A stretch of DNA of 64,000 nucleotides from an uncultured Bacilli bacterium (lineage in GTDB: Bacteria; Bacillota_I; Bacilli_A; RF39; UBA660). The position numbers and the translations under genes were made by a program. The notes under the pieces were generated by a model, which did no database searches, was not told the DNA's origin, and saw only the letters and a list, made by a program, of their open reading frames with translations. Below, piece by piece: positions 1 through 64,000 of this stretch. How positions within the stretch are numbered: position 1 is the first letter of the stretch; every line of letters begins with the position of its first letter. The DNA lies in NCBI GenBank assembly GCA_934101645.1, contig CAKORX010000003.1, positions 5,179-69,178 on the forward strand, written 5' to 3'.

Positions 1-181
1 AATAAAAAAACTTTGTCAATTGATGATTATATTAAGTTTTTATCTTTGGGTAGTAGTATGTATTCCTTAGATTTATTAAAAATATTAAATATTGATTTAT
101 TAAATACTGATATAATAGATTCTGGTTTTAACGTACTAGCAAATGATTTAGAAAAACTTGAAAAAATAATATTTTTTGAAT
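1..181 (+). CDS. 3' end of upstream CDS (partial; C-terminus faintly resembles M3B oligoendopeptidase F)
   Basis: Open frame from the window edge ending at TAA 179-181 (...VLANDLEKLEKIIFFE*). The family assignment is only an impression from the C-terminal residues. Confidence 0.3.
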
Positions 182-250
182 AACTTTATTGTACAATAAA
201 ATATTGAAAATAAAATTTTATTCTAATATAATATGTGTAAGAAGGTATAT

Positions 251-970
251 ATGGAAAATAAATTAAAGCACTTAGCGATAATAATGGATGGCAATGGAAG
301 ATGGGCTCAAAAAAGAGGCATGAAGCGCAGTATGGGACATAAGAAGGGTTCAGAAACCCTTGAGAAGATAGCACTTCATATTAATGAACTTGGTATAAAT
401 GTTTTAAGCGTTTATGCATTTTCTACTGATAATTTTAAAAGAAGTAAAGAGGAAGTTGATTATTTGATGGACCTTTTTATTGAAATGTTTAATAAAAAAC
501 TTAAAAAGTTAATAGATAGAGGCGTTAAAGTAGTTTTTAGTGGAAGCAAAGATAATTTAAGAAGTGATGTTGTATCTGCGATGGATAATATTGTAAATAA
601 GACTAAAGATAACTTGGGTACAATTTTAAATATTTGTTTGAATTATGGTGGCCAAGAAGAAATTATTAGAGCTGCAGAAAAATATCATGACGATTTAGTT
701 AATAATGTAGTTAGCAAAAATGATATTAATAGAGATAATTTTTACAGGTATATGGATAATGATTTACCACCAATTGATATATTAATAAGAACTGGTGGAG
801 ATCATAGATTAAGTAACTTTATGCTTTATGAACTTACTTATGCAGAAATATATTTTATAGATACATTATTTCCAGATTTAAATAACAAAGAAATAGATAA
901 TATAATAAATTCTTTTTATCATAAAGACAGAAGATTCGGAGGTATAAATGAAAAGAAAACAAATAGTTGA
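251..970 (+). CDS. uppS: isoprenyl transferase / undecaprenyl-diphosphate synthase
   Basis: The protein starts MENKLKHLAIIMDGNGRWA..., the canonical UppS N-terminal motif (DGNGRWA), and carries a later ...IRTGGDHRLSNF motif. AGAAGG RBS lies 5 nt upstream of ATG 251. The track ORF starts earlier at 233. Confidence 0.9.
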   Translation: MENKLKHLAIIMDGNGRWAQKRGMKRSMGHKKGSETLEKIALHINELGINVLSVYAFSTDNFKRSKEEVDYLMDLFIEMFNKKLKKLIDRGVKVVFSGSKDNLRSDVVSAMDNIVNKTKDNLGTILNICLNYGGQEEIIRAAEKYHDDLVNNVVSKNDINRDNFYRYMDNDLPPIDILIRTGGDHRLSNFMLYELTYAEIYFIDTLFPDLNNKEIDNIINSFYHKDRRFGGINEKKTNS

Positions 971-1475
971 TTTAATTACTGCAGTAACACTTATTATAGT
1001 GGGTAGTATATTACTTATTTTCCCATTACTTAAAATAGTTAATGTAAAATATATTTTTATGGGAGTTTTATCTTTTTATGGAGTAATGAATTTAATTCAA
1101 TATTTACTTACCACTAAATCAAAAGATTATGAAGGACTATTTACTATGATAGCAAGTATTATTACTCTTGTTATTTTAGGACTTGTTAATGTTGAAAAAA
1201 ATCCATTAAATTTAGCACTTACTTTATTTGTTTGGATTACATTAATGAGTTTAATAAAACTTAAAAAATGTGACTATTATCATGATAGGCATAAAAAAAT
1301 TTATATATTAAGAATTATAACTTTGATATTATTTGTTTTAACTGGTTTATTATGTACAATAAATTTATATTATGAACCTTCGGTACAAGTATTAGTATTA
1401 GGTTTTTTCTATTTTATTCATGGAATATTAGAACTAATAGACCCAATTACAAATTATTTAATTAGTGAAAGATAG
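948..1475 (+). CDS. hypothetical polytopic membrane protein
   Basis: 175-aa ORF with 4-5 hydrophobic helices. No recognisable motif. Overlaps the uppS stop. Confidence 0.45.
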   Translation: MKRKQIVDLITAVTLIIVGSILLIFPLLKIVNVKYIFMGVLSFYGVMNLIQYLLTTKSKDYEGLFTMIASIITLVILGLVNVEKNPLNLALTLFVWITLMSLIKLKKCDYYHDRHKKIYILRIITLILFVLTGLLCTINLYYEPSVQVLVLGFFYFIHGILELIDPITNYLISER

Positions 1476-1520
1476 TTCTAACTTTAAAGTATTTTCATAT
1501 ATATTATTATGGAGGAAAAT

Positions 1521-1781
1521 ATGGAAATATTAAAAGTAGGATCTAAATCAAATCCAAGTAAAGTTGCGGGAGCAATAGCTAACATATTTCGTGAAAATAG
1601 AACAGTTGAAGTGCAAACTGTTGGAGCTGGAAGTCTAAATCAAGCAATAAAAGCATTAGCAATAGCAAGAGGTTTTGTAGCACCAATGGGGGATAATTTG
1701 GTTGCCATTCCAGCATTTTCAGATATAGAAATAGGCGGTGAAAAGAAAACTGCTATTAAGCTTATAATCGAGTCAAAATAA
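1521..1781 (+). CDS. spoVS: stage V sporulation protein S
   Basis: MEILKVGSKSNPSKVAGAIANIFRE...VGAGSLNQAIKALAIARGFVAP... is near-identical in pattern to Bacillus SpoVS (86 aa). GGAGG RBS lies 5 nt before ATG 1521. Confidence 0.9.
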   Translation: MEILKVGSKSNPSKVAGAIANIFRENRTVEVQTVGAGSLNQAIKALAIARGFVAPMGDNLVAIPAFSDIEIGGEKKTAIKLIIESK

Positions 1782-1797
1782 ACTCGATTTTTTTTTA
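1766..1797 (+). terminator. rho-independent terminator after spoVS
   Basis: Hairpin ATCGAGT-caaaataa-ACTCGAT followed by a T9 run. The stop codon lies in the loop. Confidence 0.55.
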
Positions 1798-1877
1798 CAT
1801 ATTTTTACGAATAATTATAAATATATAATAATTATTTTTTCTAAAATGTGATATCATTATAAAGTAGGTGATATAAA

Positions 1878-2183
1878 ATGGATTTAGCAATATTAATTTT
1901 ACTTGTGGTATTAACAATAATTTTTATGAGAAAATTTAGCAATGTAGTTTATGTAATATGTATAGTAGATATCTTTTTAAGAATACTTGATAGATTAGAA
2001 AAACTATTAAATGTTAGTGAATTTTCTGTTTTAGTTAATAAATATTTTCATGACTCAATTTTAGATATTGCAGGAACTTACACAACGGGAATAGTTTATA
2101 CAATTATATGCTGGCTAGTTTTAGCTATATACATAGTATTTTTATATTACGTTATAAGAACTTTTTTCAGAAAGAAAAAATAA
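1878..2183 (+). CDS. hypothetical small membrane protein
   Basis: 101-aa ORF with two hydrophobic helices. No motif. Confidence 0.35.
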   Translation: MDLAILILLVVLTIIFMRKFSNVVYVICIVDIFLRILDRLEKLLNVSEFSVLVNKYFHDSILDIAGTYTTGIVYTIICWLVLAIYIVFLYYVIRTFFRKKK

Positions 2184-2193
2184 AAAAGGAATT

Positions 2194-2568
2194 TTAATTT
2201 CCTTTTTTTGTGTTTTTACCAAGAATACTTCCTATTATAGAACTTGCCATTAATATTAAATAGTAAAGTAAAATACTTATTTTTATATTTCTTATGAAAA
2301 ATATTAAAGTTATAATAAATAGACTACATAAAAGCAAGCTTCCATTTATAATACCCTCGACAAAACCTTTTTTTGTAGTGTTTTTACCTTTTTTAAACGA
2401 TAAATAAAAGAATAGTGATATATTTACTACAAATGATAAAAGATTTGTTATATAACTATTTAAACCAATTAAATTTAAAAGGCCTAAAATAAATGCTAAG
2501 GATAATTCAATTAATATAAAAACCCCTATATATTTTCCATATTTTAATAATTTTTTAATAACAATCAC
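2194..2568 (-). CDS. hypothetical membrane protein
   Basis: 124-aa ORF with 3-4 TM helices, convergent to its neighbours. Confidence 0.35.
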   Translation of the reverse strand: MIVIKKLLKYGKYIGVFILIELSLAFILGLLNLIGLNSYITNLLSFVVNISLFFYLSFKKGKNTTKKGFVEGIINGSLLLCSLFIITLIFFIRNIKISILLYYLILMASSIIGSILGKNTKKGN

Positions 2569-2624
2569 CTAATAAAAGATATGATTTGTTTAAAATAATA
2601 TTACTTTGTCCATAATATAAATAG

Positions 2625-3272
2625 GTGATAAAATTGGTTTTATTTAAAGTTGTTATCAGAACATTATTTTTTTATTTTTTTATTACAATATCATATAGGC
2701 TTATGGGTAAAAGAGAAGTGGGACAACTTGGTGTAATTGATTTAATTGTGTCAATATTAATAGCAGAACTTGTGGCTATTTCGATAGAAAATCATTCTGA
2801 TCCTATGTATTTAACGGTTATTCCTATAGGACTTTTAGTATTTTTAGAAATTGCATTAGCATTTATTTCTATTAAAAATAGAAAACTACGTTTGATTTTA
2901 GATGGAAAGCCATCACTAATTATTACAAATGGCAAAATAAATTATCATGAAATGATAAAACAAAGGTATACTTTAGATGATTTACTTTTATCGCTAAGAC
3001 AAAAAGAAATTAGAGAAATAAATGAAGTTGAATACGCTTTTTTAGAGCCTAATGGTAAACTTTCAATTTTTAAATATAAACCACTTAAAAAAAGTATTTA
3101 TCCAATGCCAGTCATTTTAGATGGCAAAATAGATTATGATGCTTTAAAACATATTAGAAAAAATGAAAATTACTTAAAAAATGTATTAAGTGAAAGTAAT
3201 CTTTCTTTGAAAGAAGTATTTTATGCTTTTTATAAAAATAAAAAAATTTATATAATAAAAAAAAGTAGTTAG
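2625..3272 (+). CDS. DUF421 (YetF/YdfR-like) membrane protein
   Basis: N-terminal TM region ...YRLMGKREVGQLGVIDLIVSILIAELVA... and C-terminal soluble repeats are typical of the DUF421 family. GTG start as in the track. Confidence 0.7.
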   Translation: MIKLVLFKVVIRTLFFYFFITISYRLMGKREVGQLGVIDLIVSILIAELVAISIENHSDPMYLTVIPIGLLVFLEIALAFISIKNRKLRLILDGKPSLIITNGKINYHEMIKQRYTLDDLLLSLRQKEIREINEVEYAFLEPNGKLSIFKYKPLKKSIYPMPVILDGKIDYDALKHIRKNENYLKNVLSESNLSLKEVFYAFYKNKKIYIIKKSS

Positions 3273-3508
3273 TCTACTTTTTCAAAACGATACTCTTGTA
3301 CTGCATTTGGATATTTTTCTTTGTCAACTTTTGAAGTGAAGTTATCATATGGTCTTACCCATATTTTTCCATCGTGATTTGATTTGTAAATAACAAGTTT
3401 ACGTGGATTACCATCACTATCATTAATTTCACTATCATATCCAATAAATAAAACTTTATAAACGTTTCCTTTAAAATGTTTATAGGTTTTGTTTTCTTCA
3501 ACTATCAT
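3269..3508 (-). CDS. DUF1653-like small protein
   Basis: 79 aa: ...HFKGNVYKVLFIG...KLVIYKS...WVRPYDNF... matches the DUF1653 pattern. Confidence 0.55.
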   Translation of the reverse strand: MIVEENKTYKHFKGNVYKVLFIGYDSEINDSDGNPRKLVIYKSNHDGKIWVRPYDNFTSKVDKEKYPNAVQEYRFEKVD

Positions 3509-3598
3509 TATTTATCACCCTAGTAATAATTATACATTTTTCACTTTAAAATATCAATTTTTTATTATATAATTGATTATAGAAAGTAGGTTGATTAT

Positions 3599-4570
3599 AT
3601 GAAAGTACTTTGTGTTGGTCGTAGCGAATATAATATATTTGGTGAAATAGATAAATATCCAGAAGAGGGAAGTTTAAGTAACATTACAAAAATTACTGAA
3701 ACAAGTGGTGGTTGCACAGTAAATGCAGCTTACACAATTGGAAAATATAAAATTGATACTTATGTTGGTTCAATTGTTGGTGATGATACATTTGGTAACT
3801 CTGTTAGAAAAGAACTTGAAAAAATTGGCATTCATACTGAATATATGGAAATTGCTTATGAGAAAAGAACTCCAATTAGTTTAATTTTATTAAATCAAAA
3901 TACTAAAACTAATACAATATTTGCTTTAAATAAAGAGAAACTACTTATGAAAAAAACTGAATTTGCAATGGATCCAGACTTAGTTTTGGTAGATAGTAGT
4001 GACTATGGAGCAGCTTTAGCAGCATTAAATAAGTATTCAAATAAAATTACCGTTATTCATGCTACAGTGCCAAACTCTGAAACATTAGAATTATGTAAAT
4101 ATGTAAAATATATAATTTGTTCAAAAGGTTTTGCTTCAGCAGCCTCTGGAGTTAAAATAGATTTTAATAATCCAAATTCATTAGTAAATGCATATTCAGC
4201 TTTGCTAAATAAATTTCCAAATAGAAATATTATTGTAACTTTAGGTGAAAAAGGAGCAATGTATACTGCAAATAATCAAATAAAGGTTATGCCAGGTTTA
4301 AAAGTTAATGCTGTTGATACAACTGGCGCAGGAGATATTTTTGCAGGAGCATTTGTTTATGGCATTTTAAAGGACTACGATGTTGAAAAATGTATAACAT
4401 TTGCTAACATTGCGTCAGGATTATCTGTTGTTAAAATTGGTGGTAAACCATCAGTACCAGAATATGATGAAGTTATGAAATACTTTAACCAAAAGTATGC
4501 TCCTGAAGAAAATAAACAAGTTGTGACTCCGGTTATTCCAACTGAAGCAGGTCAAACTACCGTAAAATGA
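3599..4570 (+). CDS. PfkB-family carbohydrate kinase (ribokinase-like)
   Basis: C-terminal DTTGAGDIFAGAFVYG anion-hole motif of ribokinase/PfkB kinases. 323 aa. Confidence 0.8.
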   Translation: MKVLCVGRSEYNIFGEIDKYPEEGSLSNITKITETSGGCTVNAAYTIGKYKIDTYVGSIVGDDTFGNSVRKELEKIGIHTEYMEIAYEKRTPISLILLNQNTKTNTIFALNKEKLLMKKTEFAMDPDLVLVDSSDYGAALAALNKYSNKITVIHATVPNSETLELCKYVKYIICSKGFASAASGVKIDFNNPNSLVNAYSALLNKFPNRNIIVTLGEKGAMYTANNQIKVMPGLKVNAVDTTGAGDIFAGAFVYGILKDYDVEKCITFANIASGLSVVKIGGKPSVPEYDEVMKYFNQKYAPEENKQVVTPVIPTEAGQTTVK

Positions 4571-4824
4571 TAATTACTAGTAAAACACCAAAACTTGATT
4601 TGCATGGCGAAAAAAGTAGTATGGTTGAGGTGTTAGTAAATGATTTTATCAATTTAAACGTATTACTTAAAAATGATGGAGTAATAATAATTCATGGTAA
4701 AAGTACTAATATTTTAACTAAAGAAGTTCATAGCGTACTAAAAAATAACAATCAAGTAAAGAATTTTTATTTAGATAATTGGAATTTAGGACAGACTATT
4801 GTTGAGCTTAAGAATAATTCTTAG
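4567..4824 (+). CDS. Smr-domain protein
   Basis: 85 aa with LDLHG...IIHGKS motifs typical of Smr (MutS2 C-terminal-like) domains. Overlaps the kinase stop by 4 nt (ATGA). Confidence 0.55.
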   Translation: MIITSKTPKLDLHGEKSSMVEVLVNDFINLNVLLKNDGVIIIHGKSTNILTKEVHSVLKNNNQVKNFYLDNWNLGQTIVELKNNS

Positions 4825-4833
4825 GCTTTTAAT

Positions 4834-4862
4834 TTGACAAAAATTAAACATTTATGTATAAT
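4834..4862 (+). promoter_or_regulatory. consensus sigma-A-type promoter
   Basis: TTGACA (4834-4839), 17 nt spacer, TATAAT (4857-4862). Confidence 0.5.
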
Positions 4863-4886
4863 ATGGTCAATTTGTGGGGGGTAAAT

Positions 4887-5555
4887 ATGAAAGATTATGC
4901 GAGCGAATATAAAGGCTATTGTTTAACATGCAAAAATTATGATTTATCAGCAAAAAACGATGCTACTACAAGAGGGTTTAGATGTACTTATCATGGAAGA
5001 CCTATGGCAATGGATGAAAAGTGTCCAAGATATTCAAGAGATATCGCAAAGAGTAATTCATACATATCATCTGCAGTAAGTTGGATGAATAATCATGGCT
5101 ATGATCCACGTAGAGATAAAGATACATTTTGCTATATAACAACGATTTGCTGTGATATTTTAGGATATTCAGATAGTCATATATATTTAGAAAGTTTAAG
5201 AGCTTTAAGAGATTATTTACTTAATTCTGATTTTGGTAAAAAAATTCTTTTTGATTATGACGTTTATGGCGTAAAAGTTGCTCAAAAGGTGTATGAGTCT
5301 TATACTTTTGATAAAGAAAATACTCTTAGTATGATTAATGAAATTATAGTACCTAATTATTTTGAACCATTATGTGCATTAATTCAAAGTGGACAATTTG
5401 AACAAGCTACAAATTTATATGTAAAAATGACTTTTGTTTTAATGAGAAGGTATCACATAAATTATTATCTAATACCTATAAAAGGTAGTCAAATTGAGTC
5501 TAAAGACTTAGGGCATGGCTATGATTATGGTAGAAAATTAGCAATTAAATATTAA
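4887..5555 (+). CDS. hypothetical Cys-rich protein
   Basis: ORF with an N-terminal CxxC...C...H...C cluster (CLTCKNY...CTYHGRP...CPRY) suggesting a zinc ribbon. GGGGG RBS lies before ATG 4887. The track ORF starts at 4854. Confidence 0.45.
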   Translation: MKDYASEYKGYCLTCKNYDLSAKNDATTRGFRCTYHGRPMAMDEKCPRYSRDIAKSNSYISSAVSWMNNHGYDPRRDKDTFCYITTICCDILGYSDSHIYLESLRALRDYLLNSDFGKKILFDYDVYGVKVAQKVYESYTFDKENTLSMINEIIVPNYFEPLCALIQSGQFEQATNLYVKMTFVLMRRYHINYYLIPIKGSQIESKDLGHGYDYGRKLAIKY

Positions 5556-5637
5556 AAAATTGCTTTTTTATTGACGTAAAATAACTTTCATAGTATAATT
5601 TAATCCCATTGATAAATACTATAAATGAGGTGTAAAT

Positions 5638-5668
5638 TTGACATTTTACAAAAAATATGCTATAATCA
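5638..5668 (+). promoter_or_regulatory. promoter module A (TTGACA-17-TATAAT with GCTATaatcATAGC inverted repeat)
   Basis: TTGACA 5638-5643, TATAAT 5661-5666, inverted repeat GCTAT/ATAGC spanning the -10. This is near-identical to the element at 43820-43849. A second TTGACG-17-TATAAT lies at about 5571-5600. Confidence 0.5.
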
Positions 5669-5692
5669 TAGCGTAATAAGGGGGAAATAGAA

Positions 5693-6112
5693 ATGAAAGG
5701 TTATGTATTAGATTACGTTAATGAGAATGAATTTAGAAAATTAGAAAGAGCGTTAAAAAAATACAACATGATAGCTTTCAAAAAATTAAACTTCGAATAT
5801 TATCCATCATTAAGAAATGGTAATTTTGTAGGAGAAATGGTTGCTAGCAATAAGAAAAATGGTACAGAAAGTTATGAATTGAAACTTCCAAGTGATAAAA
5901 TATTTACTCAAATTCATGGCGAAGTTAAATTATTATATACAGTTCATAAAAAAGAGGGTATTGTAATTCTTGAAACATTAACTCCAGAAGATATTTTATT
6001 AGAAGGTCACAGAAGTGAACTTACTACATATAAAGGAATAATGATTTCTAAACAAAATGCCTCAAAAGAAATGTTTAAAATTGATTTATTAAATATGTTA
6101 CAAAATAAATAA
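5693..6112 (+). CDS. hypothetical protein
   Basis: 139-aa ORF with a GGGGG RBS. No confident family. Confidence 0.45.
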   Translation: MKGYVLDYVNENEFRKLERALKKYNMIAFKKLNFEYYPSLRNGNFVGEMVASNKKNGTESYELKLPSDKIFTQIHGEVKLLYTVHKKEGIVILETLTPEDILLEGHRSELTTYKGIMISKQNASKEMFKIDLLNMLQNK

Positions 6113-6138
6113 GCTGATTGGTGCTTATTTTTTTTATT
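6109..6138 (+). terminator. rho-independent terminator
   Basis: ATAAGC-tgattggt-GCTTAT hairpin followed by a T-run. Confidence 0.55.
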
Positions 6139-6185
6139 TTTTTATTGCTTTTTTAGTTTTTTTATAATATAATCATAGTGTTGTT

Positions 6186-6262
6186 GGACCTCTAGCTCAG
6201 TTGGTTAGAGCATCCGGCTCATAACCGGGCGGTCATAGGTTCGAGTCCTATGAGGTCCACCA
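6186..6262 (+). tRNA. tRNA with CAT anticodon, most likely tRNA-Ile2 (lysidine, k2CAU) rather than Met
   Basis: 77-nt cloverleaf GGACCTCTAGCTCAGTTGGTTAGAGC...CTCATAA...GGTTCGAGTCC...GGTCCACCA. It is highly similar to Bacillus tRNA-Ile(CAU) as I recall it, and ends in an encoded CCA. Confidence 0.8.
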
Positions 6263-6269
6263 TTCAATT

Positions 6270-6354
6270 GCAGGTATGGCGGAATTGGCAGACGCGTTAG
6301 ACTTAGGATCTAATGGAGTAATCCGTGGGGGTTCAAGTCCCTTTACCTGCACCA
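6270..6354 (+). tRNA. tRNA-Leu (TAG)
   Basis: 85 nt with a long variable arm, anticodon loop cuTAGga, GGTTCAAGTCC T-arm and encoded CCA. Confidence 0.85.
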
Positions 6355-6368
6355 ATTGAATAACTAAA

Positions 6369-6393
6369 GTCCCGTATATTCGGGCTTTTTTTA
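6369..6393 (+). terminator. rho-independent terminator after the tRNA pair
   Basis: GTCCCG-tatatt-CGGGC hairpin followed by T8. Confidence 0.6.
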
Positions 6394-6433
6394 TGATATA
6401 AAAAAACTTAATATTTGCATACTAAGTGTATTT

Positions 6434-7462
6434 TTATCCAAATATGTCATTTATTTTTTTTATAAAATATTTATTACTTAGTCCTAATTTTATAAAAAAT
6501 TCACCATATCTAGAATATAAAAGTTTACTTAAAAAACATCTTTTATTTAAAGAACTATATAGTTTTTTAGTCTTTTTAAAATATATATTTTTTAAATTAC
6601 AATTATTTTTAAGACAAAATTCTATGCTTTCTGCAGCTTTTATACCGGATAGTAGGGCATAGTAAATACCTTCGCCGCTTACTCTATCTACTAATGAAGC
6701 AGCATCTCCTACTAATATAAATCTGTCATCTATGACAGAATTTTTAAAAACCTTTTTTGAATAAAGCGGTATATGATAACCCCTTATTTTTGTTTTATCA
6801 ATTTTTAAATTATATTTTTTTGCAAAGATGTATAAATAATTTAAATATTCATCATTTTTATTTACGAACTTACCAACACAAATTGTTGTATGATCATTTT
6901 TAGGAAAAATCCATCCATATCCATCCTTTATTGCCGAAAAATCAAAAATCGTTTCATCAAAAATAGAATCACTATTATATTCTACGCAAAATCCAAATTT
7001 TCTATTTGTAATCATTTTTCTACTATAACCATTTACGCCATCAGCAAATATAATATATTTAAATTCATATTCGTTTTTATCGGTTATTAATATATGTTCC
7101 TTAATATTTATAACATTTTCTTTTTCAAATAAATTATTTTTAGTGGTTTGTTTTACGTTATTATAATCAAATTCTTTTCTATCAACCATTATAATTTCAT
7201 TGTATAACTTTGTTTTCTTTGATAATTTATTTGAAACAATTCTAACTTCTTTACATTTTTTTGTATTGATATTTTCTATCTTCATATTTAAATAATTTAT
7301 TAGATTTATACTTTTATGAGTTAAACCTCCACCACATAGTTTTTCTCTAGGAAATTTGTTTTTTTCTATTATACAAAAATTAATACCAACTTTTTTAAGC
7401 GTTTTTGCTGCGGCAATTCCTGCGGGTCCGGCACCAATAATAATTACATCATATTTTTTCAT
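6434..7462 (-). CDS. FAD-dependent oxidoreductase, geranylgeranyl-reductase family
   Basis: N-terminal YDVIIIGAGPAGIAAA Rossmann dinucleotide motif and LCGGG motif, 342 aa. Confidence 0.75.
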   Translation of the reverse strand: MKKYDVIIIGAGPAGIAAAKTLKKVGINFCIIEKNKFPREKLCGGGLTHKSINLINYLNMKIENINTKKCKEVRIVSNKLSKKTKLYNEIIMVDRKEFDYNNVKQTTKNNLFEKENVINIKEHILITDKNEYEFKYIIFADGVNGYSRKMITNRKFGFCVEYNSDSIFDETIFDFSAIKDGYGWIFPKNDHTTICVGKFVNKNDEYLNYLYIFAKKYNLKIDKTKIRGYHIPLYSKKVFKNSVIDDRFILVGDAASLVDRVSGEGIYYALLSGIKAAESIEFCLKNNCNLKNIYFKKTKKLYSSLNKRCFLSKLLYSRYGEFFIKLGLSNKYFIKKINDIFG

Positions 7463-7592
7463 AAGTAACCTTTCTAATAAACTAAAATAATTATATCATA
7501 GTTTTTTTATTTGAATAAATTAATTGTAAATAAGTGTTATGTTTGTGGTAAGTATTATTTTTTTTGTGATATAATCTTGTTTGAGGTATAAA

Positions 7593-9740
7593 ATGAATAA
7601 TATAATAATTGAAAATATTGCAAATAATTTAAATATAAAGGTATCACAAGTTCAAAAAACTTTAGAACTTTTAAGTGAGGGATGTACAATTCCATTTATT
7701 GCAAGGTATAGAAAAGAAGCCACAGGCGCACTTGATGAAGAACAAATAAGAAAAATAAACGAAGTATATGATTATGAAAATAAGTTATTAGAACGCAAAG
7801 AAAATGTTATAAAACTTATAGACGAAAAAGGATTATTAACCGATGAATTAAAAGATAAAATTATGTCTTCGGAAAAACTTGTCGAAGTTGAAGATTTATA
7901 TAGACCATTTAAAGAAAAAAAGAAAACTAAAGCTACGGATGCAATTAATAATGGTTTAGAACCACTTGCTAAAATGATTATGTCTTTCCCAGTTAAAGGA
8001 AATATTGAACTTTTAGCAGGAAAGTTTGTAAATGATAAAGTTAAAACTATTGATGATGCAGTAACCGGAGCAGGCTACATAATTGCAGAATATATTTCTG
8101 ATAATGCTTATTATAGAAAATGGATAAGAAACTATATATTTAAAAATGGAACGCTAGTAGCTAAAAAGAAAAAAGATGCTATTGATGAGAAAAAAGTTTA
8201 TGAAATGTATTATGATTTTTCTGAAAGCATAAGACTTATTAAGTCATATCGTGTACTTGCAATAAATAGAGCAGAAAAAGAAAAAATAATATCTGTTTCT
8301 TTAAATGTTGATAATGATAAAATAATTAGTTTTTTAGAAGAAAAAATTATTAAAAATAAAGAAAGTTTTGTAGTAAAAATTGTTGAAGATGCAATAAAAG
8401 ATAGCTATAAAAGGCTTATTTATCCAAGTATTGAAAGGGAGATTAGAGCGGAACTTTCTGATACAGCAGAATCTGTTGCAATTAAAAACTTTAGTGAAAA
8501 CTTAAATAATTTACTTTTAACACCACCAATAAAAGATAAGATTGTTTTAGGACTCGATCCTGCATTTAGAACTGGTTGTAAACTTGCAGTATTAAATCCT
8601 GTTGGTAAAGTTCTAACAATTGAGAAGATTTATCCACATGAACCGGTCAATAAATATGAAGAGGCTAAAATTAAAACAATTGATTTAATAAATAAATATA
8701 ATGTAGATATTGTTGCTATTGGTAATGGAACTGCCTCAAGAGAAAGTGAAAGATTTATTATTGATGTTTTAAAAAATGTAAATCATAAAGTTGATTATAT
8801 AATTGTTAGTGAGGCAGGAGCTTCAGTTTATAGTGCATCAAAACTTGCCATAAGTGAATTTCCAAATTTAGTTGTTGAGGAAAGAAGTGCAATAAGTATC
8901 GGTAGAAGACTTCAAGATGCTTTAGCAGAACTTGTAAAAATCGACCCAGAAAGTATTGGTGTAGGATTATATCAACATGATGTTAATGATAAAAAACTTT
9001 CTGAATCACTTGATTTTGTTGTAACAAAAGTTGTAAATGATGTCGGAGTAAATATAAATACCGCTAGTTCTTCACTTTTAAAATATGTTTCTGGAATGAC
9101 AAAGAATTTCATAGATAAAATTATTAATTATCGTGAAAACGAAGGGAAAATTACTTCTAGGGAAGAAATACTAAAAAATAAGTTATTAAGTGCTAAAGCT
9201 TATGAACAAGCAATTGGCTTTATGAGAGTTGAAGGTGGAACTAATCCATTTGATACTACAGATATTCATCCAGAAAGTTATGATGTTGCTAAAAAAATTA
9301 TGGATATTTTAAATATAAGTTATGATGATATAGGTAAAGAAAGTATTTTACCAAAACTTGATAATATAAATGAAGATGAACTAGTTAATCAAACTAAAAG
9401 TGATATTTATACAGTGCAGGGTATTTTAAATTCACTAAAAAAACCCCATAGAGATCCAAGGGATGAAATGCCAAAACCAATTCTTAAAAGTGATATTTTA
9501 GAAATAAAAGATTTAAGTATTGGCATGAAAATTCAAGGAACAGTTCGTAATGTTGTAGACTTTGGAGCATTTGTTGATATTGGACTACATAATGATGGTT
9601 TAATACATATTTCTAAAATGAGTAAAAATTATATTAAACATCCAAGTGAAATTTTGTCAGTTGGAGACATTGTAGATTGCTATGTAATAGGTATTGATAA
9701 AGAAAAAGAGAAAGTAAACCTTTCATTATTTAATGATTAA
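7593..9740 (+). CDS. tex: Tex-like RNA-binding transcription accessory protein (YqgF/HhH/S1 domains)
   Basis: About 715 aa with PFIARYRKE near the N-terminus, a central YqgF-like region, HhH motifs and a C-terminal S1 domain (GTVRNVVDFGAFVDIG). GAGG RBS lies before ATG 7593. Confidence 0.85.
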   Translation: MNNIIIENIANNLNIKVSQVQKTLELLSEGCTIPFIARYRKEATGALDEEQIRKINEVYDYENKLLERKENVIKLIDEKGLLTDELKDKIMSSEKLVEVEDLYRPFKEKKKTKATDAINNGLEPLAKMIMSFPVKGNIELLAGKFVNDKVKTIDDAVTGAGYIIAEYISDNAYYRKWIRNYIFKNGTLVAKKKKDAIDEKKVYEMYYDFSESIRLIKSYRVLAINRAEKEKIISVSLNVDNDKIISFLEEKIIKNKESFVVKIVEDAIKDSYKRLIYPSIEREIRAELSDTAESVAIKNFSENLNNLLLTPPIKDKIVLGLDPAFRTGCKLAVLNPVGKVLTIEKIYPHEPVNKYEEAKIKTIDLINKYNVDIVAIGNGTASRESERFIIDVLKNVNHKVDYIIVSEAGASVYSASKLAISEFPNLVVEERSAISIGRRLQDALAELVKIDPESIGVGLYQHDVNDKKLSESLDFVVTKVVNDVGVNINTASSSLLKYVSGMTKNFIDKIINYRENEGKITSREEILKNKLLSAKAYEQAIGFMRVEGGTNPFDTTDIHPESYDVAKKIMDILNISYDDIGKESILPKLDNINEDELVNQTKSDIYTVQGILNSLKKPHRDPRDEMPKPILKSDILEIKDLSIGMKIQGTVRNVVDFGAFVDIGLHNDGLIHISKMSKNYIKHPSEILSVGDIVDCYVIGIDKEKEKVNLSLFND

Positions 9741-9766
9741 GATAGATAAATTCTATCTTTTTTTCA
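9740..9766 (+). terminator. rho-independent terminator after tex
   Basis: AGATAGA-taaatt-CTATCT hairpin followed by T7. Confidence 0.5.
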
Positions 9767-9786
9767 TATAATCTATTGGTGATAGT

Positions 9787-10032
9787 TTGAATATAAAATA
9801 TGCTTTAGAAAATTTTTTGTATGATAAAGATTTTTTTATATCAATTTATAGTGGCCATGTATATGTTTATAATTATGATGAAATTGAAATATTAACAAAT
9901 GACAAAATAGTTTTAAAAATAAATAATTTTAAAGTAAATGTAATAGGTAGTAATTTAAAAATTGAAAAGTTAAATAAAAAAGAACTTCTTATTGAGGGAT
10001 TTATTAATAATATAGGAAAAATTTATGACTGA
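9787..10032 (+). CDS. yqfC: YabP/YqfC-family sporulation protein
   Basis: 81 aa. ...IYSGHVYVYNYDEIEIL...LKI...ELLIEGFI... fits the YabP/YqfC pattern. It is followed by yqfD as in Bacillus. TTG start. Confidence 0.65.
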   Translation: MNIKYALENFLYDKDFFISIYSGHVYVYNYDEIEILTNDKIVLKINNFKVNVIGSNLKIEKLNKKELLIEGFINNIGKIYD

Positions 10033-11158
10033 TTATATTTTAATTGAGGGTAGTGGAAAAAGTCTTAATGATGTTACTTTAAAATTAAACAATATAAATG
10101 TTGCTATTTATTTATCTTATGAAAAAAATAATCATTTTTATTTTAAAATTAAGTATCAAGATTTTGAAAAAATAAATAAATATTATAAATATTTAAATTT
10201 TAAAATAGTAAGATATTATGGATTAATATATTATAAAAAAATACTTAAGAAATATTATTTGATTTTTTTTAGTATGCTTACAATTTTTTTATTAGTTTTT
10301 GTGTTTTCACATGTTATTGTAGATGTAGAAATTGATCATGAAAACGAAAAGATAGTAAATTTACTTAAAGAAGAATTACGTGAGTATGGAATAAGCGCAT
10401 TTACTTTGAAAAAAAGTTTTACCAAATTAAATGAAATAAAAGAGAAGATTAAAACAAAATATAATGATAAAATTGATTGGTTAGAGATTAGTAGTAAAGG
10501 CATGAAATATATTGTAAAAGTCGAAGAGAAAATTATTCCTGAAAAAGAAATTAACCATTCGTACTGTGGTATTTATGCTTCAAATGATGGACTTATAAAA
10601 AGATTTAAAATATATAAAGGTAACAATTTAATAAAGATTAATGACTATGTAAAAAAAGGAGATTTACTTGTAAGCGGAGACATTTTTTTAAATGAAAATC
10701 AAGTGAATCAGGTTTGCGCAGATGCAAGCATTTATGCAGAAGTTTGGTATAATGTGAGTGTTGATATACCTTTTGAATATTATGAAACAAAGTTTACTAA
10801 AAAAAAGAGAAATAATTTTGTATTAAATATTAATGATAAAGATTATGTTTTACTAAATGATCGATTAAAAAATTATGAATCTAAAAATAAACTTATATTT
10901 GAGGGATTAGGAATTAAACTATATTTAAGAAAAGACTATGAGGTGAAAAAGAAAAAACTTATTTATAGTGAAGAAGAAATCATAAAAAAAGGTATTGATT
11001 TAGCTAAAGAAAAAATAAATTTAACTTTATCTAACGATGAAAGAATTATCGAAGAAAAAGTTTTGCAAAAAAATGCAAATGATAGTACAATGAATATGGA
11101 TGTGTTTATAGTAGTAGAAAAACAAATTGGCTCAAAGGTCATTTTAGAGGAGAAATAG
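10025..11158 (+). CDS. yqfD: sporulation protein YqfD
   Basis: 377 aa with a single TM. Synteny yqfC-yqfD-ybeY-dgkA-era-recO. Confidence 0.65.
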   Translation: MTDYILIEGSGKSLNDVTLKLNNINVAIYLSYEKNNHFYFKIKYQDFEKINKYYKYLNFKIVRYYGLIYYKKILKKYYLIFFSMLTIFLLVFVFSHVIVDVEIDHENEKIVNLLKEELREYGISAFTLKKSFTKLNEIKEKIKTKYNDKIDWLEISSKGMKYIVKVEEKIIPEKEINHSYCGIYASNDGLIKRFKIYKGNNLIKINDYVKKGDLLVSGDIFLNENQVNQVCADASIYAEVWYNVSVDIPFEYYETKFTKKKRNNFVLNINDKDYVLLNDRLKNYESKNKLIFEGLGIKLYLRKDYEVKKKKLIYSEEEIIKKGIDLAKEKINLTLSNDERIIEEKVLQKNANDSTMNMDVFIVVEKQIGSKVILEEK

Positions 11159-11159
11159 T

Positions 11160-11693
11160 GTGATTTATAACGTTTTAAAAAATAGTTTAATTAATATATG
11201 GCCATCATTAGTAATTGTTTTAGTAACAGTTTGCTGCATAAGGTATGCTTATTTACGCATAAATAAAATTAAGTTTGTTTTATATAAAGAGTTATTAATG
11301 ATGCTTTCACTTGTATACCTACTTCTTTTATACGAACTTGTAACAAGAGTTGATTATAATACTTTAGGAGGATTTAATATTATTCCTTTTACTGAAATTT
11401 TAAGATATAAAATTAATAGTGAACTATTTTTATTAAATGTTATTGGTAATATCGCCTTATTTATTCCATTTGGTTATATTGTTTCGGTATACATTAAACC
11501 TAAAAATATCTTTTATAACTTGTTAATTTCCATTATTGTAAGTTCTACGATTGAATTTGTTCAACTTAATATAGGTCGTAGTTTTGATGTTGATGATATT
11601 ATATTAAATACTATTGGTTGTAGTATTGGTTATTTGATTTATATATTTGTTAATAAATTAATGACTTTTTTAAGTGAAAAAACACTTAAATAG
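11160..11693 (+). CDS. VanZ-family membrane protein
   Basis: ...NIIPFTEILRY...NVIGNIALFIPFGY...DVDDIILNTIGCSIGYLIY... are VanZ-like motifs. It sits where phoH lies in Bacillus. Confidence 0.65.
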   Translation: MIYNVLKNSLINIWPSLVIVLVTVCCIRYAYLRINKIKFVLYKELLMMLSLVYLLLLYELVTRVDYNTLGGFNIIPFTEILRYKINSELFLLNVIGNIALFIPFGYIVSVYIKPKNIFYNLLISIIVSSTIEFVQLNIGRSFDVDDIILNTIGCSIGYLIYIFVNKLMTFLSEKTLK

Positions 11694-11745
11694 TTTGATT
11701 TGTTAAGTATTATTGGATATAATAGTTGCTAGTGGGGTATTCTAG

Positions 11746-12192
11746 ATGAATAAATTTGAAATAATAGATTTAGTTAAATATAAAAAATATGGTATTGTTA
11801 AAAAAGTTTTAAAAAGAACTTTGAAAATGGAAAAAGTTAACAATGCATTTTTTTCAGTTGTTTTAGTAGATGAAAAGAAAATTCAAGAAATAAATAAAGA
11901 ATATCGTAATATTGATAGAGTAACCGATGTTATATCATTTGCTTTTGAAGATAACGATAAACGTGAGTATAACGACATAAGAGTTTTAGGTGAAATATAT
12001 ATATGCATTCCAAGAATGAAAGAGCAAGCAAAAATGTATGGTCATAATGAAACTAGAGAGATAGCTTTTTTAGCTGTTCATGGGCTTTTACATTTACTTG
12101 GATATGATCATACAAAATCAAAAGAAGATGAAGAAATAATGTTTGGAAAACAGGAGTTGGTATTAAATGGATTTAATAAAACGCAAAGGTGA
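11746..12192 (+). CDS. ybeY: rRNA maturation endoribonuclease YbeY
   Basis: HGLLHLLGYDH metal-binding motif, 148 aa. Confidence 0.85.
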   Translation: MNKFEIIDLVKYKKYGIVKKVLKRTLKMEKVNNAFFSVVLVDEKKIQEINKEYRNIDRVTDVISFAFEDNDKREYNDIRVLGEIYICIPRMKEQAKMYGHNETREIAFLAVHGLLHLLGYDHTKSKEDEEIMFGKQELVLNGFNKTQR

Positions 12193-12565
12193 AAAAGTCG
12201 GACCAGTTAAAGATGTATTACATAAATTTAAATATTCTTTTCAAGGATTTATTTATTGTTATACTCATGAAACTAGTTTTATATTTGAAACAATTGGTAT
12301 AGTGGCAATTATTGTATGTGGTATTATTTTTAAAATTACTTTTATGCAATGGATTTTTGCTTTAATAAGTATGCTTCTTATAATGGAAATTGAATTTTTA
12401 AATACCGCTATAGAGGCTACTGTAGATTTAGTAACTCAAGAATATCATCCACTTGCAAAAGTAGCAAAAGATTGTGGCTCAGCAGCAACTTGTATGGCAA
12501 CATTTATGGCAATAATAGTAAATGCAATAATATTTTTGCCATATATAATAAGTTTATTTAAATAG
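12167..12565 (+). CDS. dgkA: diacylglycerol / undecaprenol kinase
   Basis: 132 aa three-TM protein with EIEFLNTAIEATVDL resembling DgkA. Conserved position between ybeY and era. Confidence 0.75.
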   Translation: MDLIKRKGEKVGPVKDVLHKFKYSFQGFIYCYTHETSFIFETIGIVAIIVCGIIFKITFMQWIFALISMLLIMEIEFLNTAIEATVDLVTQEYHPLAKVAKDCGSAATCMATFMAIIVNAIIFLPYIISLFK

Positions 12566-12572
12566 GTGAGTT

Positions 12573-13457
12573 ATGAAAAGTGGATTTGTAAGTTTAATAG
12601 GAAGACCAAATGTAGGAAAATCAACTTTAATTAATTCCTTAATTACTCAAAAAATTGCTATTACATCTGATAAAGCAGGTACAACTAGAAATGTTATTCA
12701 AGGTATATATAATGAAAAAGATTATCAAATTGTGTTTGTGGATACTCCAGGTATTGCTAAACCAATTAATAGACTAGGTAAAATATTAAATAAAAAAGCA
12801 AAAGAAATGACTGAAGATGTTGATGCAATACTTTTTGTTATAGATGGTAAAAAAGGTATTGGTCCTGGAGATAAATATATTTTAAATATTTTAAAAAATG
12901 TTGAAATTCCCGTTATTTTGGTTATTAATAAAATAGATCAAATATCTGATGAAATACTTCTTTATACAATAAATGAGTATAAAGACTTATATCCTTTTTC
13001 AGACATTGTTCCGGTTTCTGCTATGACAAATGATAATACAGATAGACTTATTGAAGTAATAAAAAAGTATTTATCTGATGAAGTTAAATATTATGACGAT
13101 GATATGATTACCTCAAATTCAATGAGCTTTATGGTATCTGAAATTGTTAGAGAAAAACTTTTAAATGATACAATCGAAGAAGTTCCTCATAGTATTGCTT
13201 GCAACTGTGTTGGGTACCATGAAAAAAAAGATGTAGTAAATATTTTAGTAGATATTATAGTAGATAGAGATTCTATTAAAAAAATAGTTATTGGAAAAAA
13301 TGGTAGTAGACTTAAAAAAGTTGGTATCGAAGCCCGTGAAGAAATCGAAAAAATGGTTGGCAAAAAAGTTTATATAGAGCTTTATGTTAAAACTATAAAA
13401 AATTGGAAAGATAAAGAAAAGTATTTATTAGAATTAGGTTATTTAAATAATGAATAA
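12573..13457 (+). CDS. era: GTPase Era
   Basis: GRPNVGKSTL P-loop, DTPG, NKID and a C-terminal KH domain. 294 aa. Confidence 0.9.
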   Translation: MKSGFVSLIGRPNVGKSTLINSLITQKIAITSDKAGTTRNVIQGIYNEKDYQIVFVDTPGIAKPINRLGKILNKKAKEMTEDVDAILFVIDGKKGIGPGDKYILNILKNVEIPVILVINKIDQISDEILLYTINEYKDLYPFSDIVPVSAMTNDNTDRLIEVIKKYLSDEVKYYDDDMITSNSMSFMVSEIVREKLLNDTIEEVPHSIACNCVGYHEKKDVVNILVDIIVDRDSIKKIVIGKNGSRLKKVGIEAREEIEKMVGKKVYIELYVKTIKNWKDKEKYLLELGYLNNE

Positions 13458-13502
13458 AAAAGTAATCTTTTCATCATCATATAATTAGAAAGGGTGAAAA
13501 GG

Positions 13503-13592
13503 TTGACTACGAAAGAGGCTTGGAATAAATTTAAAACAAGTGGAAAAGTTGAAGATTATTTAAATTATAAAAAAGTTAAAGAAGGAAAATAA
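13503..13592 (+). CDS. yqzL: YqzL-family small protein (29 aa)
   Basis: This small ORF is not in the supplied track. It reads (L/M)TTKEAWNKFKTSGKVEDYLNYKKVKEGK with a TTG start and an AAGGGTGAAAAGG RBS, and its stop overlaps the recO ATG (TAATG). The W..F..TG.VE.YL.YK pattern and its position between era and recO match Bacillus yqzL. Confidence 0.5.
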   Translation: MTTKEAWNKFKTSGKVEDYLNYKKVKEGK

Positions 13593-14320
13593 TGCCACAG
13601 GAAGTAGAAGGTTTTATTGTTACAGAAACGCCTTATGGTGAATCTAGCAAAATAATTAATGTATTAACAAGAGAAAAAGGCCTTATAGGGATAATGTGTA
13701 AAGGTGCTAAGAAGATGAAGTCTCCTCTTAGAGCTTGCACACAAATACTTACCTATGGCGTTTTTAATTTGCAGTATAAAGATGGTAAATTATCAAATTT
13801 AATAAGTGTTGATGTTATAGATCCTTTAGTAAATATTCGAACTGATCTTGATAAAATAAGTGTTTCTTTATATTTAACTAAACTTATAACACAAGTAGTT
13901 AAACAAAATAATAATCCCAAAATCTATGATTTATTTATCAAAACTATATTAAAAATAGAGGCAAATTTGGACCCTTTAACATTATGTAATATTTTAGAAT
14001 TAAAACTTTTACCATATTTAGGAGTTGGTTTAAATTTAGATAGTTGTATAAGATGTGGTAAAAAAACTAATATTGTTACAATTGATGCATCTTATGGTGG
14101 ACTTATATGTAAAGATTGTTATCAAAATGAACAAATAATCGATTTAAAGATAGTAAAACTTATTAGAATGTATTATTATATAGATATAGAGTCAATAAAT
14201 ACAATAAATGTTGATAATAAGATTAAAAAAATTATTAATAAGTTTGTTACTGATTATTATGATTCATTTACTGGACTTTATATTGATAAGAAAATGTTAG
14301 TTTTTGGAGAGAATAGATGA
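13592..14320 (+). CDS. recO: DNA repair protein RecO
   Basis: 242 aa with an N-terminal OB fold (EGFIV...ESSKII) and a C-terminal CxxC...CxxC zinc motif (CIRCGKK...CKDC). Confidence 0.8.
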   Translation: MPQEVEGFIVTETPYGESSKIINVLTREKGLIGIMCKGAKKMKSPLRACTQILTYGVFNLQYKDGKLSNLISVDVIDPLVNIRTDLDKISVSLYLTKLITQVVKQNNNPKIYDLFIKTILKIEANLDPLTLCNILELKLLPYLGVGLNLDSCIRCGKKTNIVTIDASYGGLICKDCYQNEQIIDLKIVKLIRMYYYIDIESINTINVDNKIKKIINKFVTDYYDSFTGLYIDKKMLVFGENR

Positions 14321-14952
14321 CGGATTTAACCTTATTTTATGGAACAATGGAAAGTGGTAAGACCACAAAGTTATTACAAGATAATTATAATTATAGAAAA
14401 CATGGTCACAAAGTTTTAATACTTAAGCCTTTACTTGATACAAAGGGCGGAGACTATGTAATAAATAGAACTAAAGAAAAAGCTAAAGTTGATATACTTT
14501 TAGATGAAAAAGATTCTATATTTGATGAGAAATATTTATCCCTTATAAAAGGCACTGAGGTTGTTTTAGTAGATGAAGCACAGTTTTTAACAGAAAGACA
14601 AATATTTGACTTTTGGATGCTTTCTCATGAGATTGGGATTACAGTTATTTGTTATGCTTTAAAAAGTGATTTTAAAGGAAGACTTTTTAAAGGTACGCAA
14701 GCTTTAATAGGATATGCGGATAGAAAAAATGAATTAACAGTTAATTGTAAATGCGGAGAAACCGCTATATTTAATGCAAGAAAAGTAAATGGCGTATTTG
14801 TTTATTCTGGTGATGAAGTTGCAATAGATGGAGTAGATGATGTAAGTTATGTACCACTTTGCAGTGAGTGTTATTTTAAAGAAGTTATAAGTAAAAAAGA
14901 AAAGAACATGATTAATAAATATAAAAGCCTTTTATCGGTAGAAAACAAATAA
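14317..14952 (+). CDS. tdk: thymidine kinase
   Basis: LFYGTMESGKTT P-loop and a C-terminal Cys4 cluster (CKCG...CSEC). 211 aa. Confidence 0.9.
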   Translation: MTDLTLFYGTMESGKTTKLLQDNYNYRKHGHKVLILKPLLDTKGGDYVINRTKEKAKVDILLDEKDSIFDEKYLSLIKGTEVVLVDEAQFLTERQIFDFWMLSHEIGITVICYALKSDFKGRLFKGTQALIGYADRKNELTVNCKCGETAIFNARKVNGVFVYSGDEVAIDGVDDVSYVPLCSECYFKEVISKKEKNMINKYKSLLSVENK

Positions 14953-14959
14953 ATTGTTG

Positions 14960-15117
14960 CCAAAATAAGTAAAAGAGATTATAATACAAATATAAAAGCA
15001 ATGAGGGGCTTGGCAACCCGGAGCTATATAATTTTTAAAAGTGATTCCTTTGGGAATAATTAGGGTGGAACCGCGGATAAAATTTCGTCCCTAAATTATT
15101 TTTGAAGGGATTTTTTT
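14960..15117 (+). promoter_or_regulatory. T-box riboswitch leader (glycine-specific by context)
   Basis: Canonical T-box sequence AATTAGGGTGGAACCGCGG at 15057-15075, followed by a terminator hairpin and T-run (15086-15117) immediately upstream of glyQS. Confidence 0.7.
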
Positions 15118-15134
15118 ATTTATTAGGAGGATGT

Positions 15135-16514
15135 ATGGAAAAATTAACTATGGAAAAACTTACAAATTATTGTAAGAATTATGGATTTATATTTCAAGGT
15201 AGTGAAATATATGGAGGACTTGCAAATTCTTGGGATTTTGGACCACTTGGTGCAGAATTAAAAAGAAATATAAAAAATGCTTGGCTTAAAAAGTTTGTTG
15301 AAGAAGATGAAAATAATGTCTCTTTAGATAGTTCAATTTTAATGAATCCTAAAGTATGGGAAGCATCAGGACATTTAAAAACTTTTGCAGACCCTCTTAT
15401 AGATTGCAAACATTGTAAAACTAGATACAGAGCAGATAAATTAATTGAAGATTATACAAATGGAAAAGAAACTGGTGATGGTTGGGGCAATGAAAAATTA
15501 ATTGAATTTATTAAAGAAAATAATATTATTTGTCCAAAATGTGGAAAAAGTGATTTTACTGATATAAGACAATTTAATTTAATGTTTAAAACATTCCAAG
15601 GTGTTACGGAAGAAGCTAAAAGTACAATTTATTTAAGACCTGAAACAGCTCAAGGAATCTTTGTAAATTTCTTAAATGTACAAAGAAGTATGAGACTAAA
15701 AGTACCATTTGGAATTGGTCAAGTAGGAAAAAGTTTTAGAAATGAAATAACTCCGGGAAACTTTATTTTTAGAGTAAGAGAATTTGAACAAATGGAGCTT
15801 GAATTTTTCTGCAAACCAGGTACAGAACTTGAATGGTTTAAAATATATAAAGAAAGATGTTTTAATTTCTTAAAAGATTTAGGTATTAAAAAAGAAAATC
15901 TACGTATGCGTGATCATACAAAAGAAGAACTTTGTTTTTACTCAAATGCCACAACTGACATTGAATATAATTTTCCATTTGGTTTCGGAGAACTTTGGGG
16001 AATTGCCTCAAGGACTGATTATGATTTAACTCAACACGAAAAGTTTTCTTCAGAAAATTTGAAATATTTAGATCCAGATACTAACGAAAAATATATTCCT
16101 TATGTTATAGAGCCTTCTGTAGGCGTTGAAAGATTATTTTTAACAATACTTTGCGATGCTTATAACGAAGAAGTTTTAGATGATGGCACAAGTAGAGAAG
16201 TACTTAAAATTCATCCATATTTAGCACCTGTAAAAGTAGCTATTTTACCTTTAGTTAAAAAATTTCATAGTGAAAAAGCTAGAGAAATATATAGGACTTT
16301 ATCTAAAAATTTTGCTTGTTCATTTGATGAAACAGGAAATATTGGTAAACGTTATAGAAGAGCAGATGCTATAGGAACTCCATTTGCTATAACTATTGAT
16401 GATGATACTTTGAATAATAATACAGTTACGTTAAGAGACCGTGATACAATGAAACAAATAGTGATTAGTTTAGATGATATTACATCTTACGTAAATGAAA
16501 AAATTAAATTTTAG
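15135..16514 (+). CDS. glyQS: glycine--tRNA ligase (dimeric GlyQS type)
   Basis: ...[22 protein letters not shown]... and class II aaRS motifs, about 460 aa. GGAGG RBS lies before ATG 15135. The track ORF starts at 15102. Confidence 0.9.
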
Positions 16515-16529
16515 AAAGGAAAAATTTTT

Positions 16530-17966
16530 ATGAATAATAAAATGACAGAAAAAATTACTCCAAGGGATGAAAACTTTACACAATGGTATACAGATGTTGT
16601 AAAAGTAGCAAAACTTTGTGATTATACTGATGTTAAAGGGTGCATGATTTATTTACCTAATGGCCAAGCAATTTGGGAAAATATTCAAAATAATATGGAT
16701 AAAATGTTTAAAGAAACGGGCGTTCAAAATGTATACCTTCCAATGTTAATTCCAGAAAGTTTACTTCAAAAAGAAAAAGATCATATAGCTGGTTTTGCAC
16801 CAGAAGTTGCTTGGGTTACAATGGGTGGTAATGAACCTTTAGAAGAAAAAATGTGTATAAGACCTACGAGTGAAACATTATTTTGTAATTATTGGCAAAA
16901 AGAAGTTAAATCTTATAGAGATTTACCAAAAATTTATAATCAATGGTGCTCAGTTTTACGTTGGGAAAAAACCACTAGACCATATTTAAGAAGTCGTGAA
17001 TTTTTATGGCAAGAAGGACACACAATTCATTCAACTAGTAAAGAAGCAATGGATAGAACTTTGCAAATGCTTGATATATATACTAAATTCAGTAGAGATT
17101 ATTTAGCTATTCCTATGGTTACTGGTGAAAAAACTCCTTCAGAAAAATTTGCAGGTGCAGAAAATACTTACACAATGGAAGCAATGATGCATGACGGAAA
17201 AGCACTTCAATCTGGTACAACTCACTATTTTGGTCAAAGTTTTGCAGATGCTTTTAATATTAAATTTTTAAATAAAGAAAATAAATTAGAAACAGTTTAT
17301 GAAACATCTTGGGGAACATCTACAAGATTAATTGGTGCACTTATTATGGTTCATGGGGATGATAATGGTTTAGTTCTTCCACCAAAAATTGCTCCAGTAC
17401 AAGTAGTAATTGTTCCAATTGCATCACATAAAGAAGGTGTAATGGAAAGTGCAAATGAAATCTATGAAGATTTAAAAAATGCTGGAGTTAGAGTAAAAAT
17501 TGATGATAGTGATAAAACTCCAGGATTTAAATTTAATGAAAGTGAAGTTCAAGGAATCCCTCTTCGTATTGAAGTTGGCCCAAGAGATTTAGAAAATGGG
17601 GAAGTTACTTTAGCAATAAGATTTACTCATGAGAAAGAAACAGTTAAACTTGAAAATATTGTAAGTGATGTTATTCAAAAACTTGAGACTATTCAAAATG
17701 GTATGCTTGAAAAAGCCACTGAATTTGTTTCTACTCATATTTATGAAGCGAAAAATATGGATGAAATGATAAATATAGCAAATACTAAAGAAGGATTTAT
17801 CAAAGCTGATTGGTGTGGAAACGAAGAATGTGAAGATAAAATCAAAGAACTTACAGGTGGAGCAGGAAGTAGATGCATTCCATTTGATGAAAAACTAATT
17901 ACAGGAAAATGTATTTGTTGTGGTAAAGATGCTAAACATAATGTAATTTGGGGTAAATCATACTAA
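16530..17966 (+). CDS. proS: proline--tRNA ligase (archaeal/eukaryote-like type without an editing insertion)
   Basis: 478 aa starting ...ENFTQWY, with class II motifs and a C-terminal zinc-binding domain ending ...CGK...WGKSY. It starts 16 nt after the glyQS stop. Confidence 0.9.
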   Translation: MNNKMTEKITPRDENFTQWYTDVVKVAKLCDYTDVKGCMIYLPNGQAIWENIQNNMDKMFKETGVQNVYLPMLIPESLLQKEKDHIAGFAPEVAWVTMGGNEPLEEKMCIRPTSETLFCNYWQKEVKSYRDLPKIYNQWCSVLRWEKTTRPYLRSREFLWQEGHTIHSTSKEAMDRTLQMLDIYTKFSRDYLAIPMVTGEKTPSEKFAGAENTYTMEAMMHDGKALQSGTTHYFGQSFADAFNIKFLNKENKLETVYETSWGTSTRLIGALIMVHGDDNGLVLPPKIAPVQVVIVPIASHKEGVMESANEIYEDLKNAGVRVKIDDSDKTPGFKFNESEVQGIPLRIEVGPRDLENGEVTLAIRFTHEKETVKLENIVSDVIQKLETIQNGMLEKATEFVSTHIYEAKNMDEMINIANTKEGFIKADWCGNEECEDKIKELTGGAGSRCIPFDEKLITGKCICCGKDAKHNVIWGKSY

Positions 17967-18051
17967 AAACTAGAAAAATCTATTTTGGCTGTCTATTGCA
18001 TAATAGATTTTTTTTTAGTATAATTAAGTGGATACTAGGAGGCAAATATAT

Positions 18052-18462
18052 ATGGGCTTTAAATTAAAAAAATTGTTTGTTGATAATGATGATGATATGA
18101 TGCAAAATGTTAGTGAAGATGAATTTTATACAATAAGTAAAGATGATGCAATGAAAGAAGCAGATAAAGTTGGAAATAAGATGATTTTATTAGAACCAAG
18201 AGCTTATTCTGAATCACAACAAATTGCAGATCACCTTAAAAATCGTAATTCTGTAGTAGTAAATTTAAAAAGAGTTACTGCGGAACAAGCTAAAAGAATT
18301 ATTGATTTTTTAAGCGGTTGCATTTATGCAATTGGCGGTTCTATGCAAAAAATTGGTGTTGGAATATATTTATGTACACCAAAAAATGTTAATGTTCAAG
18401 GAAAAATAACTGACGAAGCTGATAAAAAAGAAAAAGAAGAATCTGAAGAAATAGATTGGTAA
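18052..18462 (+). CDS. sepF: cell division protein SepF
   Basis: ...MILLEPRAYSESQQIADHLKNRNSVVVNLKRV...DFLSGCIYAIGGSMQKIG... is a typical SepF/DUF552 core. AGGAGG RBS lies 9 nt before ATG 18052. Confidence 0.8.
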   Translation: MGFKLKKLFVDNDDDMMQNVSEDEFYTISKDDAMKEADKVGNKMILLEPRAYSESQQIADHLKNRNSVVVNLKRVTAEQAKRIIDFLSGCIYAIGGSMQKIGVGIYLCTPKNVNVQGKITDEADKKEKEESEEIDW

Positions 18463-18475
18463 AGGGGCCTAAACC

Positions 18476-18901
18476 ATGGTTAAATTTAGAACAAATATCT
18501 ATGGTTATAATAAAGATGATGTTGTTAAGTTTGTTAATAAAGTAGCTGAAGAATATGAAAATATTTATCAAAAACTTCGTACAGCAACTTTAGAAGCAGA
18601 AAGTCTTAGAAAAGAAATAGAAAAATATCAAAACTTGGAAAAGACTTTAAACGACACTCTTTTGCTTGCACAAGAAACTAGTGCAAATGCTCAAAAAGCT
18701 GCTTTTGCACAAAGTAAATTAATTATTGAGGATGCTAAAAATAATGCTTCGAAAATAGTTAATAATTCCTTAGTTAAAGCTCAAAATATAGAACGTGAAG
18801 CAGAAGAGTTACAACGAAAAGTTATAAGTTATAAAAAGAGGTTTATTGCTTTAGTCGAGTCACAAGTTGACGAGATGGATAAATTTGATGAAAGGCTTTA
18901 A
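18476..18901 (+). CDS. DivIVA-domain protein
   Basis: N-terminal F...GYNKDDV..F DivIVA motif followed by coiled coil. 141 aa. Confidence 0.75.
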   Translation: MVKFRTNIYGYNKDDVVKFVNKVAEEYENIYQKLRTATLEAESLRKEIEKYQNLEKTLNDTLLLAQETSANAQKAAFAQSKLIIEDAKNNASKIVNNSLVKAQNIEREAEELQRKVISYKKRFIALVESQVDEMDKFDERL

Positions 18902-19696
18902 ATGAAAACGAGAATTATTAGTGCCATTATAGCAATTGCTATAGCTGTGCCGTTTGTTTATTTTGGAAAAGAATTATTTATGTTTGGAGTAGGGCTTATT
19001 TGTTTATGGTCGTATAAGGAAATTATGGATTTAAAAAAAACACATAAAAAAATTCCAAACGTACCGAAATTTTTAGGATTATTTGGACTACTTATGATAG
19101 TATTTTCAAATACTAGTTATTCCCTTTATTATAGTGGTGTATCATATATTTATTTAGCGGTATTATGCTTTACATTAATTATACCAACACTATTTTATGA
19201 TGATGATAAATATACAATAAAAGATGCATTTCATTTAGTTGGTTTACTTTTATTTGTTGGACTTGGTTTTAATAGTATTATTTTAGTGAGAAATATTGAT
19301 ATTAAATTATTTTTGTATTTGGTATCTATTCCGGTAATTACTGACTCGTTTGCCCTTTTCGTGGGTAAAAGATTTGGTAAAAATAAAATGTGTCCAAATA
19401 TTAGCCCTAAGAAAACTTGGGAAGGTATGATTGGTGGAACTATTTTTGGAACAATCATTCCACTTATTATCTATTATTTATTTTTTAAAGAATTTAATTT
19501 TATTATGGTTTTAATAACATTTATTTTAACAATAATGGATCAAATTGGTGATCTAATATTTAGTAAGTTAAAAAGAGAAAATGATATAAAAGATTTTTCA
19601 AATATTATGCCTGGACATGGTGGTGCCCTAGATAGACTTGATAGTACGCTTGTTATATTTATTACATATGTAGCACTATCATTAATATTATTATAA
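18902..19696 (+). CDS. cdsA: phosphatidate cytidylyltransferase
   Basis: Polytopic membrane protein with the C-terminal KRxxxxKDxxxxxPGHGGxxDRxDS signature (KRENDIKDFSNIMPGHGGALDRLDS). Confidence 0.85.
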   Translation: MKTRIISAIIAIAIAVPFVYFGKELFMFGVGLICLWSYKEIMDLKKTHKKIPNVPKFLGLFGLLMIVFSNTSYSLYYSGVSYIYLAVLCFTLIIPTLFYDDDKYTIKDAFHLVGLLLFVGLGFNSIILVRNIDIKLFLYLVSIPVITDSFALFVGKRFGKNKMCPNISPKKTWEGMIGGTIFGTIIPLIIYYLFFKEFNFIMVLITFILTIMDQIGDLIFSKLKRENDIKDFSNIMPGHGGALDRLDSTLVIFITYVALSLILL

Positions 19697-19709
19697 AGGA
19701 GGAAGAAAA

Positions 19710-20783
19710 ATGTTTGCAAGTATAGGATTATTTATAGTAAAAATATTATTACTTTTATTTATTTTAGGAATAATAATTTTAGTTCATGAGTTTGGTCATT
19801 TTATATGGGCTAAGAAATTCGGCGTTTATATTTATGAATTTTCTATAGGAATGGGTCCAGTTATTCATACTCATAAAGGAAAAAAGGACAAAATAAATTA
19901 TAATATTCGTCTTATACCAATTGGTGGATTTGTATCAATGGCTGGCGAGGTATATGATAATGATGAAAAAATACCTAAATCTAAATTAATGTGTAATAAA
20001 AAATGGTACCAAAGGCTTATTATTTTAGTCGCTGGTGTTGTAAATAATTTTATTTTAGCAATAGTAATACTTTTTGCCTATACTTTAATTTGGGGTGGTG
20101 GAGCTATAACACCTAAGGTTAGTGAGACTATAGCTGATAAACCTGCCGCAGCTGCGGGAATTAAAGAAGGCGATGTAATTACAAGCATTAATGGCTATCA
20201 TGTTTCATCTTGGGATAAAGCTCAAATAATTTTATATTATAAAAATAATAAAGACTATTATACATTTGAAGTAAAACATTCTGATGGAAATAAAGAAACT
20301 ATTAAAGTAAAACCAGAAATTATTAAAGATGAAGAAACTGGCACAGAAAGTAAATTATTTGGTATAAAAATTAAAGAAGCTGATACATCAAATGTATTTA
20401 AGGCATTTATTTATAGTATTCAAAAATTTGCAAGTATTATAAGTTCAATGGTTTATACAATATGGGGATTAATTGCTGGTAAAATAGGCCTTTCTGCATT
20501 ATCAGGTCCTGTTGGAATTTATGAAGTAGTGGGTCAAACTATTAATTATGGAATCAATTATTTCTTATATATTTTGGCATTTTTATCAATAAATGTAGGA
20601 TTTATAAATATATTACCATTCCCAGCATTTGATGGAGGACATGTATTTTTCTTAATTGTAGAGAAAATTAAAGGAAAACCTGTAAATGCTAAATTTGAAA
20701 GTACATGCCATTTAATTGGCTTTATATTAATATTTCTACTTATGATAATTGTTACAATAAACGATATAATTAAGTTATTTTAA
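19710..20783 (+). CDS. rseP: RIP zinc metalloprotease RseP (site-2 protease)
   Basis: HEFGHF zinc motif in the first TM, a central PDZ domain (GIKEGDVITSING) and LDGG motif. 357 aa. Confidence 0.85.
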   Translation: MFASIGLFIVKILLLLFILGIIILVHEFGHFIWAKKFGVYIYEFSIGMGPVIHTHKGKKDKINYNIRLIPIGGFVSMAGEVYDNDEKIPKSKLMCNKKWYQRLIILVAGVVNNFILAIVILFAYTLIWGGGAITPKVSETIADKPAAAAGIKEGDVITSINGYHVSSWDKAQIILYYKNNKDYYTFEVKHSDGNKETIKVKPEIIKDEETGTESKLFGIKIKEADTSNVFKAFIYSIQKFASIISSMVYTIWGLIAGKIGLSALSGPVGIYEVVGQTINYGINYFLYILAFLSINVGFINILPFPAFDGGHVFFLIVEKIKGKPVNAKFESTCHLIGFILIFLLMIIVTINDIIKLF

Positions 20784-20797
20784 CTTAATTATTTTTT

Positions 20798-20874
20798 GTC
20801 CTCGTAACTCAATTGAATAGAGTACTTGCCTCCGACGCAAGAAGTTATGGGTTTAAATCCCATCGAGGACACCA
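20798..20874 (+). tRNA. tRNA-Arg (CCG) with non-canonical D- and T-loops
   Basis: 7-bp acceptor stem GTCCTCG/CGAGGAC plus ACCA; anticodon stem CTTGC/GCAAG with loop cuCCGac. The D-loop AATTGAATA lacks G18G19 and the T-loop is TTTAAAT, with U where C56 is normally found. Confidence 0.65.
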
Positions 20875-20943
20875 TATTATAATATGTTTATTGTTAAGGT
20901 TTACACAAGTATGATATAGTGATAATATTAAAATGGTGGTAGT

Positions 20944-21450
20944 ATGGAAAATAAAAAATCTAAAAAAGAAATAGTTAAAATGTTATTAAAGAAAAATTTG
21001 GATAGTAATGATGAAGAAGAACTTCTTGATATGCTTATTAATGAACCAATCGCAGTTGATGTAGACAAACAAAGTGATTTAAATAGAACTTTTGGTGATA
21101 AACTTGCAGATAAAATTACTGAAGTGGCGGGAAGTTGGCCATTTATAATATGCTTAATTATTTTCTTAATTTTATGGATTTTGTTAAATATTTTCATTTT
21201 AAAAGAGGCTGATCCATATCCATTTATTTTACTTAATCTGTTACTTTCATGTGTTGCAGCACTTCAGGCACCGATAATTATGATGAGCCAAAATAGAGAA
21301 TCTAAAAAAGACAGATTAAGAAGTTTAAATGATTATAAGACAGATTTAAAAAGTGAACTTATTTTGGAAGAATTGCATCTAGAATTACAAAAAGTAATTA
21401 ATAATCAAAATAAAATACTTAAACTTTTAGAAGATAAAGATGAAGAATAG
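20944..21450 (+). CDS. DUF1003 membrane protein
   Basis: 168 aa with two TMs and ...MSQNRESKKDRL..., characteristic of the DUF1003 family. Confidence 0.65.
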   Translation: MENKKSKKEIVKMLLKKNLDSNDEEELLDMLINEPIAVDVDKQSDLNRTFGDKLADKITEVAGSWPFIICLIIFLILWILLNIFILKEADPYPFILLNLLLSCVAALQAPIIMMSQNRESKKDRLRSLNDYKTDLKSELILEELHLELQKVINNQNKILKLLEDKDEE

Positions 21451-21488
21451 TAGTTTATTTCTGAATATTTAAATGGTATACTACTTGT

Positions 21489-23288
21489 ATGAAAAAGAAG
21501 TTTATAAATTTATTTTTAAGTATTATTTCAACACTTTCATTATTTTTAAATTTTAAAAAAATATATTTGAATAAAAGTGGCATTGTAAATATATGGAGTA
21601 TTATTTTAATTATTATATTCGCAATTGTATTTTATTTGTTTTATAACAAAGTTGATTTAAAAAAAAGTTTAAAAGAAGATAAAATTTTATCTTCATTATT
21701 TTCTATTTTCACTTTAATAGGACAAAGTTATCGAAGTGTTTCAAGTTTAAGTATACTATTTAAAAAATATATGTTTATTTTTACAATATTTAGATTTATT
21801 GGATTATATTTTTTATATTTACTTTTAATTTATTACTACAAAAAATGTATTAATAATTTTAAAAATCGTCCTGATTTAAAAGAAAATAGATTTATAAAGA
21901 TATTTAATAAACATCCGTTTTTAACTAGCTTAGTTGTAATATGTTTAGTTTGGACAATATATTATATTGCATTTTATCCAGCAGTATTATCTCCAGACCC
22001 TAGTTACCAAATAAAACAAGCGTTTAATGTTAGAACAAAGTATAATGATTATTCTATTCAAATTAACCCTAAGGTAAATATTACAAATCACCATCCGGTT
22101 TTTCATACGCTTCTTTTAGGAGGATGCATTAGACTTGGAAGACTTATTTTAAATGATAATTTTGGTTTATTTATTTATACATTTACGCAAGGAATGTTTT
22201 TGGCAGTAACGCTTGCATATACAGTTTTATTATTGAAAAAGAAAAATATTCAAAATAAATATTTAATACCACTTTTACTTATTTATTCATTTGTTCCATG
22301 TTTTCCTTTTTATGCAATTAATATGAATAAAGATGTTTATTATACGACATTTATTATATGGTTAATAATTCTTTTGATAAGGTATATAGAATGTTTTAAA
22401 ACTACTAAAGTTACTAAATCGTTTTTACTAGAATATTTTATAGTATCAATATTTTTATGTTTATTTAGAAATAATGGAATATTTTTAATTATTATGCTTC
22501 TTCCTTTCTTATATAAATTTAGCAAAAAAAATAGGATAAGTATTTTAATTGTTACAATTCTTATAACGGGATTATATTATTCTTATACAAAAATATTGCT
22601 TCCAAAGCTTGGAGTTACTGGAACAAGTGTAAGGGAAGCATTAAGTATACCATTTCAGCAAAGTGCTAGATATATAAAATATTATGAAAGCGAACTTTCT
22701 TTAAAAGATAAAGAAAATATAGGAAAAGTTTTAAACTATGAAGTTATTAAAAATAGTTATGATCCTCAGCTTTCAGATCCTGTGAAAAATACGTATAATA
22801 AGTATGCCACGAAAGAAGAACTATTAAATTATTTTGATACTTGGGCTCATGGACTAATAAAAAGACCATTTCTTTATCTAGATGCAACATTAAACAATAT
22901 TTATGGATTTTTTGACCCTGGAGATATACATTGGTATATATATTCTAGATATAATGATACGATAACTGAAAATGGACTTGTGGATTATCATTATAATAAT
23001 TTGAACATCTTGCGAGTAATTCTTAAAAATTATGCCTATGCATTTAAGGTTATTCCTGTATTAGGTTTAATTGTTACTCCAGGATTTAATACTTGGATTT
23101 TACTTTGCTTAATTATATATATTTTAAAATCAAAAAAGAAAGATGAAATTATAGTATTACTTCCTATGATAGTTTCGCTTGTATTTTGTGTTTTAGGACC
23201 AGCGAATAATTACTATAGGTACGCTATGCCATATGTTTTTTCAATGCCATTTGTTGTGGTATATTATTTAAATAAAAAAGTTAGATAA
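21489..23288 (+). CDS. large polytopic membrane protein (unassigned, possibly glycosyltransferase-like)
   Basis: 599 aa with more than 10 TM helices. No definitive motif. Confidence 0.45.
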   Translation: MKKKFINLFLSIISTLSLFLNFKKIYLNKSGIVNIWSIILIIIFAIVFYLFYNKVDLKKSLKEDKILSSLFSIFTLIGQSYRSVSSLSILFKKYMFIFTIFRFIGLYFLYLLLIYYYKKCINNFKNRPDLKENRFIKIFNKHPFLTSLVVICLVWTIYYIAFYPAVLSPDPSYQIKQAFNVRTKYNDYSIQINPKVNITNHHPVFHTLLLGGCIRLGRLILNDNFGLFIYTFTQGMFLAVTLAYTVLLLKKKNIQNKYLIPLLLIYSFVPCFPFYAINMNKDVYYTTFIIWLIILLIRYIECFKTTKVTKSFLLEYFIVSIFLCLFRNNGIFLIIMLLPFLYKFSKKNRISILIVTILITGLYYSYTKILLPKLGVTGTSVREALSIPFQQSARYIKYYESELSLKDKENIGKVLNYEVIKNSYDPQLSDPVKNTYNKYATKEELLNYFDTWAHGLIKRPFLYLDATLNNIYGFFDPGDIHWYIYSRYNDTITENGLVDYHYNNLNILRVILKNYAYAFKVIPVLGLIVTPGFNTWILLCLIIYILKSKKKDEIIVLLPMIVSLVFCVLGPANNYYRYAMPYVFSMPFVVVYYLNKKVR

Positions 23289-24384
23289 TAATTGGTTTAT
23301 TAGCTAACTCTTTTTTTTGCTCATTACATCCCGTAATCATATCATAAATTATCGCGGATTTTAGTTCATAATTATATGTGATAGATTTTTTATCTTTTTT
23401 AATAGGAATAGAAATATTCTTTTTTATTTTATTTATATAATCTTTACCTTTTTGGGAAAAACCTAAAATATTAATATATTCAATTTCTAAATTTGCATCA
23501 TTTTTTTTAATATTTAATAAAATATGAATCAGCATACGATTTATTTTGTTATATGTATATTTTTGGGATTTAATATTTTTAATTAATTCCTCCAAATTAT
23601 CCACATTTTTAATAGTTTTTTTCAAAAGATAGTTCATTGACTTGTCAACATCAAGTACGTCGCTTATGTCATTATTTAGGATTTGAATTTTAATTAAATT
23701 AAAAAGTAATGAAGTATCAATTTTAATTATTTTATCCATTGAATAATTTGGTAAATATCTTTTTATATCTTTATTATTTTTAATTTTTTCACGAATATTT
23801 AAAGCACTAATTATATCATCATTACTTTCTTTATCTAAATAATCATTTGTTCTTTTTATAGTTTGAGCTTCGATTAAAAAATTATTTGTTAAAATCGATT
23901 TAACATAACATATTCCTAAAAGGTCATTTGAATTATAAGAAAAATCTTCATTAATTACTTTACTAAGAGCAGTAGGGTAATTAAGTCCATTTTTTAAATG
24001 AACTTTTATATTTTCATTATTATGATTTTCAATGGATTTTTTTGCAATCAATTTTATTTTTTCTATATCATCACATTCACTACCAAAAATAATCTTTTTT
24101 ACCTTAAAATAATTTAATAATTTTATTGATGCGTCAGAAAATGTATCTGCACTTTGAGTTCCATATAAAACAGGCAATTCCAAAACTATATCAACGCCAC
24201 TTAATAAAGAAATATGAGTTTTATCATATTTGGATATTATAGAGGGTTCTCCGCGCTGAAGAAAATAGCCATTTAGAACTAAAACTAATAAACTATCCGG
24301 ATACATTTCCTTAATTTTATTTATATGATATAAGTGACCATTATGAAATGGATTATATTCTGCGATTAAACCTATTATTTCCAT
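23281..24384 (-). CDS. tmcAL: tRNA(Met) cytidine acetate ligase (YlbM/DUF795 nucleotidyltransferase-fold)
   Basis: N-terminal GLIAEYNPFHNGHLYHI HIGH-like motif and overall YlbM/TmcAL pattern. 367 aa. Confidence 0.7.
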   Translation of the reverse strand: MEIIGLIAEYNPFHNGHLYHINKIKEMYPDSLLVLVLNGYFLQRGEPSIISKYDKTHISLLSGVDIVLELPVLYGTQSADTFSDASIKLLNYFKVKKIIFGSECDDIEKIKLIAKKSIENHNNENIKVHLKNGLNYPTALSKVINEDFSYNSNDLLGICYVKSILTNNFLIEAQTIKRTNDYLDKESNDDIISALNIREKIKNNKDIKRYLPNYSMDKIIKIDTSLLFNLIKIQILNNDISDVLDVDKSMNYLLKKTIKNVDNLEELIKNIKSQKYTYNKINRMLIHILLNIKKNDANLEIEYINILGFSQKGKDYINKIKKNISIPIKKDKKSITYNYELKSAIIYDMITGCNEQKKELANKPIII

Positions 24385-24449
24385 GCAACTAATATATAAA
24401 ATATTTCTTTATTTGTCAATTTATATTATAATACCAATTGAGGGAAAAT

Positions 24450-25310
24450 ATGATTATATGTGTATGTGGTCCAACAGGGATAGGAAAGACTAAATTAAGT
24501 GAATTATTAGCAGAGAAATATAATGCAATTATTTTAAATGCAGATGCAACTCAAATTTATCAAGAACTTAATATTGGTAGTGCAAAAATAACTAAAGAAG
24601 AAATGGGCAATCGTCAGCATTATTTATTTGATATCAAAAAGCCTAATGAAGATTATAGTGTTATGGAATATCAAAATGATGCAAGAAGAATATTAAATGA
24701 TTACAATGACAAAAATATTGTTGTTGTCGGCGGAACTGGTTTATATATTAAAGCATTATTCTTTGATTATGTATTTGATGAGATGAAAAAAAATAATTTT
24801 GATAATTTAAGTAATGATGAACTGTATACTCTTGCAATGAAAAAAGATCCTAAGTGTAATTTGCACAGGAATAATAGAGTAAGACTTATAAATTTTTTAA
24901 ATCGAACAAAACAAGAAAATAATAAAGATGTTAAACTATATGATGTAATTTTCGTAGGGCTTACTGCAGAAAGAAGCAAAATATATGATATATGTAATAA
25001 AAGAGTAGATATAATGATTAAAAGTGGTTTACTAAATGAAGTTAAAACATTAAAAGAAAAATATCCAAATTCAAATATTTTAAAACGCGCTATAGGTTAT
25101 AAAGAATTAATAAGTTATTTAGATAGTAATATTTCATACAATGATGCTATAGAGCTTATAAAGAAAAATACAAGGCATTATGTAAAAAGACAATATACAT
25201 GGTTTAATAATCAACTTGATATAAAATGGTTTGATGTAGATTTTGATAATTTCAATAATACATATGAAGATGTAATAAAATATATTGAAGCAAACAAAAA
25301 GGCAAATTAA
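24450..25310 (+). CDS. miaA: tRNA dimethylallyltransferase
   Basis: GPTGIGKT P-loop at the N-terminus and ...DATQIYQELNIGSAK... 287 aa from ATG 24450. The track ORF starts at TTG 24438. Confidence 0.9.
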   Translation: MIICVCGPTGIGKTKLSELLAEKYNAIILNADATQIYQELNIGSAKITKEEMGNRQHYLFDIKKPNEDYSVMEYQNDARRILNDYNDKNIVVVGGTGLYIKALFFDYVFDEMKKNNFDNLSNDELYTLAMKKDPKCNLHRNNRVRLINFLNRTKQENNKDVKLYDVIFVGLTAERSKIYDICNKRVDIMIKSGLLNEVKTLKEKYPNSNILKRAIGYKELISYLDSNISYNDAIELIKKNTRHYVKRQYTWFNNQLDIKWFDVDFDNFNNTYEDVIKYIEANKKAN

Positions 25311-25321
25311 TTGCCATTTTT

Positions 25322-26302
25322 TTATGAACCAAAAGCTTTCAAATTATTAATTTTATCATTAAATTCTAAATAATAGTTTTTATCAAAATTATGTTCTTCG
25401 ATTTCAACTTTTCCAGAATCAACAGCCATTAAAGCGGTGGTATCGACTAAAAAATATTTATGATATAAATAGTCTTTACCATCATCACTAACTGGATCAT
25501 CCCAAGTTAGGTCTAGGTGAAGCCACTTATCATTTAAATAAACTGCATTCCAAATATGCCCATTTGATTTATAACCGACACTTTCTTTTGTAGTAGCAAT
25601 TTTATAGTTTTTAATATTAAACTTTGTTAAGAATATTGCCATTAAATCTGTGTATCCATTACATGTAGCCATGTGATCAAATAAAGGACCATATGCAATG
25701 TAAGATAAATATTTACTATCACCATTTTTATTTCTTTCTACGTCATATTTTGTGGTATTAATAATATAGTCATGAATAGTTTTAATTTTTTCGTATTCAT
25801 TCATTTCGGTAGTGATTTTTTCATTTATAATTTTATTAACTTCATTATCAATTTTTTCAATTTGATCTTTTGTATAAAGGTAGTTTATCTCAATAGTAAT
25901 TTCTCCGGATTCAAGCATGCTTGTTTTCATATTAGTAAAACTATTATAAGGATGAACATAGTTATTAACATGAGTTAAAGTAATATCATCTTTACTTATT
26001 TGTTCTATATCCTTTATACAATCGGTATATTCATTAGGACAATAAAAAGTAAAAGTATCCCAGCCATTATTAATTGTAGTATAAATAATGTTTAGTAAAT
26101 CGTTATAAGAATATGGTACAAATTCATTTACATTATGAACAAATAAGAAATTATCAGTTTTTGTATATTCATTTTTTTCTTTAATAAGAAGTTTTGGGGT
26201 TTCAGTAATTTTATTTGCAATAAGGTTACTTATAAAATCTGATTTATACGAAATAATAAGTAACAAGATAACACATATAATAGTTATAATAAATTTTTTC
26301 AT
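25322..26302 (-). CDS. transglutaminase-like cysteine-protease-domain protein, membrane-anchored/secreted
   Basis: N-terminal TM, then a C-terminal ...CNGYTDLMAIFL...GHIWNAVYL...LHLDLTWDD Cys-His-Asp transglutaminase-like core. Confidence 0.7.
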   Translation of the reverse strand: MKKFIITIICVILLLIISYKSDFISNLIANKITETPKLLIKEKNEYTKTDNFLFVHNVNEFVPYSYNDLLNIIYTTINNGWDTFTFYCPNEYTDCIKDIEQISKDDITLTHVNNYVHPYNSFTNMKTSMLESGEITIEINYLYTKDQIEKIDNEVNKIINEKITTEMNEYEKIKTIHDYIINTTKYDVERNKNGDSKYLSYIAYGPLFDHMATCNGYTDLMAIFLTKFNIKNYKIATTKESVGYKSNGHIWNAVYLNDKWLHLDLTWDDPVSDDGKDYLYHKYFLVDTTALMAVDSGKVEIEEHNFDKNYYLEFNDKINNLKAFGS

Positions 26303-26352
26303 ATTTATATTGTACTAAAAAATAGGTAATAAAAAAAGTAGTTTTTTAATAA

Positions 26353-26616
26353 CTACTTCATGTTTTTAATTTTTTGTGATAATCTTGATTTTTGTCTATC
26401 AGCTGTATTAGATTTAATTAATCCTTTACTTAAAGCTCCATCGCATTCTTTTTGAAATTTTTTAAATAACTCAGAAGCTTTTTCTTTATCGTTAGCTGCA
26501 ATTAATTTTTCTATATCTTTAATTAAGTTCTTAACTTGTGCTTTAGCTTCATGATTATTATCAGTTTTTTTAGCGATAACTTTAATTGCTTTTTTTGAAC
26601 TTTTAATATTTGCCAT
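26353..26616 (-). CDS. rpsT: 30S ribosomal protein S20
   Basis: MANIKSSKKAIKV...ADRQKSRLSQKIK is typical of bS20. 87 aa. Confidence 0.9.
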   Translation of the reverse strand: MANIKSSKKAIKVIAKKTDNNHEAKAQVKNLIKDIEKLIAANDKEKASELFKKFQKECDGALSKGLIKSNTADRQKSRLSQKIKNMK

Positions 26617-26765
26617 CTTTTCTTCCTTCCTTTTTAGTACGTAACTATTTTATCAAAACTTTTCTAGTTTAGCAAGTATTTTCAAGCATGCTAAGCAAAA
26701 ACCTTAAAAAACTTATTTAAAGATATTTTTTTCGACAAAAAAATTAGTATTTATTTGTTAATTTT

Positions 26766-27632
26766 ATGATGGTGATAAAAATGGGACATTTTAAAAGCAT
26801 GAGTAAAAAAAGAAAGATTCAAAGAAAAATAATATTTTTTTTACTAGAAATAATATCTGCTTTAATAATTGTCAAAGTTATTAAGAAAAATTATAAATTG
26901 AATGAAGATAAATTAGTTTATTTGACTTATAATTATTTAGGAAAAATCTCTAAAAAAGTTGAACAAGTAAATAATGAAGTTATTGAAAATACAACACCTA
27001 TATTTAAAAATGAAAGGGATCCCACAGTATACATTTACAATACTCATCAATCTGAAAAATATAAATACAGCAAAGTTAACAATTATAATTTAGATTATAC
27101 CGTTATGTTTGGCAGTCAAATATTAAAAGATTATTTAAATGAATATAATATTAATGCGTATGTAGAAGAAAATTTAATTAGTAAAGTTTTAAATGAAAAT
27201 AATCTTGTATATAAAGATAGCTATGTAGCAAGTAGAATACTTATGGAAAATGCTAAAAAAAGTAATCCCACTTTAAAGTATTTTATTGATTTACATAGAG
27301 ATTCTTCATCATACGAAAGAACTACATGTTTAATTAATGATGATTCATATGCAAAAGTATTGTTCGTTTTAGGACTAGAAAATCCAAACTATGAAAAAAA
27401 TAAGGAAATGATTAATGCGTTAAATAATAAAATTATTTCCTATAACAGTTGCTTATCAAGAGGAATAATGGAAAAAGAAGGTCCTTATTCAAATGGCGTA
27501 TATAATCAGGACTTTGATAAAAATACAATTCTAATTGAAGTCGGAGGACAATATAATGATATTAAACAGGTAGATAATACCTTAAAAGTTTTAGCAAAAG
27601 TTTTATATGAATATATTATGGAGGATTCATGA
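26766..27632 (+). CDS. spoIIP: stage II sporulation protein P family
   Basis: ...IYNTHQSEKY...HRDSSS... motifs of SpoIIP. Conserved position between rpsT and lepA. Confidence 0.8.
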   Translation: MMVIKMGHFKSMSKKRKIQRKIIFFLLEIISALIIVKVIKKNYKLNEDKLVYLTYNYLGKISKKVEQVNNEVIENTTPIFKNERDPTVYIYNTHQSEKYKYSKVNNYNLDYTVMFGSQILKDYLNEYNINAYVEENLISKVLNENNLVYKDSYVASRILMENAKKSNPTLKYFIDLHRDSSSYERTTCLINDDSYAKVLFVLGLENPNYEKNKEMINALNNKIISYNSCLSRGIMEKEGPYSNGVYNQDFDKNTILIEVGGQYNDIKQVDNTLKVLAKVLYEYIMEDS

Positions 27633-27955
27633 CAAATGATAAAAAAAATCCATTTTTTAAAATATTATCACTTTTATTTTTAATATATTTAGGATTATTT
27701 ATAGCTAAAGAAACTGGCTATTATGATAAAAATATTAGAGAAAAAACTTTACTTACAGAAACTAAAATTAATGATTTTGAAAATGATTTAAAGTCGGGTA
27801 AACCTGTTGATGTTATTTCATATTTACCTGAAGAAAAAGATTACTCTAACATATTAACTAAATCTGCGAATAAAGTTTCAAATAAAATAGGGATTTTGGT
27901 AAATTCAAAATCTAAGAACATATGGGATTTTATTAAGACTTTATTTATTTCTTAA
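27629..27955 (+). CDS. hypothetical small membrane protein (YqxA-position)
   Basis: 108 aa with one TM. It directly follows spoIIP as yqxA does in Bacillus. No sequence motif recognised. Confidence 0.4.
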
Positions 27956-27986
27956 CTTTTTGTATAATAATATTTGGTGGAAGAAA

Positions 27987-29780
27987 ATGAAATCAAATAT
28001 TAGAAACTTTTCGATTATTGCTCATATAGATCATGGTAAAAGTACTTTAGCAGATCGCTTTTTGGAACTAACAAAAACATATGAAAGTCGTAATAATGAA
28101 ACTCAAATTTTAGATAATATGGACCTTGAAAAAGAAAGAGGCATAACAATTAAGTTAAATGCCGTTTGTTTAGATTATGAATATAAAGGTGAAAAATATA
28201 CTTTAAACTTAATTGATACTCCGGGTCATGTAGATTTTTCATATGAAGTTTCTCGAAGTTTGGCAGCTTGCGAAGGGGCAATTTTAGTAGTTGATGCTTC
28301 TCAAGGAATTGAAGCACAAACTTTAGCTAATCTTTATTTAGCAATGGAAAATGATTTAACAATTATACCAGTTATTAACAAAATTGATTTACCAAATGCT
28401 AATACTGAAAAAGTAAAAAATGAATTAGTTAAAACCTTAGGATTTAAAGAAGACGAAATACTTCTTTGTAGTGCTAAAACCGGTTTAGGTGTTAAGGAAA
28501 TTTTAGATGCTGTTATTGAAAGAGTACAACCTCCGGTAATTAAGGAAAATGATAAATTACGTGCTTTAATTTTTGATAGTCATTTTGATTCTTACAGAGG
28601 TGTAGTTCTTCTTGTGAAGGTTATGGAAGGTAGCATTAAAGTAAAAGATAAAATTAAAATGATGCAAATGGATTCTGTTTTCGAAGTTACTGAAGTAGGA
28701 GTTAATAAAATTGTAAATAAGCCATTAGATAAACTTTCGAGCGGTATGGTTGGTTATGTAGCAGCCGCTATAAAAGATATATCAAAAGTAGCTGTTGGTG
28801 ATACTATTACTTTAGAAAGTAATCCGGCTTTAGAACCTTTACATGGATATAAAAAAATGAAGCCTATGGTTTTTTCAGGTATATTTCCTACAGAGGCAAA
28901 TAAATACGATGAGTTAAAAGATGCTTTAGAAAAATTAAAATTAAATGATGCATCTTTAACAATTAGTCCAGAAAATTCAATAGCTTTAGGCTTTGGTTTT
29001 AGAACAGGTTTTTTAGGACTTCTTCATATGGACATAGTTCTTACAAGACTAGAAAGAGAATTTAATCTAGAAACTATTGCCACAAGTCCATCAGTTGTCT
29101 ATAAAGTAGGACTTACCTCTGGTGATGAAATTGAAGTTTCTAGTCCAAATGAAATGCCTGAAAAAGTGAAAATTGCTTATATTAAAGAACCTTATATTTA
29201 TACAAATATTATAACGCCAACTGAGTTTATTGGTCCAATAATGACTCTTTGTCAAAATAAAAGAGGCATCTATGATGTAACTGAGTATCTAGATGAAACT
29301 AGAGTAAATATTCATTATTATATTCCTTTAGGAGAAATTATTTATGACTTTTATGATAAATTAAAAAGTACAACTAAAGGATATGCTTCTTTTGACTATG
29401 AAATGAGTGATTATAGAGAAAGTAAACTTGTTAAAATGGATATTTTATTAAATGGTCAAATTGTTGATGCATTATCAGTTATTGTCCATGAAGATTTTGC
29501 TTATAGTAAAGGTAGATATATTGTTACTAAACTTAGAAAAACAATTCCAAGACAGATGTTTGAAGTGCCTATTCAAGCAAGTATTGGTTCAAAAGTAATT
29601 GCAAGAGAAAATGTTAGTGCAATGAAAAAGAATGTGCTTGCTAAATGCTATGGTGGCGATGTATCTAGAAAAAGAAAACTATTAGAAAAACAAAAAGAGG
29701 GAAAGAAGAAAATGAAAATGATAGGTTCGGTAGAGGTTCCTAAAGAAGCATTTTTAAGCATTTTAAGTGATGAAGAATAA
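27987..29780 (+). CDS. lepA: elongation factor 4
   Basis: [29 protein letters not shown] and a C-terminal LepA-specific domain. The track ORF starts upstream at 27960. Confidence 0.95.
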
Positions 29781-29795
29781 GAAAGGTAGTAAATA

Positions 29796-30104
29796 ATGAG
29801 AAGTAAAAGTCAAGAAGAAGAGATGAAAATAAAAATTTTATTATTGAGTAAACTTTTTTTAGAAAGTAATTATTCTGATATAGAACTTTCTAATATTACA
29901 GGAATTAGCTCTTCGAGTGTGGGAAGATATCTTACAAGTCCATTTGCAATGGAAATTTTAGGACCAGAAACATTTAATTTTATAGCACAAAAACGTAGAG
30001 AGAATTTATATAATGCAAAAATCAAAGGTGGTCAAGTGTTTGCAAGACAAAATATTTTATTTAGAGAAGAAGACGGGAAAATCATAGGTAGTAAAAAAAG
30101 ATGA
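29796..30104 (+). CDS. hypothetical small protein with possible HTH
   Basis: 102 aa. ...LSNITGISSSSVGRYL... looks like a helix-turn-helix. Confidence 0.4.
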   Translation: MRSKSQEEEMKIKILLLSKLFLESNYSDIELSNITGISSSSVGRYLTSPFAMEILGPETFNFIAQKRRENLYNAKIKGGQVFARQNILFREEDGKIIGSKKR

Positions 30105-31186
30105 TAAAAAGTGCTTATGTGCATATACCATTTTGCAAAAGTATTTGTTCTTATTGTGATTTTTGTAAAATGCTTTATCACGAGAAATTTATAGAAGAGT
30201 ATTTATTAGCACTTACAAAAGAAATAAAAACAAATTATAAAAATGAACTTTTAGATACTCTTTATGTAGGTGGAGGAACGCCTTCGAGTTTAAGTATTAA
30301 GTTATTAACTAAATTATTAGATATCCTAAAAAACTTTAATCTTTCAGATAACTATGAATTTACTTTTGAATGTAACATATCTGATATTAATGAAGAGTTT
30401 TTAAAAGTTATAAAAAAATATAAAATAAATAGATTAAGTATTGGCATTGAGTCATTTGACGAAGAAAACCTAAAGTTTTTAAATAGAAAATCCACATATG
30501 ATGATGCTAAAGAAAAAATATCTTTATGTAAAAAATATGGTTTTAATAACATAAATGTTGATTTGATTTATGCACTTCCAAGTGAAAATATAAATACTTT
30601 AAAATCTGATTTGGATAAAATTATATCACTTGATGTTACTCATATAAGTACATATAGTTTAATGATTGAGCCAAATACATTGTTAAGTATTAAAAATATA
30701 AAACCTATAAATGAAAAATTAGATAAAAAAATGTATGATGTTATTTGTAAAACCTTAAAGGATAATGGTTTTAATCATTACGAAATCAGCAATTTTTCAA
30801 AACCAAACTATGAGTCAAAACATAATTTAGTTTATTGGCATAATGAAAAATATTATGGTTTTGGTTTAGGTGCTTCGGGATATATTCAAGATTTTAGATA
30901 TAATAATACAAAAAATTTTAAAAGTTATATAAGTGGTAAGTTTCTTAGTGATAAAGAAAGTATTGCTAATAAAGATAATATTTCCTATGGACTTATTTTA
31001 GGATTTAGATTAGTAAAAGGAATAAGTGTAAAAAATTTTTTCTCTAAATATGATGTTGATTTATTAGAAAATGAAAAAATTTTAAAGTTATTAAAAAATA
31101 AAAAATTAATTTTAAAAAATGGTTATTTGAGTATTAATAAAAAATATTTATATGTTGAAAATGAAATTTTAATAGAATTTATTTAA
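30101..31186 (+). CDS. hemW: radical SAM heme chaperone HemW (HemN-like, oxygen-independent coproporphyrinogen oxidase family)
   Basis: YVHIPFCKSICSYCDFC radical-SAM CxxxCxxC motif. 361 aa. Conserved position after lepA. Confidence 0.85.
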   Translation: MIKSAYVHIPFCKSICSYCDFCKMLYHEKFIEEYLLALTKEIKTNYKNELLDTLYVGGGTPSSLSIKLLTKLLDILKNFNLSDNYEFTFECNISDINEEFLKVIKKYKINRLSIGIESFDEENLKFLNRKSTYDDAKEKISLCKKYGFNNINVDLIYALPSENINTLKSDLDKIISLDVTHISTYSLMIEPNTLLSIKNIKPINEKLDKKMYDVICKTLKDNGFNHYEISNFSKPNYESKHNLVYWHNEKYYGFGLGASGYIQDFRYNNTKNFKSYISGKFLSDKESIANKDNISYGLILGFRLVKGISVKNFFSKYDVDLLENEKILKLLKNKKLILKNGYLSINKKYLYVENEILIEFI

Positions 31187-31204
31187 AAGGAGAAATTATA
31201 ATAA

Positions 31205-31597
31205 ATGCTTTATAATCTAGAAATATTAAATGGAGAAATAACTCCGCAGTTTAGTAGTGAAGTATTTAATTATGAAGTAAATGTAGATTCAAGTGCTTTA
31301 ACTTTAATCTTTAATTATGATACATGTGATACGTGTAATGTTACTGTATATGGAAATAATTTTCTTACAGAAGGTGAAAATCACGTTCTAATTGAGGTAT
31401 ATGACAAAGAACTTATTACCTATACATTAATCGTTAATAAAGAAAAGAAAAGTGAAAGCGTGTTTAGTGAAACAAATGATAAAGTTGAAATTAAAGTAAA
31501 TAATAATAAAGAAATATTTACTCCCTTAATTGGAGTAGTATGTTTTTTATCAATTTTGACATTATTTTATGTTATTTTTCATAAGAAAAAAGTATGA
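31205..31597 (+). CDS. hypothetical protein with C-terminal TM anchor
   Basis: 130-aa ORF. No motif. Confidence 0.35.
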   Translation: MLYNLEILNGEITPQFSSEVFNYEVNVDSSALTLIFNYDTCDTCNVTVYGNNFLTEGENHVLIEVYDKELITYTLIVNKEKKSESVFSETNDKVEIKVNNNKEIFTPLIGVVCFLSILTLFYVIFHKKKV

Positions 31598-32184
31598 ATG
31601 AATTTAAATTAATTGCACATAGGGGAATGCATTTTAATAAAAATGAAGAAAACACACTTTTTTCTTTTTTTAATGCTATAAATAATAATTATGAAGGATT
31701 TGAATGTGATGTAAGACAAACTAAAGATGAAAAATTAATTATTTATCATGATATTTTATATAAGGGAAAGATGCTAAGAAATATACTTTATAAAAATATC
31801 GATAATGCTTTACTTTTAGAAAATGTTTTAAAAATAAAAACAGATAAAATAATTTTGTTAGAAATAAAAGATCCTTTTATTAATATAGAAAAACTTAAGG
31901 ATTTATTATTTAAATATAAAAATAAAAATATTTATGTTATGTCATTTCATGATAGTATAATTGATAAACTTAATGTAACTGGCAAAACTTATAAAGTCGG
32001 TGTTCTTAATTATGTACTAAATACAAATAAATCACATTTTAAATACGATTTTATTTGCATATTAAATACACTTTTAAATCAGAAAACTATAGATTATATT
32101 TTTTCTAATAAACAAGAATTATTTATTTATGGTATAAAAGAAAATAAATTTACTTATAAATGGCCTTATTATATTGTAAATTAA
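31594..32184 (+). CDS. glycerophosphodiester phosphodiesterase-family protein
   Basis: LIAHRG...FECDVRQTKD..LIIYHD are GDPD catalytic motifs. 196 aa. Confidence 0.7.
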   Translation: MNEFKLIAHRGMHFNKNEENTLFSFFNAINNNYEGFECDVRQTKDEKLIIYHDILYKGKMLRNILYKNIDNALLLENVLKIKTDKIILLEIKDPFINIEKLKDLLFKYKNKNIYVMSFHDSIIDKLNVTGKTYKVGVLNYVLNTNKSHFKYDFICILNTLLNQKTIDYIFSNKQELFIYGIKENKFTYKWPYYIVN

Positions 32185-32238
32185 AGTAAAATTTAGTAAA
32201 ATTATTTTAGAATAGAAAAGGGAGTAGAAAGGTTCATA

Positions 32239-33624
32239 ATGGTATTTTCAAGCATTTCATTTTTATATTATTTTTTGCCAGTATTTTTAATTTTATATTT
32301 CTTAACTCCTATAAAATATAGAAATATTACTTTATTAATTGGTAGTTTATTATTTTATTTTTATGGAGAGCAAAGATATTTTTATATAATTATTTTAATG
32401 GGGCTAATAAATTATTTAATAGGAAATAAGTTATCAAAAAGTAAAAATAAGTTTATTTTAACTATTGGAATTTTAATAAATATCTTAGTATTATTTTATT
32501 TTAAATATTATGATTTTTTTGTTCAAAATTTTAATAATATATTTGGCTTTAATATAAGTTTTTTAAATATTATAATTCCTTTAGGGATAAGTTTTTTTGC
32601 TTTTAAAAATATAAGTTATATCGCTGATATTTATAATGGTAAAATTCAAAAGGCTAAAAATTTATTTTATTATTTAACTTATTTAGTAATGTTTCCAAGC
32701 TTAGTACAAGGACCTATCGTTAGGTATGAAACAGTTTCTGAAGAGTTAGAAAAAAGAAGTAGTTCATTTAATTTATTTTCTAAAGGTGTTTCAAGATTTG
32801 TAATTGGTCTTTCTAAAAAAGTTATTTTAGCAGATACCTTAGGAAAGTTTATAAGTAGTTTAAGTTTAATTGAAAGTCAAACAGTACTTTCTGCTTGGTT
32901 AAAAGCAATTTGTGATATCACTAGATTATATTTAGATTTTTCTGGTTATAGTGATATGGCAATTGGACTTGGATTAATGTTAGGCTTTCACTTTTTGGAA
33001 AACTTTAATTATCCATTTTGTGCAAGTTCACTTACAGACTTTTGGCGTAGATGGCATATTTCATTATCAAGTTTCTTCAAAGACTATATTTATATTCCTT
33101 TAGGAGGAAGTAGGGTTAATAAATTTAGAAAATATTTAAATATTTTTATTGTTTGGTTTGTTACAGGCCTTTGGCATGGAGCAAGTTGGAATTTTATTTT
33201 GTGGGGATTATATTTTGGTATATTTTTGGTAATAGAAAAGAAATTATTTTATAAATTTTTTCAAAAACATAAAATACTAGGAAATATTTGGACCAATATT
33301 TTGGTTATTATAGGATTTGTTATGTTTTATCAATATAATATTTCTGATATAACAAAATTACTTGGTTTAATGTTTGGTAAAAATGCTTCTTTAGTAAACA
33401 TAGAAACTATTTATTATTTGAAAAATTATTTAATTTTATTAATTATTTCTTTTATATGCTGTACGCCACTTATAAAAAATTTAATTTTAAAATTAAGAAA
33501 AAACAAGAAGTGGAATGTGATTATAAATATATTAGAACCTATTTCATATATAGTGCTTCTTATTATTTGTACATCATTTATAATTGATGCATCATCAAGT
33601 CCATTTTTGTATTTTAGGTTTTAA
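32239..33624 (+). CDS. MBOAT-family membrane O-acyltransferase (AlgI/DltB-like)
   Basis: 461 aa polytopic protein with ...FWRRWHISLSSFFKDYIYIPLGGSR... and ...TGLWHGASWNF... containing the conserved MBOAT His. Confidence 0.85.
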   Translation: MVFSSISFLYYFLPVFLILYFLTPIKYRNITLLIGSLLFYFYGEQRYFYIIILMGLINYLIGNKLSKSKNKFILTIGILINILVLFYFKYYDFFVQNFNNIFGFNISFLNIIIPLGISFFAFKNISYIADIYNGKIQKAKNLFYYLTYLVMFPSLVQGPIVRYETVSEELEKRSSSFNLFSKGVSRFVIGLSKKVILADTLGKFISSLSLIESQTVLSAWLKAICDITRLYLDFSGYSDMAIGLGLMLGFHFLENFNYPFCASSLTDFWRRWHISLSSFFKDYIYIPLGGSRVNKFRKYLNIFIVWFVTGLWHGASWNFILWGLYFGIFLVIEKKLFYKFFQKHKILGNIWTNILVIIGFVMFYQYNISDITKLLGLMFGKNASLVNIETIYYLKNYLILLIISFICCTPLIKNLILKLRKNKKWNVIINILEPISYIVLLIICTSFIIDASSSPFLYFRF

Positions 33625-33633
33625 GAGGTTAAT

Positions 33634-34728
33634 ATGAAAGAAAAAATTGTATCAATTTTATTTGTATCTATGTTGTTAGTTTTAGGCTTAGGAAGTATTA
33701 TTGCCAAAGATAATGATATTTCATATAAAGAAAGAAGAACTTTAACAAAAATGCCTTCATTAAATTTAAAAAGTATTTTTTCTGGTGATAATTATTTTGA
33801 AAATTTAACAAATTATTTTAATGATCAATTTATTTTCAGAGATAATTTTAAGTCTTTGAAAGGAATTACAACAAGCAAAATATTTGTTATGAAAGAAAAT
33901 AATGGTATATATGAAAAAGACAATTATTTATTTCAAATGGATACAAATGTAAATAAAAAGTCAATCGATAATTTATTAAATAAAATAAAATATATTGATA
34001 ATACTTATTTAGATAATCAAAACAAATATTTTGTAATGATTCCAGATAAAAATTATTATTTAGATGATGAAAATATTCCTAAAATAGGGTATAATACTAT
34101 TATAGATAGTCTAAAAAATGGGCTACCTAATGATGTTAAATGGATTGACATAACAAAATCTTTAACTTTAGATTCATATTATAGAACTGATATTCATTTT
34201 AAAGAAAATAAACTAAGTGATGTAGTAAAAACTTTATCTAATAATATGAATTTTGAAAGTAGTAATACTAATTATACTTTAAAAAAATATTATCCATTTT
34301 ATGGTGCACTTTATGGAAAGGTTGCTAGCAATATTAAAGCAGATGAAATTGAATATTTAACAAATGATGTTATTAATAATGCTAGCGTTTATAATTATGA
34401 AAAAAATAGAGTAGAAAAAGTATATATGGAAGATTACTTAAAAAATGTTGATAGTTATGATGTATTTTTATCAGGAGCAACACCACTTTTAATTATTGAA
34501 AATGAATTTAATGATTCAGGAAAAGAACTTGTAATGTTTAGAGATTCTTTTGCTAGTTCATTAACACCTTTATTAATTGAAAGTTATTCTAAAATAGTAA
34601 TGGTTGATTTAAGATATGTTAGTAGTAAATATCTAGAAAAAATTAATGAATTTTCTGTTAAAGAAGATGCAGATGTTATGTTTATTTATAGTACAGTTAT
34701 TATTAATAATAGTTTTTCTTTAAAGTAG
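33634..34728 (+). CDS. DHHW/AlgJ-like extracytoplasmic protein (putative O-acyltransfer partner of the MBOAT protein)
   Basis: N-terminal signal anchor. YYRTDIHF motif in the position of the DHHW signature. Genes of this type are usually adjacent to MBOAT genes. Confidence 0.55.
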   Translation: MKEKIVSILFVSMLLVLGLGSIIAKDNDISYKERRTLTKMPSLNLKSIFSGDNYFENLTNYFNDQFIFRDNFKSLKGITTSKIFVMKENNGIYEKDNYLFQMDTNVNKKSIDNLLNKIKYIDNTYLDNQNKYFVMIPDKNYYLDDENIPKIGYNTIIDSLKNGLPNDVKWIDITKSLTLDSYYRTDIHFKENKLSDVVKTLSNNMNFESSNTNYTLKKYYPFYGALYGKVASNIKADEIEYLTNDVINNASVYNYEKNRVEKVYMEDYLKNVDSYDVFLSGATPLLIIENEFNDSGKELVMFRDSFASSLTPLLIESYSKIVMVDLRYVSSKYLEKINEFSVKEDADVMFIYSTVIINNSFSLK

Positions 34729-34744
34729 TAAGGAGTGTGGGTAT

Positions 34745-35215
34745 ATGAAGAAAAAAATTAGTTTAGTATTACTTGTAATTATGGTTACTTTATTATGTTC
34801 AGCATGTGGTAAGAAAGAAGAAAACATAAAAGGAAACTTACCAGATTTAATGAATAAATTATATGAAAATCTTGATGGTTTTTCCACTGAAAATTTACAG
34901 CAGGTAGCATTTACAAAAGATGAACAAGAATATTTTATCGGAGATGTTTCATTTGATTATAAAGACGCATTAGCAAGTGAACCAGTTATGTCTTCGGTAG
35001 CTCATTCAGTTGTTTTAATTAGATTAAATTCTTCGAAAGATGCAGAAAAAGCTAAAAAAGAAATAAAAGAAAAAGTAAATCCTAGAAAATGGATATGCGT
35101 TGAAGTCGAAGAGAAAAATGTAATTGTCGAAAGCAGAGGCGATTTAGTACTTTTAGCAATGGATAATCAGTATTCTGGAGCTATTAAAGAAAATTTTCTA
35201 AATTTAAAAAATTAA
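34745..35215 (+). CDS. DUF4358-like lipoprotein
   Basis: Lipobox LLCSAC|G. 156 aa. The family is typically co-located with MBOAT/DHHW genes. Confidence 0.55.
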   Translation: MKKKISLVLLVIMVTLLCSACGKKEENIKGNLPDLMNKLYENLDGFSTENLQQVAFTKDEQEYFIGDVSFDYKDALASEPVMSSVAHSVVLIRLNSSKDAEKAKKEIKEKVNPRKWICVEVEEKNVIVESRGDLVLLAMDNQYSGAIKENFLNLKN

Positions 35216-35305
35216 AGTAAATATTGTAAAAAAATTGTATAACAAAGCAGGGCAACTTGCTTTTTTTTATAAAAAAGATTATTCTAATTATGAAGGATGT
35301 TTTTT

Positions 35306-36223
35306 ATGGAAAAACAAATTAAATTAAAAAAGAACATTATTATATTTTATGTTTTACTTTTTCTAATAGTATTTATATCTATTATAGTTTTGTTTTTGAA
35401 AAATATTTTAATAAAGAGTAATTTTACAAATAAAAGTGATAATTCAAATAATATTGTAAAGGTAGAAAATAATACAGTAGAAAATATTCCAAGTGAAAGT
35501 GTAGAAAATAAAACTCCTACAGAAAATGATAACAAAACTTTAGATGACAATAAAAATGTGACAGATAATGAACCTACTGTAGATAATAAAACAAGTCCTA
35601 CTGAAAATGAAACTCCTTCAGTTACTAAACCAAATTCTACATATGTTCAAGATGAATTTTTAATTGATGATATAACTAACGAAGATGCTAAAAATATCTT
35701 TATTGAAAAGCATGCTATGGTAGTTGGTGATTCAATGGGAGAAGGATTAGATTGCTATAAAGTACTTAATTCAGAAAGTGTTGTATGGGCTCGCGGAAGA
35801 AGAATTGATACAATGAAAAATGATTTAGATAAGGTAATTACATATAATCCAAAATTTTTATTTCTATCTTATGGTGCAAATGATATAAAATCATGGTCAT
35901 ATAATTATGATGGTTGGATTAATAAATATAGAGAAGTTATATTAATGATACAAAGTGCTCTTCCAGAAACAAAGATAATTGTAAATTCTGTTTTACCTGT
36001 GGGGGATTATGCTTTACAAAGTGATCCATCATTTACTTATCAAGAAACATATAATGAAAAACTTAAAGAATTAGCCAAAGAACTTGGTATTCAGTTTTTG
36101 GAAAATGGTGTTTATTTAAATGATCGAGTAAATTCTTTTTCATCAGATGGTGTTCATCCAAAAGCCAGCTTCTTCTTTTTATGGGGAAGACACATGGCAA
36201 GTTATTTAAAAAGTGTAAACTAA
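35306..36223 (+). CDS. SGNH/GDSL-family hydrolase, membrane-anchored with low-complexity linker
   Basis: N-terminal TM, N/T/E-rich linker, then VVGDSMGEGL (GDS block I) and C-terminal DGVHP (block V). GAAGGA RBS lies before ATG 35306. Confidence 0.7.
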   Translation: MEKQIKLKKNIIIFYVLLFLIVFISIIVLFLKNILIKSNFTNKSDNSNNIVKVENNTVENIPSESVENKTPTENDNKTLDDNKNVTDNEPTVDNKTSPTENETPSVTKPNSTYVQDEFLIDDITNEDAKNIFIEKHAMVVGDSMGEGLDCYKVLNSESVVWARGRRIDTMKNDLDKVITYNPKFLFLSYGANDIKSWSYNYDGWINKYREVILMIQSALPETKIIVNSVLPVGDYALQSDPSFTYQETYNEKLKELAKELGIQFLENGVYLNDRVNSFSSDGVHPKASFFFLWGRHMASYLKSVN

Positions 36224-36290
36224 AGTAAACTGAAAATAAATAATTTTTCAGTTTTTCTTTTTTATGCTATTATAAATATGGTGGTAAAAT

Positions 36291-37316
36291 ATGAAATGTG
36301 TAAAATTAACAGGTGTTAAAAATTTAAATGTAGCACAAGAAAATGAAATTGTAAGTGATGGCAAAAAAGTAATTTTTAAAGTAGATACTTGCGGTATTTG
36401 TGGTTCTGATATACATTATTGGGATATGGGTCAACCTGAAGGCTTAGTAATGGGTCATGAATTTTGTGGAACAGTTGTCGATCCTGGTAGTAGAGCTGAT
36501 TTAAAAATTGGTGATAGAATAACAGGACTTCCAATTTCTCCATGTGGAAAATGTGATGCTTGTAAAAGTGGAAATCCTCAGTATTGTCCTGAAACATGGG
36601 CTCATGCAGTAGGACTTTCTTTAGATTATCCTGGTGCATATGCGCAAATGTCAAGTTGCCATCCAGATATGGTTAGAAAACTTCCAGATAATGTTTCAAA
36701 CGAAGAGGCTTGTATGGTAGAACCTTCAGCAGTAAGTTTACATGGTATTGGTCTTGCAAACATTAATGTAGGTGACAAAGTTGCCATAATTGGTGGCGGA
36801 ATTATTGGCCTTATGGCTGCAGAATTTGCTAAAATGGCAGGAGCTACATATATAGCGCTTCTTGAAACAAATGAAAATCGTGGAAAGAAGGCTTTAAAAT
36901 TTGGCTGTGTTGATGAATATTTCAATGCTTTAGATGAAAATCTAGTTCCTATGTTAAAAGAAAAAACTGCTGGTGGATTTGATAAAGTTATTGATTGCTG
37001 TGGTAATTCTGCTGCAGTAAGTGAAGCTATAATGATAACTAAAAATGGTGGAACAATAGTTTTAGTTGGTGTTTCAATGGCGCCAATAACAATTCCAACT
37101 GTAGTATCTGTTATGGGTGAAATAACTATGAAAGGTTCAATTGCATATACTGAGTTTGATTTTGATAGAACTATTAAATTAATTGCAGATGGCAAATTAA
37201 ATGTAAAGAAATATATTGACGACATAATACCTTTAGAAAAAGCTCAAGAAGCTTTTGAAAGATTAACATCAGGAACCGATGATGCAATTAAAATTATTTT
37301 TAAACCAAATAATTAA
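36291..37316 (+). CDS. zinc-dependent alcohol dehydrogenase, MDR family (sorbitol/threonine dehydrogenase-like)
   Basis: GICGSDIHYW...GHEFCG zinc motif, second Cys4 zinc site (CGKCDACKSGNPQYC) and GGGIIG Rossmann motif. Confidence 0.85.
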   Translation: MKCVKLTGVKNLNVAQENEIVSDGKKVIFKVDTCGICGSDIHYWDMGQPEGLVMGHEFCGTVVDPGSRADLKIGDRITGLPISPCGKCDACKSGNPQYCPETWAHAVGLSLDYPGAYAQMSSCHPDMVRKLPDNVSNEEACMVEPSAVSLHGIGLANINVGDKVAIIGGGIIGLMAAEFAKMAGATYIALLETNENRGKKALKFGCVDEYFNALDENLVPMLKEKTAGGFDKVIDCCGNSAAVSEAIMITKNGGTIVLVGVSMAPITIPTVVSVMGEITMKGSIAYTEFDFDRTIKLIADGKLNVKKYIDDIIPLEKAQEAFERLTSGTDDAIKIIFKPNN

Positions 37317-37393
37317 TCAACATATTTAAAAAAGTGTTTATTTACATAAAAATTTTAAATTTGTACAATTATAATAGAAAGGAGAAAAAATAT

Positions 37394-37942
37394 ATGTTAG
37401 AAAAATTTAATAAATTTTTATATTCATCAATAATATTATCAGTATTAATGTTTGTTTTAGGATTAATATTTATGATTTACCCAAATGTATCATTTTCAGT
37501 AATTACTTATATAGTAGCTGTATTTCTAATTATTAATGGAATTTACTTTATTATAGAGAAAGATACAAGTTTGTTTTTCTCAGGTTTCCTAACTTTAGGA
37601 GTCCTAGAATTATTAATGGGAATTATAATGATTATTAATCCTCAGATAGTTAAAACATTATTTCCTATAGTAGTAGGAATATCAATGGTTGTAAAATCTG
37701 CTCTTGATTTAAGAATATCTTTATTATTAAGCGGTAGTGGTTACAAAAATTGGCTAATTCTATTTATATGTTCACTTCTTTCAATTATCTGTGGAATTTA
37801 TATTATAATAAATCCAGGTATTGGAAGTGAAGTAATAACTACTTATGTTGGTATAGTAATAATGGTTTATGCAGTATCAAATATTATAGATACAATTATC
37901 TTTAAAAAGAATGTAAATGATATAGTTAAACTTTTAAAATAG
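37394..37942 (+). CDS. HdeD/DUF308-family membrane protein
   Basis: Six-TM repeat pattern typical of DUF308. AGGAG RBS lies before ATG 37394. Confidence 0.65.
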   Translation: MLEKFNKFLYSSIILSVLMFVLGLIFMIYPNVSFSVITYIVAVFLIINGIYFIIEKDTSLFFSGFLTLGVLELLMGIIMIINPQIVKTLFPIVVGISMVVKSALDLRISLLLSGSGYKNWLILFICSLLSIICGIYIIINPGIGSEVITTYVGIVIMVYAVSNIIDTIIFKKNVNDIVKLLK

Positions 37943-38018
37943 GTTAAAAAACCTATTTTTTTTATAATTTAAGGTTTATTTAATAAATAAAATCTATTAT
38001 AATTTTTGTAGGTGAAAT

Positions 38019-38675
38019 ATGAAAATACTTTTAATTGAAGATGAACAATCACTTGTTAAAATTATAAAATAAACATTAGAAAATTCTAAATTTGAAGTAG
38101 ATTTTTCCTTAGATGGACTTATAGGGTATGAAAAAGCATTAAGCAATGAATACGATTTGATAATTTTAGATGTAATGCTTCCAAATAAAAACGGATTTGA
38201 TATTTTGAGTGATTTAAGAAAAAATAATATTACTAGTAAAATTATTATGCTTACTGCACTATCTAGTTTGGAAAATAAAATTGATGGGTTTAACAAAGGC
38301 ACAGATGATTATTTAACAAAGCCTTTCCATATTGAAGAGCTTATTGTGAGAATTAATAAACAACTTAATTTAATTAATTATAAAATTTCTTATGAGGATA
38401 TTTATTTAGATAAATCTAATAAAAAATTAATAAATGAAAAGACTAATGAAAGTGTTGACTTAGTTTGTAAAGAATATAAACTTTTAGAATATTTAATAAA
38501 TAATCAAATCATGATACTTTCAAAAGAGCAGATATACGATAAAGTGTGGGGTATTGAAAATGAAAGTGAATCAAATAATATTGAAGCATATATGTCATTT
38601 TTAAGAAAAAAACTAAAATCAATAGCTTCAAGTGTAACTATAAAGTCCTATCAAAATTTAGGCTATAAATTGGAA
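38019..38675 (+). pseudogene. OmpR-family response regulator with in-frame TAA at codon 18
   Basis: MKILLIEDEQSLVKIIK-TAA(38070-38072)-TLENSKFEVDFSLDGLIGYEKAL..YDLIILDVMLP...LTKPF... gives a receiver domain. A winged helix ending ...IKSYQNLGYKLE follows. The whole reading is in one frame. Confidence 0.7.
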
Positions 38676-38741
38676 GCTCAAAATGAGAAAGTTAAAAAGA
38701 AAATAGAAAATTCTTTGAAAGATATAAAAGAAAATAATTTA

Positions 38742-39278
38742 AGAACTCAAAATAATGACCGTAAAGATGAATTCTTTGAAAAGATAGTTTCAGATACAAC
38801 TTCATTCTATTTCAAAGGAAAAAAATATGATTGGACATTTTATTTAGATGTGTTTAATAATGAAATTGTTGGATTAGATGTAAGAAAAACAATGTACGGA
38901 AATGGTATATTAAATCATAAAAAAACTGTAGAAAATATGCTAAATAACAAAATAAAAAGAGGATATAAAGACCTAGATACAATAGTTCACATAGATCAAG
39001 GCATTATTTATTCCTCAGTATCATTTAAAAATATATTTAATTCCTATAACATAACCAGATCTATGTCTAGAGCTGGTATACCAACAGATAATCCAGTTAT
39101 TGAATCCAAAAATGGATGGTTAAAGAAAGAAATGTATATTGATTTTGACGTAAATAATTATAACACAGTTAAAGAATTTATTGATGATATTATTTGGGAT
39201 AATAATAACTATAGATCCAGTTATGCTTTAAATTATAAAAACCCAATTGAATATAGAACTCAACTGGGCTTTCAATAA
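38742..39278 (+). mobile_element. IS3/IS150-family transposase OrfB remnant (DDE integrase core only), fused in-frame to the response regulator
   Basis: ...VSDTTSFYFKGKKYDWTFYLDVFNNEIVG...HIDQGIIYSS...SMSRAGIPTDNPVIESKNGWLKKEM...YRTQ aligns with the catalytic half of IS3-family OrfB. There is no OrfA, no OrfB N-terminus and no stop codon between it and the regulator. Confidence 0.7.
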
Positions 39279-39334
39279 TACTTTTTTAGTGTCTACTTTT
39301 TGTTGACAACTTCATTTTTAATAAGTAGCATTTT

Positions 39335-39904
39335 TTATATTTCATCTTTTATTAATTTATCGATATAAGAAATTATTTCATCTTTAGTATACTTACCATT
39401 AGAATTTAAATATTCAAATCCTAAATTTAGGACTCCACCAACGTAGAATTTAGCAATAATCTCTGCGGGAATTCCATCACTAATTTTTTCTTTACTAATT
39501 CTTTTTAAAATATCATCATTTATTGCACTAAGTAAAATATCCATCATTATACTATTTCGATTATGTACCATAATTGAGGAATATATATCTTTTTTATCCT
39601 CAACATGATTTAAAAATATTTTAATAAGCTCAAGATAGTATTCTTTTATATTTAATGCTTTGTTATTTTCTAGTTTTTGAGAAAACTCATCTTTTAAGTC
39701 TTTAATGAAATCTACAAGAAGTTCATATTTATCTTCATAATGTGCATAAAAGGTTGATCTATTTATTAAGGCTTTTTCACATATATCAGATACTTTAATT
39801 TCTTCAAATGTTTTCTCTTTCATAAGTTCCACTAAAGATGTATATATCATTCTTTTTGTTTTAATAACCCTCAAATCTTTTTTCTTTTCCATTTTTTTCA
39901 CCAA
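39335..39904 (-). CDS. TetR/AcrR-family transcriptional regulator
   Basis: N-terminal HTH ...RMIYTSLVELMKEKTFEEIKVSDICEKALINRSTFYAHY is the TetR signature. Divergent from the MMPL gene. Confidence 0.8.
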   Translation of the reverse strand: MVKKMEKKKDLRVIKTKRMIYTSLVELMKEKTFEEIKVSDICEKALINRSTFYAHYEDKYELLVDFIKDLKDEFSQKLENNKALNIKEYYLELIKIFLNHVEDKKDIYSSIMVHNRNSIMMDILLSAINDDILKRISKEKISDGIPAEIIAKFYVGGVLNLGFEYLNSNGKYTKDEIISYIDKLIKDEI

Positions 39905-40072
39905 CTAAAGTATATCACTTTATTAATCAAAATAAAAGATAAATAACAAAATGTTGGATAAAAATATACATAATTTGATATTTTGTTGGATAACAAGCAT
40001 TTAAAAGTTTATGTGTGTGTTATTTTCTTATCCATTGTAATAAAATACTTTGTGTGAAAGGAAAGATGACAA

Positions 40073-43000
40073 ATGAAAAAGTTTGCGGACAAAATATGTA
40101 AGCATAAAAGTCTCATTTTAATTGTAACCGGTATTTTAATGGTTCTATCATTTATCGGTATGAGTTTAACTAAAGTAAATTATGATATTTTAGTTTACTT
40201 ACCCGAAGATATTGAAACAATACAAGGCCAAAATATATTAACTGATGACTTTGAAATGGGTTCATATTCTGTGGCAATAGCAAAAAATATGTCCTCAAAA
40301 GAAATAATAAAGTTAGAGGATAAAATTAAAAATGTGAAAGGAGTAAATAAAGTAGTATCACTATATGATGCTACCGGAGTAATTCCTGTAGATATTTTAC
40401 CAACTGATATCACAAAATATTTACATGATGATAATGCCGATATATTCTTAATTACTTTTGCAGGTGGAACTTCTTCAGAAGAAACCATTAATGCCGTAAA
40501 AGAAATAAGAAATCTTACTAGTGATAGTGTAAAACTTGGCGGAATGAGTTCAATGGTACTTGATACAATGAACCTTTCAAATGAAGAAATAGTTATTTAT
40601 ATAATTATTGCAGTAATACTTTGTATTGCAGTGTTAGAATTTTCACTAGATTCATATATAGTTCCAATTTTACTTCTTGCAAATATTGGTATAGCTATAC
40701 TTATAAATATGGGAACAAATGTCTTTTTAGGAGAAATTTCCTACATAACAAAGGCATTAGTTGCAGTACTTCAACTCGGAGTAACTACTGACTTCTCAAT
40801 TTTCTTATATAACTCTTACGAAAAGAAAAAAACATTATATAAATCAAAAGAAGAAGCAATGGCAAATGCTATTATAGAAACTTTTACTTCAGTTATTGGT
40901 AGTAGTCTTACAACAATTGCAGGTTTCTTAGTTTTATGCACAATGAGTTTAACTTTAGGAAAAGACTTAGGTATTGTAATGGCAAAGGGTGTTTTAATCG
41001 GACTTATTTCAACACTTTTACTATTCCCAGCATTACTTCTTACATTTGATAAATTAATTGATAAAGCTAAACATAAAAAGATAAATTTAGTTTTTGATAA
41101 ATTAAATCATTTTATTGTAAAAAATTATAAAGTAATATTTATTATTTTTGTACTTTTAATAGTACCTGCATATTTAGCTTATTCAAAAGTAGATGTATAT
41201 TACAAAATGGATAAAACACTTCCTGATACTTTGGAAAGTATAAGTGCAAATAAAGAATTAAAAGATAAATTTAACATAGTAAGCCCAGAAATGATCATTT
41301 TAGATAGTAATGTTAAAGCTAGTGATGTAAGTAATATGATAAGTGAAATTAAAGATGTTGAAGGAATTGATTTTGCTTTATCACTTTCTGAACTTGAGAA
41401 AATGGGACTTTCTGAAAATGTTATTCCAAGTGATTTACTTAAAATATTTAAAAGTGGTAAATATCAAATGGTACTTGTAAATAGTATTTACGAAGTAGCC
41501 AGTGATGAAATAAATAATCAAATTACTTTGGTTAATGACATAGTTAAAAAATATGATAAAACCGCTATCGTAGCAGGTGAAGGACCACTTATGAAAGATT
41601 TAATTAAAATAAGTGATACTGACTTTAATAATGTAAATTATTCAAGTATATTATGTGTATTTATCATATTAATTATTTGTTTAAAAGCATTTGCTTTACC
41701 TGTTTTATTAATAATCACTATTGAAGCCGCTATATTCATAAATATGAGTATTGCATACTTTGGTGGAGTAGTTTTACCATTTGTAGCTCCAATAGTACTA
41801 GGAACAATTCAGTTAGGAGCAACAATTGACTATGCTATACTTTTAACAACTACATATAAAGAAAAAAGAAAAACTATGGATAAGAAAAAAGCAATGGAAG
41901 AAGCACTTAATTACTGCGGAGCTTCAATACTTATAAGTGGTTTATGTTTCTTTGCTGCAACATTTGGTGTAGGAGTATATTCTAAACTTGAAATGATTTC
42001 ATCATTATGTACTCTTATTTCAAGGGGAGCCATTATAAGTATGGTGGTAGTAATTTTAGCACTTCCTACAGTACTTCTTACATTTGATAAATTAATATTT
42101 AGAAAGAAAGGAAATGATAATATGAAAAATGTTAAGAATAAAAAAATTATAGAGGCATCATTTTTAGCACTTCTAACTTTAATGCCATTAAATACATTTG
42201 CTCTTTCAAAAGATGAAACAGTTTATGCTCATTTAAATGAAAATGGTGAAAGTAAAAGTGTTATAGTTTCTGAAATTTTAAAAAATACAGAAAATAAAAA
42301 TGAACTTATTGATTATTCAACTCTCGAAGATATCGTAAATAAAAATGGAAACGAAACTTATACACTTGATAAAAATAAATTAACTTGGATGAGTAACGGA
42401 AATGATATATATTATGAAGGTAAATATCAAAAGTCTTTACCAATTTCAATGGATATAACTTACAAATTAGATGGCAAAAAAGTAAATGCTAAAGATGTTT
42501 TAGGCCAAAGTGGTAAAGTAGAAATTATCATTAATTACAAAAATAATTCTAAAAAAAGTGTTAATATAAATGGAAAAAATGCAAATATTTATACACCATT
42601 TATGATTATGTATGGAGCAATGCTTGATAGTAATTATAATAAAAATGTAACTATTAATAATGGTAAAGTTATTGCAAATGGTAATAAAAATATGGTAGTA
42701 GGTTTAGCTATTCCAGGTCTTAAAGAAAGTCTTAATATAAATGAACTTTCCCTTGATAGCTTAGTTATTACATATGAAACTACAAACTTCGAAGTACCTA
42801 CAATGTATAATGTTATTTCAAATAAACTAATAAGTGATGGAAATTTTAATATTTCTAAAATAAATACGCTTTATGAGAAAGTTGAAAGTCTTCAAGATGG
42901 AATTGATAAAATTAATGAAGGTTCAAAAAGTCTTAGTGATGGTTTATCACTTTTAAAAAATACTCTTATAACATCTTTATCTTCTTTAGATGATAATAGT

Positions 43001-43801
43001 AGTGCATTAACTGATAATGAAGTTTCTTATATTAAAGAAAGTGCAATTAATAGTACTCTTAATACTATGAAAACAAATTTAATAGTTGATGCAAATGGTA
43101 ATGTAATTGGCTCAAAAGATGAAAATGTAAATAATATAGTTTCATCATCAGTAAAAAAAGCAGCATTAAATTATTTACAAAGTGTTAATGAAGAAGAAAA
43201 TTTAAACACATATTTAACAGTTATGACTAAAATGCAAAATAATATAGAACTTAGTGATGAAGAAAAACTTTTTGCTTATACACATAAAGATACTTTAACA
43301 ATACTTGGAATTGTTGTTAATGCAAGTACTATTTCTGCAAAAGAGGTAAGCACCAATATATCAACTTATGTTGCTAAAAGTGTAGCGGGAAGTGTATCAG
43401 AAAGTGTTGCTAAAAATGTTGCAGATGAAGTTAAAAAAGAGGCAATAAAAAGCACTAAAGAATCATTAAATGAACTATTGGGTGCTATAACTAAACTTGA
43501 TAATGGAGCAACTACTTTAAATGATGGCATAACTAAATACAATAAAGAGGGTATAAGTGCTATTTCAAACATTGTAAATAGTAATGTTAAAGAATATGAA
43601 GCTAGATTAAATGAGATTAATAAATTAGCAAAAGAATATAAAACTATCGAAGAAAAGTCTATTAGTAATGAAGACGAGACAAAATTTATTTTAGTTGTTG
43701 ATGGTCAAAAGAAGGAAGAAACTGTAAAAAATAGTGAAACTAAAGAAGTTAAAACATCTTTATGGATTAAAATAAAAAACTTATTCAAAAAGGAAAACTA
43801 G
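40073..43801 (+). CDS. MMPL/RND-superfamily transporter with ~520-aa C-terminal N/K/S-rich coiled-coil extension
   Basis: Two 6-TM MMPL-like modules (aa ~180-330 and ~520-690), an additional hydrophobic segment, then about 520 aa of low-complexity coiled coil reminiscent of YhgE/Pip-type domains. Confidence 0.75.
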   Translation: MKKFADKICKHKSLILIVTGILMVLSFIGMSLTKVNYDILVYLPEDIETIQGQNILTDDFEMGSYSVAIAKNMSSKEIIKLEDKIKNVKGVNKVVSLYDATGVIPVDILPTDITKYLHDDNADIFLITFAGGTSSEETINAVKEIRNLTSDSVKLGGMSSMVLDTMNLSNEEIVIYIIIAVILCIAVLEFSLDSYIVPILLLANIGIAILINMGTNVFLGEISYITKALVAVLQLGVTTDFSIFLYNSYEKKKTLYKSKEEAMANAIIETFTSVIGSSLTTIAGFLVLCTMSLTLGKDLGIVMAKGVLIGLISTLLLFPALLLTFDKLIDKAKHKKINLVFDKLNHFIVKNYKVIFIIFVLLIVPAYLAYSKVDVYYKMDKTLPDTLESISANKELKDKFNIVSPEMIILDSNVKASDVSNMISEIKDVEGIDFALSLSELEKMGLSENVIPSDLLKIFKSGKYQMVLVNSIYEVASDEINNQITLVNDIVKKYDKTAIVAGEGPLMKDLIKISDTDFNNVNYSSILCVFIILIICLKAFALPVLLIITIEAAIFINMSIAYFGGVVLPFVAPIVLGTIQLGATIDYAILLTTTYKEKRKTMDKKKAMEEALNYCGASILISGLCFFAATFGVGVYSKLEMISSLCTLISRGAIISMVVVILALPTVLLTFDKLIFRKKGNDNMKNVKNKKIIEASFLALLTLMPLNTFALSKDETVYAHLNENGESKSVIVSEILKNTENKNELIDYSTLEDIVNKNGNETYTLDKNKLTWMSNGNDIYYEGKYQKSLPISMDITYKLDGKKVNAKDVLGQSGKVEIIINYKNNSKKSVNINGKNANIYTPFMIMYGAMLDSNYNKNVTINNGKVIANGNKNMVVGLAIPGLKESLNINELSLDSLVITYETTNFEVPTMYNVISNKLISDGNFNISKINTLYEKVESLQDGIDKINEGSKSLSDGLSLLKNTLITSLSSLDDNSSALTDNEVSYIKESAINSTLNTMKTNLIVDANGNVIGSKDENVNNIVSSSVKKAALNYLQSVNEEENLNTYLTVMTKMQNNIELSDEEKLFAYTHKDTLTILGIVVNASTISAKEVSTNISTYVAKSVAGSVSESVAKNVADEVKKEAIKSTKESLNELLGAITKLDNGATTLNDGITKYNKEGISAISNIVNSNVKEYEARLNEINKLAKEYKTIEEKSISNEDETKFILVVDGQKKEETVKNSETKEVKTSLWIKIKNLFKKEN

Positions 43802-43819
43802 CTTCTAAATTTACAAAAT

Positions 43820-43849
43820 TTGACATTTTTCTAAAAAAATGCTATAATC
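43820..43849 (+). promoter_or_regulatory. promoter module B (TTGACA-18-TATAAT with GCTATaatcATAGC inverted repeat)
   Basis: TTGACA 43820-43825, TATAAT 43844-43849. Near-identical to module A at 5638-5668, including the downstream GGGGGAAATA RBS region. Confidence 0.5.
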
Positions 43850-43873
43850 ATAGCAGTTAAGGGGGGAAATAAA

Positions 43874-44356
43874 ATGAAAAATGAAGAAAGAAATTTAGAG
43901 AAGGGAAAATTAAATGTCACTAGATATTTAGGATTAGGACTAACTGCTTTTTCAATTGCTAGTGGTATAGTGTTACATTCACAAACTAACCATTTACTTG
44001 AAAGATGTCCTTTTGAAATACTATATGGTGACAAAGCAATTGAACATAGTATTGAGGAAGCAAAAAAACATAGAGAGACAAATACAATTAAAGTAGCACC
44101 TGTTGGTTATACACTTGATCCTAAGACTGGAAATTGTGTAACAGAATCAAGAAGTAATTTGGAAGTTACAATTAATCCGGAAACTGGAAAACTTGAAAAG
44201 AAATTAGCTACTAAAGAAGAATCTGTTGAACCTATGGCTTATACATATGATACATATTATGGATGGCCATCAGAGTTTTATGGTATAAGTAGTAGCGTTA
44301 CAAGTACTTCAGCGGAAGAAGAACTTGAAACTGCTGTAAGAAATTTGTATAGATAA
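43874..44356 (+). CDS. hypothetical membrane-anchored protein
   Basis: 160 aa with one N-terminal TM (LGLGLTAFSIASGIVL). No family recognised. Confidence 0.45.
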   Translation: MKNEERNLEKGKLNVTRYLGLGLTAFSIASGIVLHSQTNHLLERCPFEILYGDKAIEHSIEEAKKHRETNTIKVAPVGYTLDPKTGNCVTESRSNLEVTINPETGKLEKKLATKEESVEPMAYTYDTYYGWPSEFYGISSSVTSTSAEEELETAVRNLYR

Positions 44357-44357
44357 A

Positions 44358-44381
44358 AAGTGATTAAATTCACTTTTTTTA
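44358..44381 (+). terminator. rho-independent terminator
   Basis: AAGTGA-ttaaat-TCACTT hairpin followed by T8. Confidence 0.55.
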
Positions 44382-44428
44382 ATTGAATTATAAAAAAATA
44401 TAATCTATAATAAGCAAAAGAGGTAAGA

Positions 44429-44683
44429 ATGAAAGATATTGTAGAAATTAATGGTAAAAAATATTTTGTAATGTTTACATATGAAGATAGTCAAGAATAT
44501 AAATATATCTTCTATACAGATAATACCTATGATGAAAATAATAGACTTAATGTAATTTTTGGAACATATGAAATTCATGATGATAAATATTTAGTAAATG
44601 ATATAACAGATGAATTAAAAAAGCAAAAAGCTGCAAAAATATTTAATGAAGTTATAAAAGGTATGACTAATATTAATAAATAG
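44429..44683 (+). CDS. hypothetical small protein
   Basis: 84-aa ORF with a GAGG RBS. Confidence 0.4.
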   Translation: MKDIVEINGKKYFVMFTYEDSQEYKYIFYTDNTYDENNRLNVIFGTYEIHDDKYLVNDITDELKKQKAAKIFNEVIKGMTNINK

Positions 44684-44689
44684 GATTTT

Positions 44690-45922
44690 ATGAAAAAATA
44701 CTTAAACTTAATTATTTTTATAATATCAATAGTTATATATTTTCTTGTTATGTTTATTTTTAATATAAATTTAGGAACTGGTAAAAAAGAACTTGAAAAT
44801 ATTTTAGTTTTAGTATTTCCAGTTTTAGCAATGTTATTTTATTTAATTTATTATGAAAAAGATAAAAAGATTATTTTATATTATTTAACAATGTATTTTG
44901 TAATGCTAATAGGTTTTGTATTTTTTTCAAGTAGAGCAAACTATCTTACAACAAATAAAATTTTGTTACGAAACTATAATATTATTCCTTTTATTGGAAT
45001 AGTAAAATTATTTGAAACTTCAAAACGTTTTGCGATTTATAATATTTTAGGTAATTTTTTAATGCTTTCACCTTTAGCAATATTACTTCCAATAATTTGT
45101 AAAAAATTTAAAAATATTAAATATTTTAGTTCATTTATATTAATTTTAACTTTAACAATTGAAAGTGTTCAATATTTTACTAATATTGGTTCATTTGATA
45201 TTGATGATATTATTTTAAATATAAGTGGAGCAATAATTACTTTTTTAATAGTTTATAATACAAGACTAAAAAAAATTATATATGATTTATTTTTGGAAAA
45301 GAAAAGTGAAAATATAATGTTTAAATTTCTTTATTATGTTTTCATATCTTTATCATTTATAGTCTTTCTTTATTATGCATTCTTAATATTAAATAATATT
45401 TATGAAAATAAAGTTAATTATAGTAATTTAAAATGTGTAGAAGAAAATAAAACTTATCTTACTAGCATTAATAATTATAGATATTATTCATTATGTAAAT
45501 ATAGTGGCAATGTCAAAAAGGGCAAAAATAACTATTCATTAAAAGATAGTATATTAAATAATTTTTTTAATGAAAAAGATTTAAAGAAACTAAATATTGT
45601 AAAAGAGAAAATAGTAACGGATGTAAGGTTAATTAGTGATACTAAGATAAATGAAATTTATTTAAATGAAAATACGTATTATTTAGTTAATATGAAGGAT
45701 ATAATTTATACAATTGATGGTACACAAATAAGCTTAAATCAAGCAGCAAAAGATTATGATTTTAATCCTATATTATCACTTGTTAAAATTAGTTATTTTG
45801 CAAAAAATAAAATAATGAGTGTATATGAAGGAGAATATTTTAATGTAATAAATTGCTCTGATAATAAATATTTTGTTTTAGATAAAAACTTTAAATATGA
45901 TTATAATTTTTGTAGTAAATAA
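44690..45922 (+). CDS. VanZ-family membrane protein with C-terminal extracellular domain
   Basis: VanZ motifs (NIIPFIGIV...NILGNFLMLSPLAILLP...DIDDIILNISGAIITFLIV), then a TM and about 190 aa of extracytoplasmic domain with 6 Cys. Confidence 0.6.
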   Translation: MKKYLNLIIFIISIVIYFLVMFIFNINLGTGKKELENILVLVFPVLAMLFYLIYYEKDKKIILYYLTMYFVMLIGFVFFSSRANYLTTNKILLRNYNIIPFIGIVKLFETSKRFAIYNILGNFLMLSPLAILLPIICKKFKNIKYFSSFILILTLTIESVQYFTNIGSFDIDDIILNISGAIITFLIVYNTRLKKIIYDLFLEKKSENIMFKFLYYVFISLSFIVFLYYAFLILNNIYENKVNYSNLKCVEENKTYLTSINNYRYYSLCKYSGNVKKGKNNYSLKDSILNNFFNEKDLKKLNIVKEKIVTDVRLISDTKINEIYLNENTYYLVNMKDIIYTIDGTQISLNQAAKDYDFNPILSLVKISYFAKNKIMSVYEGEYFNVINCSDNKYFVLDKNFKYDYNFCSK

Positions 45923-46058
45923 TATTGTTTTATTTACTTTTTTTGTCGATTTTTATTTGCTTTAACTAATAAGCAGTTAAAACTTTTGATATCTTTTGTC
46001 GAAGTTGTTTAAATTATAAAAAAATTGAACTATATTATTTGTAGCAAAGGAAAATAAT

Positions 46059-46391
46059 ATGTTAAAAATGAATTTAGAATTCAATAAAGGTATTTTATTT
46101 GTTAGATTAGATGGAATGCTTAATAGAGCTACAACATATAAAGTTAATAATTATCTAGTGCCAGTTATATTAAAACATAAAATTAAATATTTAGTTTATA
46201 ATTTATATGCTTTAGAAGATATTGATGAAACTGGAATTGATGCTTTATTAAATACAAAATTTGCTATAAAAAGTAATAAAGGAGTAATATATTTTTGTGA
46301 AGTAAGTGATTATTTAAATAAAAAATTACATAAATTACACATAAAAAAGATTGATAATGAATTAGTGGCATCAAAATTAATTGAGGTTTAG
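46059..46391 (+). CDS. spoIIAA: anti-sigma-F factor antagonist (STAS domain), SpoIIAA-like
   Basis: 110 aa. ...ILFVRLDGML...IKYLVYNLYALEDIDETGIDALLN... aligns with the SpoIIAA phosphorylation segment (DLSFMDSSGLG), but with Thr at the phospho-Ser position. Confidence 0.7.
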   Translation: MLKMNLEFNKGILFVRLDGMLNRATTYKVNNYLVPVILKHKIKYLVYNLYALEDIDETGIDALLNTKFAIKSNKGVIYFCEVSDYLNKKLHKLHIKKIDNELVASKLIEV

Positions 46392-46394
46392 AAA

Positions 46395-47033
46395 ATGACT
46401 AAAGAACAAATCATTAACGAAAATGCTGGCTTAATTTATGAAATAGCAAAGAAGTTTTATGGTTATCCGAAAGAAGATTTATTTCAAGCAGGTGTTCTAG
46501 GTTTATTAAAAGCCTTTAAAAATTATGATCCTAGTTACGGAGCAAAGTTTTCAAGTTTTGCATATACTTCAATTTATGGAGAAATGTATTTACTAGTTAA
46601 TAATCGAAGTATGAAAATAAATAGAGAAGCTTTAAATTTATATAAGTTAATCGAACAAACTAGATTTTCTTTGGCTCAAAAGCTTGGCCATGTTCCAAAT
46701 TATAATGAAGTTGCAAATTTCTTGGAAATGGACCCCGTTAAAATTTATGATGCTGTAATAGCAGGTCAAGCTGTGATGAGTTTAGATAGTGCTGAAAATG
46801 CACCATTATATGATATTATTAAAAAAGAGGAAAGAACTTCTTTAGATGATAAATTGTTCTTAGATGAAGGTTTAAGTGTACTTTCCGAAGATGAAAAAAA
46901 TATTATTAAATCGAGATATTTTGATGATTTAACTCAAAGTGAAGTTGCAAGAAAACTTAGAATGACTCAAGTAATGGTTTCAAGATATGAGAAAAAAGGT
47001 ATTCAAAAAATGAGAGAGTATATGACTTTATAA
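46395..47033 (+). CDS. sigF: sporulation sigma factor, SigF-like (sigma-70 regions 2-4)
   Basis: ...DLFQAGVLGLLKAFKNYDP..G.KFSSFAYTSIYGEM... (region 2) and ...TQSEVARKLRMTQVMVSRYEKKGIQKM (region 4.2). It lies between spoIIAA and spoVAC as in Bacillus. At 212 aa it is about 40 aa shorter at the N-terminus than B. subtilis SigF. Confidence 0.7.
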   Translation: MTKEQIINENAGLIYEIAKKFYGYPKEDLFQAGVLGLLKAFKNYDPSYGAKFSSFAYTSIYGEMYLLVNNRSMKINREALNLYKLIEQTRFSLAQKLGHVPNYNEVANFLEMDPVKIYDAVIAGQAVMSLDSAENAPLYDIIKKEERTSLDDKLFLDEGLSVLSEDEKNIIKSRYFDDLTQSEVARKLRMTQVMVSRYEKKGIQKMREYMTL

Positions 47034-47079
47034 GTATAAAAATCACCATATTTAAAATAATAATAATGGTGATTTTATT

Positions 47080-47517
47080 TTGGACAAAGAAGAATATAAA
47101 AAACTTGTAAAGGAAAAATATCCTAAAGAAAAAAGAGCAAAAAATGCACTTATAGCTTTTTTAGTTGGAGGATTAATAGGCTTAGGTGGTCAAATTTTAA
47201 CAAGATTACTTGTTTTAACTTTTGGTATTTCAAAAATGATGAGTTATAGTGTTGTTTGTTTAGTAATAATTTTTCTTGCAGCTTTATTTACGGGACTTGG
47301 ATTTTTTGATGACTGGGTAATTAAAACTAAATGTGGTTTAATTATTCCTACGACAGGATTTGCTCATAGTATAACAAGTTGTGCCTTAGAATATAAAAAA
47401 GATGGAATGATTACGGGACTTGGTGCAAATTTTTTTAAACTAGCGGGTTCTGTAATATTATATGGTATAATTTCTGCATTTTTCTTATGTATAATAAAGG
47501 TGGTATTTTATGGGTAA
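47080..47517 (+). CDS. spoVAC: stage V sporulation protein AC
   Basis: ...KNALIAFLVGGLIGLGGQIL... is a typical SpoVAC membrane protein. TTG start. Confidence 0.8.
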   Translation: MDKEEYKKLVKEKYPKEKRAKNALIAFLVGGLIGLGGQILTRLLVLTFGISKMMSYSVVCLVIIFLAALFTGLGFFDDWVIKTKCGLIIPTTGFAHSITSCALEYKKDGMITGLGANFFKLAGSVILYGIISAFFLCIIKVVFYG

Positions 47518-48484
47518 TATTAAATTTAATAATGTTTATATTAAAGATTATTTTACTTTAGTAGGTCCCAAAGAAAAAGATAGTAAGATAACAAATTATG
47601 ATTTAGGTTTTAAAGATAGTTATTTTGGTGAAAAAACCTTTGAACTTGCGGAAATTAAAATGCAAAAAGTAGTTATTCAAAATCTACTTAATAAAAATAA
47701 TTTAAGTGAAAATAGTATAAATTATGTAGTAGGTGGAGATTTAATTAATCAGATTGCTATAACAAGTTATACTATGATGGATTATTTAATTCCTTTTGTG
47801 GGAGTTTATGCAGCTTGTGCTACTTTTCCATTATCAGTAATATTAGGAGCAAATCTAATAGAGAGTAAAAATGCTAAAAATATTATCACTCTTACTTCCT
47901 CGCACAATTTAACTGCCGAAAGACAATATCGATATCCTGTTGAATATGGTTCGCCGAAACCTAAAACATCAACATGTACTTTAACTTCGAGTGTTGGTGC
48001 GCTTCTATCTAACGATAAAACAAATATCAAAATTTCTGGTGGACTAATCGGCAAAGTTATAAACTTAGGAATCAATGATGTAAATCATATGGGAGCTATA
48101 ATGGCTCCAGCCTGTGCTGATACAATACATACATTTTTAGAAAATAGTAAAGAAAATGTGAAAGATTATGACTTAATTTTAACAGGAGATTTAGGAAGTG
48201 TAGGTTTAGAAATTTTAAAGGAATATTATGAAAGGGTTTATGGTAGTCGTTTAACAAAAATAATGGATGCTGGTAGTGAGATATTTTTAGCAAGTGATAT
48301 GTTTTCAGGTGGTTCTGGACCTTGCTGTTTACCTCTTATATTTTTTACTAAAATACTTAAGAATAAACGTTATAAAAAAATTCTTCTTGTAGGAAGTGGT
48401 TCTTTGCATACAACAGTTTTAGTAAATCAACATCAAACAGTTCCTGCAATAAGCCATTTAGTTAAAATTGAGGTGATATCATGA
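47510..48484 (+). CDS. spoVAD: stage V sporulation protein AD
   Basis: 324 aa, thiolase/KAS-like fold with an active-site Cys region (...YAACATF...). Conserved order AC-AD-AEb. Confidence 0.8.
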   Translation: MGNIKFNNVYIKDYFTLVGPKEKDSKITNYDLGFKDSYFGEKTFELAEIKMQKVVIQNLLNKNNLSENSINYVVGGDLINQIAITSYTMMDYLIPFVGVYAACATFPLSVILGANLIESKNAKNIITLTSSHNLTAERQYRYPVEYGSPKPKTSTCTLTSSVGALLSNDKTNIKISGGLIGKVINLGINDVNHMGAIMAPACADTIHTFLENSKENVKDYDLILTGDLGSVGLEILKEYYERVYGSRLTKIMDAGSEIFLASDMFSGGSGPCCLPLIFFTKILKNKRYKKILLVGSGSLHTTVLVNQHQTVPAISHLVKIEVIS

Positions 48485-48831
48485 TTTATTTAAATTCATT
48501 TTTATTTGCTGGCTTTATTTGCATGTTAGGACAAATAATACTTGATAATTCCAAACTTACTCCGGGACATATAACTTCAATATTTACTGTAGTTGGCGTT
48601 CTTCTATCATTTTTTGAAATCTATCCATCATTAGTGGAAAAATGCGGAATTGGAGCAACCTCATTAATAATTAATTTTGGAAATATGCTTTTTTTAGGGG
48701 GAATGGAAGGTTTCGAAGAAAGTGGGCTAATCGGAATTTTTTCGGGACTTCTTTGTAAAAGTTCATTAGCAATAACTGGAGCAATAGTATTTGCTTTTAT
48801 AATTACAATATTTTGTAAACCAAAAAATTAA
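48481..48831 (+). CDS. spoVAEB: stage V sporulation protein AEb
   Basis: 116 aa, 3 TM, ...GHITSIFTVVG...GATSLIINFGNMLFLGG.... Confidence 0.8.
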   Translation: MIYLNSFLFAGFICMLGQIILDNSKLTPGHITSIFTVVGVLLSFFEIYPSLVEKCGIGATSLIINFGNMLFLGGMEGFEESGLIGIFSGLLCKSSLAITGAIVFAFIITIFCKPKN

Positions 48832-48841
48832 CATAAAAAAA

Positions 48842-48880
48842 GGAAAATATTCATTTAGTACTAGGAATATTTTCTTTTTT
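48842..48880 (+). terminator. strong rho-independent terminator after the spoVA genes
   Basis: 10-bp perfect stem GAAAATATTC / GAATATTTTC followed by T6. Confidence 0.7.
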
Positions 48881-48910
48881 ATGTCATAATTATAATAGAG
48901 GTATGATAAT

Positions 48911-49900
48911 ATGGAAGAAAATAACGATTTTAAAATTGAGTTACCAAAAGTAAATGAAGAAAATAATAATGCATCTGTATCAGAACCAGTTGTGCAAATG
49001 CCTACTATAGAACCTTCTGTACAGCCGGCAATATCTAATGAGCCTACAAGTGAAGTAACTATGGAGCCAGTAGTTGAAACTCCAGTTGTTACAAGTCCAG
49101 AGGTTTCAATGGAAAGTACTCCAGAAACTTATAGTGAACCAGTATCACCGGTTACTATGATGCCAGAAGTTGAAGTTCCAACTGAAGTGCAAACTCCAGT
49201 AGTAGAACAAACTCCAACATCTGTAGAACCTGCGGTACAAATGCCTAGTGTGGAACCAGCTGTGGAGCCAGTAGTTGAAACTCCAGTTGTTACAAGTCCA
49301 GAGATTTCAATGGAAAGCACTCCAGAAACTTATAGTGAACCAGTATCACCGGTTACTATGATGCCAGAAGTTGAAGTTCCATCAGAAGTGCAAACTCCTG
49401 TAGTAGAACAAACTCCAACATCTGTAGAACCAACTATAGATGTAGCTCCTGCAACTTCAGAAATTTCTATGCCTGAAGTTGAAACTCCAGTAAATAGTGA
49501 AGTTACTTCAGCACCAGTAGAACCAGCGCAAACACAAGTAAGTGCACCTGAACAAACTACTTATGAAGCTGTTCAAACTCCAAATGTGGACGTAGCACAA
49601 GAACAACCTTCTGAAATGCAGTCATCTGTTTCAGAACCTGCTACTGAAGTACCTGAAACTCCAGTTTCAACAATTGCGGAAACACCTGCACAACCTGAAC
49701 TAGCACAAAATGTTAATTTTAATCAAACTGCTCCTGTGATGGAAAGTGCTCCTGTTATGGAAGGACAAACAGAAAATAATAATAAAACTGAGTTACCAAA
49801 AGTTAGTAAGCCAGTTAAAATTATTTGTACTGTCGCAGTAATTGTTGTAGCGTTATTGATTATTTACTTTCTTGTAAGAAACTTTTTCTTAGTTAAATAA
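48911..49900 (+). CDS. P/T/E/V-rich low-complexity surface protein with C-terminal TM anchor and internal 67-aa tandem duplication
   Basis: 329 aa. Two near-identical 67-aa repeats (PVVETPVVTSPE[VI]SMESTPETYSEPVSPVTMMPEVEVP[TS]EVQTPVVEQTPTSVEP). C-terminal hydrophobic helix IICTVAVIVVALLIIYFLV. Confidence 0.6.
   Translation: MEENNDFKIELPKVNEENNNASVSEPVVQMPTIEPSVQPAISNEPTSEVTMEPVVETPVVTSPEVSMESTPETYSEPVSPVTMMPEVEVPTEVQTPVVEQTPTSVEPAVQMPSVEPAVEPVVETPVVTSPEISMESTPETYSEPVSPVTMMPEVEVPSEVQTPVVEQTPTSVEPTIDVAPATSEISMPEVETPVNSEVTSAPVEPAQTQVSAPEQTTYEAVQTPNVDVAQEQPSEMQSSVSEPATEVPETPVSTIAETPAQPELAQNVNFNQTAPVMESAPVMEGQTENNNKTELPKVSKPVKIICTVAVIVVALLIIYFLVRNFFLVK
49064..49431 (+). repeat. 201-bp direct tandem duplication (2 copies, >95% identical)
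   Basis: GAGCCAGTAGTTGAAACTCCAGTTGTTACAAGTCCAGAG... at 49064 recurs at 49265 (period 201 bp) with a handful of substitutions. Confidence 0.9.
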
Positions 49901-50252
49901 CTTTTATAATTTGATTAAATAAAATAGTTTTATTTTCAAAATAGATTTTACGATAAGTAGGGTCTATTTTTTTTATGTATCCATTTATATTTTCAATATT
50001 TCCATTTTTATAATAAAAAACCTTTATTTTTACATTACTATAAAAAGCTAATATTAAAGTTTTTTCAATATTAATAACTTGTTCTTCAGAAAGGATAGGC
50101 ATTTTAATTTTACTTTTTTCTTTTAAAATACTATTTACAACTTCTTTGCTAGAAATAACTGAGTTAAATGGCATCCATTTAATAATACCACGTTCAATAT
50201 TATGCATTATGACCACCAACTTTTTTATTACGCTCTTTAATTGTTGAGTCAC
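49893..50252 (-). CDS. YolD-like protein
   Basis: About 105-119 aa, ...MPILSEEQVINIEKTLILAFYSNVKIKVFYY.... It overlaps the 3' end of the Y-family polymerase gene as yolD/yqjX do in Bacillus. The true start is probably an internal Met near 50204. Confidence 0.55.
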   Translation of the reverse strand: MTQQLKSVIKKLVVIMHNIERGIIKWMPFNSVISSKEVVNSILKEKSKIKMPILSEEQVINIEKTLILAFYSNVKIKVFYYKNGNIENINGYIKKIDPTYRKIYFENKTILFNQIIKVI

Positions 50253-51462
50253 TTAATAAACTTGAAGCTTTTAAAACACTATTTTTTCCAAATTTTTTCT
50301 TAATTTCATCAATTACTTCATTAATATTATCCTCTTTTTTTATATCATCATAATTTTCAAATAAATTTAATTGAGTACCACTTTTAGAAATTAAAGAACC
50401 AGCACAAACAGTTACTTTTCTAATAGGAAGTTTTTCGTAATATCTATCAAAAATAATATTAGCATATTTAATAAAATCACTTGCTTTATCAGTCGGGCAA
50501 TCAAGTTTAATATTATGATAAAAACCTCCGGGTGTATTTTTAGAATAACTTATTCCTAAACCAAAAACTTTACATTCTTTATTATTTTTTCTTAATCTTT
50601 CAGTTAAGTTATCAATCATTTCATTTATTATTATAAAAATATTATTTTCATTATAGTCCTTAAATAAAACTTGTGAGTTAGAGTAGGACTTATCTTTAGA
50701 AATTTTATTAAATTCAGATATTTCACTATTATCAATACCATTTGCATGATTCCAAAGCTCAAGTCCAATAATTCCAAATTTATCCTTTAAAATACCTGGT
50801 TTCATTTTTGCTAAATCGCCAATAGAAAAAATGCCCATAGAATTTAAATTTCTTTCCATATTTTTGCCAATGCCCCACATATCACTTAAAGGTTTAATAT
50901 TCCACAGTTTTGTAGGTACATCTTCATATCCCCATTTACTAATGCAATCTTTGTTGTGTTTTGCTTCAATATCCATGGAAACTTTTGCTAAAAGCATATT
51001 TGGACCAATTCCGCATGTTGCCGTCAAACCAGTTACGTTTTTTACTTTATCTAAAATTTCTAATGCAAGTTCATAATCAGTTTTTTTATATAATTTTAAG
51101 TAATGAGTGACGTCTAAAAAACATTCATCAATTGAATAAATATGTAAATCTTCTTTAGCAACATAATCTAAATAAACACTAACAACTTCTTTACTTTTAG
51201 CAATGTAATAATTCATATGAGGCATAATTATATCATATTTAATCTTTTTATCTATTTCAAATATTCTTCCTCGAGAGGGAACTCCTAAAGTTTTTAGATA
51301 TGGTGTAACAGCTAAAGTGATAGCTCCATCACCTTGATTAGGATTTGCTACAACCAAAGGATATGAAAATGGATCTTTATTAAGTCTTATGCACTCACAT
51401 GAAGCAAAAAAACTTTTTAAGTCGATACAAAGAATATGTCTTTCTTTAAATAACTCTTTCAT
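50200..51462 (-). CDS. Y-family (UmuC/DinB-like) translesion DNA polymerase
   Basis: ...ILCIDLKSFFASCECI... (palm motif I), SIDECFLDVT (catalytic Asp/Glu) and little-finger region. AGGAGG lies before ATG 51462. The track extends to TTG 51489. Confidence 0.8.
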   Translation of the reverse strand: MKELFKERHILCIDLKSFFASCECIRLNKDPFSYPLVVANPNQGDGAITLAVTPYLKTLGVPSRGRIFEIDKKIKYDIIMPHMNYYIAKSKEVVSVYLDYVAKEDLHIYSIDECFLDVTHYLKLYKKTDYELALEILDKVKNVTGLTATCGIGPNMLLAKVSMDIEAKHNKDCISKWGYEDVPTKLWNIKPLSDMWGIGKNMERNLNSMGIFSIGDLAKMKPGILKDKFGIIGLELWNHANGIDNSEISEFNKISKDKSYSNSQVLFKDYNENNIFIIINEMIDNLTERLRKNNKECKVFGLGISYSKNTPGGFYHNIKLDCPTDKASDFIKYANIIFDRYYEKLPIRKVTVCAGSLISKSGTQLNLFENYDDIKKEDNINEVIDEIKKKFGKNSVLKASSLLSDSTIKERNKKVGGHNA

Positions 51463-51474
51463 AATCCTCCTTGC

Positions 51475-51486
51475 AAACAAATGTTT
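51475..51486 (-). promoter_or_regulatory. candidate LexA (Cheo-like) box AAACAAATGTTT
   Basis: A perfect 12-nt palindrome matching the half-site pattern xAAC-N4-GTTx lies immediately upstream of the Y-family polymerase start. Confidence 0.35.
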
Positions 51487-51599
51487 CAATTACATTATAT
51501 CTAAAATATAAAAAAATTCAACTGGTAAATATATGAAATTTTTTCTTGTAAAAATTATAATTGAATGTTAAAATAAGTTTGTAAATCGATTATGAAAGA

Positions 51600-51790
51600 T
51601 TAGTAATAAATATGTTATTTTTAAGAGAGTTAGTGCTTGGTGGAAACTAATAAATAAATATTTATGAATCTACTTTCTAGAAAGTCTAATCAACTTCGGG
51701 TAATTTCCGTTAAAGAATAATTAAGTAATATAAAGGATGGCACCGCAGAATTGCTCCTTAAGGAGTGATTTGGTGTTTTTTTATTGAAAG
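51600..51790 (+). promoter_or_regulatory. T-box riboswitch leader upstream of serS
   Basis: Stem-I-like AGAGAG...GGTGGAAAC, T-box-like AAAGGATGGCACCGCAG at 51733-51749, and a terminator-like hairpin plus T7 before the RBS. Confidence 0.6.
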
Positions 51791-51802
51791 GAAGGATATA
51801 AA

Positions 51803-53092
51803 ATGATAGATATTAATTTAATAAGAGAAAACAAGGAATTAGTAAAGGAAAATATTAAGAAAAAATTTCAAGATGAAAAGCTTGCTTTAGTTGATGAAAT
51901 CGAAGAAAAAGATAAAAAGTTTAGAGAAACTAAAACTAAAGCAGATGAACTAAGATGTGAAAAAAATAATATTAGTGCAAAAATTGGTGAATATGTAAGA
52001 AATAAAGAATTTGATAAAGTAGAGGAAGCTAAAAAAAGAGTAAATGAAATTAATACTGAAATAGCCAATCTTACAAATGAAGAAGAAAGATTACAAAGTT
52101 ATATTAGAGATAAAATGCTTTTAATACCAAATATTATTGATCCTAGTGTACCAATAGGAAAAGACGATAGTGCAAATGTAGAAAATGAGCGTTTCGGTGA
52201 ACCTAAAGTTCCAAACTATGAAATACCATATCATGCTGATATTATGGAAAGACTTAATGGACTTGATAAGGAAAGTGCAGGAAGAACGTCTGGAGAAGGA
52301 TTTTATTATTTAACCGGTGATATAGCAAGAATCCATAGTGCAATGCTTTCTTATGCAAGAGATTTTATGATAGATAGGGGCTTTACTTATTGCATTCCAC
52401 CATTTATGATTCATTCATCAGTAGTTGAAGGAGTAATGTCTTTCCCAGAAATGGAAGCAATGATGTATAAAATTGAAGGTGAAGATTTATATTTAATAGG
52501 AACAAGTGAGCATTCAATGATAGGAAGATTTTTAGGTCAAATTGTTGATGAAAAATCACTTCCTATAGCACTTACTTCATACTCTCCATGTTTTAGAAAA
52601 GAAGGCGGTGCTCATGGCCTTGAAGAAAAGGGCGTTTATAGAGTTCATCAATTTGAAAAACAAGAAATGATAGTTTTATGTAAGCCTGAAGATGCTTTTA
52701 ATTGGTATGACAAAATGTGGAAAGCAACAGTTGAATTATTTAGAAGTTTAGATATACCAGTAAGAACTCTTGAATGCTGTAGCGGCGATCTAGCAGATCT
52801 TAAAGTTAAATCATGTGATGTAGAAGCATGGAGCCCAAGACAACAAAAATATTTTGAAGTAGGAAGTTGTTCTAATTTATCTGACGCTCAAGCACGTAGA
52901 TTACAAATAAGAACTAAAGGTGAAAATGGAACATATTATGTTCATACATTAAATAATACAGTACTTGCTTCTCCAAGAGCGTTAATTGCTTTTGTAGAAA
53001 ATAATTATAATGAAGATGGAAGTATTAATATTCCAGTAGCATTAAGACCATATATTGGTGGTTTAGAAGTTATTAAACCAAATAAAAAATAA
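51803..53092 (+). CDS. serS: serine--tRNA ligase
   Basis: N-terminal coiled-coil arm and class II motifs (...FRKEGGAHGLEEKGVYRVHQFEKQE...). 429 aa. Confidence 0.9.
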   Translation: MIDINLIRENKELVKENIKKKFQDEKLALVDEIEEKDKKFRETKTKADELRCEKNNISAKIGEYVRNKEFDKVEEAKKRVNEINTEIANLTNEEERLQSYIRDKMLLIPNIIDPSVPIGKDDSANVENERFGEPKVPNYEIPYHADIMERLNGLDKESAGRTSGEGFYYLTGDIARIHSAMLSYARDFMIDRGFTYCIPPFMIHSSVVEGVMSFPEMEAMMYKIEGEDLYLIGTSEHSMIGRFLGQIVDEKSLPIALTSYSPCFRKEGGAHGLEEKGVYRVHQFEKQEMIVLCKPEDAFNWYDKMWKATVELFRSLDIPVRTLECCSGDLADLKVKSCDVEAWSPRQQKYFEVGSCSNLSDAQARRLQIRTKGENGTYYVHTLNNTVLASPRALIAFVENNYNEDGSINIPVALRPYIGGLEVIKPNKK

Positions 53093-53109
53093 TTAATTTT
53101 GAGTATGAA

Positions 53110-53136
53110 TTACATACTCTTTTTTTTGCTTAAAAT
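53110..53136 (+). terminator. rho-independent terminator after serS
   Basis: GAGTATG-aattac-CATACTC hairpin followed by T8. Confidence 0.7.
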
Positions 53137-53696
53137 TAAGATGTAAAGAACTGTTATGAGTGATTATTATTTATGAGATAGAAATTTATCATATAAAGCA
53201 TATCTTTATTTAATGACCGGGACTATTTTATGGATAGACTTTGTGCAATTAATAAAGAAAGTAGGAATGGTATAAGCTCAATAATAAAAGAATAACCACG
53301 TTTCTTGGAAAAAATAGAAACGAGGTTCATATCAAATTTCTTTATTTTTTTCAGCAATGCCACTTTATGTTTAATTTTTTTAAAGAGGACAAACTAGAAT
53401 TGCTCATGTGATATTGAAAATTATAACGGAAATATATCTGTGGATACCTTTGAAAATATTGGTAGATGTTTAAAAGTAGAATATAATAATGAATATGTTT
53501 CTTTTAACAGTGTTATTTATACTTTAAAAGAAAATAATATTGTATTTATTAATAGTACAAGTGATGATGTTATTTATTTTAATAGAATAAGGTAATTAAA
53601 TAGATAAACAACGTATAAAAACAAATAAATTTTATACATTCTTTTGACGTATAAATAAATCTATGATAGCATATTTATATAGTCACAGGTGAAGTT

Positions 53697-56600
53697 ATGG
53701 GTATATTAGATATTTTAAAAGATAATTTGGTTATATCAAGGATAAGTAGAAAATCAAATTTAGAAATAGAGCAATTAGTTAATTTAACTGATAATCAACT
53801 AAAAAAATTAATGAGCAATAAAGAGATTTATTTGATTGATTTAGGAAAAATATCTTCATATGATTTGCTAAAAAAACTTATTGAACTTTATAAATTTTCA
53901 AAGGATGATTATAAAAGTGTCAGTTTACTTTTAAGTATGGCTGATGAAAAAATGTATAAAATTTTAGAAACAAGCAATGTTTCAAATATTAAAAATAACT
54001 TGTGCGAAGAAAGCATTAAAAAATTTATATCAGAGCCTTCATATACAATAGATATTAATTTATTTTCTGAAGAATTTATAAAGGAACACGATGATATTTT
54101 TCTAGTTAATACGCTTCCGGAAGATATCAGAAAAAAATATTATGAAAAGAAGATTACTGAAAAAGATTTGTTAGATAATATTGAAGTATTGTGTAAGGTA
54201 AAATATCAAAATATAATTTTAGATAACGTAAATTATAAAGATGATAATTCTAAAAATTTTATTTTAAAACTAGGATTAGATGGTTTAGAAAAAATTACTA
54301 GCAATTTAGGAGCAAATTTTTATCGTATTTATAACGATCAAAACAAAATGGAAGAAATGTGTAAATTCCTAGAGCAAAAAAATCCGAATGATTATTATAT
54401 AGGTGTTGTAAATTATTTATATACTGATGAAGAGTTTTTAAGTGCTTTAGGTATTCAGCAATTTAATAATGAACTGAATTTTTATGGTCAATATTATCTT
54501 GAAAAAATAAATAAAAATAATATTAATAAAATAGATTTAACAAATTATTTTAATAAAGTTTTTTCTGATTATCAAAGAGAAAGTAGTTTTTATAATTTTA
54601 TGAAAAATATGATAACTATTTTATCAAGAAATGAAACTATAAATAGTACTGAAGAATTATTTGAAAAAGTGGCAGTAGCTACAGCTAAAGAAAAAGGAGA
54701 TAATTCACAAGAATTTACTAGTGAATTCATAAAAACTCATCAGCAATATTTTTTGCCAAATGATGCTCCAGATACACTTAAAGAAAAATTTTATAATAAA
54801 TCTCTAACATATAAAGATGTATTAGATAATCTTGCATATTTTTCTAATACGAATATATCATTAGCTTTTTTTGATGAAACAGATAATCGATGTGGTTTAT
54901 TTGATAATAATCTTTTTCTAAAGATGCTTCAGATTTGTGATGGTAATTTGAAAAACTTAAATTGCACTTTCTTTGAAAATATTTTATCTCGACCAGATTC
55001 CAAAATTAATTTTATATCATCTTATGATGAATTTTTATCAATATTTGAAAAGTATTATATGAGTAATGGTATACCAATCAAAGATTTTGAGATTTTAAAA
55101 AAGATTGGTTTTAATAAAAGTTATTTAAACGAAATCGAAGAAAATATTAAAAATTATAATCTACAAAAAGATAACATCAAGTGTGATCTTCGTCTTTTTA
55201 CTAATAATATTATGAAAAAATTTGATATTAATATTATAAAAGCACTTATGACTTATTACCATAGTGGAGCTGTTTCTTTATTAATAAATTATAGCAATGA
55301 TGATGTAATTGTAAATAAAATTAATACTTTGCTAGCACTATTAAGTAAAAGCGATAATAATTTTATTAATGGTAAAAATATAAATTATATTATTCTTTCA
55401 TTTGACAAATGTAGAAGTCTTTTTGATAGTATTATAAAAAATAATACTGTTTTAAATGAAGTACAAATAAAAAACTTAAATGATATTTTAGCTAATAGAA
55501 ATAAATATAATATAGAAAATATTGAGCAGTTAACAAATTACAGTACATATAAGAAAAAAATATTAAATGAAAAACTTGAAAGTAGTAATTTGACCGATGT
55601 ACAATCTGCGATTACTGAATGTTTGTTTTCAATCGACAGAGAATCAATTATTGATTTAAATTCTGTTTATGGTATTTTTAAAGATAAAATGTATCTAAAA
55701 AAAATACAGCCATATTTACCTGTTGATATTGCTGCTGCATTAGAAATAATAAAAGAGGTTTATAATAACTCTGATATTAATAATTTAAAAGCAATATTTG
55801 ATAATTGTATGGAGTTAGGAAATGTTGGTATTAATGCTGTACAAATTAAAACAGCTCTTCGAAATGCATATGAAAAACTTTATATTAGTGAATTATTTAA
55901 AGGTGAAGGAAATAGGGAATACTATATAAATGGGGTTAATAGTGATATATGTACTCATAATGTAAATGGTGAAAAAATTTCATCAGAAAATACTATTAAA
56001 GTAGTTGAACTTAATGACAAGCCATTTAAATTAATAGTACATCATATATTTGTTGGTTCACCAGATCCTTTGTTTAAAGATATTCCTAGTAGAATAATTA
56101 AAAATCCTGAAATTTGGAATACTAAAGAGGGAGCAACTACATTATCTACTACCATAATTTCAAATTCTTGTATTAAAACATTTGGTGTAAATCAACCAGG
56201 GTCCCATATATATTATGGATTTAATGAATTACCATTTGATGTTTTAAGAGGTACTTTTCCAGCAGATGCGGGTACTTTACATGGAGGAGGCCAACTTGAG
56301 GCATTAAGTGGTGCCTACCAAATAAATACACTAGATTATTTAATTAATGTTACAACTGCTCATTCACCTTATAATGAAATTGTATTAATGCGAAGAAGTC
56401 CTATTAAAAATAAATTTGATGGTAGAATTCAACCTAATTGTATTGTTACTTTTGATGATAACATTGATGAATATACAAAATTAGCGGCTCAATATTTTAA
56501 TGTTCCAATTTATAAAATTAATTATAATAAGTATTGGGAAATTAATAGGCAAAACATTGATAAATATTTAAATGGAAAAATAGAAAAATTTGATAATGAT

Positions 56601-56855
56601 GATATAGAAATGATTTTTTCTACTGATTTTGGAAGTTTAAATAGAAATGTAAACAAAGTAGAAATGTGTATTCAACTATTAAAAAAAGCACTAAATGAAA
56701 ATCTAATAAATAATGAACAATATTATGATAGGGTGCAACATATTTTAGATTATGTTGAGGAGAATGGTATAATAATACAACCAGATGATTTAATCAAACT
56801 TAATAGCATTTTAAGTAATAGAATTGAGGTGAATGAAAATGAACTTACAAAATGA
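53697..56855 (+). CDS. 1052-aa orphan protein with internal repeats and an unassigned C-terminal globular domain
   Basis: Long uninterrupted ORF. Repeat units SEEFIKEHDDIFLVNTLPEDIRKKYYEKKITEKDLLDN (aa ~124-166) and SEFIKTHQQYFLPNDAPDTLKEKFYNKSLTYKDVLDN (aa ~342-382). The C-terminal ~270 aa has different composition (HHIFVGSPDP...STTIISNS...HGGGQLEALSGAY...). Confidence 0.55.
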   Translation: MGILDILKDNLVISRISRKSNLEIEQLVNLTDNQLKKLMSNKEIYLIDLGKISSYDLLKKLIELYKFSKDDYKSVSLLLSMADEKMYKILETSNVSNIKNNLCEESIKKFISEPSYTIDINLFSEEFIKEHDDIFLVNTLPEDIRKKYYEKKITEKDLLDNIEVLCKVKYQNIILDNVNYKDDNSKNFILKLGLDGLEKITSNLGANFYRIYNDQNKMEEMCKFLEQKNPNDYYIGVVNYLYTDEEFLSALGIQQFNNELNFYGQYYLEKINKNNINKIDLTNYFNKVFSDYQRESSFYNFMKNMITILSRNETINSTEELFEKVAVATAKEKGDNSQEFTSEFIKTHQQYFLPNDAPDTLKEKFYNKSLTYKDVLDNLAYFSNTNISLAFFDETDNRCGLFDNNLFLKMLQICDGNLKNLNCTFFENILSRPDSKINFISSYDEFLSIFEKYYMSNGIPIKDFEILKKIGFNKSYLNEIEENIKNYNLQKDNIKCDLRLFTNNIMKKFDINIIKALMTYYHSGAVSLLINYSNDDVIVNKINTLLALLSKSDNNFINGKNINYIILSFDKCRSLFDSIIKNNTVLNEVQIKNLNDILANRNKYNIENIEQLTNYSTYKKKILNEKLESSNLTDVQSAITECLFSIDRESIIDLNSVYGIFKDKMYLKKIQPYLPVDIAAALEIIKEVYNNSDINNLKAIFDNCMELGNVGINAVQIKTALRNAYEKLYISELFKGEGNREYYINGVNSDICTHNVNGEKISSENTIKVVELNDKPFKLIVHHIFVGSPDPLFKDIPSRIIKNPEIWNTKEGATTLSTTIISNSCIKTFGVNQPGSHIYYGFNELPFDVLRGTFPADAGTLHGGGQLEALSGAYQINTLDYLINVTTAHSPYNEIVLMRRSPIKNKFDGRIQPNCIVTFDDNIDEYTKLAAQYFNVPIYKINYNKYWEINRQNIDKYLNGKIEKFDNDDIEMIFSTDFGSLNRNVNKVEMCIQLLKKALNENLINNEQYYDRVQHILDYVEENGIIIQPDDLIKLNSILSNRIEVNENELTK

Positions 56856-57009
56856 TGAACTAACAAAAGATGAAAAACTTGTTTATCTATTAAATAAAAT
56901 CGAAGAAGATAGCAATTGTAATCCTCATAAAGAAGTAATAAATGATTTAAAAATGAAACTAATATTAAAGATGAATACTGATATAGAATCTTTAGATGAT
57001 AAAAATTAA
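56839..57009 (+). CDS. possible 56-aa small ORF overlapping the 3' end of the 1052-aa gene
   Basis: GAGGTGA RBS 6 nt upstream of ATG 56839, giving MNLQNDELTKDEKLVYLLNKIEEDSNCNPHKEVINDLKMKLILKMNTDIESLDDKN. Not in the supplied track. Confidence 0.3.
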   Translation: MNLQNDELTKDEKLVYLLNKIEEDSNCNPHKEVINDLKMKLILKMNTDIESLDDKN

Positions 57010-57189
57010 TTCATAATAAATGATTTAAATAGGGTTGATGTTTATTTAACACTTTACACCAATTTGATATTAAAGTATAAAAATATACTATAATTAATGG
57101 ATGTTATAATACTTAACTTAATCATACATGGGTGGAATTGAAAAAATAGTTCCTAAGAAATAACTTGAGTTTAAAAGCTCATTTTTTTC

Positions 57190-57218
57190 TTGCAATTTTT
57201 TAATGTAATATTTATAAT
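57190..57218 (+). promoter_or_regulatory. putative promoter of the antitoxin/toxin pair
   Basis: TTGCAA (57190-57195), 17 nt spacer, TATAAT (57213-57218), about 30 nt before ATG 57250. Confidence 0.45.
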
Positions 57219-57249
57219 GTGTTTTAGGCAGTACGTAATAAGGAGAAAT

Positions 57250-57726
57250 ATGTTAACAGCAAAGGACGTGGCAGAATACTTTCTTTCTAAAGATCCAAAT
57301 AAAAAAATATTTAACAAAAATATTATGATTTATAATGGAATAAGATTTTATGAAGGAAATGTAAAATTAAATAAGTATCTATTTTTATCTCAAGTTGTAT
57401 ATCTAGCAAAATATGGAAAAAAATTATTTGAAGATGATTTTATTGCTTATGATAATGGACCTGTAATTGAAAAAATAAGAAATCTTTATGTAAGACTTAA
57501 AGGACGTAATAGTCATATTAATTTACAAACTAAAATTTTTTTAGACAAAATATATTTGTCACTTGAAAATGCTACAACACAGGAACTAATTGAAATAAGT
57601 CATGAAGATCCAGAATGGCAACGCTTAAAAAATATGACCCATAAAAATATTAAAATGGATGTTGAAAGTAATATCAAAGAATATAAAGAAAGATATGAAG
57701 GATTAATAAAAGCCTTAAAAATATGA
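57250..57726 (+). CDS. Panacea-domain (DUF4065, SocA-like) putative antitoxin
   Basis: MLTAKDVAEYFLSK...KLNKYLFLSQVVYLAKYGKKLFEDDFIAYDNGPVIEKI...HEDPEWQRLK matches the SocA/DUF4065 pattern (ALDVAAYIL...KLQKLLYYAQAWSL...PLFDE.IEAW.NGPVV...AEDPWR). AAGGAG RBS lies before ATG 57250. Confidence 0.7.
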   Translation: MLTAKDVAEYFLSKDPNKKIFNKNIMIYNGIRFYEGNVKLNKYLFLSQVVYLAKYGKKLFEDDFIAYDNGPVIEKIRNLYVRLKGRNSHINLQTKIFLDKIYLSLENATTQELIEISHEDPEWQRLKNMTHKNIKMDVESNIKEYKERYEGLIKALKI

Positions 57727-58145
57727 TTAATAAATTAAAAGTTGGTCAAGTGTTATGGCTTAAAGTTAGGTATCAGAGTAATTTGGTATCTATGACTAAA
57801 CATCCTATGCTTATAGCAAAAATAAAATATGGTTATATTGAAGTTATTGCATTAGATAAAATAAAAGGAAAATTACAAAATTTATATTATCCATATAATT
57901 ATTTTATTGATTCGGATAATCCTAAAGAGACTGTTTTATATGAAGATAGTTATGCTCAGTTAAATACAAAATTAACTATAGAGTTTTTTCCAGAATTACT
58001 ATTATTTAGAAAAACTACGTCAGTTTTATCAAAAGTAAAATTAAATGAATTATTAAAGGCTTATAGAAAATATCAAAGAAAATATGGGATAAAAAGTGAA
58101 AGAATAATTTATATGTCAAAAAAAGATATTCAAAAATTTAATTAA
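57723..58145 (+). CDS. uncharacterised 140-aa protein, putative cognate toxin (possible MazF/PemK-like barrel)
   Basis: Overlaps the antitoxin stop by 4 nt (ATGA). Residues ...VGQVLWLKVRY...KHPMLIAKI...IEVIALDKIKGK...YFIDS...LSKVKLNELLKAYRKY follow the MazF/PemK beta-strand pattern, but only loosely. Confidence 0.4.
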   Translation: MINKLKVGQVLWLKVRYQSNLVSMTKHPMLIAKIKYGYIEVIALDKIKGKLQNLYYPYNYFIDSDNPKETVLYEDSYAQLNTKLTIEFFPELLLFRKTTSVLSKVKLNELLKAYRKYQRKYGIKSERIIYMSKKDIQKFN

Positions 58146-58195
58146 TATTGTTTTAAATAATAAAATATGCTAAATTAAATGTAATTGGAGGGTTT

Positions 58196-58411
58196 ATGGA
58201 AAATTTAATTGGTTATAAAAATAAATTAATTGGTATTAGAAATGAAATCCTTGAGTCGTTAAAAAGTGCAGAAAGTAAAGATGAAATGAGAAATTTTTTA
58301 ATAAAACTTCATAATGTAAATGAAAGAATTAAAAATGTAGAAATTAAAATTCAAGAAGAACAAAGAGAAAGTCAAAGAAGTGGTAGTAGTCATTTTGGAC
58401 TATTTAAATAA
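58196..58411 (+). CDS. hypothetical 71-aa coiled-coil protein
   Basis: GGAGGG RBS. Predicted helical/coiled coil. No family. Confidence 0.35.
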   Translation: MENLIGYKNKLIGIRNEILESLKSAESKDEMRNFLIKLHNVNERIKNVEIKIQEEQRESQRSGSSHFGLFK

Positions 58412-58570
58412 AAATTTATAAAAGATTACTTAGAAAAATGTCGAAAAAGCAAACCTACATATCTTTAATTATTAAACTCAAATTTTGAGTTTATTTTTTT
58501 GTAAGTGCATTGACAAAACTCTAAATGATGATATAATTACTCATGTGCATAAAAAGTATGTGAGGTTTGT

Positions 58571-59020
58571 ATGAAAAGAAGTATTTTGAAAAGCGTTAAA
58601 ACATTTCACCAATTAGTTATTAATAGTATGGGAGTTAGGAATATGCCAAAATATCCAAATGTTACAACTACCCAAATTGAAATTATGGAATATATTATAA
58701 ATAGCCCTAAAAAATATGCACTTCAAAAAGAATTTGAAAAGGTATTAGGACTTTCTAGAGCTACGGTTTCAAGTGTTTTAATAACAATGGAAAAAAATGG
58801 TTTAATTGTAAGAATTACTGACAATAATGATACTAGAACTAAAAAAATAGTTTTAAGTAATAATGCTCAAAAAGTATTTGAAAGTAGTAAAGAAAAAATT
58901 GAAAGTCTTGAAAAAAAATGTATTAGTGGAATAAATGAAGAAGATTTAAATACATTTATAAAGGTTTTATCTAAAATGACAGAAAATTTGAAGGAGGAAA
59001 AAAATGTTAAAATTATTTAA
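58571..59020 (+). CDS. MarR-family transcriptional regulator
   Basis: ...TTTQIEIMEYI...LQKEFEKVLGLSRATVSSVLITMEKNGLIVR... is a winged-HTH MarR signature. Precedes the ABC exporter genes. Confidence 0.75.
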   Translation: MKRSILKSVKTFHQLVINSMGVRNMPKYPNVTTTQIEIMEYIINSPKKYALQKEFEKVLGLSRATVSSVLITMEKNGLIVRITDNNDTRTKKIVLSNNAQKVFESSKEKIESLEKKCISGINEEDLNTFIKVLSKMTENLKEEKNVKII

Positions 59021-60761
59021 AAATTTAAGAAAAAAAGATTATTTACTTATTTTGGTATGTGCAATAATTATTTTCTTAGAAGTTTGGTTAGAATTAAAAA
59101 TGCCAGATTATATGAGTAATATAACAGTTCTTGTTCAAACTGAAGGTAGTAAAATGCGTGAGATACTAAAAAATGGTGGATACATGCTTTTATGTGCTTT
59201 TGGTTCTTTAATTGGAGCTGTTATAACAAGCTATATATTAACTTATGTATCAACCACGTTTTCTAAAAATGTTAGAAAAAAAGTTTTTTCAAAAACCATG
59301 GATTTATCAACTGCAGAGGTAAAAAACTTTTCTGTAAGTAGTTTGATTACAAGAACTACAAATGACGTAAGCCAAATTGAAATGTTTTTATCAATGGGAT
59401 TATCACTTTTAATGAAAGCACCAATGACTGCTGCATGGGCTATAATTAAAATATTAAATAAAAGTTGGCAATGGAGTGCTTTAACAGCATCTTGCGTTGT
59501 TGTACTTCTTATAACAATTGGAATTATTACAAGTATTGTTATGCCAAGATTTTCTTTAGTGCAAAAATTAATCGATAAAGTAAATCGTGTAACAAGAGAA
59601 AATTTAACAGGCATTAGAGTTGTACGTGCATTTAATGCTGAAAAATTTCAAGAAAATAAATTTCAAAAAGAAAATGATACACTTACAAACACTCAACTTT
59701 TCAATCAAAAATGTTTTGCAGTATTAGAGCCAATTATGACTATGGTAATGTATACGTTAACTTTAGGTATTTACTTTATTGGCGCAAGTCTTATAAATAA
59801 TGCCTTAATGACTAATAAATTAACTCTTTTTGGAGATATGGTAGTATTTTCTACTTATGCAATGCAAATAATTATGTCATTTATTATGCTTTCAATGATT
59901 TTTATGATTTTACCAAGAGCAAATGTATCTGCACAAAGAATTAATGAAGTTCTTGATGAAAAGATAACTGTCAATGAAGGTGCATTTGACGGAAAAACAA
60001 GTGAAGTTGGAACGATAGAATTTAAAAATGTGTCATTTAAATATCCTGATGCTGATGAATATTTATTAAGAGATATTTCATTTAAGGCAGAAAAAGGCCA
60101 GACTGTTGCCTTTATAGGTTCAACGGGAAGTGGAAAAAGTACTCTTATAAATTTAGTGCCAAGATTTTATGATGCTACCGATGGAGAAGTATTAATTGAT
60201 GGTATAAATGTAAAAGAATATAATTTTGAAAGTTTATATAATAAACTTGGTTATGTTTCTCAAAGAGCAGTTATGTTTGATGGAACAGTTAAATCAAATG
60301 TTTCTTATGGTAAATCAAATAGAAAAATAACAGCTGATAAAGTCAAAGAAGCTTTGGAAATCGCTCAAGGATATGACTTTGTTTCTAAAATGGATAAAGA
60401 TATAGATTCACATATAGCATCTGGTGGAACAAATGTATCTGGAGGTCAAAAACAAAGATTATCTATTGCAAGAGCAATTGCTAAAGATCCTGAAATATAT
60501 ATATTTGATGACTCTTTTTCAGCTCTTGATTATAAAACTGATTCATCACTTAGAAAGGCTTTAAAAGAAAATGCAAAGGGTGCGACAACTTTAATTGTAG
60601 CGCAAAGAATTGGAACTATTCTTAATGCAGATAAGATTATTGTTCTTGATAATGGAAAGATGGTTGGCATGGGAACTCACAAAGAATTACTAAAAAATTG
60701 TGATGTTTATAAAGAAATTGCTTATTCACAGCTTTCTAGAAAGGAGCTTGAAAATGCATAA
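59004..60761 (+). CDS. ABC transporter permease/ATP-binding protein (type I exporter half-transporter)
   Basis: Six-TM domain followed by an NBD with Walker A GSTGSGKST, signature VSGGQKQR and Walker B IYIFDDSFSALD. Confidence 0.85.
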   Translation: MLKLFKNLRKKDYLLILVCAIIIFLEVWLELKMPDYMSNITVLVQTEGSKMREILKNGGYMLLCAFGSLIGAVITSYILTYVSTTFSKNVRKKVFSKTMDLSTAEVKNFSVSSLITRTTNDVSQIEMFLSMGLSLLMKAPMTAAWAIIKILNKSWQWSALTASCVVVLLITIGIITSIVMPRFSLVQKLIDKVNRVTRENLTGIRVVRAFNAEKFQENKFQKENDTLTNTQLFNQKCFAVLEPIMTMVMYTLTLGIYFIGASLINNALMTNKLTLFGDMVVFSTYAMQIIMSFIMLSMIFMILPRANVSAQRINEVLDEKITVNEGAFDGKTSEVGTIEFKNVSFKYPDADEYLLRDISFKAEKGQTVAFIGSTGSGKSTLINLVPRFYDATDGEVLIDGINVKEYNFESLYNKLGYVSQRAVMFDGTVKSNVSYGKSNRKITADKVKEALEIAQGYDFVSKMDKDIDSHIASGGTNVSGGQKQRLSIARAIAKDPEIYIFDDSFSALDYKTDSSLRKALKENAKGATTLIVAQRIGTILNADKIIVLDNGKMVGMGTHKELLKNCDVYKEIAYSQLSRKELENA

Positions 60762-62730
60762 TAAAAAAATGGAAAATGCAAAAGATTTTAAGGGTTCACT
60801 TAAAAGACTTGTAAAGGAATTAAAACCATTTAAAGTACTTGTTATAATAAGTTTAATTTTAGCTATTTTTGGTTCAGTACTTACAATAAGTGCTCCGAAT
60901 AGACTTTCTAAACTAACTGATGAAATTCAAAAAGGGTTAGTTATTAATTCAAAAAATCTAAATACTTTAAATGAAAAAATAGAAACATCTTTTGGAAGTG
61001 ACATTGTTATTGATAATGTTACTATAAGTATGAACGATCAATTAGAATATGTTAATGCTTTAAAAACGTTAAAAAAGGGTTCAAGTGCAAAAGAATTATA
61101 TAATGCACTTGAAAACATGCCAGAAAGTGTTCAAAAAGTAATTAAACCAAAAATGGATATTAAAACAATTAAAAACATATGTATTATGCTTTTAACTGTT
61201 TATTTTGTAAGTAGTATATTTGGCTTTTTACAAGCACTTGCCATGACTAATGTATCAAATAATTTTGCTAGAACATTAAGAAAAAGAATATCACAAAAAA
61301 TTAATAAATTACCTCTTAAATATTTTGATAATCATCAAACTGGAGATATATTATCAAGAGTAACAAATGATGTTGATACACTTGCTCAAACACTTAATAA
61401 TTCGCTTTCTTCACTTGCAAGTAATGTGACATTATTATTTGGCTCAATTATTATGATGTTTAAAACAAATGCAGTTATGAGTTTAACAGCAATACTTTCA
61501 TCATTAATAGGTTTTGTTTTTATGGCAATAATTCTTTCTAAGAGTCAAAAATATTTTGTAAAAAGACAAGAAGGTTTAGGAAAACTTAATAGTCATATTG
61601 AAGAGATTTATTCTGGACTTAACGTTGTTAAAGTTTATAATGGACAAGATGATGCAAACAAAAAATTTGATAAAATAAATAAAGAGGTTAGTGAATGTAG
61701 TAGAAAAAGTGGTTTCTTATCAGGACTTATGCATCCAATGATGAGCTTCGTAGGTAATTTTGGTTATGTTGCTGTATGCATAGTTGGTGCACTTCTTACA
61801 ATGAATGGTAAAATTACTTTTGGTGTAATTATTGCCTTTATTACATATGTAAGACTATTTACAATGCCACTTTCATCAATAGCACAGGAATTTACTTTTA
61901 TACAATCCGCTTTAGCATCTTCAGAAAGAGTATTTGAATTTCTAGATGAAGAGGAAATGTCTAAAGAAGAAAATAAAGAAAAACTTGATAAAGATAGTGT
62001 AAAAGGAAATATTGAGTTTAACCACGTTTCATTTAAATATGATGAAAACGGCAAAACAATTATTAAAGATTTTTCTGCAAAAGTTAAATCGGGTCAAAAA
62101 ATTGCTATTGTAGGACCAACTGGTGCAGGTAAAACAACTATGGTAAACTTACTTATGAAGTTTTATGATATACATGATGGAGATATAACTATTGATGGAA
62201 AAAGTATTCATGATTTAACAAGAGAAAATATTCATAATTTATTTACTATGGTACTTCAGGATACTTGGCTTTTCGAAGGAACAGTTAAAGATAATATTAG
62301 ATATAATAATTCAAAAATTACTGATAAAGAAATAGAAAATGTATGTAAATATATTGGACTAGATCATTTTATTAAAACACTTCCAAATAATTATGATACT
62401 GTAATTTCTGAAAATGATAATATTTCCGCAGGACAAAAACAACTTCTTACAATTGCAAGAGGTATGTGTGAAGAGGCTCCACTTTTAATACTAGATGAAG
62501 CTACATCAAATGTTGATACTAGAACTGAGGAACTTGTTCAAAAAGCTATGGATAAACTAATGGAAGATAAAACATCATTTATAATTGCCCACAGACTTTC
62601 AACTATAAAAAATGCTGATTTAATATTAGTTATGAATGAAGGAAATATTATAGAGCAAGGTTCTCATGATGAACTTATGAAAAAAGATGGCTTTTATGCT
62701 AAACTTTATAATTCTCAATTTGAATTATAA
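60754..62730 (+). CDS. ABC transporter permease/ATP-binding protein (heterodimer partner, extended extracellular loop)
   Basis: TMD plus NBD with Walker A GPTGAGKTT, signature ISAGQKQL and Walker B LLILDEATSNVD. AGGAG RBS lies before ATG 60754. Overlaps the upstream stop. Confidence 0.85.
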   Translation: MHNKKMENAKDFKGSLKRLVKELKPFKVLVIISLILAIFGSVLTISAPNRLSKLTDEIQKGLVINSKNLNTLNEKIETSFGSDIVIDNVTISMNDQLEYVNALKTLKKGSSAKELYNALENMPESVQKVIKPKMDIKTIKNICIMLLTVYFVSSIFGFLQALAMTNVSNNFARTLRKRISQKINKLPLKYFDNHQTGDILSRVTNDVDTLAQTLNNSLSSLASNVTLLFGSIIMMFKTNAVMSLTAILSSLIGFVFMAIILSKSQKYFVKRQEGLGKLNSHIEEIYSGLNVVKVYNGQDDANKKFDKINKEVSECSRKSGFLSGLMHPMMSFVGNFGYVAVCIVGALLTMNGKITFGVIIAFITYVRLFTMPLSSIAQEFTFIQSALASSERVFEFLDEEEMSKEENKEKLDKDSVKGNIEFNHVSFKYDENGKTIIKDFSAKVKSGQKIAIVGPTGAGKTTMVNLLMKFYDIHDGDITIDGKSIHDLTRENIHNLFTMVLQDTWLFEGTVKDNIRYNNSKITDKEIENVCKYIGLDHFIKTLPNNYDTVISENDNISAGQKQLLTIARGMCEEAPLLILDEATSNVDTRTEELVQKAMDKLMEDKTSFIIAHRLSTIKNADLILVMNEGNIIEQGSHDELMKKDGFYAKLYNSQFEL

Positions 62731-62769
62731 AATATATTGTTATTGACAAAGAAAAATAATTTTTATACA

Positions 62770-63021
62770 ATAAACTTGTAAATCGATGAGAAAGAAAAGT
62801 AGGTAATATTGGTTTTATAGAGAGTAACTAAATGGTGGAAAGTTATAAATTGATGTTATACGAAATGGACTTTTAAGAGGCTACCGAAATTTTAGTAGGC
62901 TAGCACGGAGTACTTAACTTCGTTAACAAAATAGCATGTATAAATGTACATGACACACTTTTTAGGTGGCATTAATAAGAATTTAAATCTTATCCTAATT
63001 ATTGAGGATAAGATTTTTTTT
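62770..63021 (+). promoter_or_regulatory. probable T-box leader upstream of trpS (AT-rich variant)
   Basis: Stem-I-like AGAGAGTAACTAAATGGTGGAAAG, a UGG-containing loop region, T-box-like TTAGGTGGCATTAATAAG with UGGC bulge, then a clean terminator CTTATCC-taattattga-GGATAAG plus T8 (62989-63021). Confidence 0.5.
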
Positions 63022-63039
63022 AAAGAAAGAAGGATAAAT

Positions 63040-64000
63040 ATGAAAAAAAGAATTTTAACTGGATTAAAACCAACTGGAGAACTTACTTTAGGTAATTATA
63101 TTGGAGCAATATCGCAAATGGTAGAACTTTCAAATGATGAAAATAATGAAGTATATCTTTTTGTAGCAGATCTTCATGCGCTTACTGAATATCAAGATCC
63201 TGATACTTTAAGAAATAGAATTAAAAAGTTTATTGCAATGTATATTGCCTGTGGAATAGACCCAGAAAAGGTGGTTGTTTATATTCAATCAGATAATGAA
63301 TATATCCCTATGATTTCATGGATTTTAGAGTGTAACACTTATTATGGTGAAGCATCAAGAATGATTCAGTTTAAAGAAAAATCTAAAGGTAAAGAAAACT
63401 TTACTGTAGGACTTTTAACTTATCCAATTTTAATGGCTGCAGATATTTTATATTGTGATTCAGATTATGTTCCTGTAGGCATAGATCAAAAACAACACGT
63501 TGAAATTGCACGTGATATTGCAGAAAGATTTAATAATAAATATGGGGAAATTTTTAAACTTCCACAGCCTTTAATTAGTAAAGAGGGAATTAAAATTAAA
63601 GATTTGAAAGATCCAAGTAAAAAAATGAGTAAATCAGAAACTAATCCAAATGGAGTTATTTCTTTATTTGATAGCCCAGAAATGGTAAGTAAAAAGATTA
63701 TGGGAGCAACTACAGATAGTGAAAATTTAGTGTATTTCGATGAAAAAAATAAACCTGGAATTTCTAATTTGCTTAATATAGCAAGCGTTATTTCTAAAAG
63801 AACTGTAGAGGATATTGCAAATGAATATAAAAACTCTGGCTATGGCAACTTTAAAAAGTATGTAGCATCATTAACATCAAATATGATAAGTGATATTCAG
63901 ACAAAATATAATCATATTATAAGTTCTGGTAGACTTGATGAAATATTAGAAAAGGGTAAAGAGAATTCTAGAAAACTTGCTTATGAAAAAATGATTGAAA
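63040..64000 (+). CDS. trpS: tryptophan--tRNA ligase (5' part; continues beyond window)
   Basis: ...ILTGLKPTGELTLGNYIGAI... HIGH-region equivalent and later KMSKS, typical of TrpS. The ORF is open to the window end. Confidence 0.9.
   Translation, partial: MKKRILTGLKPTGELTLGNYIGAISQMVELSNDENNEVYLFVADLHALTEYQDPDTLRNRIKKFIAMYIACGIDPEKVVVYIQSDNEYIPMISWILECNTYYGEASRMIQFKEKSKGKENFTVGLLTYPILMAADILYCDSDYVPVGIDQKQHVEIARDIAERFNNKYGEIFKLPQPLISKEGIKIKDLKDPSKKMSKSETNPNGVISLFDSPEMVSKKIMGATTDSENLVYFDEKNKPGISNLLNIASVISKRTVEDIANEYKNSGYGNFKKYVASLTSNMISDIQTKYNHIISSGRLDEILEKGKENSRKLAYEKMIE

What the first reader, a model, noticed from the sequence alone, without database searches (positions are those of the whole stretch)
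5638..5700. Duplicated ~60-bp promoter/leader module (copy A) shared with 43820-43880: TTGACA-N17/18-TATAAT with inverted repeat GCTATaatcATAGC over the -10 and identical GGGGGAAATA RBS
Copy A (aatTTGACATTTTacAAAAAATaTGCTATAATCATAGCgtaaTAAGGGGGAAATAgAAATGAAA) and copy B (aatTTGACATTTTtcTAAAAAAATGCTATAATCATAGCagtTAAGGGGGGAAATAaAATGAAA) are nearly identical, yet they precede unrelated hypothetical proteins (139 aa vs 160 aa) 38 kb apart. The GCTAT/ATAGC inverted repeat overlapping the -10 looks like an operator. A third partial occurrence (TATAATCATAGtg) sits in the tRNA promoter at ~6163-6180. This suggests a regulon-defining promoter cassette, or a small mobile promoter element.
Basis: seen in the sequence. 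Interest (0 to 1): 0.55.

Follow-up and report, generated by a model that had tools for sequence, protein, structure and literature searches.

The report
Two look-alike strong promoters, not mobile
Two unrelated small genes in an uncultured gut bacterium carry nearly identical, near-perfect promoter and ribosome-binding regions, each inherited with its own gene rather than copied around; the one unusual shared feature is a short inverted repeat across the -10 box that may be a regulatory site.

Summary
Copy A (5634-5698) and copy B (43816-43879) align at 88-90% identity, well above chance (64 bits; best of 30 shuffles 45).

The window is chromosome of a 25%-GC uncultured gut Bacilli species. 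Each copy is a perfect TTGACA-17-TGcTATAAT sigma-A-type promoter, a leader of about 20 nt, a G5-6 Shine-Dalgarno and ATGAAA.

It is not a mobile or multi-copy element:
- A profile of the module finds only these two sites in the window.
- Each copy is also found upstream of its gene's homologues in other species.
- A strict genome scan found no further copy.

The -35-to-(-10) half is a generic optimal promoter. A 23-base pattern taken from it matches about 125 stretches of DNA, most of them outside these two gene families (marine, freshwater, phage).

The non-generic part is the inverted repeat over the -10. It folds at -4.5 kcal/mol or better in 9 of 15 module variants, against 1 of 57 unrelated promoters with the same core. 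One lineage shows a compensatory change. Five variants lack the repeat, including a sister strain of copy B.

The shared tRNA-promoter 11-mer is not conserved in orthologues. "Operator/regulon" is plausible but unproven. Interest is modest.

The parts
5634..5698 (+). Copy A: promoter P2 plus leader of the 139-aa gene, the full stretch similar to copy B
   Evidence: 64 bits; shuffles at most 45. nhmmer profile hit E = 2e-14.
5638..5666 (+). Copy A core promoter: -35 TTGACA (5638-5643), 17-nt spacer, TG (5658-5659), -10 TATAAT (5661-5666)
   Evidence: 12/12, TG yes. The -35, the TG and most -10 positions are invariant in 14 variants.
5656..5675 (+). Copy A inverted repeat over the -10: TATGCTAT-AATC-ATAGCGTA. 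The core arms are GCTAT 5659-5663 and ATAGC 5668-5672.
   Evidence: RNAfold gives an 8-bp stem at -7.0 kcal/mol, better than 300/300 shuffles.
5680..5695 (+). Copy A G5 Shine-Dalgarno (5680-5684), AAATAGAA spacer and ATG (5693-5695). The inferred start of P2 transcripts is near 5673.
   Evidence: one of only 7 runs of five or more G in the window. Conserved in all A-family orthologues. The start site is an inference.
5571..5599 (+). P1: second promoter (TTGACG-17-TATAAT) about 65 nt upstream of copy A. Its transcripts would contain the whole of copy A.
   Evidence: 11/12. The tandem P1+P2 arrangement is kept in 7 orthologous loci.
5540..5569 (+). Terminator-like hairpin plus U6 after the 222-aa gene, separating it from P1/P2
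   Evidence: -4.4 kcal/mol, 7-bp stem followed by a U run.
5693..6112 (+). 139-aa gene driven by copy A. A conserved family of unknown function.
   Evidence: 3387 homologous clusters and 350 representatives. No Pfam, NCBIfam or PHROG hit. AF2 pLDDT 61, no fold match.
43816..43879 (+). Copy B: promoter plus leader of the 160-aa gene
   Evidence: nhmmer E = 2e-14.
43820..43848 (+). Copy B core promoter: -35 43820-43825, TG 43840-43841, -10 43843-43848
   Evidence: the only 12/12 site with TG in 38-50 kb.
43840..43855 (+). Copy B inverted repeat TGCTAT-AATC-ATAGCA. As a 16-bp palindrome, 7 of 8 pairs match.
   Evidence: -5.1 kcal/mol. It is a perfect 16-bp palindrome, TGCTATAATTATAGCA, in homologues L138, L184, L193 and L196.
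43810..43815 (+). Upstream TTTACA element 4-5 nt before the -35. It is shared by B-family promoters and several A-family promoters.
   Evidence: An identical 17-mer, TTTACATAAATTTGACA, occurs in L138 (B family) and L280 (A family).
43861..43876 (+). Copy B G6 Shine-Dalgarno (43861-43866) and ATG (43874-43876)
   Evidence: Conserved in all B-family homologues.
43874..44356 (+). 160-aa membrane-anchored ORFan driven by copy B, followed by a terminator hairpin at 44355-44378
   Evidence: Only 23 homologous clusters. Terminator -8.2 kcal/mol, z = -4.0.
4834..4889 (+). Third promoter of similar build: TTGACA-17-TATAAT, G6 Shine-Dalgarno (4876-4881) and ATG at 4887 (the likely true start of the 222-aa gene). 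It has no TGn and no inverted repeat.
   Evidence: The G run is not conserved in orthologues.
6145..6178 (+). tRNA-Met/Leu promoter TTGCTT-17-TATAAT followed by CATAG. It shares the 11-mer TATAATCATAG with A and B.
   Evidence: CATAG is absent from the orthologous tRNA promoters of 4 other species.

Best explanation
Copies A and B are two separately inherited, very strong expression signals, not copies of a mobile or recently duplicated element.

Each consists of:
- a consensus housekeeping (sigma-A/sigma-70 type) promoter with an extended -10 (TTGACA, 17 bp, TGcTATAAT);
- a start site inferred about 7 nt after the -10;
- an unstructured, A-rich leader of about 20 nt;
- a G5-6 Shine-Dalgarno 8 nt (copy A) or 7 nt (copy B) before ATG-AAA.

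Together these should give high, activator-independent transcription and efficient translation of a small gene: a widely conserved 139-aa protein for A and a lineage-restricted 160-aa membrane protein for B.

The two look alike for three reasons:
- Both sit at the same optimum. The -35, the A/T-rich spacer, the TRTG/extended -10, the strong Shine-Dalgarno and the AAA second codon are all consensus-type features.
- Both carry an inverted repeat that spans the -10.
- Once the 5' arm is fixed as TGCTAT by the extended -10, the 3' arm has to read ATAGCA. This accounts for the otherwise surprising shared CATAGC.

The inverted repeat is the only feature that ordinary promoter function does not explain. 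I consider it probably functional. The most likely role is a dyad operator for an unidentified dimeric repressor that blocks the -10.

Shown: the promoter and Shine-Dalgarno anatomy, its conservation with each gene, the absence of further copies, and the rarity of the repeat in control promoters.
Inferred: promoter strength, start sites, and any role of the repeat.
For: Anatomy:
- Both are 12/12 promoter matches with TG.
- Only 7 runs of five or more G exist in the 64 kb. Three of them are Shine-Dalgarno sequences behind the three perfect 17-spacer promoters.

Vertical inheritance:
- A-family promoters in 8 other species keep TTGACA-17-TGnTATAAT/TATACT, the leader CGTAAT(T/A)AGGGGG, and mostly the upstream P1.
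- B-family promoters in at least 6 other lineages are 81-86% identical to copy B, while the proteins are only 34-51% identical.
- Each window copy keeps its own family's leader.

Not multi-copy:
- Exact and profile searches find only A and B in the window.
- The scan of 185,579 species genomes for TGCTATAATCATAGC-N4-10-GGGGG returned copy A of this species plus two unrelated Clostridia sites.

Generic core:
- TTGACANTTNNNNAAAAANATGCTATAAT matches 98 metagenome and 27 viral stretches. Most are outside these two gene families, from marine, freshwater and phage sequence.

Non-generic repeat:
- 89% of cells are paired in register across 14 variants, against 14-62% when the partner is slid.
- One pair changes on both sides (CG 9, AU 3, GU 1). 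Lineage L267 reads GATAT-ACTG-ATATC.
- A hairpin of -4.5 kcal/mol or better occurs in 9 of 15 variants, against 1 of 57 controls.
- By my count of roughly independent lineages this is 4 of 8 against 1 of 57, Fisher p = 5e-4.
Against: - No transcription data are available. Promoter activity, start sites and expression level are all inferred.
- winA and winB are more alike (90%) than either is to most of its own orthologues (52-88%). That could reflect some within-genome homogenisation rather than shared optimisation alone.
- The repeat is absent in L268, L134, L136 and L280 (A family). In the sister strain L139/L140 (B family) five clustered transitions removed it. It is therefore dispensable.
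- The module variants are related by descent, so the enrichment statistics overstate independence.
- The lineage count and the -4.5 kcal/mol threshold were chosen after seeing the data.
- Only about 64 kb of this genome, plus flanks, could be searched with a tolerant model.
Confidence: 0.7

Rival explanations
1. Operator and regulon. The dyad TGCTAT-N4-ATAGCA over the -10 is the binding site of a dimeric repressor that co-regulates the 139-aa and 160-aa genes, and perhaps others elsewhere in the genome. The shared module defines that regulon.
For: - The repeat is rare in control promoters (1/57) and among other strong promoter-like sites in the window.
- It occurs in both gene families across species. 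It is a perfect palindrome in L266 (A family) and in L138, L184, L193 and L196 (B family).
- L267 shows a symmetrical change in both arms.
- The B promoter is far better conserved than its coding sequence.
Against: - No third site in the window and none in the strict genome scan.
- No regulator gene is consistently linked to either locus.
- The repeat is lost in 5 of 15 variants.
- In L132 and L188 the repeat sits in a different register. That is hard to reconcile with one conserved protein site.
- Most species that have the A gene lack the B gene (3387 against 23 clusters).
Confidence: 0.3
2. RNA hairpin. The inverted repeat acts in RNA, as a stem-loop in longer transcripts that start upstream (P1 for copy A, read-through from the MMPL or tmk operon for copy B). 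It could be a processing or stabilising element about 10 nt before the Shine-Dalgarno. Transcripts from the module's own promoter would lack it.
For: - A conserved upstream promoter P1 exists at A loci.
- There is no terminator between the upstream gene and copy B.
- In the A clade the stem runs through a G-U pair to 8 bp. Several departures from Watson-Crick pairing are G-U on the sense strand.
- The repeat is kept in different registers in L132 and L188, i.e. structure without sequence.
Against: - The stems are weak (-4 to -7 kcal/mol).
- RNAalifold gives only -2.2 kcal/mol with almost no covariation term.
- The full P1 leader is not unusually stable (z = -1.1).
- My tally of G-U against A-C mismatches is about 7 to 3, which is not significant (derived).
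- There is no Rfam match.
- The stem is lost in 5 of 15 variants.
Confidence: 0.12
3. Recent duplication or gene conversion. One copy was overwritten by the other within this species, so the similarity is recent common descent of the DNA itself.
For: - winA and winB share 90% identity. That is higher than winA against its closest orthologue (83%) or winB against non-conspecific homologues (81-86%).
- Both share the TTTT.C start of the spacer and the C after the -10, which the other B-family promoters mostly lack.
Against: - Each copy keeps its family-specific leader: CGTAATAA in A, as in 8 other A loci, and AGTTAAG in B, as in L182.
- Each copy keeps its family-specific upstream flank.
- The A-type spacer features (TTTT..., AAAAATATG) are also present in A orthologues L267 and L268.
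- The shared states are few and mostly A/T.
Confidence: 0.12
4. Small mobile promoter element (MITE-like or cassette-borne) that has inserted in front of unrelated genes.
For: - Nearly identical 65-bp stretches lie in front of unrelated genes.
- Both gene-plus-promoter units are found in different genomic contexts in some relatives: L266 for A; tmk against MMPL for B.
Against: - Only two copies, no terminal or flanking repeats, and similarity bounded by the -35 flank and the ATG.
- When the context changes, the promoter moves together with its gene as a block. It is never seen alone.
- There is no match to the strict core elsewhere in the representative genome.
Confidence: 0.03

Closest known systems
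Extended -10 (TGn) sigma-A/sigma-70 promoters of low-GC Gram-positive bacteria, with a TRTG -16 region (general knowledge)
   Same: Perfect -35, 17-bp spacer, TATG-C-TATAAT, A/T-rich spacer, and a predicted purine start about 7 nt downstream. The same 23-base core recurs in unrelated bacteria and phages.
   Different: The two promoters also share an inverted repeat spanning the -10 and a G5-6 Shine-Dalgarno that is unusual for this 25%-GC genome.
Dyad operators overlapping the -10, as in LexA/Cheo boxes, Fur/PerR/Zur 7-1-7 boxes or BlaI/MecI sites (recalled from the literature, not tested against motif databases)
   Same: A short dyad-symmetric sequence centred on the -10, where a bound dimer would exclude RNA polymerase.
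   Different: The sequence TGCTAT-N4-ATAGCA does not fit the consensus of any of those boxes. For example, it is not symmetric in the 7-1-7 Fur-family register. No cognate regulator is known. The dyad is not universally conserved in orthologous promoters.
CIRCE-type elements, i.e. an inverted repeat acting both as an operator in DNA and as a stem-loop in mRNA (recalled knowledge)
   Same: The inverted repeat lies in a promoter/leader region and could act at the DNA or the RNA level. Longer transcripts from upstream would contain it.
   Different: CIRCE is a 9-N9-9 repeat downstream of the start site with a known repressor (HrcA). Here the repeat is 5-8 bp, lies over the -10, and is absent from the module's own transcript.
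Tandem promoters (P1/P2) in front of highly expressed genes such as rRNA operons (general knowledge)
   Same: Copy A is the downstream member of a conserved pair of consensus promoters about 65 bp apart.
   Different: They drive a small protein gene of unknown function. Copy B has no P1.

Membership tests
Sigma-A/sigma-70 promoter with extended -10 | -35 TTGACA and -10 TATAAT separated by 17 +/- 1 bp | tested here: met
   12/12 matches with a 17-bp spacer in both copies.
Sigma-A/sigma-70 promoter with extended -10 | TG dinucleotide one base upstream of the -10 | tested here: met
   TGC precedes TATAAT in both copies. TG is invariant in 14 variants.
Sigma-A/sigma-70 promoter with extended -10 | Promoter elements conserved in orthologous upstream regions | tested here: met
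   The -35 hexamer is invariant and the -10 nearly so across both gene families.
Sigma-A/sigma-70 promoter with extended -10 | Mapped transcription start downstream of the -10 | not testable with these tools
   No transcriptome data are available. The starts near 5673 and 43855 are inferred.
Dyad repressor operator / regulon | Dyad symmetry beyond what similar promoters show by chance | tested here: met
   1 of 57 control promoters against 9 of 15 module variants have a -10-spanning stem of -4.5 kcal/mol or better. No control matches the palindromic complement at 6 or more of 7 positions.
Dyad repressor operator / regulon | Site conserved in orthologous promoters | tested here: inconclusive
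   Kept, sometimes perfect or compensated, in 10 variants. Lost in L268, L134, L136, L280 and L139.
Dyad repressor operator / regulon | Further sites at other promoters of the same genome | tested here: not met
   None in the 64-kb window. The strict genome scan found copy A only. A tolerant whole-genome search was not possible.
Dyad repressor operator / regulon | Identified cognate DNA-binding protein | not tested
   No regulator gene is consistently adjacent to either locus. Binding cannot be tested here.
Mobile promoter element / MITE | Many copies per genome | tested here: not met
   Two copies in the window. The next nhmmer hit has E = 0.13. The strict genome scan gave one hit in the representative MAG.
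Mobile promoter element / MITE | Terminal inverted repeats or target-site duplications at the ends | tested here: not met
   The alignment ends at the -35 flank and at ATGAAA with no flanking repeats.
Mobile promoter element / MITE | Presence independent of the downstream gene | tested here: not met
   Every homologous module found lies in front of a homologue of the 139-aa or the 160-aa gene.
Known cis-regulatory RNA (Rfam) | Match to a curated covariance model | tested here: not met
   Only tRNAs reach gathering score. The regions around A and B give only chance-level hits.

The most novel reading that the evidence does not exclude
The inverted repeat spanning the -10 is a true regulatory element. 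It would be either the operator of an unknown dimeric repressor or a stem-loop acting in upstream-initiated transcripts. It would couple the expression of a widespread uncharacterised 139-aa protein family and a fast-evolving 160-aa membrane protein in a clade of uncultured, very AT-rich, spore-forming gut Bacilli. That would explain why the B promoter is 81-86% conserved while its protein has diverged to 34-51% identity.
Probability: 0.3. Interest if true: 0.45.

Novelty: new member of a known kind. Interest (0 to 1): 0.3.

Why it matters
As it stands this is mainly a clarification. A striking 65-bp "duplication" turns out to be two vertically inherited, near-optimal promoter and ribosome-binding regions, and much of their identity is consensus sequence that recurs in unrelated organisms.

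Two points may be useful:
- These are ready-made, probably very strong expression signals for an uncultured, 25%-GC gut lineage.
- The -10-spanning inverted repeat is statistically unusual and recurs in two unrelated gene families. It is a concrete, cheap-to-test candidate regulatory site, and it points to two uncharacterised small proteins that the cell seems to express at high level.

Tried and rejected
- Plain 15-mer in a public collection. A stricter pattern was therefore used for the single genome scan. It cannot see diverged copies.
- Phage origin. No meaningful phage DNA match and no PHROG hits. The window is chromosome, with Tex, YabP/YqfD, Era, RecO, SigF-like and SpoVA genes.
- Function of the 139-aa protein. 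No hit in Pfam, NCBIfam, PHROGs or PDB sequences. The AF2 model has pLDDT 61 and Foldseek gives only noise.
- Anti-Shine-Dalgarno pairing between the conserved CCC at the 5' end of P1 transcripts and the G run. It appears in the single-sequence fold, but RNAalifold does not support it and two orthologues lack the CCC.
- Known operator consensus sequences (Fur/PerR/Zur 7-1-7, LexA, Rex, CodY, CcpA, Spo0A box). These were compared by eye from memory and none fits. This is not a database test.
- Literature search for the palindrome strings returned only irrelevant malaria papers.
- Linking A and B loci of a second species. Two metagenomes, OIZL01 and OLHG01, each hold an L188-type A locus and a B locus, but the same organism could not be established.
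- tRNA promoter as a third member. CATAG is not conserved in orthologous tRNA promoters.

Full report
**Observation.**
- TGCTATAATCATAGC occurs exactly twice in the window.
- The best local alignment is 5634-5698 against 43816-43879: 66 columns, 87.9% identity, 64.1 bits. The best self-match in each of 30 dinucleotide shuffles scored 33-45 bits.
- Global identity over positions -58 to -1 is 90%.
- Both are 12/12 TTGACA-17-TATAAT matches preceded by TG. A regular-expression scan shows they are the only perfect 17-spacer promoters with TGn in the 64 kb.
- The downstream proteins are unrelated.
- The 11-mer TATAATCATAG recurs at 6168-6178 in the promoter of tRNA-Met/tRNA-Leu.

**What the window is.** This is not a phage. 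The GC content is 25%. Genes include Tex, YabP/YqfD, YbeY, Era, RecO, GlyRS, a SigF-like sigma factor, SpoVAC/D/E, an MMPL transporter and a TetR regulator. Identical proteins lie on human-gut metagenome contigs of 200-650 kb. The genome scan places copy A in MAG CAKONC01, titled "uncultured Bacilli bacterium" and taken from Hadza gut samples.

**Anatomy of copy A.**
- The 139-aa gene is a self-contained unit.
- Upstream lies a terminator-like hairpin with a U run after the neighbouring gene (5540-5569).
- Next comes promoter P1 (5571-5599, 11/12 match).
- Then promoter P2, which is copy A.
- The leader from the inferred start near 5673 is about 20 nt long.
- The Shine-Dalgarno is G5 at 5680-5684, followed by ATGAAA.
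- After the gene there is another terminator-like hairpin (6108-6129 plus U8).

**Anatomy of copy B.**
- The copy B similarity block starts 14 nt after the MMPL stop codon, and nothing between them folds as a terminator.
- A strong terminator follows the 160-aa gene.

**The G-run Shine-Dalgarno is unusual here.** The window holds only seven runs of five or more G. Three of them sit behind the three perfect 17-spacer promoters. The third is at 4834-4889, in front of the 222-aa neighbour of the 139-aa gene, whose real start is probably the ATG at 4887. Typical ribosome-binding sites in this genome are AGGTG or GGAGG types.

**Is it multi-copy or mobile? No.**
- A profile built from 17 module instances finds only A and B in the window (E about 2e-14). 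The next hit has E = 0.13.
- A scan of 185,579 species genomes for TGCTATAATCATAGC-N4-10-GGGGG returned copy A of this species and two unrelated Clostridia sites.
- The similarity ends at the -35 flank and at the start codon, with no flanking repeats.

**Each copy belongs to its gene: the A family.**
- The 139-aa protein has 3387 homologous clusters.
- Upstream regions from eight other species, with proteins 60-94% identical, all keep a consensus -35, a 17-bp spacer, TGn, a -10, the leader CGTAAT(T/A)AGGGGG, and in most cases the upstream P1.
- Copy A carries this A-type leader.

**Each copy belongs to its gene: the B family.**
- The 160-aa protein is a narrow family of 23 clusters.
- Homologues in other gut species lie after glyA-thyA-folA-tmk.
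- All carry TTTACAC-AAATTTGACAGTTATAAAAAAATATGCTA(T/C)AAT(T/C)AT(A/G)GCA..GGGGG.
- These promoters are 81-86% identical to copy B, although the proteins are only 34-51% identical.
- When the genomic context differs, promoter and gene move as one block. L138 aligns to the window from the TTTACA element through the following 84-aa gene. L266 has the whole P1-P2-gene unit at another locus.

**How much of the similarity is generic?** A 23-base pattern taken from the -35-to-(-10) half (TTGACANTTNNNNAAAAANATGCTATAAT) matched 98 metagenome and 27 viral stretches. Most are from marine, freshwater and phage sequence outside these two gene families. That half is therefore a recurrent optimal promoter and could arise by convergence.

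**The non-generic part is the inverted repeat over the -10.**
- In 57 non-redundant unrelated promoters with the same core, none matches the palindromic complement at 6 or more of 7 positions.
- Only one of those 57 folds at -4.5 kcal/mol or better across the -10, and their mean is -1.2 kcal/mol.
- Among module variants, 9 of 15 do so: winA -7.0, L266 -7.2, L188 -6.3, L132 -5.9, L267 -5.2, winB -5.1, and others.
- Of 12 strong promoter-like sites in the window, only A and B have such a stem in an intergenic position.
- On 14 distinct variants, 89% of cells pair in register, against 14-62% when the partner is slid. One pair changes on both sides (CG 9, AU 3, GU 1). L267 reads GATAT-ACTG-ATATC where copy A reads GCTAT-AATC-ATAGC.
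- Counting roughly independent lineages by my own judgement gives 4 of 8 against 1 of 57, Fisher p = 5e-4.

Once such a repeat exists, the shared CATAGC follows from the shared TGCTAT.

**Caveats on the repeat.**
- It is absent in L268, L134, L136 and L280 (A family).
- In the sister strain L139/L140, whose coding sequence is 96% identical, five transitions clustered in about 10 nt destroyed it.
- In L132 and L188 it lies in a different register.
- Part of the A-clade stem is made of two independently conserved motifs: TATG of the -16 region and CGTA at the start of the leader.
- The variants are related by descent, and the energy threshold was chosen after seeing the data.
- RNAalifold gives only -2.2 kcal/mol for the A loci, and the whole P1 leader is not unusually stable.
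- There is no Rfam match.

**Recent conversion?** winA and winB are more alike than either is to most of its orthologues, and they share a few states such as the TTTT.C spacer start and the C after the -10. However, each keeps its family-specific leader and upstream flank, and the A-type spacer features occur in A orthologues. I rate conversion as possible but minor.

**The tRNA promoter.** The CATAG after its -10 is not present in the orthologous tRNA-Met/Leu promoters of four other species. I treat it as coincidence or a species-specific quirk.

**Conclusion.** These are two separately inherited, near-optimal sigma-A promoter and leader regions with strong G-run Shine-Dalgarno sequences. They look alike mainly because both sit at the same optimum and both carry a -10-spanning inverted repeat.
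- "Mobile promoter element" is rejected.
- "Operator/regulon" remains a reasonable hypothesis (about 0.3), with an RNA stem-loop in upstream-initiated transcripts as the alternative (about 0.12).
- No regulator, no third member and no expression data are available.
- The functions of both proteins remain unknown.

Noticed in passing
window 4834-4889: A third perfect TTGACA-17-TATAAT promoter with a G6 Shine-Dalgarno lies in front of the Cys-rich 222-aa gene. The ORF list starts that gene at 4854, but the likely start is the ATG at 4887. The gene is the conserved upstream neighbour of the 139-aa gene. Its G run is not conserved in orthologues.
   Followed up: partly
window 5571-5637; L132, L134, L136, L266-L268: All A loci have a second consensus promoter (P1) about 65 nt upstream. 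A conserved block, (A/G)TCCCATTGTGGAAATACTATAA, lies right after its -10, i.e. at the 5' end of P1 transcripts. Its role is unknown. Pairing of the CCC with the G-run Shine-Dalgarno was not supported by RNAalifold.
   Followed up: partly
window 5693-6112; L270-L273: The 139-aa protein belongs to a sizeable family with no Pfam or NCBIfam model: 3387 clusters at 90% identity and 350 representatives at 50%. Some members are fused to longer proteins and four lie on IMG/VR viral contigs. The AF2 model is poor and has no fold match.
   Followed up: partly
L139 5934-6005 and L140, against window 43849-43861: In a sister strain with a 96% identical coding sequence, five transitions cluster within about 10 nt just downstream of the -10 (CATAGCAGTTAAG becomes TACAGTAATCAAG). 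Only one other difference occurs in the module. This may be why copy B of the GTDB representative MAG did not match the strict pattern, but that was not checked.
   Followed up: partly
window 43806-44662 against L138 1050-1881; L274-L279: The unit of promoter, 160-aa gene, terminator and 80-84-aa DUF1292-like gene sits after glyA-thyA-folA-tmk and before cotJB-cotJC in related species. In this species it sits after an MMPL transporter gene, so the block has been relocated.
   Followed up: partly
L004 10761-17517: One strain of this species carries an insertion of about 7 kb between the 139-aa gene (with its downstream tRNA-Met/Leu region) and the FAD-oxidoreductase gene. It encodes a serine recombinase, a Mob_Pre relaxase and a KilA-N protein, and looks like an integrative mobilisable element.
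   Followed up: no
window 46059-47033: A SpoIIAA-like STAS protein is followed directly by a SigF-like sigma factor, with no SpoIIAB-type anti-sigma kinase gene between them. SpoVAC/D/E follow.
   Followed up: no
window 49052-49431: A tandem 201-bp direct repeat, 95-97% identical, lies inside the 329-aa ORF at 48911-49900. A third, weaker copy is near 49648.
   Followed up: no
window 38157-39278 (L007 4302-5405): The called product combines response-regulator receiver and Trans_reg_C domains with an rve integrase domain. In L139 only a 176-aa rve fragment is present at this position.
   Followed up: no
L009, L013, L034, L051 and other IMG/VR contigs: Unrelated environmental phage contigs carry repeated promoters of the form TTGACA-17-TGCTATAATCATAGCATGAG... 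The same 16-bp near-palindrome is followed immediately by ATG. It is unrelated to the window by flanking sequence.
   Followed up: no

Follow-up and report, generated by a model that had tools for sequence, protein, structure and literature searches.

Deletions associated with insertion sequences (IS), together with the formation of pseudogenes, are a general phenomenon in host-restricted bacteria and in bacteria with reduced genomes. Operons of an OmpR/PhoB-type response regulator and a HisKA histidine kinase encode a regulator with a receiver and a winged-helix domain, and in the relatives compared here the start of the kinase gene overlaps the stop codon of the regulator. IS3/IS150-like elements are approximately 1.2–1.4 kb long, have TG...CA ends, and place OrfA and OrfB in a –1 frameshift arrangement at an AnG motif, with a DDE triad and K/R seven residues after the E (PMC5771124). 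The IS150 subgroup of the IS3 family is marked by a D(57–60)D(35)E spacing and by its own clade in OrfB trees (PMC5771124). Parts of both systems are found together at positions 38019–39278 of the 64,000-nt stretch of DNA that was analyzed (hereafter the window; 25% G+C). This locus is, with a probability of about 0.92, a young composite pseudogene made up of a complete regulator gene with a nonsense codon, approximately 28 kinase codons, and the final 540 nt of an IS3-family element. It represents ordinary gene decay and not a new regulator–transposase fusion protein.

On the plus strand, the translation of frame 1 of 38019–39278 comprises 419 codons and a stop. As an earlier note on this DNA had reported, the frame is interrupted at codon 18 by a TAA (38070–38072), which is its sole internal stop; codons 19–419 are free of any further stop. 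Pfam recognizes Response_reg (PF00072; amino acids 3–112, 85 bits against a cut-off of 30.2), Trans_reg_C (PF00486; amino acids 144–218, 62.7 bits against a cut-off of 26.2), and rve (amino acids 254–354, 33.4 bits) in this translation, and the regulator residues D8, D51, T79, and K101 are all kept, as is the transposase triad D259, D326, and E362. The earlier description of a receiver and a winged helix that are recognizable apart from the TAA, and of the DDE catalytic half of an IS3-family transposase, is borne out by these matches and by the C-terminal part of the NCBIfam model NF033516. Its direct passage from ...GYKLE into the IS sequence is not, as residues ~224–252 (38689–38774), which lie between the two, are a remnant of the kinase. 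The features of the locus are given below, where L001 and L161–L163 are other alleles of the same locus, L081 is a relative with an intact regulator–kinase pair, and L007 holds an intact copy of the IS.

38019–38699, plus strand: response-regulator pseudogene of the OmpR/PhoB type (Pfam Response_reg and Trans_reg_C), all 227 codons present
38070–38072, plus strand: nonsense codon TAA at regulator codon 18, also in L161, L162, and L163; GAA in L081
38689–38699, plus strand: single surviving direct repeat AAGTTAAAAAG, the junction of a 94-nt deletion specific to the window; two copies in L001
38700–38771, plus strand: histidine-kinase remnant, approximately kinase codons 38–61 (KIENSLKDIKENNLRTQNNDRKDE), or codons 34–61 with the repeat included
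38772–38779, plus strand: kinase::IS deletion junction, with the microhomology CCATTTGA in L001 and L161–L163 and TTCTTTGA in the window after CCA>TTC
38775–39278, plus strand: IS3-family OrfB remnant, the C-terminal 167 codons and the stop, with D259, D326, and E362 (DNA and protein homology; NF033516)
39272–39314, plus strand: right terminal inverted repeat (IRR), 43 nt, aligning with the IRR of the intact L007 copy and with the complement of its left repeat (IRL)
39335–39904, minus strand: TetR-family regulator (Pfam TetR_N and TetR_C_8), an intact neighbor that is not part of the wreck

At the amino acid level, the regulator part is 86% identical to its intact 227-aa counterpart in L081, whose end reads ...GYKLEYQNEKIKK and a stop. 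Among the NCBIfam models, it matches many of the OmpR/PhoB type, every one of them below its equivalog cut-off, and the best equivalog is RppA (170 bits against a cut-off of 250). Coding is interrupted by the TAA at codon 18, a position that is occupied by E, S, D, T, A, or K in homologues (Glu, encoded by GAA, in L081), and the regulator lost its native stop in the 94-nt deletion, so that the last four regulator codons fall within the merged AAGTTAAAAAG repeat. The regulator of L001 keeps its own stop after ...QNEEVKK, where it reads ...GYKLEVQNEEVKK and a stop. The suggestion that the TAA is a sequencing error is refuted because the identical codon occurs in three other independent assemblies (L161, L162, and L163). 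Reassignment or read-through of TAA was considered separately and ruled out, as the 38 long open reading frames of the window end normally under translation table 11; TAA ends 26 of these 38 and is the usual stop, so recoding is no option.

Between the regulator and the IS lie 28–30 codons (~38689–38771) that are assigned to the region following the transmembrane segment in the partner histidine kinase (codons ~34–61) and not to the IS, because comparison with L001 and L081 matches them to the N-terminus of the kinase. In L001, the kinase start and its transmembrane segment are kept; the ATG overlaps the stop of the regulator and the product begins with MKKLKSKVFLFNYLVLTFCLITIITIFNVQKYFEVKKKIENSLKDIKENNLRAQNNDRKDEPF, which is homologous to the start of an open reading frame of ~400 aa (HisKA and HATPase_c) located directly after the regulator in dozens of loci. 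The repeat AAGTTAAAAAG is present twice in L001 (at 10200 and 10294, 94 nt apart) and once in the window (at 38689). The 94-nt deletion took the stop of the regulator along with the start codon and transmembrane segment of the kinase, and, as its length is 1 mod 3, it put the regulator frame into the kinase frame. It was this deletion, overlooked in the earlier reading of an uninterrupted passage into the IS, that made the frame continuous. The adjacent HisKA and HATPase_c kinase, intact in relatives, is missing from the window: a tblastn search of the 64 kb with the intact L081 kinase found no match at E ≤ 1e–3 besides a 31-residue remnant. The earlier statement that there is no sensor kinase gene therefore stands, although the kinase remnant of ~28 codons had escaped notice.

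The homology to the IS has a sharp start. DNA alignments to IS copies begin at 38775 in 44 of 45 cases (at 38774 in L007) and stop at 39314 in most loci, while protein homology begins at FEKIVSDTT (amino acid 253), where the identity leaps from chance level to 80–95%. The IS-derived part amounts to 167 codons instead of the ~180 amino acids proposed earlier. An apparent overlap of 25–50 residues between the regulator and transposase homologies (tblastn starts at amino acids 179–214) was rejected as chance matches of Lys-rich sequence, the real start being amino acid 253. The window keeps the last ~540 nt of the IS, consisting of the 167 OrfB codons, the stop, and the complete IRR, which ends in ...GACAACTTCA (...CAACTTCA) 20 nt from the stop codon of the TetR gene. 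Of the earlier claims on its structure, the absence of OrfA and of the OrfB N-terminus holds, and neither an HTH nor a slip site was found in the remnant; the claim that no inverted repeat is recognizable holds for the IRL, which is deleted, but not for the IRR. With the IRL and the left flank gone, the window lacks the two inverted repeats and the 3–4 bp target duplication of an IS, and its IS part is a remnant, not an element. On NF033516 (IS3 family transposase), the remnant scores 99.8 bits, which is below the cut-off of 160 because it is truncated and covers only the C-terminal part of the profile (positions 217–369 of 369). Its spacing is D259(66)D326(35)E362 with K at E+7, the D–D distance of 66 comparing with the 57–60 quoted for the IS150 subgroup (PMC5771124). 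The IS part is 81–89% identical to any other copy that was fetched, and no second copy of the IS was found in the 64-kb window.

Intact copies, found in other genomes, define the ends of the element. The parent copy in L007 (9317–10681, 1365 bp) is bounded by imperfect inverted repeats of 43 nt (TGAAGTTG.../...CAACTTCA), with ATTA flanking it on each side. Parent copies (~1350–1365 bp) share inverted repeats of the form TGAAG...CTTCA, the IRL being TGAAGTTGTMARMWAAAAGTAGACAC; in these copies, OrfA is present, LKK is followed by an A7G motif, and OrfB lies in the –1 frame. L007 has an OrfA of 119 aa, and its –1-frame OrfB scores 170.4 bits on NF033516; P0015, a contiguous OrfAB form that reads through LKK-RIPNERRW over the A-run, scores 237.8 bits, and both are above the cut-off of 160. 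The parent IS thus occurs in two forms, either with OrfA and OrfB split by the –1 frame or as a contiguous OrfAB of ~410 aa (P0015, P0016, P0023, and P0107). Modelling of the –1 frameshift in the L007 copy led to a stop seven codons past the A7G slip site, and it was the contiguous P0015 that confirmed this site; with such a stop in the –1 frame (9704–9735), the L007 copy may itself be inactive. The parent IS has a wide distribution across the gut metagenomes of humans, rodents, rabbits, and ruminants. In many metagenome-assembled genomes (MAGs) of uncultured gut Bacilli, Mollicutes-like bacteria, and Clostridia, it forms a stand-alone contig of ~1.35 kb (L013, L026, L033, L037, and L043; 1350–1358 nt), which suggests multi-copy repeats that break assemblies.

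The kinase and IS parts meet at a microhomology of 8–9 nt, (A)CCATTTGA. At the corresponding point, the L081 kinase reads ...AAT GAG CCA TTT GAT AAT (..GAGCCATTTGATAAT) and the IS copies read ...AGA CCA TTT GAA AAG ATA GTT (..AGACCATTTGAAAAGATAGTT), while L001 and L161–L163 read GAT GAA CCA TTT GAA AAG ATA GTT (GATGAACCATTTGAAAAGATAGTT in L001). The kinase and the IS are continuous in frame because both partners read the microhomology as Pro-Phe in the same frame. Gone with this deletion are ~820 nt of the IS, the remaining kinase sequence, and anything that separated the two. Since one endpoint is inside the IS, the event is an illegitimate, microhomology-mediated deletion and not an adjacent deletion made by the transposase. 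A single kinase::IS junction is common to five assemblies (the window, L001, L161, L162, and L163). At 38772–38774, the window has TTC in place of the CCA of L001 and L161–L163, that is, three adjacent substitutions exactly at the junction, creating GAATTC, which may reflect either a multi-nucleotide mutation or a short repair tract.

Alignment with relatives identifies both the lost kinase, which is of the 406-aa type found in L081, and the original stop of the regulator, which is preserved in L001. The metagenome contig L081 is 84.5% identical to the window over 37967–38705; both genes of the pair are intact in it, the regulator at 227 aa with GAA at codon 18 and the HisKA/HATPase_c kinase at 406 aa. 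Downstream of the kinase, it encodes a Cthe_2159-domain protein (420 aa) and then a 582-aa protein without a Pfam match; no homologue of either gene was found in the window. The 582-aa protein accompanies the regulator–kinase pair in ~25 fetched loci, and, judging from these relatives, its gene was likely lost in the same deletion as the kinase; the earlier reading had not included the likely disappearance of the two downstream genes. The site where the IS inserted, the target duplication it made, and the identity of the lost genes are putative in the same way, as they are drawn from L081, which is 84.5% identical and has flanks that are not syntenic. Examination of flank synteny in species with an intact pair gave no empty site, and the flanks are not conserved outside the species.

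The ~580-aa protein (L081 3405–5153) has an N-terminal membrane segment, a Pro/Asn-rich linker, and a repetitive Thr/Asn/Gly-rich body, with no Pfam match; it is the usual companion of the regulator–kinase pair and may be its regulatory target. Homologues were found in L047, L050, L052, L057, L064, L066, L067, L076–L078, L083, L093, L095, L096, L101, L104, L108, and others, sometimes with the Cthe_2159 (PF14262) protein beside them. A second, unrelated decay of the same module was observed in another lineage (L130 1–2800; UMKL01052709.1), where the regulator is split by a frameshift (ORFs 116–313 and 337–900), there is no kinase after it, and the gene for the 582-aa partner is in two pieces (1024–1488 and 1555–2790).

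The other alleles of the locus show different forms of decay around the same junction. Scanning one genome per species yielded L001 (CAKONC010000001.1), a MAG of an uncultured member of the Bacilli that originates from a Hadza gut sample. It shares 97.5% identity with the window, and the two are collinear over window positions 27975–49333. A 513-nt deletion between copies of TATTTAATAAATAA (positions 37977 and 38490 of the window) has taken the ribosome-binding site and codons 1–157 from L001, so it has no receiver domain, and it has a TAA at codon 290, in the IS part. The contigs L161, L162, and L163, from three samples, are 99.4% identical to the window and share with it both the codon-18 TAA and the kinase::IS junction, but their deletion is another one, between CTCAAAAT repeats (163 nt when measured against L001, 69 nt against the window). 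In a search of 5.8 billion proteins, the sole cluster with the regulator and rve architecture was P0001, which holds one sequence of 344 aa from the same species; it is encoded on L161–L163 and was called from Met53 (ATG at 38175) by gene callers. How widely each event is shared gives the order: the junction, present in all five assemblies, came before the TAA, present in the 99.4% group, and the small deletions came last. Because the TAA is limited to the four assemblies with 99.4% identity, it is younger than the kinase::IS junction.

Comparison of the window with L001 indicates that the remnant drifts almost neutrally, as a pseudogene does. Nine flanking genes pooled gave 62.5 nonsynonymous (Nd) and 129.5 synonymous (Sd) differences, with dN/dS of 0.03–0.37 per gene. 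The corresponding values were Nd 7 and Sd 3 for the regulator C-terminus (dN/dS 0.52), Nd 3.2 and Sd 0.8 for the kinase remnant, and Nd 5 and Sd 1 for the IS part (dN/dS 1.19), or Nd 15.2 and Sd 4.8 for the whole remnant (dN/dS ~0.7), which is based on only ~20 substitutions. The Nd/Sd counts of the remnant and the flanking genes differ (Fisher p = 3e–4). Between the remnants of the window and L161, there are 10 replacements and two silent changes. Of the 100 columns that are conserved in ≥95% of 51 intact IS copies, six are altered in the window and five each in L001 and L161. Three of these deviations are shared, and each lineage has two to three of its own; by contrast, 27 of the intact copies show none.

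The gene that follows the locus was noted earlier as a TetR gene and is found as such on the minus strand. Together with a divergently transcribed 1242-aa membrane protein of the MMPL family (40073–43801), it forms an intact pair that is unrelated to the wreck; both genes are under strong purifying selection (dN/dS against L001 of 0.05 for TetR and 0.09 for MMPL). Nearly all long open reading frames of the window (1–64000) are on the plus strand. An Rfam scan of the window identified three tRNA genes (6186–6259, 6270–6351, and 20798–20871) and nothing at 38019–39278.

The earlier proposal of a two-component system that was wrecked by an IS and a deletion, and later by a nonsense mutation, is supported by the intact pair in L081, by the junction in five assemblies, by the younger age of the TAA, and by the near-neutral drift. 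The ancestor would have carried a regulator–kinase operon, probably followed by a Cthe_2159-like gene and the ~580-aa gene, as in relatives. An IS3-family element of ~1.36 kb would then have inserted downstream, with its right end adjoining the 3' end of the TetR gene. A single deletion joined kinase codons 62–63 to approximately nucleotides 822–825 of the IS at the junction seen in all five assemblies, and took the catalytic part of the kinase, any downstream genes, the left end of the IS, OrfA, and the OrfB N-terminus. The orphaned regulator decayed afterwards in a different manner in each lineage. In the lineage of the window and L161–L163, codon 18 changed from GAA to TAA, after which the window lost its 94 nt between the AAGTTAAAAAG repeats, welding the frames by chance, and L161–L163 lost their 163 nt between the CTCAAAAT repeats. 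In L001, the course was the loss of 513 nt between the TATTTAATAAATAA repeats, with the promoter-proximal region and codons 1–157, and the gain of a TAA in the IS part. The long open frame remains because the wreck is recent, within ~2.5% divergence, and no working product is expected from the locus.

A different explanation is a domesticated, functional fusion, in which a phosphorylation-controlled DNA-binding domain would be combined with a DDE nuclease/integrase and would be made through read-through of the TAA, or because the TAA is an error. The single continuous frame of 419 codons, in which Response_reg, Trans_reg_C, and rve are recognizable with their catalytic residues, would be in keeping with such a protein. 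Moreover, the deletions of the window and of L161–L163, which are different, both bring the regulator and the IS into one frame, which is mildly suggestive of a fusion that was kept. The chance of such a coincidence is ~1 in 9, however, which is not significant, and no selection is read into the two deletions because both are downstream of the older, shared TAA. That TAA is present in four assemblies, and TAA is the main stop codon of this genome. In L001, the receiver domain is missing, the native stop of the regulator is still there, and another stop interrupts the rve part; the expressed chimera that the earlier note had offered as an alternative is refuted by these alleles. The dN/dS of ~0.7–1.2, the replacements at residues that are invariant among intact copies, and the occurrence of the architecture in a single one-sequence cluster from the same species among 5.8 billion proteins also argue against the fusion, as does the lack of the HTH and OrfA regions that bind the IS ends, and we consider it exceedingly unlikely. 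An assembly or sequencing artefact, be it sequences wrongly joined at a repeated IS or a base-calling error that gave the TAA, might be suspected since IS repeats often break or mis-join metagenome assemblies and many of the fetched copies are stand-alone contigs of ~1.35 kb. Yet the same junction occurs in five independent assemblies from different samples, which differ from each other by point changes and by different nearby deletions and of which four have an identical TAA, and the IS part, at 81–89% identity to any fetched copy, is no collapsed repeat; the odds of an artefact are accordingly minimal.

A minor function for part of the locus is also very improbable. A product from an internal start (ATG at 38175, with a partial receiver, the winged helix, the linker, and the DDE core), or the DDE core alone, might inhibit the transposition of related IS3 elements, or the IRR might serve as a promoter or terminator for the neighbors. 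[quoted passage not shown] On the other hand, there is no Shine–Dalgarno-like sequence before the ATG at 38175, the IS part is neutral and is interrupted by the stop in L001, and the 64-kb window holds no other copy of the IS to regulate. A promoter and terminator scan of 37850–39450 gave results no better than shuffled sequence, with 17 promoter-like matches against 14.8 ± 3.4 expected. It is accordingly highly doubtful that an internally started winged-helix–DDE protein or a free DDE core damps related IS3 transposition or acts as a DNA-binding or DNA-cutting regulator, with the in-frame deletions as a trace of selection; even when the internally initiated product and the OrfB-like inhibitor are taken together, the case for them is slight.

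Read as a composite pseudogene, the locus should be annotated as a regulator, a kinase fragment, and an IS3 fragment, and not as a fusion protein or an orphan regulator. It has little importance beyond annotation. It does offer a clean, dated case of stepwise gene loss in an uncultured, low-GC gut member of the Bacilli, in which one IS-linked microhomology deletion was followed by at least three independent direct-repeat deletions and two independent nonsense mutations within ~2.5% divergence. Such cases help to calibrate rates of pseudogene decay, and chimeric open reading frames in MAG annotations need comparative checks.

In comparison with known systems, the regulator is like those of OmpR/PhoB–HisKA operons in its receiver and winged helix and in D8, D51, T79, and K101, and differs in its nonsense codon, its lost stop, and a kinase that is reduced to ~28 codons. 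The parent copies agree with the IS3 family in size, inverted repeats, –1 frame, and A7G motif, and the remnant agrees in D(35)E and the K at E+7 (PMC5771124), whereas the remnant is confined to the last 540 nt, without IRL, OrfA, or HTH, and its D–D distance of 66 lies outside the 57–60 quoted for the IS150 subgroup, so that it is assigned to the family without a subgroup. The course of events also resembles IS-associated decay, in that insertion of an IS would have been followed by deletion of adjacent genes and then by decay of the useless partner through nonsense mutation and direct-repeat deletions. It differs in that the kinase::IS deletion has one endpoint inside the IS and not at the IS end.

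Follow-up and report, generated by a model that had tools for sequence, protein, structure and literature searches.

The locus described here, which lies in a 64,000-nucleotide stretch of DNA (hereafter the window), carries a gene for a SpoIIAA-like STAS protein followed directly by a gene for a short SigF-like sigma factor, with no spoIIAB in between. We read the pair as a spoIIA operon that has been left without spoIIAB, in which the phosphorylation switch would have been lost and the STAS protein would act independently of phosphorylation, a reading that we regard as fairly probable while leaving considerable room for others. The switch composed of SpoIIE, SpoIIAA, SpoIIAB, and σF is the textbook mechanism of forespore-specific gene expression and is supposedly universal. 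The locus comprises the following features:

45944..45950, + strand: 0A-box-like heptamer TGTCGAT, matching the Spo0A box TGTCGAA at 6 of 7 positions (by eye and by motif scan)
45997..46003, + strand: consensus Spo0A box TGTCGAA, 56-62 nt 5' of the STAS start codon (positional conservation)
46008..46036, + strand: sigma-A-type promoter-like site, TTTAAA, a 17-nt spacer and TATATT, abutting the 0A box (consensus scan, 9/12)
46047..46053, + strand: ribosome-binding site AAGGAAA of the STAS gene (by eye from the sequence)
46059..46391, + strand: SpoIIAA-like STAS gene, 110 aa (PF01740, E=2e-12)
46230..46232, + strand: codon ACT, encoding Thr58 where SpoIIAA has its phospho-acceptor Ser58 (gap-free HMMER alignment)
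46383..46394, + strand: GAGG ribosome-binding site of the sigma gene within the last STAS codons, the TAG stop and the 3-nt spacer, the usual site of spoIIAB (from the sequence)
46395..47033, + strand: SigF-like sigma gene, 212 aa, about 31 residues shorter than canonical SigF at the N-terminus (Pfam sigma-70 regions 2, 3, and 4)
47039..47084, + strand: hairpin with an 11-bp outer stem, followed by UUUUAUUUU (RNA fold -12.3 kcal/mol, z=-3.2)
47080..48831, + strand: spoVAC (47080-47517), spoVAD (47510-48484), and spoVAEb (48481-48831) (PF03862, PF07451, TIGR02838, TIGR02845, TIGR02839)

The original prediction, that spoIIAA directly precedes sigF at a distance of 3 nt and without spoIIAB, is borne out by the open reading frames and the Pfam matches: the STAS gene ends with a TAG at 46389-46391 and the sigma gene starts with an ATG at 46395, which leaves a gap of 3 nt (AAA) between two ORFs in the same frame. 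Judging from this arrangement, the junction would be one of translational coupling. A STAS-sigma fusion was considered and rejected, as the 321-aa database entry that suggests it (P0114) is a frameshifted call and the shared frame differs in three of the related lineages (L005, L014, and L016).

The identical 3-nt junction is found on 23 metagenome contigs of this species from independent samples, and across nine species-level lineages (that of the window and eight others), which are gut Bacilli MAGs with small genomes and a GC content of 24-29%, the junction measures between -4 and +24 nt; intact homologues number in the hundreds. The order in the relatives is dacF-like (Peptidase_S11), in places LytR, then STAS, sigma, and spoVAC/AD/AEb, with the Peptidase_S11 gene 5' of the pair in L007, L009, L014, and L015 and the spoVA genes 3' of it in the window and seven other lineages, while L016 keeps the pair although its flanks differ and it no longer adjoins spoVA. 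The placement of spoVAC/AD/AEb downstream as in Bacillus, confirmed by Pfam and NCBIfam, had led to the suggestion of a local deletion in otherwise conserved synteny, and the relatives support it, as they show the Bacillus order minus spoIIAB together with a conserved 0A-box promoter. The operon without spoIIAB is a lineage trait and not an artefact. The further gene losses that had been pointed out were also found: yqfD is not followed by phoH, and the rpsT-spoIIP and cdsA-rseP intervals are devoid of gpr and dxr, respectively; the window keeps yabP, yqfD, spoIIP, and spoVAC/AD/AEb intact.

The nearest known relative of the STAS protein, by sequence as well as by fold, is SpoIIAA. SpoIIAA is its sole PDB sequence match in HMMER searches, and its AF2 model (pLDDT 95) superimposes on SpoIIAA 1THN_B with a TM score of 0.90, the fold matches also including the UsfX-RsfB complex 8IH8. 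The protein scores 33.3 bits against the spoIIAA equivalog model TIGR02886, under the cutoff of 114.75. It aligns without gaps to SpoIIAA of B. subtilis (1AUZ) and G. stearothermophilus (1TH8), which confirms the claim that a threonine occupies the phosphorylation position, as Thr58 falls on the second serine of the DSSG motif, i.e., Ser58. The column is, however, far from fixed: among 121 close STAS clusters it holds S in 49, D in 20, A in 16, C in 14, and T in 9 (Ser or Thr in 58/121, 48%), and among 131 distant representatives S in 18, Y in 16, K in 15, I in 12, E in 12, D in 10, and T in 8, besides other residues (Ser or Thr in 26/131, 20%). Variants at this position are carried by intact operons, with alanine in L005 and L008 and aspartate in L006, L007, and L009. 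On either side of it, D56 and G59 show no variation in the close members and almost none in the distant ones. From these alignments, Thr58 would be one of several residues found in a degenerate column rather than a meaningful replacement of serine by threonine, and the conserved phosphorylatable Ser58 that characterizes SpoIIAA is not a property of this family. It has to be noted that the retention of Ser or Thr at position 58 in about half of the close relatives counts against a loss of the switch. Two cysteines recur in the family, Cys80, which is invariant among the 121 close clusters and is also a cysteine in canonical SpoIIAA, and Cys68, which is present in 71 of the 121.

The sigma factor scores 138 bits against the NCBIfam model of SigF (TIGR02885), compared with 90-101 for SigG, 89 for SigB, and 79 for FliA, and its top PDB match is σF (1L0O_C, E=1.5e-27), results which uphold its identification as SigF and run counter to the grouping with FliA that had been named as grounds for abandoning it. 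The scores lie under the curated cutoffs (138 vs 321 for SigF, and 151 vs 234 for the SigB/F/G model TIGR02980); the helices of σ2, σ3, and σ4 are visible in the AF2 model. The absence of some 40 N-terminal residues, as originally predicted, needs correction to about 31 according to three alignments, in which residue 3 falls on position 34 of 252 of PRK05572 and, in chain C of 1L0O, on residue 30, while against B. subtilis SigF the first residue falls on residue 32. The total deficit in length is about 43 aa, the part beyond the N-terminus being made up of small internal and C-terminal gaps. Among the matches listed, the homologues measure 210-219 aa, mis-called or truncated entries aside, and the short sigma factor is a lineage trait.

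Both genes are under purifying selection, with dN/dS values of 0.02-0.42 at a dS of about 1 across deep divergence (0.17-0.40 for the STAS gene). One rabbit-gut sub-lineage has a conserved in-frame TGA at a tryptophan codon of the sigma gene, and even across these TGA-bearing genes dN/dS is 0.12. Genetic code 4 was rejected as an explanation for these relatives, in which other TGA codons end ORFs and TGG specifies tryptophan elsewhere.

Upstream of the STAS gene, the 0A box and promoter are conserved in all six lineages examined (6/6). The proximal box lies at -58 to -62 in L005 and L008, where the surrounding block cATTTGTCGAAgtTGTTTAAAt is also kept, and reads TGTCGGA in L006, L007, and L009, while the blocks GTTTAAAT and CTATATTA of the promoter are conserved in L005-L009. 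The heptamer at 45944..45950 is not conserved in other lineages and is therefore weaker evidence than the proximal box. Across the window, TGTCGAA is not significantly enriched (5 found vs 2.3 expected), so that the argument for the 0A box rests on its positional conservation. The STAS gene is by its position the first gene of the sigF operon, as SpoIIAA is expected to be, and with the conserved box a dependence of the operon on Spo0A, like promoter function of the site at 46008..46036, may be deduced from the sequence. The hairpin at 47039..47084, which a simple terminator scan misses because its loop is long, likely forms an intrinsic terminator at the end of the two-gene operon.

A gene that could supply SpoIIAB was sought beyond the junction. 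Pfam annotated no HATPase_c/GHKL gene in about 80 kb (the window from about 2.7 kb to its end and 10 kb past its 3' end), no PP2C or GHKL gene was found in the stretch extending past the 3' end of the window, and in the nine lineages the surroundings of the pair, out to about 10 kb, are free of GHKL genes. The STAS and sigma genes are thus not accompanied by a gene for a GHKL kinase/anti-sigma factor (SpoIIAB or RsbW), a defining component of a partner-switching module. Searches by tblastn for SpoIIAB and RsbW yielded nothing credible in 348 kb (the window and related loci). Their match at 34345-34521 (E=0.07-0.1) was set aside as due to chance; it falls inside a 364-aa secreted protein adjoining an MBOAT gene, which we take to resemble the DltD/DHHW family.

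The survey of Field, Bowerman and Hugenholtz 2024 (PMC10868615) found spoIIAB and spoIIE to be reduced or absent in the order RF39, which retains spoIIP, spoIIGA, and others, and predicted a "markedly different regulation" for it. The spoIIP, yabP-yqfD, and spoVAD genes of the window match RF39 and not ML615J-28 or CAG-449, and by gene content it probably belongs to RF39. We infer that spoIIAB and spoIIE are absent from the rest of the genome as well. Of the two possibilities originally offered, namely, that spoIIAB lies elsewhere or that control of σF is rewired, the variable position 58 and the losses in the RF39 survey favour rewiring. The survey gives these losses as one presence/absence line (PMC10868615); the STAS gene kept in place beside sigF, the decayed phosphosite, the short sigma factor, and the promoter are not covered there.

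Compared with the spoIIA operon of B. subtilis and the Clostridia, the locus is orthologous, with a dacF-like gene 5' in relatives, spoVA 3', and a 0A-box promoter, and its STAS and sigma proteins are nearest to SpoIIAA and SigF, respectively. It differs in that spoIIAB is missing between the genes in 9/9 lineages, the Ser58 position is variable, the sigma factor is without about 31 N-terminal residues, and both proteins score far under the equivalog cutoffs.

In the model that we propose, the host is a genome-reduced gut Bacilli lineage with 25% GC in which an ancient deletion would have removed spoIIAB. The same deletion may have taken the first 30 or so codons of sigF, a single event being suggested because both features are lineage-wide. 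The residual two-gene operon would consist of the 0A-box promoter, the STAS gene, the coupled short σF gene, and the terminator, and the canonical partner switch of SpoIIE, SpoIIAA, and SpoIIAB would no longer run. Because the phosphorylation switch would have been lost, position 58 would have become free to mutate, and the STAS protein would be retained by purifying selection for a phosphorylation-independent contact made via its D56-x-x-G59 surface. The likeliest partner for this contact would be σF itself, with the STAS protein serving as a stoichiometric holder or anti-sigma factor, or else as a chaperone, and the output of σF would be set mainly by its Spo0A-dependent synthesis. The adjacency of the two genes is also the default outcome of losing the middle gene of the operon, and we know of no STAS-sigma complex. 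In its most specific form, the model envisages that this large lineage governs its first forespore sigma factor by a minimal two-protein module in which, after the loss of SpoIIAB and SpoIIE, the unphosphorylated STAS protein binds the shortened σF directly, with a UGA read-through throttle added in the rabbit-gut sub-lineage; we put this forward tentatively, as possible but doubtful. If true, such a module of a STAS protein and a short σF would be an undescribed type of sigma regulation.

A different arrangement is known from M. tuberculosis, where UsfX is an anti-σF without kinase activity and its antagonists are RsfA, which is redox-controlled and unphosphorylated, and RsfB. This system is an earlier example of a SigF-type module that runs without a kinase cycle and in which the STAS antagonist is not phosphorylated by the anti-sigma factor, although there the anti-sigma gene stands beside sigF and the STAS genes elsewhere, whereas here it is the STAS gene that adjoins the sigma gene, and the searches around the pair turned up no anti-sigma gene. 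By analogy, a SpoIIAB-like anti-sigma factor, probably kinase-dead, might be encoded elsewhere in the genome, with the STAS protein as its unphosphorylated antagonist, which we consider unlikely but deserving of serious attention. In its favour, the STAS protein has retained the fold of SpoIIAA as well as the D56/G59 helix-cap motif, which in the known complex is turned towards SpoIIAB, UsfX-RsfB is among its fold matches, the invariant Cys80 and the common Cys68 would permit a redox-type control, and the search covered 64 kb of the genome and, in each relative, the pair with flanks of about 10 kb per side. Against this, the GHKL searches of the window and of the surroundings of the pair in nine lineages came back empty, and the bulky or charged residues that many family members have at position 58 (Y, K, I, E, and F) would occupy the contact with the kinase active site. 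Furthermore, Field et al. (PMC10868615) name spoIIAB, and not spoIIAA, among the losses in RF39; if the STAS proteins of RF39 are equally divergent, their annotation could still pick up divergent members, although a very divergent GHKL protein could escape an annotation based on KOs.

The non-canonical "STAS domain only proteins" SypA, BtrV, RbaV, and HmpV, which are likewise single-domain proteins and are believed to have partners other than a classical anti-sigma factor, possibly sigma factors among them (PMC8256260), differ from the family described here in that they have kept a conserved serine and a cognate kinase and phosphatase, whereas here the serine is degenerate and neither enzyme adjoins.

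Less probable still is a decay of the sporulation programme, with the pair remaining as a relic or recruited to a regulon outside forespore development. The reduced genome, with phoH, gpr, and dxr gone from their usual places, would fit such a decay, as would the separation of the L016 pair from spoVA, the in-frame TGA in one sub-lineage, and the SpoMAG classifier, which gives RF39 MAGs a sporulation probability of 0% (PMC12536801). Evidence against decay comes from the purifying selection on both genes, the TGA-bearing ones included, from the intact yabP, yqfD, spoIIP, and spoVAC/AD/AEb of the window, from the conserved 0A-box promoter, and from the hundreds of intact homologues.

That the sigma factor is of another group-3 type (SigG, SigB, or FliA), for which no spoIIAB would be expected, might be argued from its atypical N-terminus and from NCBIfam scores that all fall under the curated cutoffs, but the SigF models lead those of SigG, SigB, and FliA by 37-60 bits, σF is the top PDB match, and the gene has dacF and a SpoIIAA-like gene ahead of it, spoVA after it, and a 0A box in its promoter region, which makes this very unlikely. 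An artefact of assembly or gene calling, by which spoIIAB was dropped through misassembly or masked by a sequencing error, is hardly credible: the sources are all MAGs or metagenome contigs and P0114 is a frameshifted fusion call, but the junction recurs unchanged on contigs of independent samples, the eight other lineages show the same architecture in different assembly projects, and the junction has no physical space for a gene of about 146 aa.

Returning to the reading that we prefer, a spoIIA operon without spoIIAB, the lineage has retained σF, its antagonist, and numerous sporulation genes that act downstream, but lacks the kinase/anti-sigma factor at the locus. This leaves three options, namely, a new route to compartment-specific σF activity, sporulation without tight compartmentalization of σF, or another use of these genes, and it bears on the minimal set of sporulation genes and on the evolution of partner-switching modules, for which the STAS family constitutes a natural experiment on the role of an antagonist after the loss of its kinase. 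Classifiers that require spoIIAB would score these abundant uncultured gut bacteria as non-sporulating, which affects the prediction of transmission by spores.

The original prediction, that spoIIAA stands next to sigF without an intervening spoIIAB, is confirmed for the window by the ORFs, the Pfam matches, and the junction sequence of the following gene pair:

46059-46391, + strand: STAS gene, a 110-aa ORF with a Pfam STAS domain (E=2e-12)
46395-47033, + strand: sigma gene, a 212-aa ORF with Pfam sigma-70 regions 2, 3, and 4

The two ORFs share one frame, with TAG and AAA between them, and spoVAC, spoVAD, and spoVAEb lie directly 3' of the sigma gene; the GC content of the window is 25%, and TGA serves as a stop codon. 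An identical sigma protein sequence is encoded on contigs in 88 blocks of the collection, the gene order being unchanged in all 23 contigs that were read among these. A scan of the GTDB species representatives returned six loci, every one from an "uncultured Bacilli bacterium" MAG (Hadza human gut, rabbit gut, and one further source, isolate E20), in which the sigma protein is 98% identical to that of the window in one case and 52-54% in five. The spacing from STAS to sigma gene is -4 to +24 nt in all six and in three additional lineages found via protein matches (L014-L016). A dacF-like D-Ala-D-Ala carboxypeptidase gene is located 5' of the pair in several lineages and spoVAC/AD/AEb 3' of it in most, so that, compared with the dacF-spoIIAA-spoIIAB-sigF-spoVA order of Bacillus, the related lineages lack exactly one gene, which upholds the view of a local deletion in conserved synteny; in L016, the pair is intact and the flanking genes are different. 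The spoIIAB-less junction is a trait of the lineage and not an accident, and an assembly or gene-calling artefact is excluded in practice. In the window, the gene immediately 5' of the STAS gene (44690-45922, +) encodes a 410-aa VanZ-like membrane protein with a long C-terminal extension, one of two in the window (the other at 11160-11693, +); in relatives, LytR_cpsA_psr and dacF-like genes hold this place.

No HATPase_c/GHKL or PP2C gene occurs from ~2.7 kb in the window to its end and 10 kb past its 3' end, going by the Pfam domains assigned to genes called on same-species contigs. A tblastn search of 348 kb (the window and all related loci), with SpoIIAB and RsbW queries, gave a single chance-level match, in a secreted protein adjoining an MBOAT gene, which was rejected.

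The sigma factor is best described as SigF, since the SigF model (138 bits) outscores SigG (90-101), SigB (89), and FliA (79), with the SigB/F/G model at 151 bits and every score below its curated cutoff, and the top PDB match is the sigma-F of 1L0O (E=1.5e-27). Its start aligns to approximately residue 32 of B. subtilis SigF (HMM and PDB coordinates agree), so that the N-terminal deficit, predicted at ~40 residues, is corrected to ~31. Apart from truncated or mis-called entries, the homologues among the matches listed in two protein searches measure 210-219 aa, so that the shortening dates back as far as the spoIIAB loss; both would follow from a single deletion running through spoIIAB into the 5' part of sigF.

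Three rabbit-gut species (MAGs) carry an in-frame stop codon in the sigma gene:

L006:715-717, L007:8754-8756, and L009:3559-3561: in-frame TGA

It replaces the codon of the conserved Trp of region 2.1 in sister lineages, and the remainder of the ORF is intact. Genetic code 4 was ruled out: elsewhere in these loci TGA terminates ORFs, and all other Trp codons are TGG. No alternative start codon precedes Met64. Between species, the TGA-bearing genes show a dN/dS of 0.12 at dS 0.65, implying that they are still functional and hence that UGA is read through, which suggests read-through limiting sigma-F synthesis. One truncated sigma call is present among the best 120 matches, and further truncated calls would rank lower. 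The STAS gene of these three loci also ends in TGA, in frame with the sigma gene.

The sole PDB matches of the STAS protein are SpoIIAA of B. subtilis and G. stearothermophilus, and the gap-free HMMER alignments place Thr58 opposite the phospho-acceptor Ser58, the second Ser of DSSG, bearing out the predicted Thr. A model computed with AlphaFold from 69 sequences of the family (pLDDT 95) has as its top structural match the SpoIIAA of the SpoIIAA-SpoIIAB complex (1THN_B, TM 0.90), with residue 58 predicted to cap helix 57-72. In canonical systems, the serine at this position is the defining conserved residue (PMC8256260). In the present family the position is not conserved: 121 close STAS clusters (at least 59% identity) have S49, D20, A16, C14, and T9, with D56, G59, A62, and N65 invariant, and 131 full-length distant representatives (clustered at 50% identity, 30-59% identical to the query) have S18, Y16, K15, I12, E12, D10, T8, V7, N7, F5, and others, most retaining D56 and G59. 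Intact operons of related lineages carry Ala58 (L005, L008) or Asp58 (L006, L007, L009). Both genes are under purifying selection (dN/dS 0.17-0.40 for STAS, 0.02-0.42 for sigma), and this combination is the pattern expected if kinase and phosphatase are gone and the STAS protein is still employed. Cys80 occurs throughout the family (window codon 46296-46298), 71 of 121 members have Cys68, which is Phe in the window protein, and 14 have Cys58; conceivably, the STAS protein may respond to redox state in the way proposed for mycobacterial RsfA.

A block 5' of the STAS gene that is conserved across lineages includes TTTGTCGAA, which matches the Spo0A box consensus (three lineages have TGTCGGA), directly beside TTTAAA-17 nt-TATATT. 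Over the whole window, the heptamer shows no enrichment, and the case for the box is made by its conserved position. Together with a GAGG ribosome-binding site of the sigma gene within the final STAS codons and a hairpin with U-tract 3' of the sigma gene (-12.3 kcal/mol, z=-3.2), the block points to a two-gene operon, probably dependent on Spo0A. A second exact copy of the 0A-box consensus, TGTCGAA (26731-26737, - strand), lies between rpsT and spoIIP (26766-27632), ~30 nt 5' of the latter.

The window shows further absences, as predicted: phoH is missing after yqfD, with a VanZ-like gene in its place (10025-13457), dxr between cdsA and rseP (18902-20783), and gpr between rpsT and spoIIP (26250-27632), consistent with a reduced genome. 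At 38157-39278 (+), one ORF combines the receiver domain of a response regulator, in truncated form, with a winged-helix output domain and an integrase core (rve). It probably reflects insertion of an IS element into a two-component regulator or fusion of the two; its counterparts in other strains of the same species (L001:1781-2884, L002:1796-2886, L003:1688-2885) are two ORFs with differing split points. The product of 48911-49900 (+), directly 3' of spoVAEb, is rich in Pro, Thr, Glu, and Val, carries a membrane anchor at its C-terminus, and has no Pfam match; the gene includes a 201-nt tandem repeat (1.8 copies, 97% identical, 49062-49431), and another strain (L001) has a different, shorter gene call there (170 aa). 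A 1052-aa ORF without Pfam match (53697-56855, +) is kept in other strains of the species.

These genomes probably have no SpoIIAB-type kinase, and the phosphorylation cycle would be gone for that reason. Tentatively, the STAS protein may now act directly on sigma-F; the two would be co-translated at roughly 1:1, and they stay neighbours where flanks change. The main rival, a relocated kinase-dead anti-sigma factor still antagonised by the STAS protein, has a precedent in UsfX/RsfA of M. tuberculosis and is considered unlikely here. A decaying or re-used pathway is improbable, being at odds with the purifying selection and with the sporulation genes that the window retains (yabP-yqfD, spoIIP, and spoVA).

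Turicibacter has the canonical trio (PMC13492147). The spoIIAB loss itself has been noted once, at list level, in the gene-content survey of Field et al. 2024 (PMC10868615), which predicted different regulation for RF39. By gene content alone, the window agrees with RF39 (spoIIP, yqfD, and spoVAD present, spoIIAB missing from the operon) and disagrees with ML615J-28, poor in yqfD, and RFN20/CAG-449, poor in spoVAD. The literature search found no account of a retained STAS gene adjoining sigF, of the degeneracy at the phosphosite, of the short sigma, or of the promoter. The spoIIAB-less operon is thus partly anticipated, its original interpretation is supported and sharpened, and it is of real interest for specialists in sporulation and partner switching.

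Follow-up and report, generated by a model that had tools for sequence, protein, structure and literature searches.

We identified a two-gene operon with its own promoter (positions 53644 to 57009) in a 64,000-nucleotide stretch of DNA from an uncultured Bacilli bacterium, hereafter the window. Its first gene encodes a cytoplasmic multi-module protein of 1052 residues, with a C-terminal domain predicted to adopt the ADP-ribosyltransferase (ART) fold, and the second encodes a 56-residue protein. The large protein may be an ART (or NADase) that acts inside the cell under the control of the microprotein, in the style of a toxin and its antidote. We give this reading a little less than an even chance, and prefer it to four others that are weighed below.

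Organisation of the locus

The locus, read on the forward strand, comprises the following elements.

53101..53119 (+): intrinsic-terminator-like hairpin and T-run, at the end of the upstream serS
53476..53589 (+): remnant of a ClpC-like AAA+ pseudogene, 114 bp
53644..53672 (+): sigma-70-type promoter, with -35 TTGACG (53644-53649), a 17-nt spacer, TG (53664-53665) and -10 TAGCAT (53667-53672)
53687-53692 (+): ribosome-binding site of the large gene, AGGTGA
53697..56855 (+): large gene, 1052 aa, ATG start
54051..54194 (+): repeat motif copy 1, aa 119-166, FSEEFIKEHDDIFLVNTLPEDIRKKYYEKKITEKDLLDN, the start of module 1 (aa ~119-335)
54702..54845 (+): repeat motif copy 2, aa 336-383, FTSEFIKTHQQYFLPNDAPDTLKEKFYNKSLTYKDVLDN, the start of module 2 (aa ~336-490)
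55077..55913 (+): middle domain, aa 461-739
55914..56576 (+): predicted ART-fold domain, aa 740-960, with conserved H782, S817-T818-T819, D857, E894 and R899
56577..56852 (+): C-terminal helical tail, aa 961-1052, about four helices
56839..57009 (+): small partner gene, 56 aa, with ribosome-binding site GAGGTGA (56826-56832)
57250-57726 and 57723-58145: PanA (SocA_Panacea) pair

The large open reading frame is present as the initial annotation had described it. The 600 bp upstream, which that annotation took for a non-coding gap, are not empty: they hold the serS terminator, the AAA+ remnant and a conserved promoter. The terminator was found in a terminator scan and sets the left limit of the unit. 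The promoter was retrieved by a promoter scan and is conserved in an alignment of the upstream regions of four lineages. Rfam gave no match at E ≤ 1 in the gap or the locus.

The AAA+ remnant covers the last ~40 codons of a 594-aa gene (tblastn, 85% identity over 40 aa) and falls within a spurious 51-aa open reading frame (53440-53595). In the lineage of 'Mycoplasma sp. CAG:472' the AAA+ gene is intact and immediately precedes the cassette, and the DNA homology between the window and this type of locus starts at 53475. We considered a three-gene system that includes the ClpC-like AAA+ protein and rejected it: in the window only the 114-bp remnant is left, and elsewhere the gene is missing. Since it is intact in the CAG:472 lineage only, it is not an obligatory component.

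The downstream pair does have the SocA_Panacea domain (E 3.5e-13), as proposed earlier from the sequence. It does not directly follow the large gene, because the 56-aa gene lies between them. It forms a separate operon, preceded by a 240-bp spacer with a promoter-like site, and no PanA pair was found beside the cassette in the other lineages inspected; this adjacency was found in the window's species only. The conserved partner of the large gene is the overlapping 56-aa gene, not the PanA pair.

Architecture of the large protein

The N-terminal part of the protein contains two segments of ~40 aa that are clearly homologous (aa 123-162 and 340-379, Smith-Waterman score 113), whereas 500 shuffles scored 31.5 ± 6.0 with a maximum of 55. 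The initial annotation had noticed these repeats and placed them 218 residues apart; the true register offset is 217. Both copies are kept in all homologues. The module duplication suggested by the repeats is genuine and extends over ~150 aa, as shown by the profile-profile comparison of aa 120-297 with aa 337-490 (hhalign, probability 88%, E 2.9e-6). Relatives have two to four copies of the motif, in several cases with a spacing of ~145 aa. The middle domain was delimited by a segment HMM architecture analysis and by the coverage of profile matches, and ~40 of the 154 relatives that were analysed have it together with the ART domain. The C-terminal region had been described as compositionally distinct, and its DNA bears this out, with a GC content of 0.276 for aa 740-960 versus 0.217 for aa 1-739. 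The helices of the tail were predicted along with the ART core, with high model confidence.

The protein belongs to no described family. Neither Pfam nor NCBIfam matched it (the sole NCBIfam row was far under the cut-off), PADLOC and the sequences of the PDB gave no match, and a PHROGs search with the protein and the family profiles returned nothing usable. Calling it an orphan is fair with respect to close homologues, of which a word-indexed search retrieved five clusters (only four proteins with an alignment over the ART domain). It is wrong with respect to the family: a profile search (E ≤ 1e-3) identified 259 relatives. Their common part is a C-terminal domain of ~190 aa (aa ~764-950). Among the relatives that carry the ART domain this end is widely shared, often at the extreme C-terminus of long proteins, while the N-terminal region varies. 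Two weak matches were not used as evidence: ribosomal protein uS2 over the last beta-alpha-beta unit (E 0.3), and NADase_NGA, found once (E 0.046) in one of 37 members.

The C-terminal domain and its predicted active site

Structural models assign an ART fold to aa 740-960. Two independent AF2 models of the region had a pLDDT of 91 and a pTM of 0.88-0.89, and the split beta-sheet ART core is recognisable when the predicted model is compared with known structures. The best match was CteC (PDB 8ux2), and CteC and DarT were the closest structural relatives. A third Tpt1/KptA-type RNA 2'-phosphotransferase, a RES toxin, OspC3, PARP-1 and Rhs TreTu were found in the lower part of the match list. 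Foldseek against the PDB had DarT as its best match at a non-significant E-value (0.22), which is weak corroboration. Neither the protein nor the family profiles could be linked by sequence to any characterised ART family in our searches.

The initial annotation had proposed an ADP-ribosyltransferase of the R-S-E type. The fold was correctly guessed and the residues mostly were not: R799 (in IPSRII) is K or another residue in homologues, and the proposed Q866-x-E868 is replaced by K/L/R and K/D in homologues of 44-52% identity. The family signature is instead H782 / S817-T-(S/T) / D857 / E894 / R899, complete in 108 of the 118 members. H782 (codon 56040-56042) is present in 110 of the 118 domains and replaced by T, Y or S in the others, S817 in 114 and E894 in 115, and D857 is invariant. 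H, E and R were lost jointly in three sequences, two of which also lost S. In the predicted structure H782 lies within strand 1, S817 starts strand 2 and E894 starts strand 5; by predicted-strand position, the domain thus has the arrangement that defines ARTs (R or H in strand 1, S-T-S or Y in strand 2, an acidic residue at the start of strand 5).

Because the conserved positions are H782, S817, D857, E894 and R899, the domain is not a canonical R-S-E enzyme. It has His in place of the strand-1 Arg of the R-S-E clade (cholera-toxin-like, ARTC) and lacks the [Q/E]-x-E motif, the near-invariant E894 being preceded by Y/H-N ('YNE'). It shares H and E with the H-Y-E clade (diphtheria-toxin-like, ARTD), but strand 2 has S-T-S/T and not Tyr. 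The predicted active site therefore has a hybrid pattern, H-S-(D)-E. Near-invariant polar residues together with the joint loss of H, E and R form a pattern that is typical of a working active site, as judged from the alignment.

A catalytically dead, ART-like relic in a purely structural or scaffolding protein could account for the missing R and Q/E-x-E at the canonical positions, and for the lack of any sequence-level link to a characterised ART family. We regard this as extremely improbable. The five polar residues occupy canonical catalytic positions and are near-invariant over 118 diverged domains, with H, E and R disappearing together in three. Within the large gene, the ART domain has the lowest dN.

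The small partner gene

The 56-aa gene and the large gene share 17-23 nt at the 3' end of the latter, read in different frames; an alternative ATG at 56833 would give a protein of 58 aa. The overlapping arrangement, in which the small open reading frame has a ribosome-binding site of its own, is found in nine lineages with differing neighbourhoods. It reaches relatives of only 32-39% identity in the ART domain, each in a neighbourhood of its own, and is missing from four relatives. The small proteins form a family of 46 protein clusters, all of 53-80 aa, and calls of the 56-aa gene were made at loci L037-L039. Like the large gene (dN/dS of 0.26 relative to an 86%-identical orthologue), it evolves under purifying selection (dN/dS 0.28). 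Its product resembled no known antitoxin or immunity family in Pfam, NCBIfam, PADLOC or PHROGs and has no Pfam domain, and no macrodomain was found in it or in the products of the flanking genes.

Three independent inactivating alleles were found in natural populations, all of them in the large gene.

Allele 1: nonsense mutation at codon 623
Allele 2: 35-bp deletion and 1-bp insertion
Allele 3: nonsense mutation near codon 566

The small open reading frame is intact in all three. This asymmetry is antidote-like, since the large gene is inactivated each time and the small one is always kept. Together with the overlapping, translationally coupled small partner gene, these population data correspond to the layout of type II-like toxin-antitoxin systems. 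Against a toxin with its antidote stand the enzyme-first gene order and the size of 1052 aa, which are atypical of classical toxin-antitoxin pairs.

Proposed function

From the N-terminus to the C-terminus, the large protein consists of an N-terminal region, two modules of ~150-220 aa each opened by the motif FIKxH...KDxLDN, the conserved middle domain, the predicted ART domain and the tail. We propose that the N-terminal modules serve as a scaffold for the recognition of a target or a trigger. NAD+ is most likely bound by the ART domain, which would then either ADP-ribosylate an intracellular protein or nucleic acid, or hydrolyse NAD+. Its putative active site comprises H782 in strand 1, S817-T-T and E894 where strands 2 and 5 begin, and in addition D857 and R899. 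The 56-aa protein, whose gene is translationally coupled to the large one, would associate with the large protein, probably through the ART and tail region, and restrain or tune the enzyme as its antidote or regulator.

More tentatively, the domain might represent a new ART clade, with an H / S-T-S / D / E / R hybrid between H-Y-E and R-S-E, placed in a new module of a ~1000-aa repeat-containing sensor-enzyme and a 56-aa microprotein; the target and trigger of this module would be unlike those known for DarTG, CmdTAC and secreted ART toxins. We see this as possible and not as probable.

If the preferred reading is correct, at least 259 'hypothetical' protein clusters, common in Bacilli of the human gut and in other low-GC Bacilli from metagenomes, gain a testable function (NAD+-dependent ADP-ribosylation or NAD+ hydrolysis), and the ART superfamily gains a branch whose active site, H-S-D-E-R, is unusual. 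The conserved 56-aa partner illustrates how a functional microprotein escaped both gene-centred annotation and the initial one. The concept itself is no surprise: pairs of an ART enzyme and a small neutralising protein are already a well-known theme.

Distribution and genomic context

The cassette was present in all of the 23 contigs read that carry an identical SerS, and is thus fixed in the species; the presence/absence polymorphism that the initial annotation had thought worth looking for does not occur within it. Between lineages, the large protein has 52% identity, compared with 43-46% for sporulation proteins, i.e., it is equally conserved. The position of the cassette differs in every lineage, which can be explained by rearrangement over deep divergence. 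In at least 10 lineages the genes around it are for the most part housekeeping ones, as judged from their Pfam content. The PADLOC matches among them concern models that, as we read them, would be hit by generic domains of the ABC/SMC ATPase and ThiF/E1-like types. No defence island was found at the loci inspected, and neither of the two proteins was matched by PADLOC v2. One relative adjoins a serine recombinase.

We also considered a mobile element and rejected it as unproven. Apart from AT-rich chance matches the cassette is not bounded by direct or inverted repeats, no integrase or transposase adjoins it in the window, no relatives were found in viral contigs, and the GC content (0.23) is within one standard deviation of that of other genes (0.255 ± 0.038).

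Fixation in the species, sporulation-like conservation and housekeeping neighbours are no less compatible with a physiological function specific to the lineage than with a toxin and its antidote. The large protein could then be a non-toxic regulatory ART acting on an endogenous target in spore-forming gut Bacilli, with the 56-aa protein as cofactor, adaptor or specificity subunit. This would agree with the presence of the cassette in all 23 contigs and in several deeply diverged lineages, where it diverges like housekeeping sporulation proteins, and with the unremarkable GC content, the lack of mobile-element hallmarks and flanking repeats, and the purifying selection on both genes. However, at least three independent events in natural populations turned the large gene into a pseudogene, so it is dispensable. 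Such a function does not predict the loss of the large gene with retention of the small one; the position differs in every lineage, and both CteC and DarT, the nearest relatives by structure, belong among the toxins or effectors. We consider it a reasonable but rather unlikely alternative.

Abortive infection against phages seems less likely still. Here, the repeat modules would sense a phage component and release the ART, leading to ADP-ribosylation of DNA, RNA or protein or to NAD+ depletion, as in DarTG and CmdTAC. DarT is indeed among the best structural matches of the fold, the repetitive N-terminus is sensor-like and shuffled among relatives, and the gene is frequently inactivated in populations. 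The context is less favourable: the PanA toxin-antitoxin pair adjoins the cassette in the window's species only, and the ClpC-like AAA+ neighbour of the CAG:472 lineage and the serine recombinase beside one relative are set against neighbours that are not defence genes, no PADLOC match for either protein, no copies in viral contigs and no presence/absence polymorphism within the species.

The initial annotation had suggested a polymorphic-toxin, effector or defence-like locus. This is not borne out by the housekeeping neighbours, by the lack of a secretion domain or by an ART end that is shared while the N-terminus varies. In particular, it is very unlikely that the large protein is exported as an effector or as a polymorphic toxin against other bacteria, with immunity provided by the 56-aa protein. 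Such a role would fit the best structural match, CteC, which is a secreted effector, the frequent location of the ART at the extreme C-terminus of long proteins, and the small conserved gene just downstream, the classical position of an immunity gene in polymorphic toxin systems. Yet the large protein showed no signal peptide or secretion domain, and no transmembrane segment either (maximum Kyte-Doolittle-19 hydropathy 0.98), and we found no LXG, RHS, WXG or other trafficking domain in it or in the 103 relatives scanned. The ART domain does not end this protein, as it is followed by the 92-aa tail. The widely shared part among ART-bearing relatives is the enzymatic domain and the variable part is the N-terminus, and the neighbourhoods inspected contained no secretion-system genes.

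Comparison with known systems

CteC is a ubiquitin-Thr66 mono-ADP-ribosyltransferase of Chromobacterium violaceum, with R65, S97, D134, E220 and a 38-aa insertion (PMC10810742). The candidate catalytic residues of our domain follow the same order with similar spacing (H-35-S-40-D-37-E, i.e., H782, S817, D857, E894), including an extra Asp between the S and E motifs, which is catalytic in CteC and a candidate here; the likeness is one of order and spacing. Identity is only 12%, with no detectable sequence homology even at the profile level, and the strand-1 residue is Arg in CteC and His here. The four-helix ubiquitin-recruiting insertion of CteC between strands 4 and 5 is replaced by a single helix. 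CteC is also a type-III-secreted effector of ~270 aa from a Gram-negative pathogen, whereas our domain forms the C-terminal part of a cytoplasmic protein that has 1052 aa, occurs in gut Bacilli and is accompanied by a microprotein.

DarT, the DNA ADP-ribosyltransferase of DarTG, is likewise an intracellular ART with an adjoining cognate partner gene. It differs in being a stand-alone protein of ~210 aa with another motif pattern and no sequence similarity. Its partner DarG is a macrodomain antitoxin of ~350 aa, whereas the gene beside our ART encodes 56 aa without a macrodomain.

CmdTAC (mRNA ADP-ribosyltransferase toxin, antitoxin and SecB-like chaperone; PMC11618068) was compared at the level of its general description. 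The shared concept is an intracellular ART held inactive by a small labile partner, and its protease/chaperone link may be likened to the ClpC-like AAA+ gene directly upstream in one of our lineages. The two systems differ in that ours has no SecB-like chaperone and an AAA+ gene that is absent or degraded in most lineages; ours also has no PADLOC match and has a 740-aa N-terminal region in an unrelated architecture.

The Tpt1/KptA RNA 2'-phosphotransferases (H-H-h ART clade) lack the S-T-S and catalytic Glu pattern found here. Tpt1 is a housekeeping RNA-repair enzyme, and occurs in another domain context.

The large gene and its family

The cassette and the operon downstream of it, which is separate from the cassette, comprise the following features.

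53697-56855 (+), large gene, 1052 aa
56839-57009 (+), small partner gene, 56 aa
57250-57726 (+), PanA gene with a SocA_Panacea domain (E = 3.5e-13)
57723-58145 (+), PanA partner gene, 140 aa, overlapping PanA by 4 nt

The initial annotation had correctly delimited the large ORF, which starts at ATG, and had called its product an orphan. The protein indeed has no assignment in Pfam, NCBIfam, PADLOC or PHROG, and a PDB sequence search gave no match, but it does not lack relatives. A word-indexed search found five homologue clusters (94, 86, 52, 52 and 44% identity); the sole recorded source name is "hypothetical protein". Using the alignment of the protein with these homologues as query, an exhaustive HMM search retrieved 259 representative relatives at E ≤ 1e-3 (114 at E ≤ 1e-10). 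None is annotated, and the large protein is therefore a member of a sizeable, entirely unannotated family. The part common to the 259 relatives is a domain of ~190 residues (equivalent to aa ~764-950), in many cases with the middle domain (aa 461-739) in front of it. A Pfam scan of 103 relatives turned up a single recurrent known domain, DUF4116 (nine proteins). The shared domain is frequently the extreme C-terminus, in proteins of 250-2200 aa; the large protein has neither a transmembrane segment nor a signal peptide, and it is very unlikely to be an exported polymorphic toxin.

The two segments previously reported as an internal repeat are homologous (aa 123-162 and 340-379) and give by far the strongest off-diagonal signal of the protein (local alignment score 113 vs 31.5 ± 6.0, maximum 55, in 500 shuffles). 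The duplication thus stands, with a register offset of 217 residues rather than 218. By profile-profile comparison the duplicated unit spans ~150 residues (aa 120-297 vs 337-490, probability 88%, E = 2.9e-6). Both copies are kept in all full-length homologues, and relatives carry 2-4 copies of the motif per protein, in several cases spaced by ~145 residues. Five proteins of the representative library (P0125, P0133, P0138, P0144 and P0146, 824-1604 aa) have 2-4 FIKxH...KDxLDN modules; neither an ART (ADP-ribosyltransferase) domain nor a Pfam domain was found in them. Hence, this N-terminal module is also joined to other, unknown C-terminal regions.

The C-terminal domain

We built two AlphaFold2 models from a 37-sequence alignment of the C-terminal domain, covering aa 740-1052 (pLDDT 91.0, pTM 0.88) and aa 738-965 (pLDDT 90.9, pTM 0.89). 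Structure comparison placed CteC first, followed by DarT. Foldseek returned nothing significant for this domain, with DarT again heading the list (E = 0.22). The models and the structure comparison bear out the earlier guess of an ART fold, which the domain very probably adopts.

Scores in structure comparison with the ART-domain model
CteC: 7.9
DarT, four chains: 4.3-4.8
Tpt1/KptA, three chains: 3.9, 3.2, 2.5
Salmonella effector crystallised with NAD (7dn9): 3.1
RES-domain toxin: 2.3
OspC3: 2.2
PARP-1: 2.2
Rhs ART toxin TreTu: 2.0

The R-S-E active site proposed from the sequence was mostly not borne out: only its S-T-T is conserved, and the other residues vary in homologues at 44-52% identity (K or another residue for R799; K, L or R for Q866; K, D or E at position 868). 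Among 118 domain sequences, the conserved residues are H782 (110), S817 (114), D857 (118), E894 (115) and R899 (115), and the full H-S-D-E-R pattern occurs in 108. H, E and R are missing together in three sequences, two of which also lack S; the joint loss of H, E and R is as expected for residues of one active site. In ARTs the catalytic residues lie on strand-1, strand-2 and strand-5. In our model a strand contains H782, the long strand that follows begins with S817, and a later strand has E894 as its first residue, which, as modelled, is this canonical layout. Read from the sequence, the pattern fits neither the R-S-E clade, whose Arg and Q/E-x-E are both missing, nor the H-Y-E clade, whose strand-2 Tyr is missing. 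The spacing (H-35-S-40-D-37-E) parallels that of the catalytic residues of CteC, R65, S97, D134 and E220, the last preceded by a 38-residue insertion (PMC10810742). We infer a one-to-one equivalence between the two sets, in which D857 would match D134, the extra catalytic acid of CteC that touches the nicotinamide ribose (PMC10810742).

The small partner gene

The PanA pair had been noted as the neighbour of the large gene. It was found adjoining the cassette in the window species only, and the conserved partner is an overlooked 56-aa gene overlapping the large ORF. This gene overlaps the 3' end of the large gene by 17-23 nt in a different frame and is preceded by GAGGTGA (56826-56832); its start is likely the ATG at 56839, as called in sister assemblies. 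The arrangement is present in all lineages with the close family, in a different neighbourhood each time, and the small ORF is missing in four more distant relatives.

Neighbourhoods of the cassette in the window species and in loci of relatives (L numbers)
Window species: serS / cassette / PanA pair
L001: uvrB / cassette / ireB-ruvX
L005: sigma-70 gene / cassette / glycosyltransferases
L008, "Mycoplasma sp. CAG:472": ClpC-like AAA+ / cassette / unknown genes, lexA
L022, L040: Gly-rich protein / cassette / holin-like, lgt
L042: lipase-like / cassette / rpmE, alr
L021, L024, L029, L030: further contexts

The small proteins form 46 clusters, every one of 53-80 aa, and are alignable, with LT-x-EEK-L-x-Y/F-L-L-N/D in front and a second amphipathic stretch after it. 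Both genes are under purifying selection: dN/dS is 0.28 for the small gene and 0.26 for the large one, falling to 0.20 in the ART domain. In the CAG:472-type lineage only, the small partner is followed by tandem genes of 94 and 99 aa, each starting with MNN (L013:9176-9768).

The large gene is disrupted in three independent alleles, each of which has an intact small ORF: a nonsense mutation at codon 623 (L033), a 35-bp deletion with a 1-bp insertion (L034-L036, three separate samples) and, in the 52%-identical lineage, a nonsense mutation near codon 566 (L020). Two clusters of large-gene fragments hold 96 and 23 member sequences. The large gene can therefore be done without and has been lost repeatedly, with its partner retained. 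Such an asymmetry would be expected of a partner that counteracts the enzyme; on three cases it is suggestive rather than conclusive.

The large protein is most likely an intracellular NAD+-using enzyme, ADP-ribosyltransferase or NADase, whose activity would be under the control of the microprotein, co-translated with it in stoichiometric amounts. Recognition of a target or trigger would fall to the N-terminal repeat modules and the middle domain; toxicity, its neutralisation and sensing would all belong to this mechanism. A non-toxic regulatory role of the large protein is possible, if less probable. DarTG and CmdTAC-type ART toxin modules are nearest to the cassette in its proposed way of working, and CteC is nearest in structure. 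Yet, the macrodomain of DarTG, the chaperone of CmdTAC and the ubiquitin-recruiting insertion of CteC are missing here, and none of the three has detectable sequence homology to the cassette. What appears new is an unannotated ART-fold family combining a hybrid active-site pattern with a microprotein partner.

Genomic context

The window comes from an uncultured, spore-forming human-gut bacterium of the Bacilli. SpoVA genes are nearby, as is a sigma factor adjacent to a STAS-domain gene. A Hadza-gut MAG matches the window at 99%; "Mycoplasma sp. CAG:472" is the relative at 86%. Presence/absence polymorphism was not seen: in all 23 contigs read with an identical SerS, the cassette occupies one and the same position. 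The window and the CAG:472-type locus share DNA homology from 53475 to 57003. At the left end of this stretch is a 114-bp remnant (53476-53589, 85% identity over 40 aa) of a 594-aa ClpC-like AAA+ gene (Clp_N and one AAA+ domain). It corresponds to the 3' end of the gene, which in the CAG:472 lineage is intact and immediately precedes the cassette. The remnant lies inside a called 51-aa ORF (53440-53595), and sister assemblies annotate it as a 51-aa gene. With this remnant, the 600 bp upstream of the large gene, described earlier as a non-coding gap, are not empty; they are made up of the serS terminator, unrelated sequence, the pseudogene remnant and a promoter (TTGACG-17-TG-n-TAGCAT) that is conserved.

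No repeats flank the cassette, and GC is 0.23 (0.255 ± 0.038 for window genes). Identity between the window and L001 is 52% for the large protein and 43-46% for sporulation proteins. Vertical descent with rearrangement accounts for the varied locations as well as mobility does. At eight further loci the neighbours are for the most part housekeeping genes, which does not bear out the toxin-island framing. Some match PADLOC models; going by the summary, we take these to be cross-matches from generic domains (ABC/SMC ATPase, ThiF-like E1 and protease). No copies of the family were found in viral contigs, and a dedicated anti-phage role is rather improbable. A distant ART-family relative of 1253 aa (L028:1540-5301, locus GC 0.38) lies next to a primase-like gene and a large serine recombinase; an integrative element may thus carry at least one member of the family.

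Other features of the window

For PanA the most likely start is the ATG at 57250 (158 aa), which follows the ribosome-binding site AAGGAGA, rather than the TTG at 57190. The partner of 140 aa matches nothing in Pfam, NCBIfam, PADLOC or PHROG, which makes it a candidate new Panacea-associated toxin. Upstream of serS (51490-51802) we found no T-box leader and no other Rfam family at the gathering threshold. Two further genes were noted.

58196-58411 (+), 71-aa ORF without family match, between the PanA pair and a marR/ABC-transporter operon, conserved in sister assemblies (L037-L039)
48911-49900 (+), 329-aa low-complexity protein rich in Pro, Glu, Thr and Val, with a transmembrane anchor at its C-terminus

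The latter gene has a GC content of 0.35-0.37 (0.25 for the window) and holds a 201-bp tandem repeat (49062-49431, 1.8 copies, 97% identity). Among strains that share an identical SerS, its product measures 170, 325 or 329 aa.
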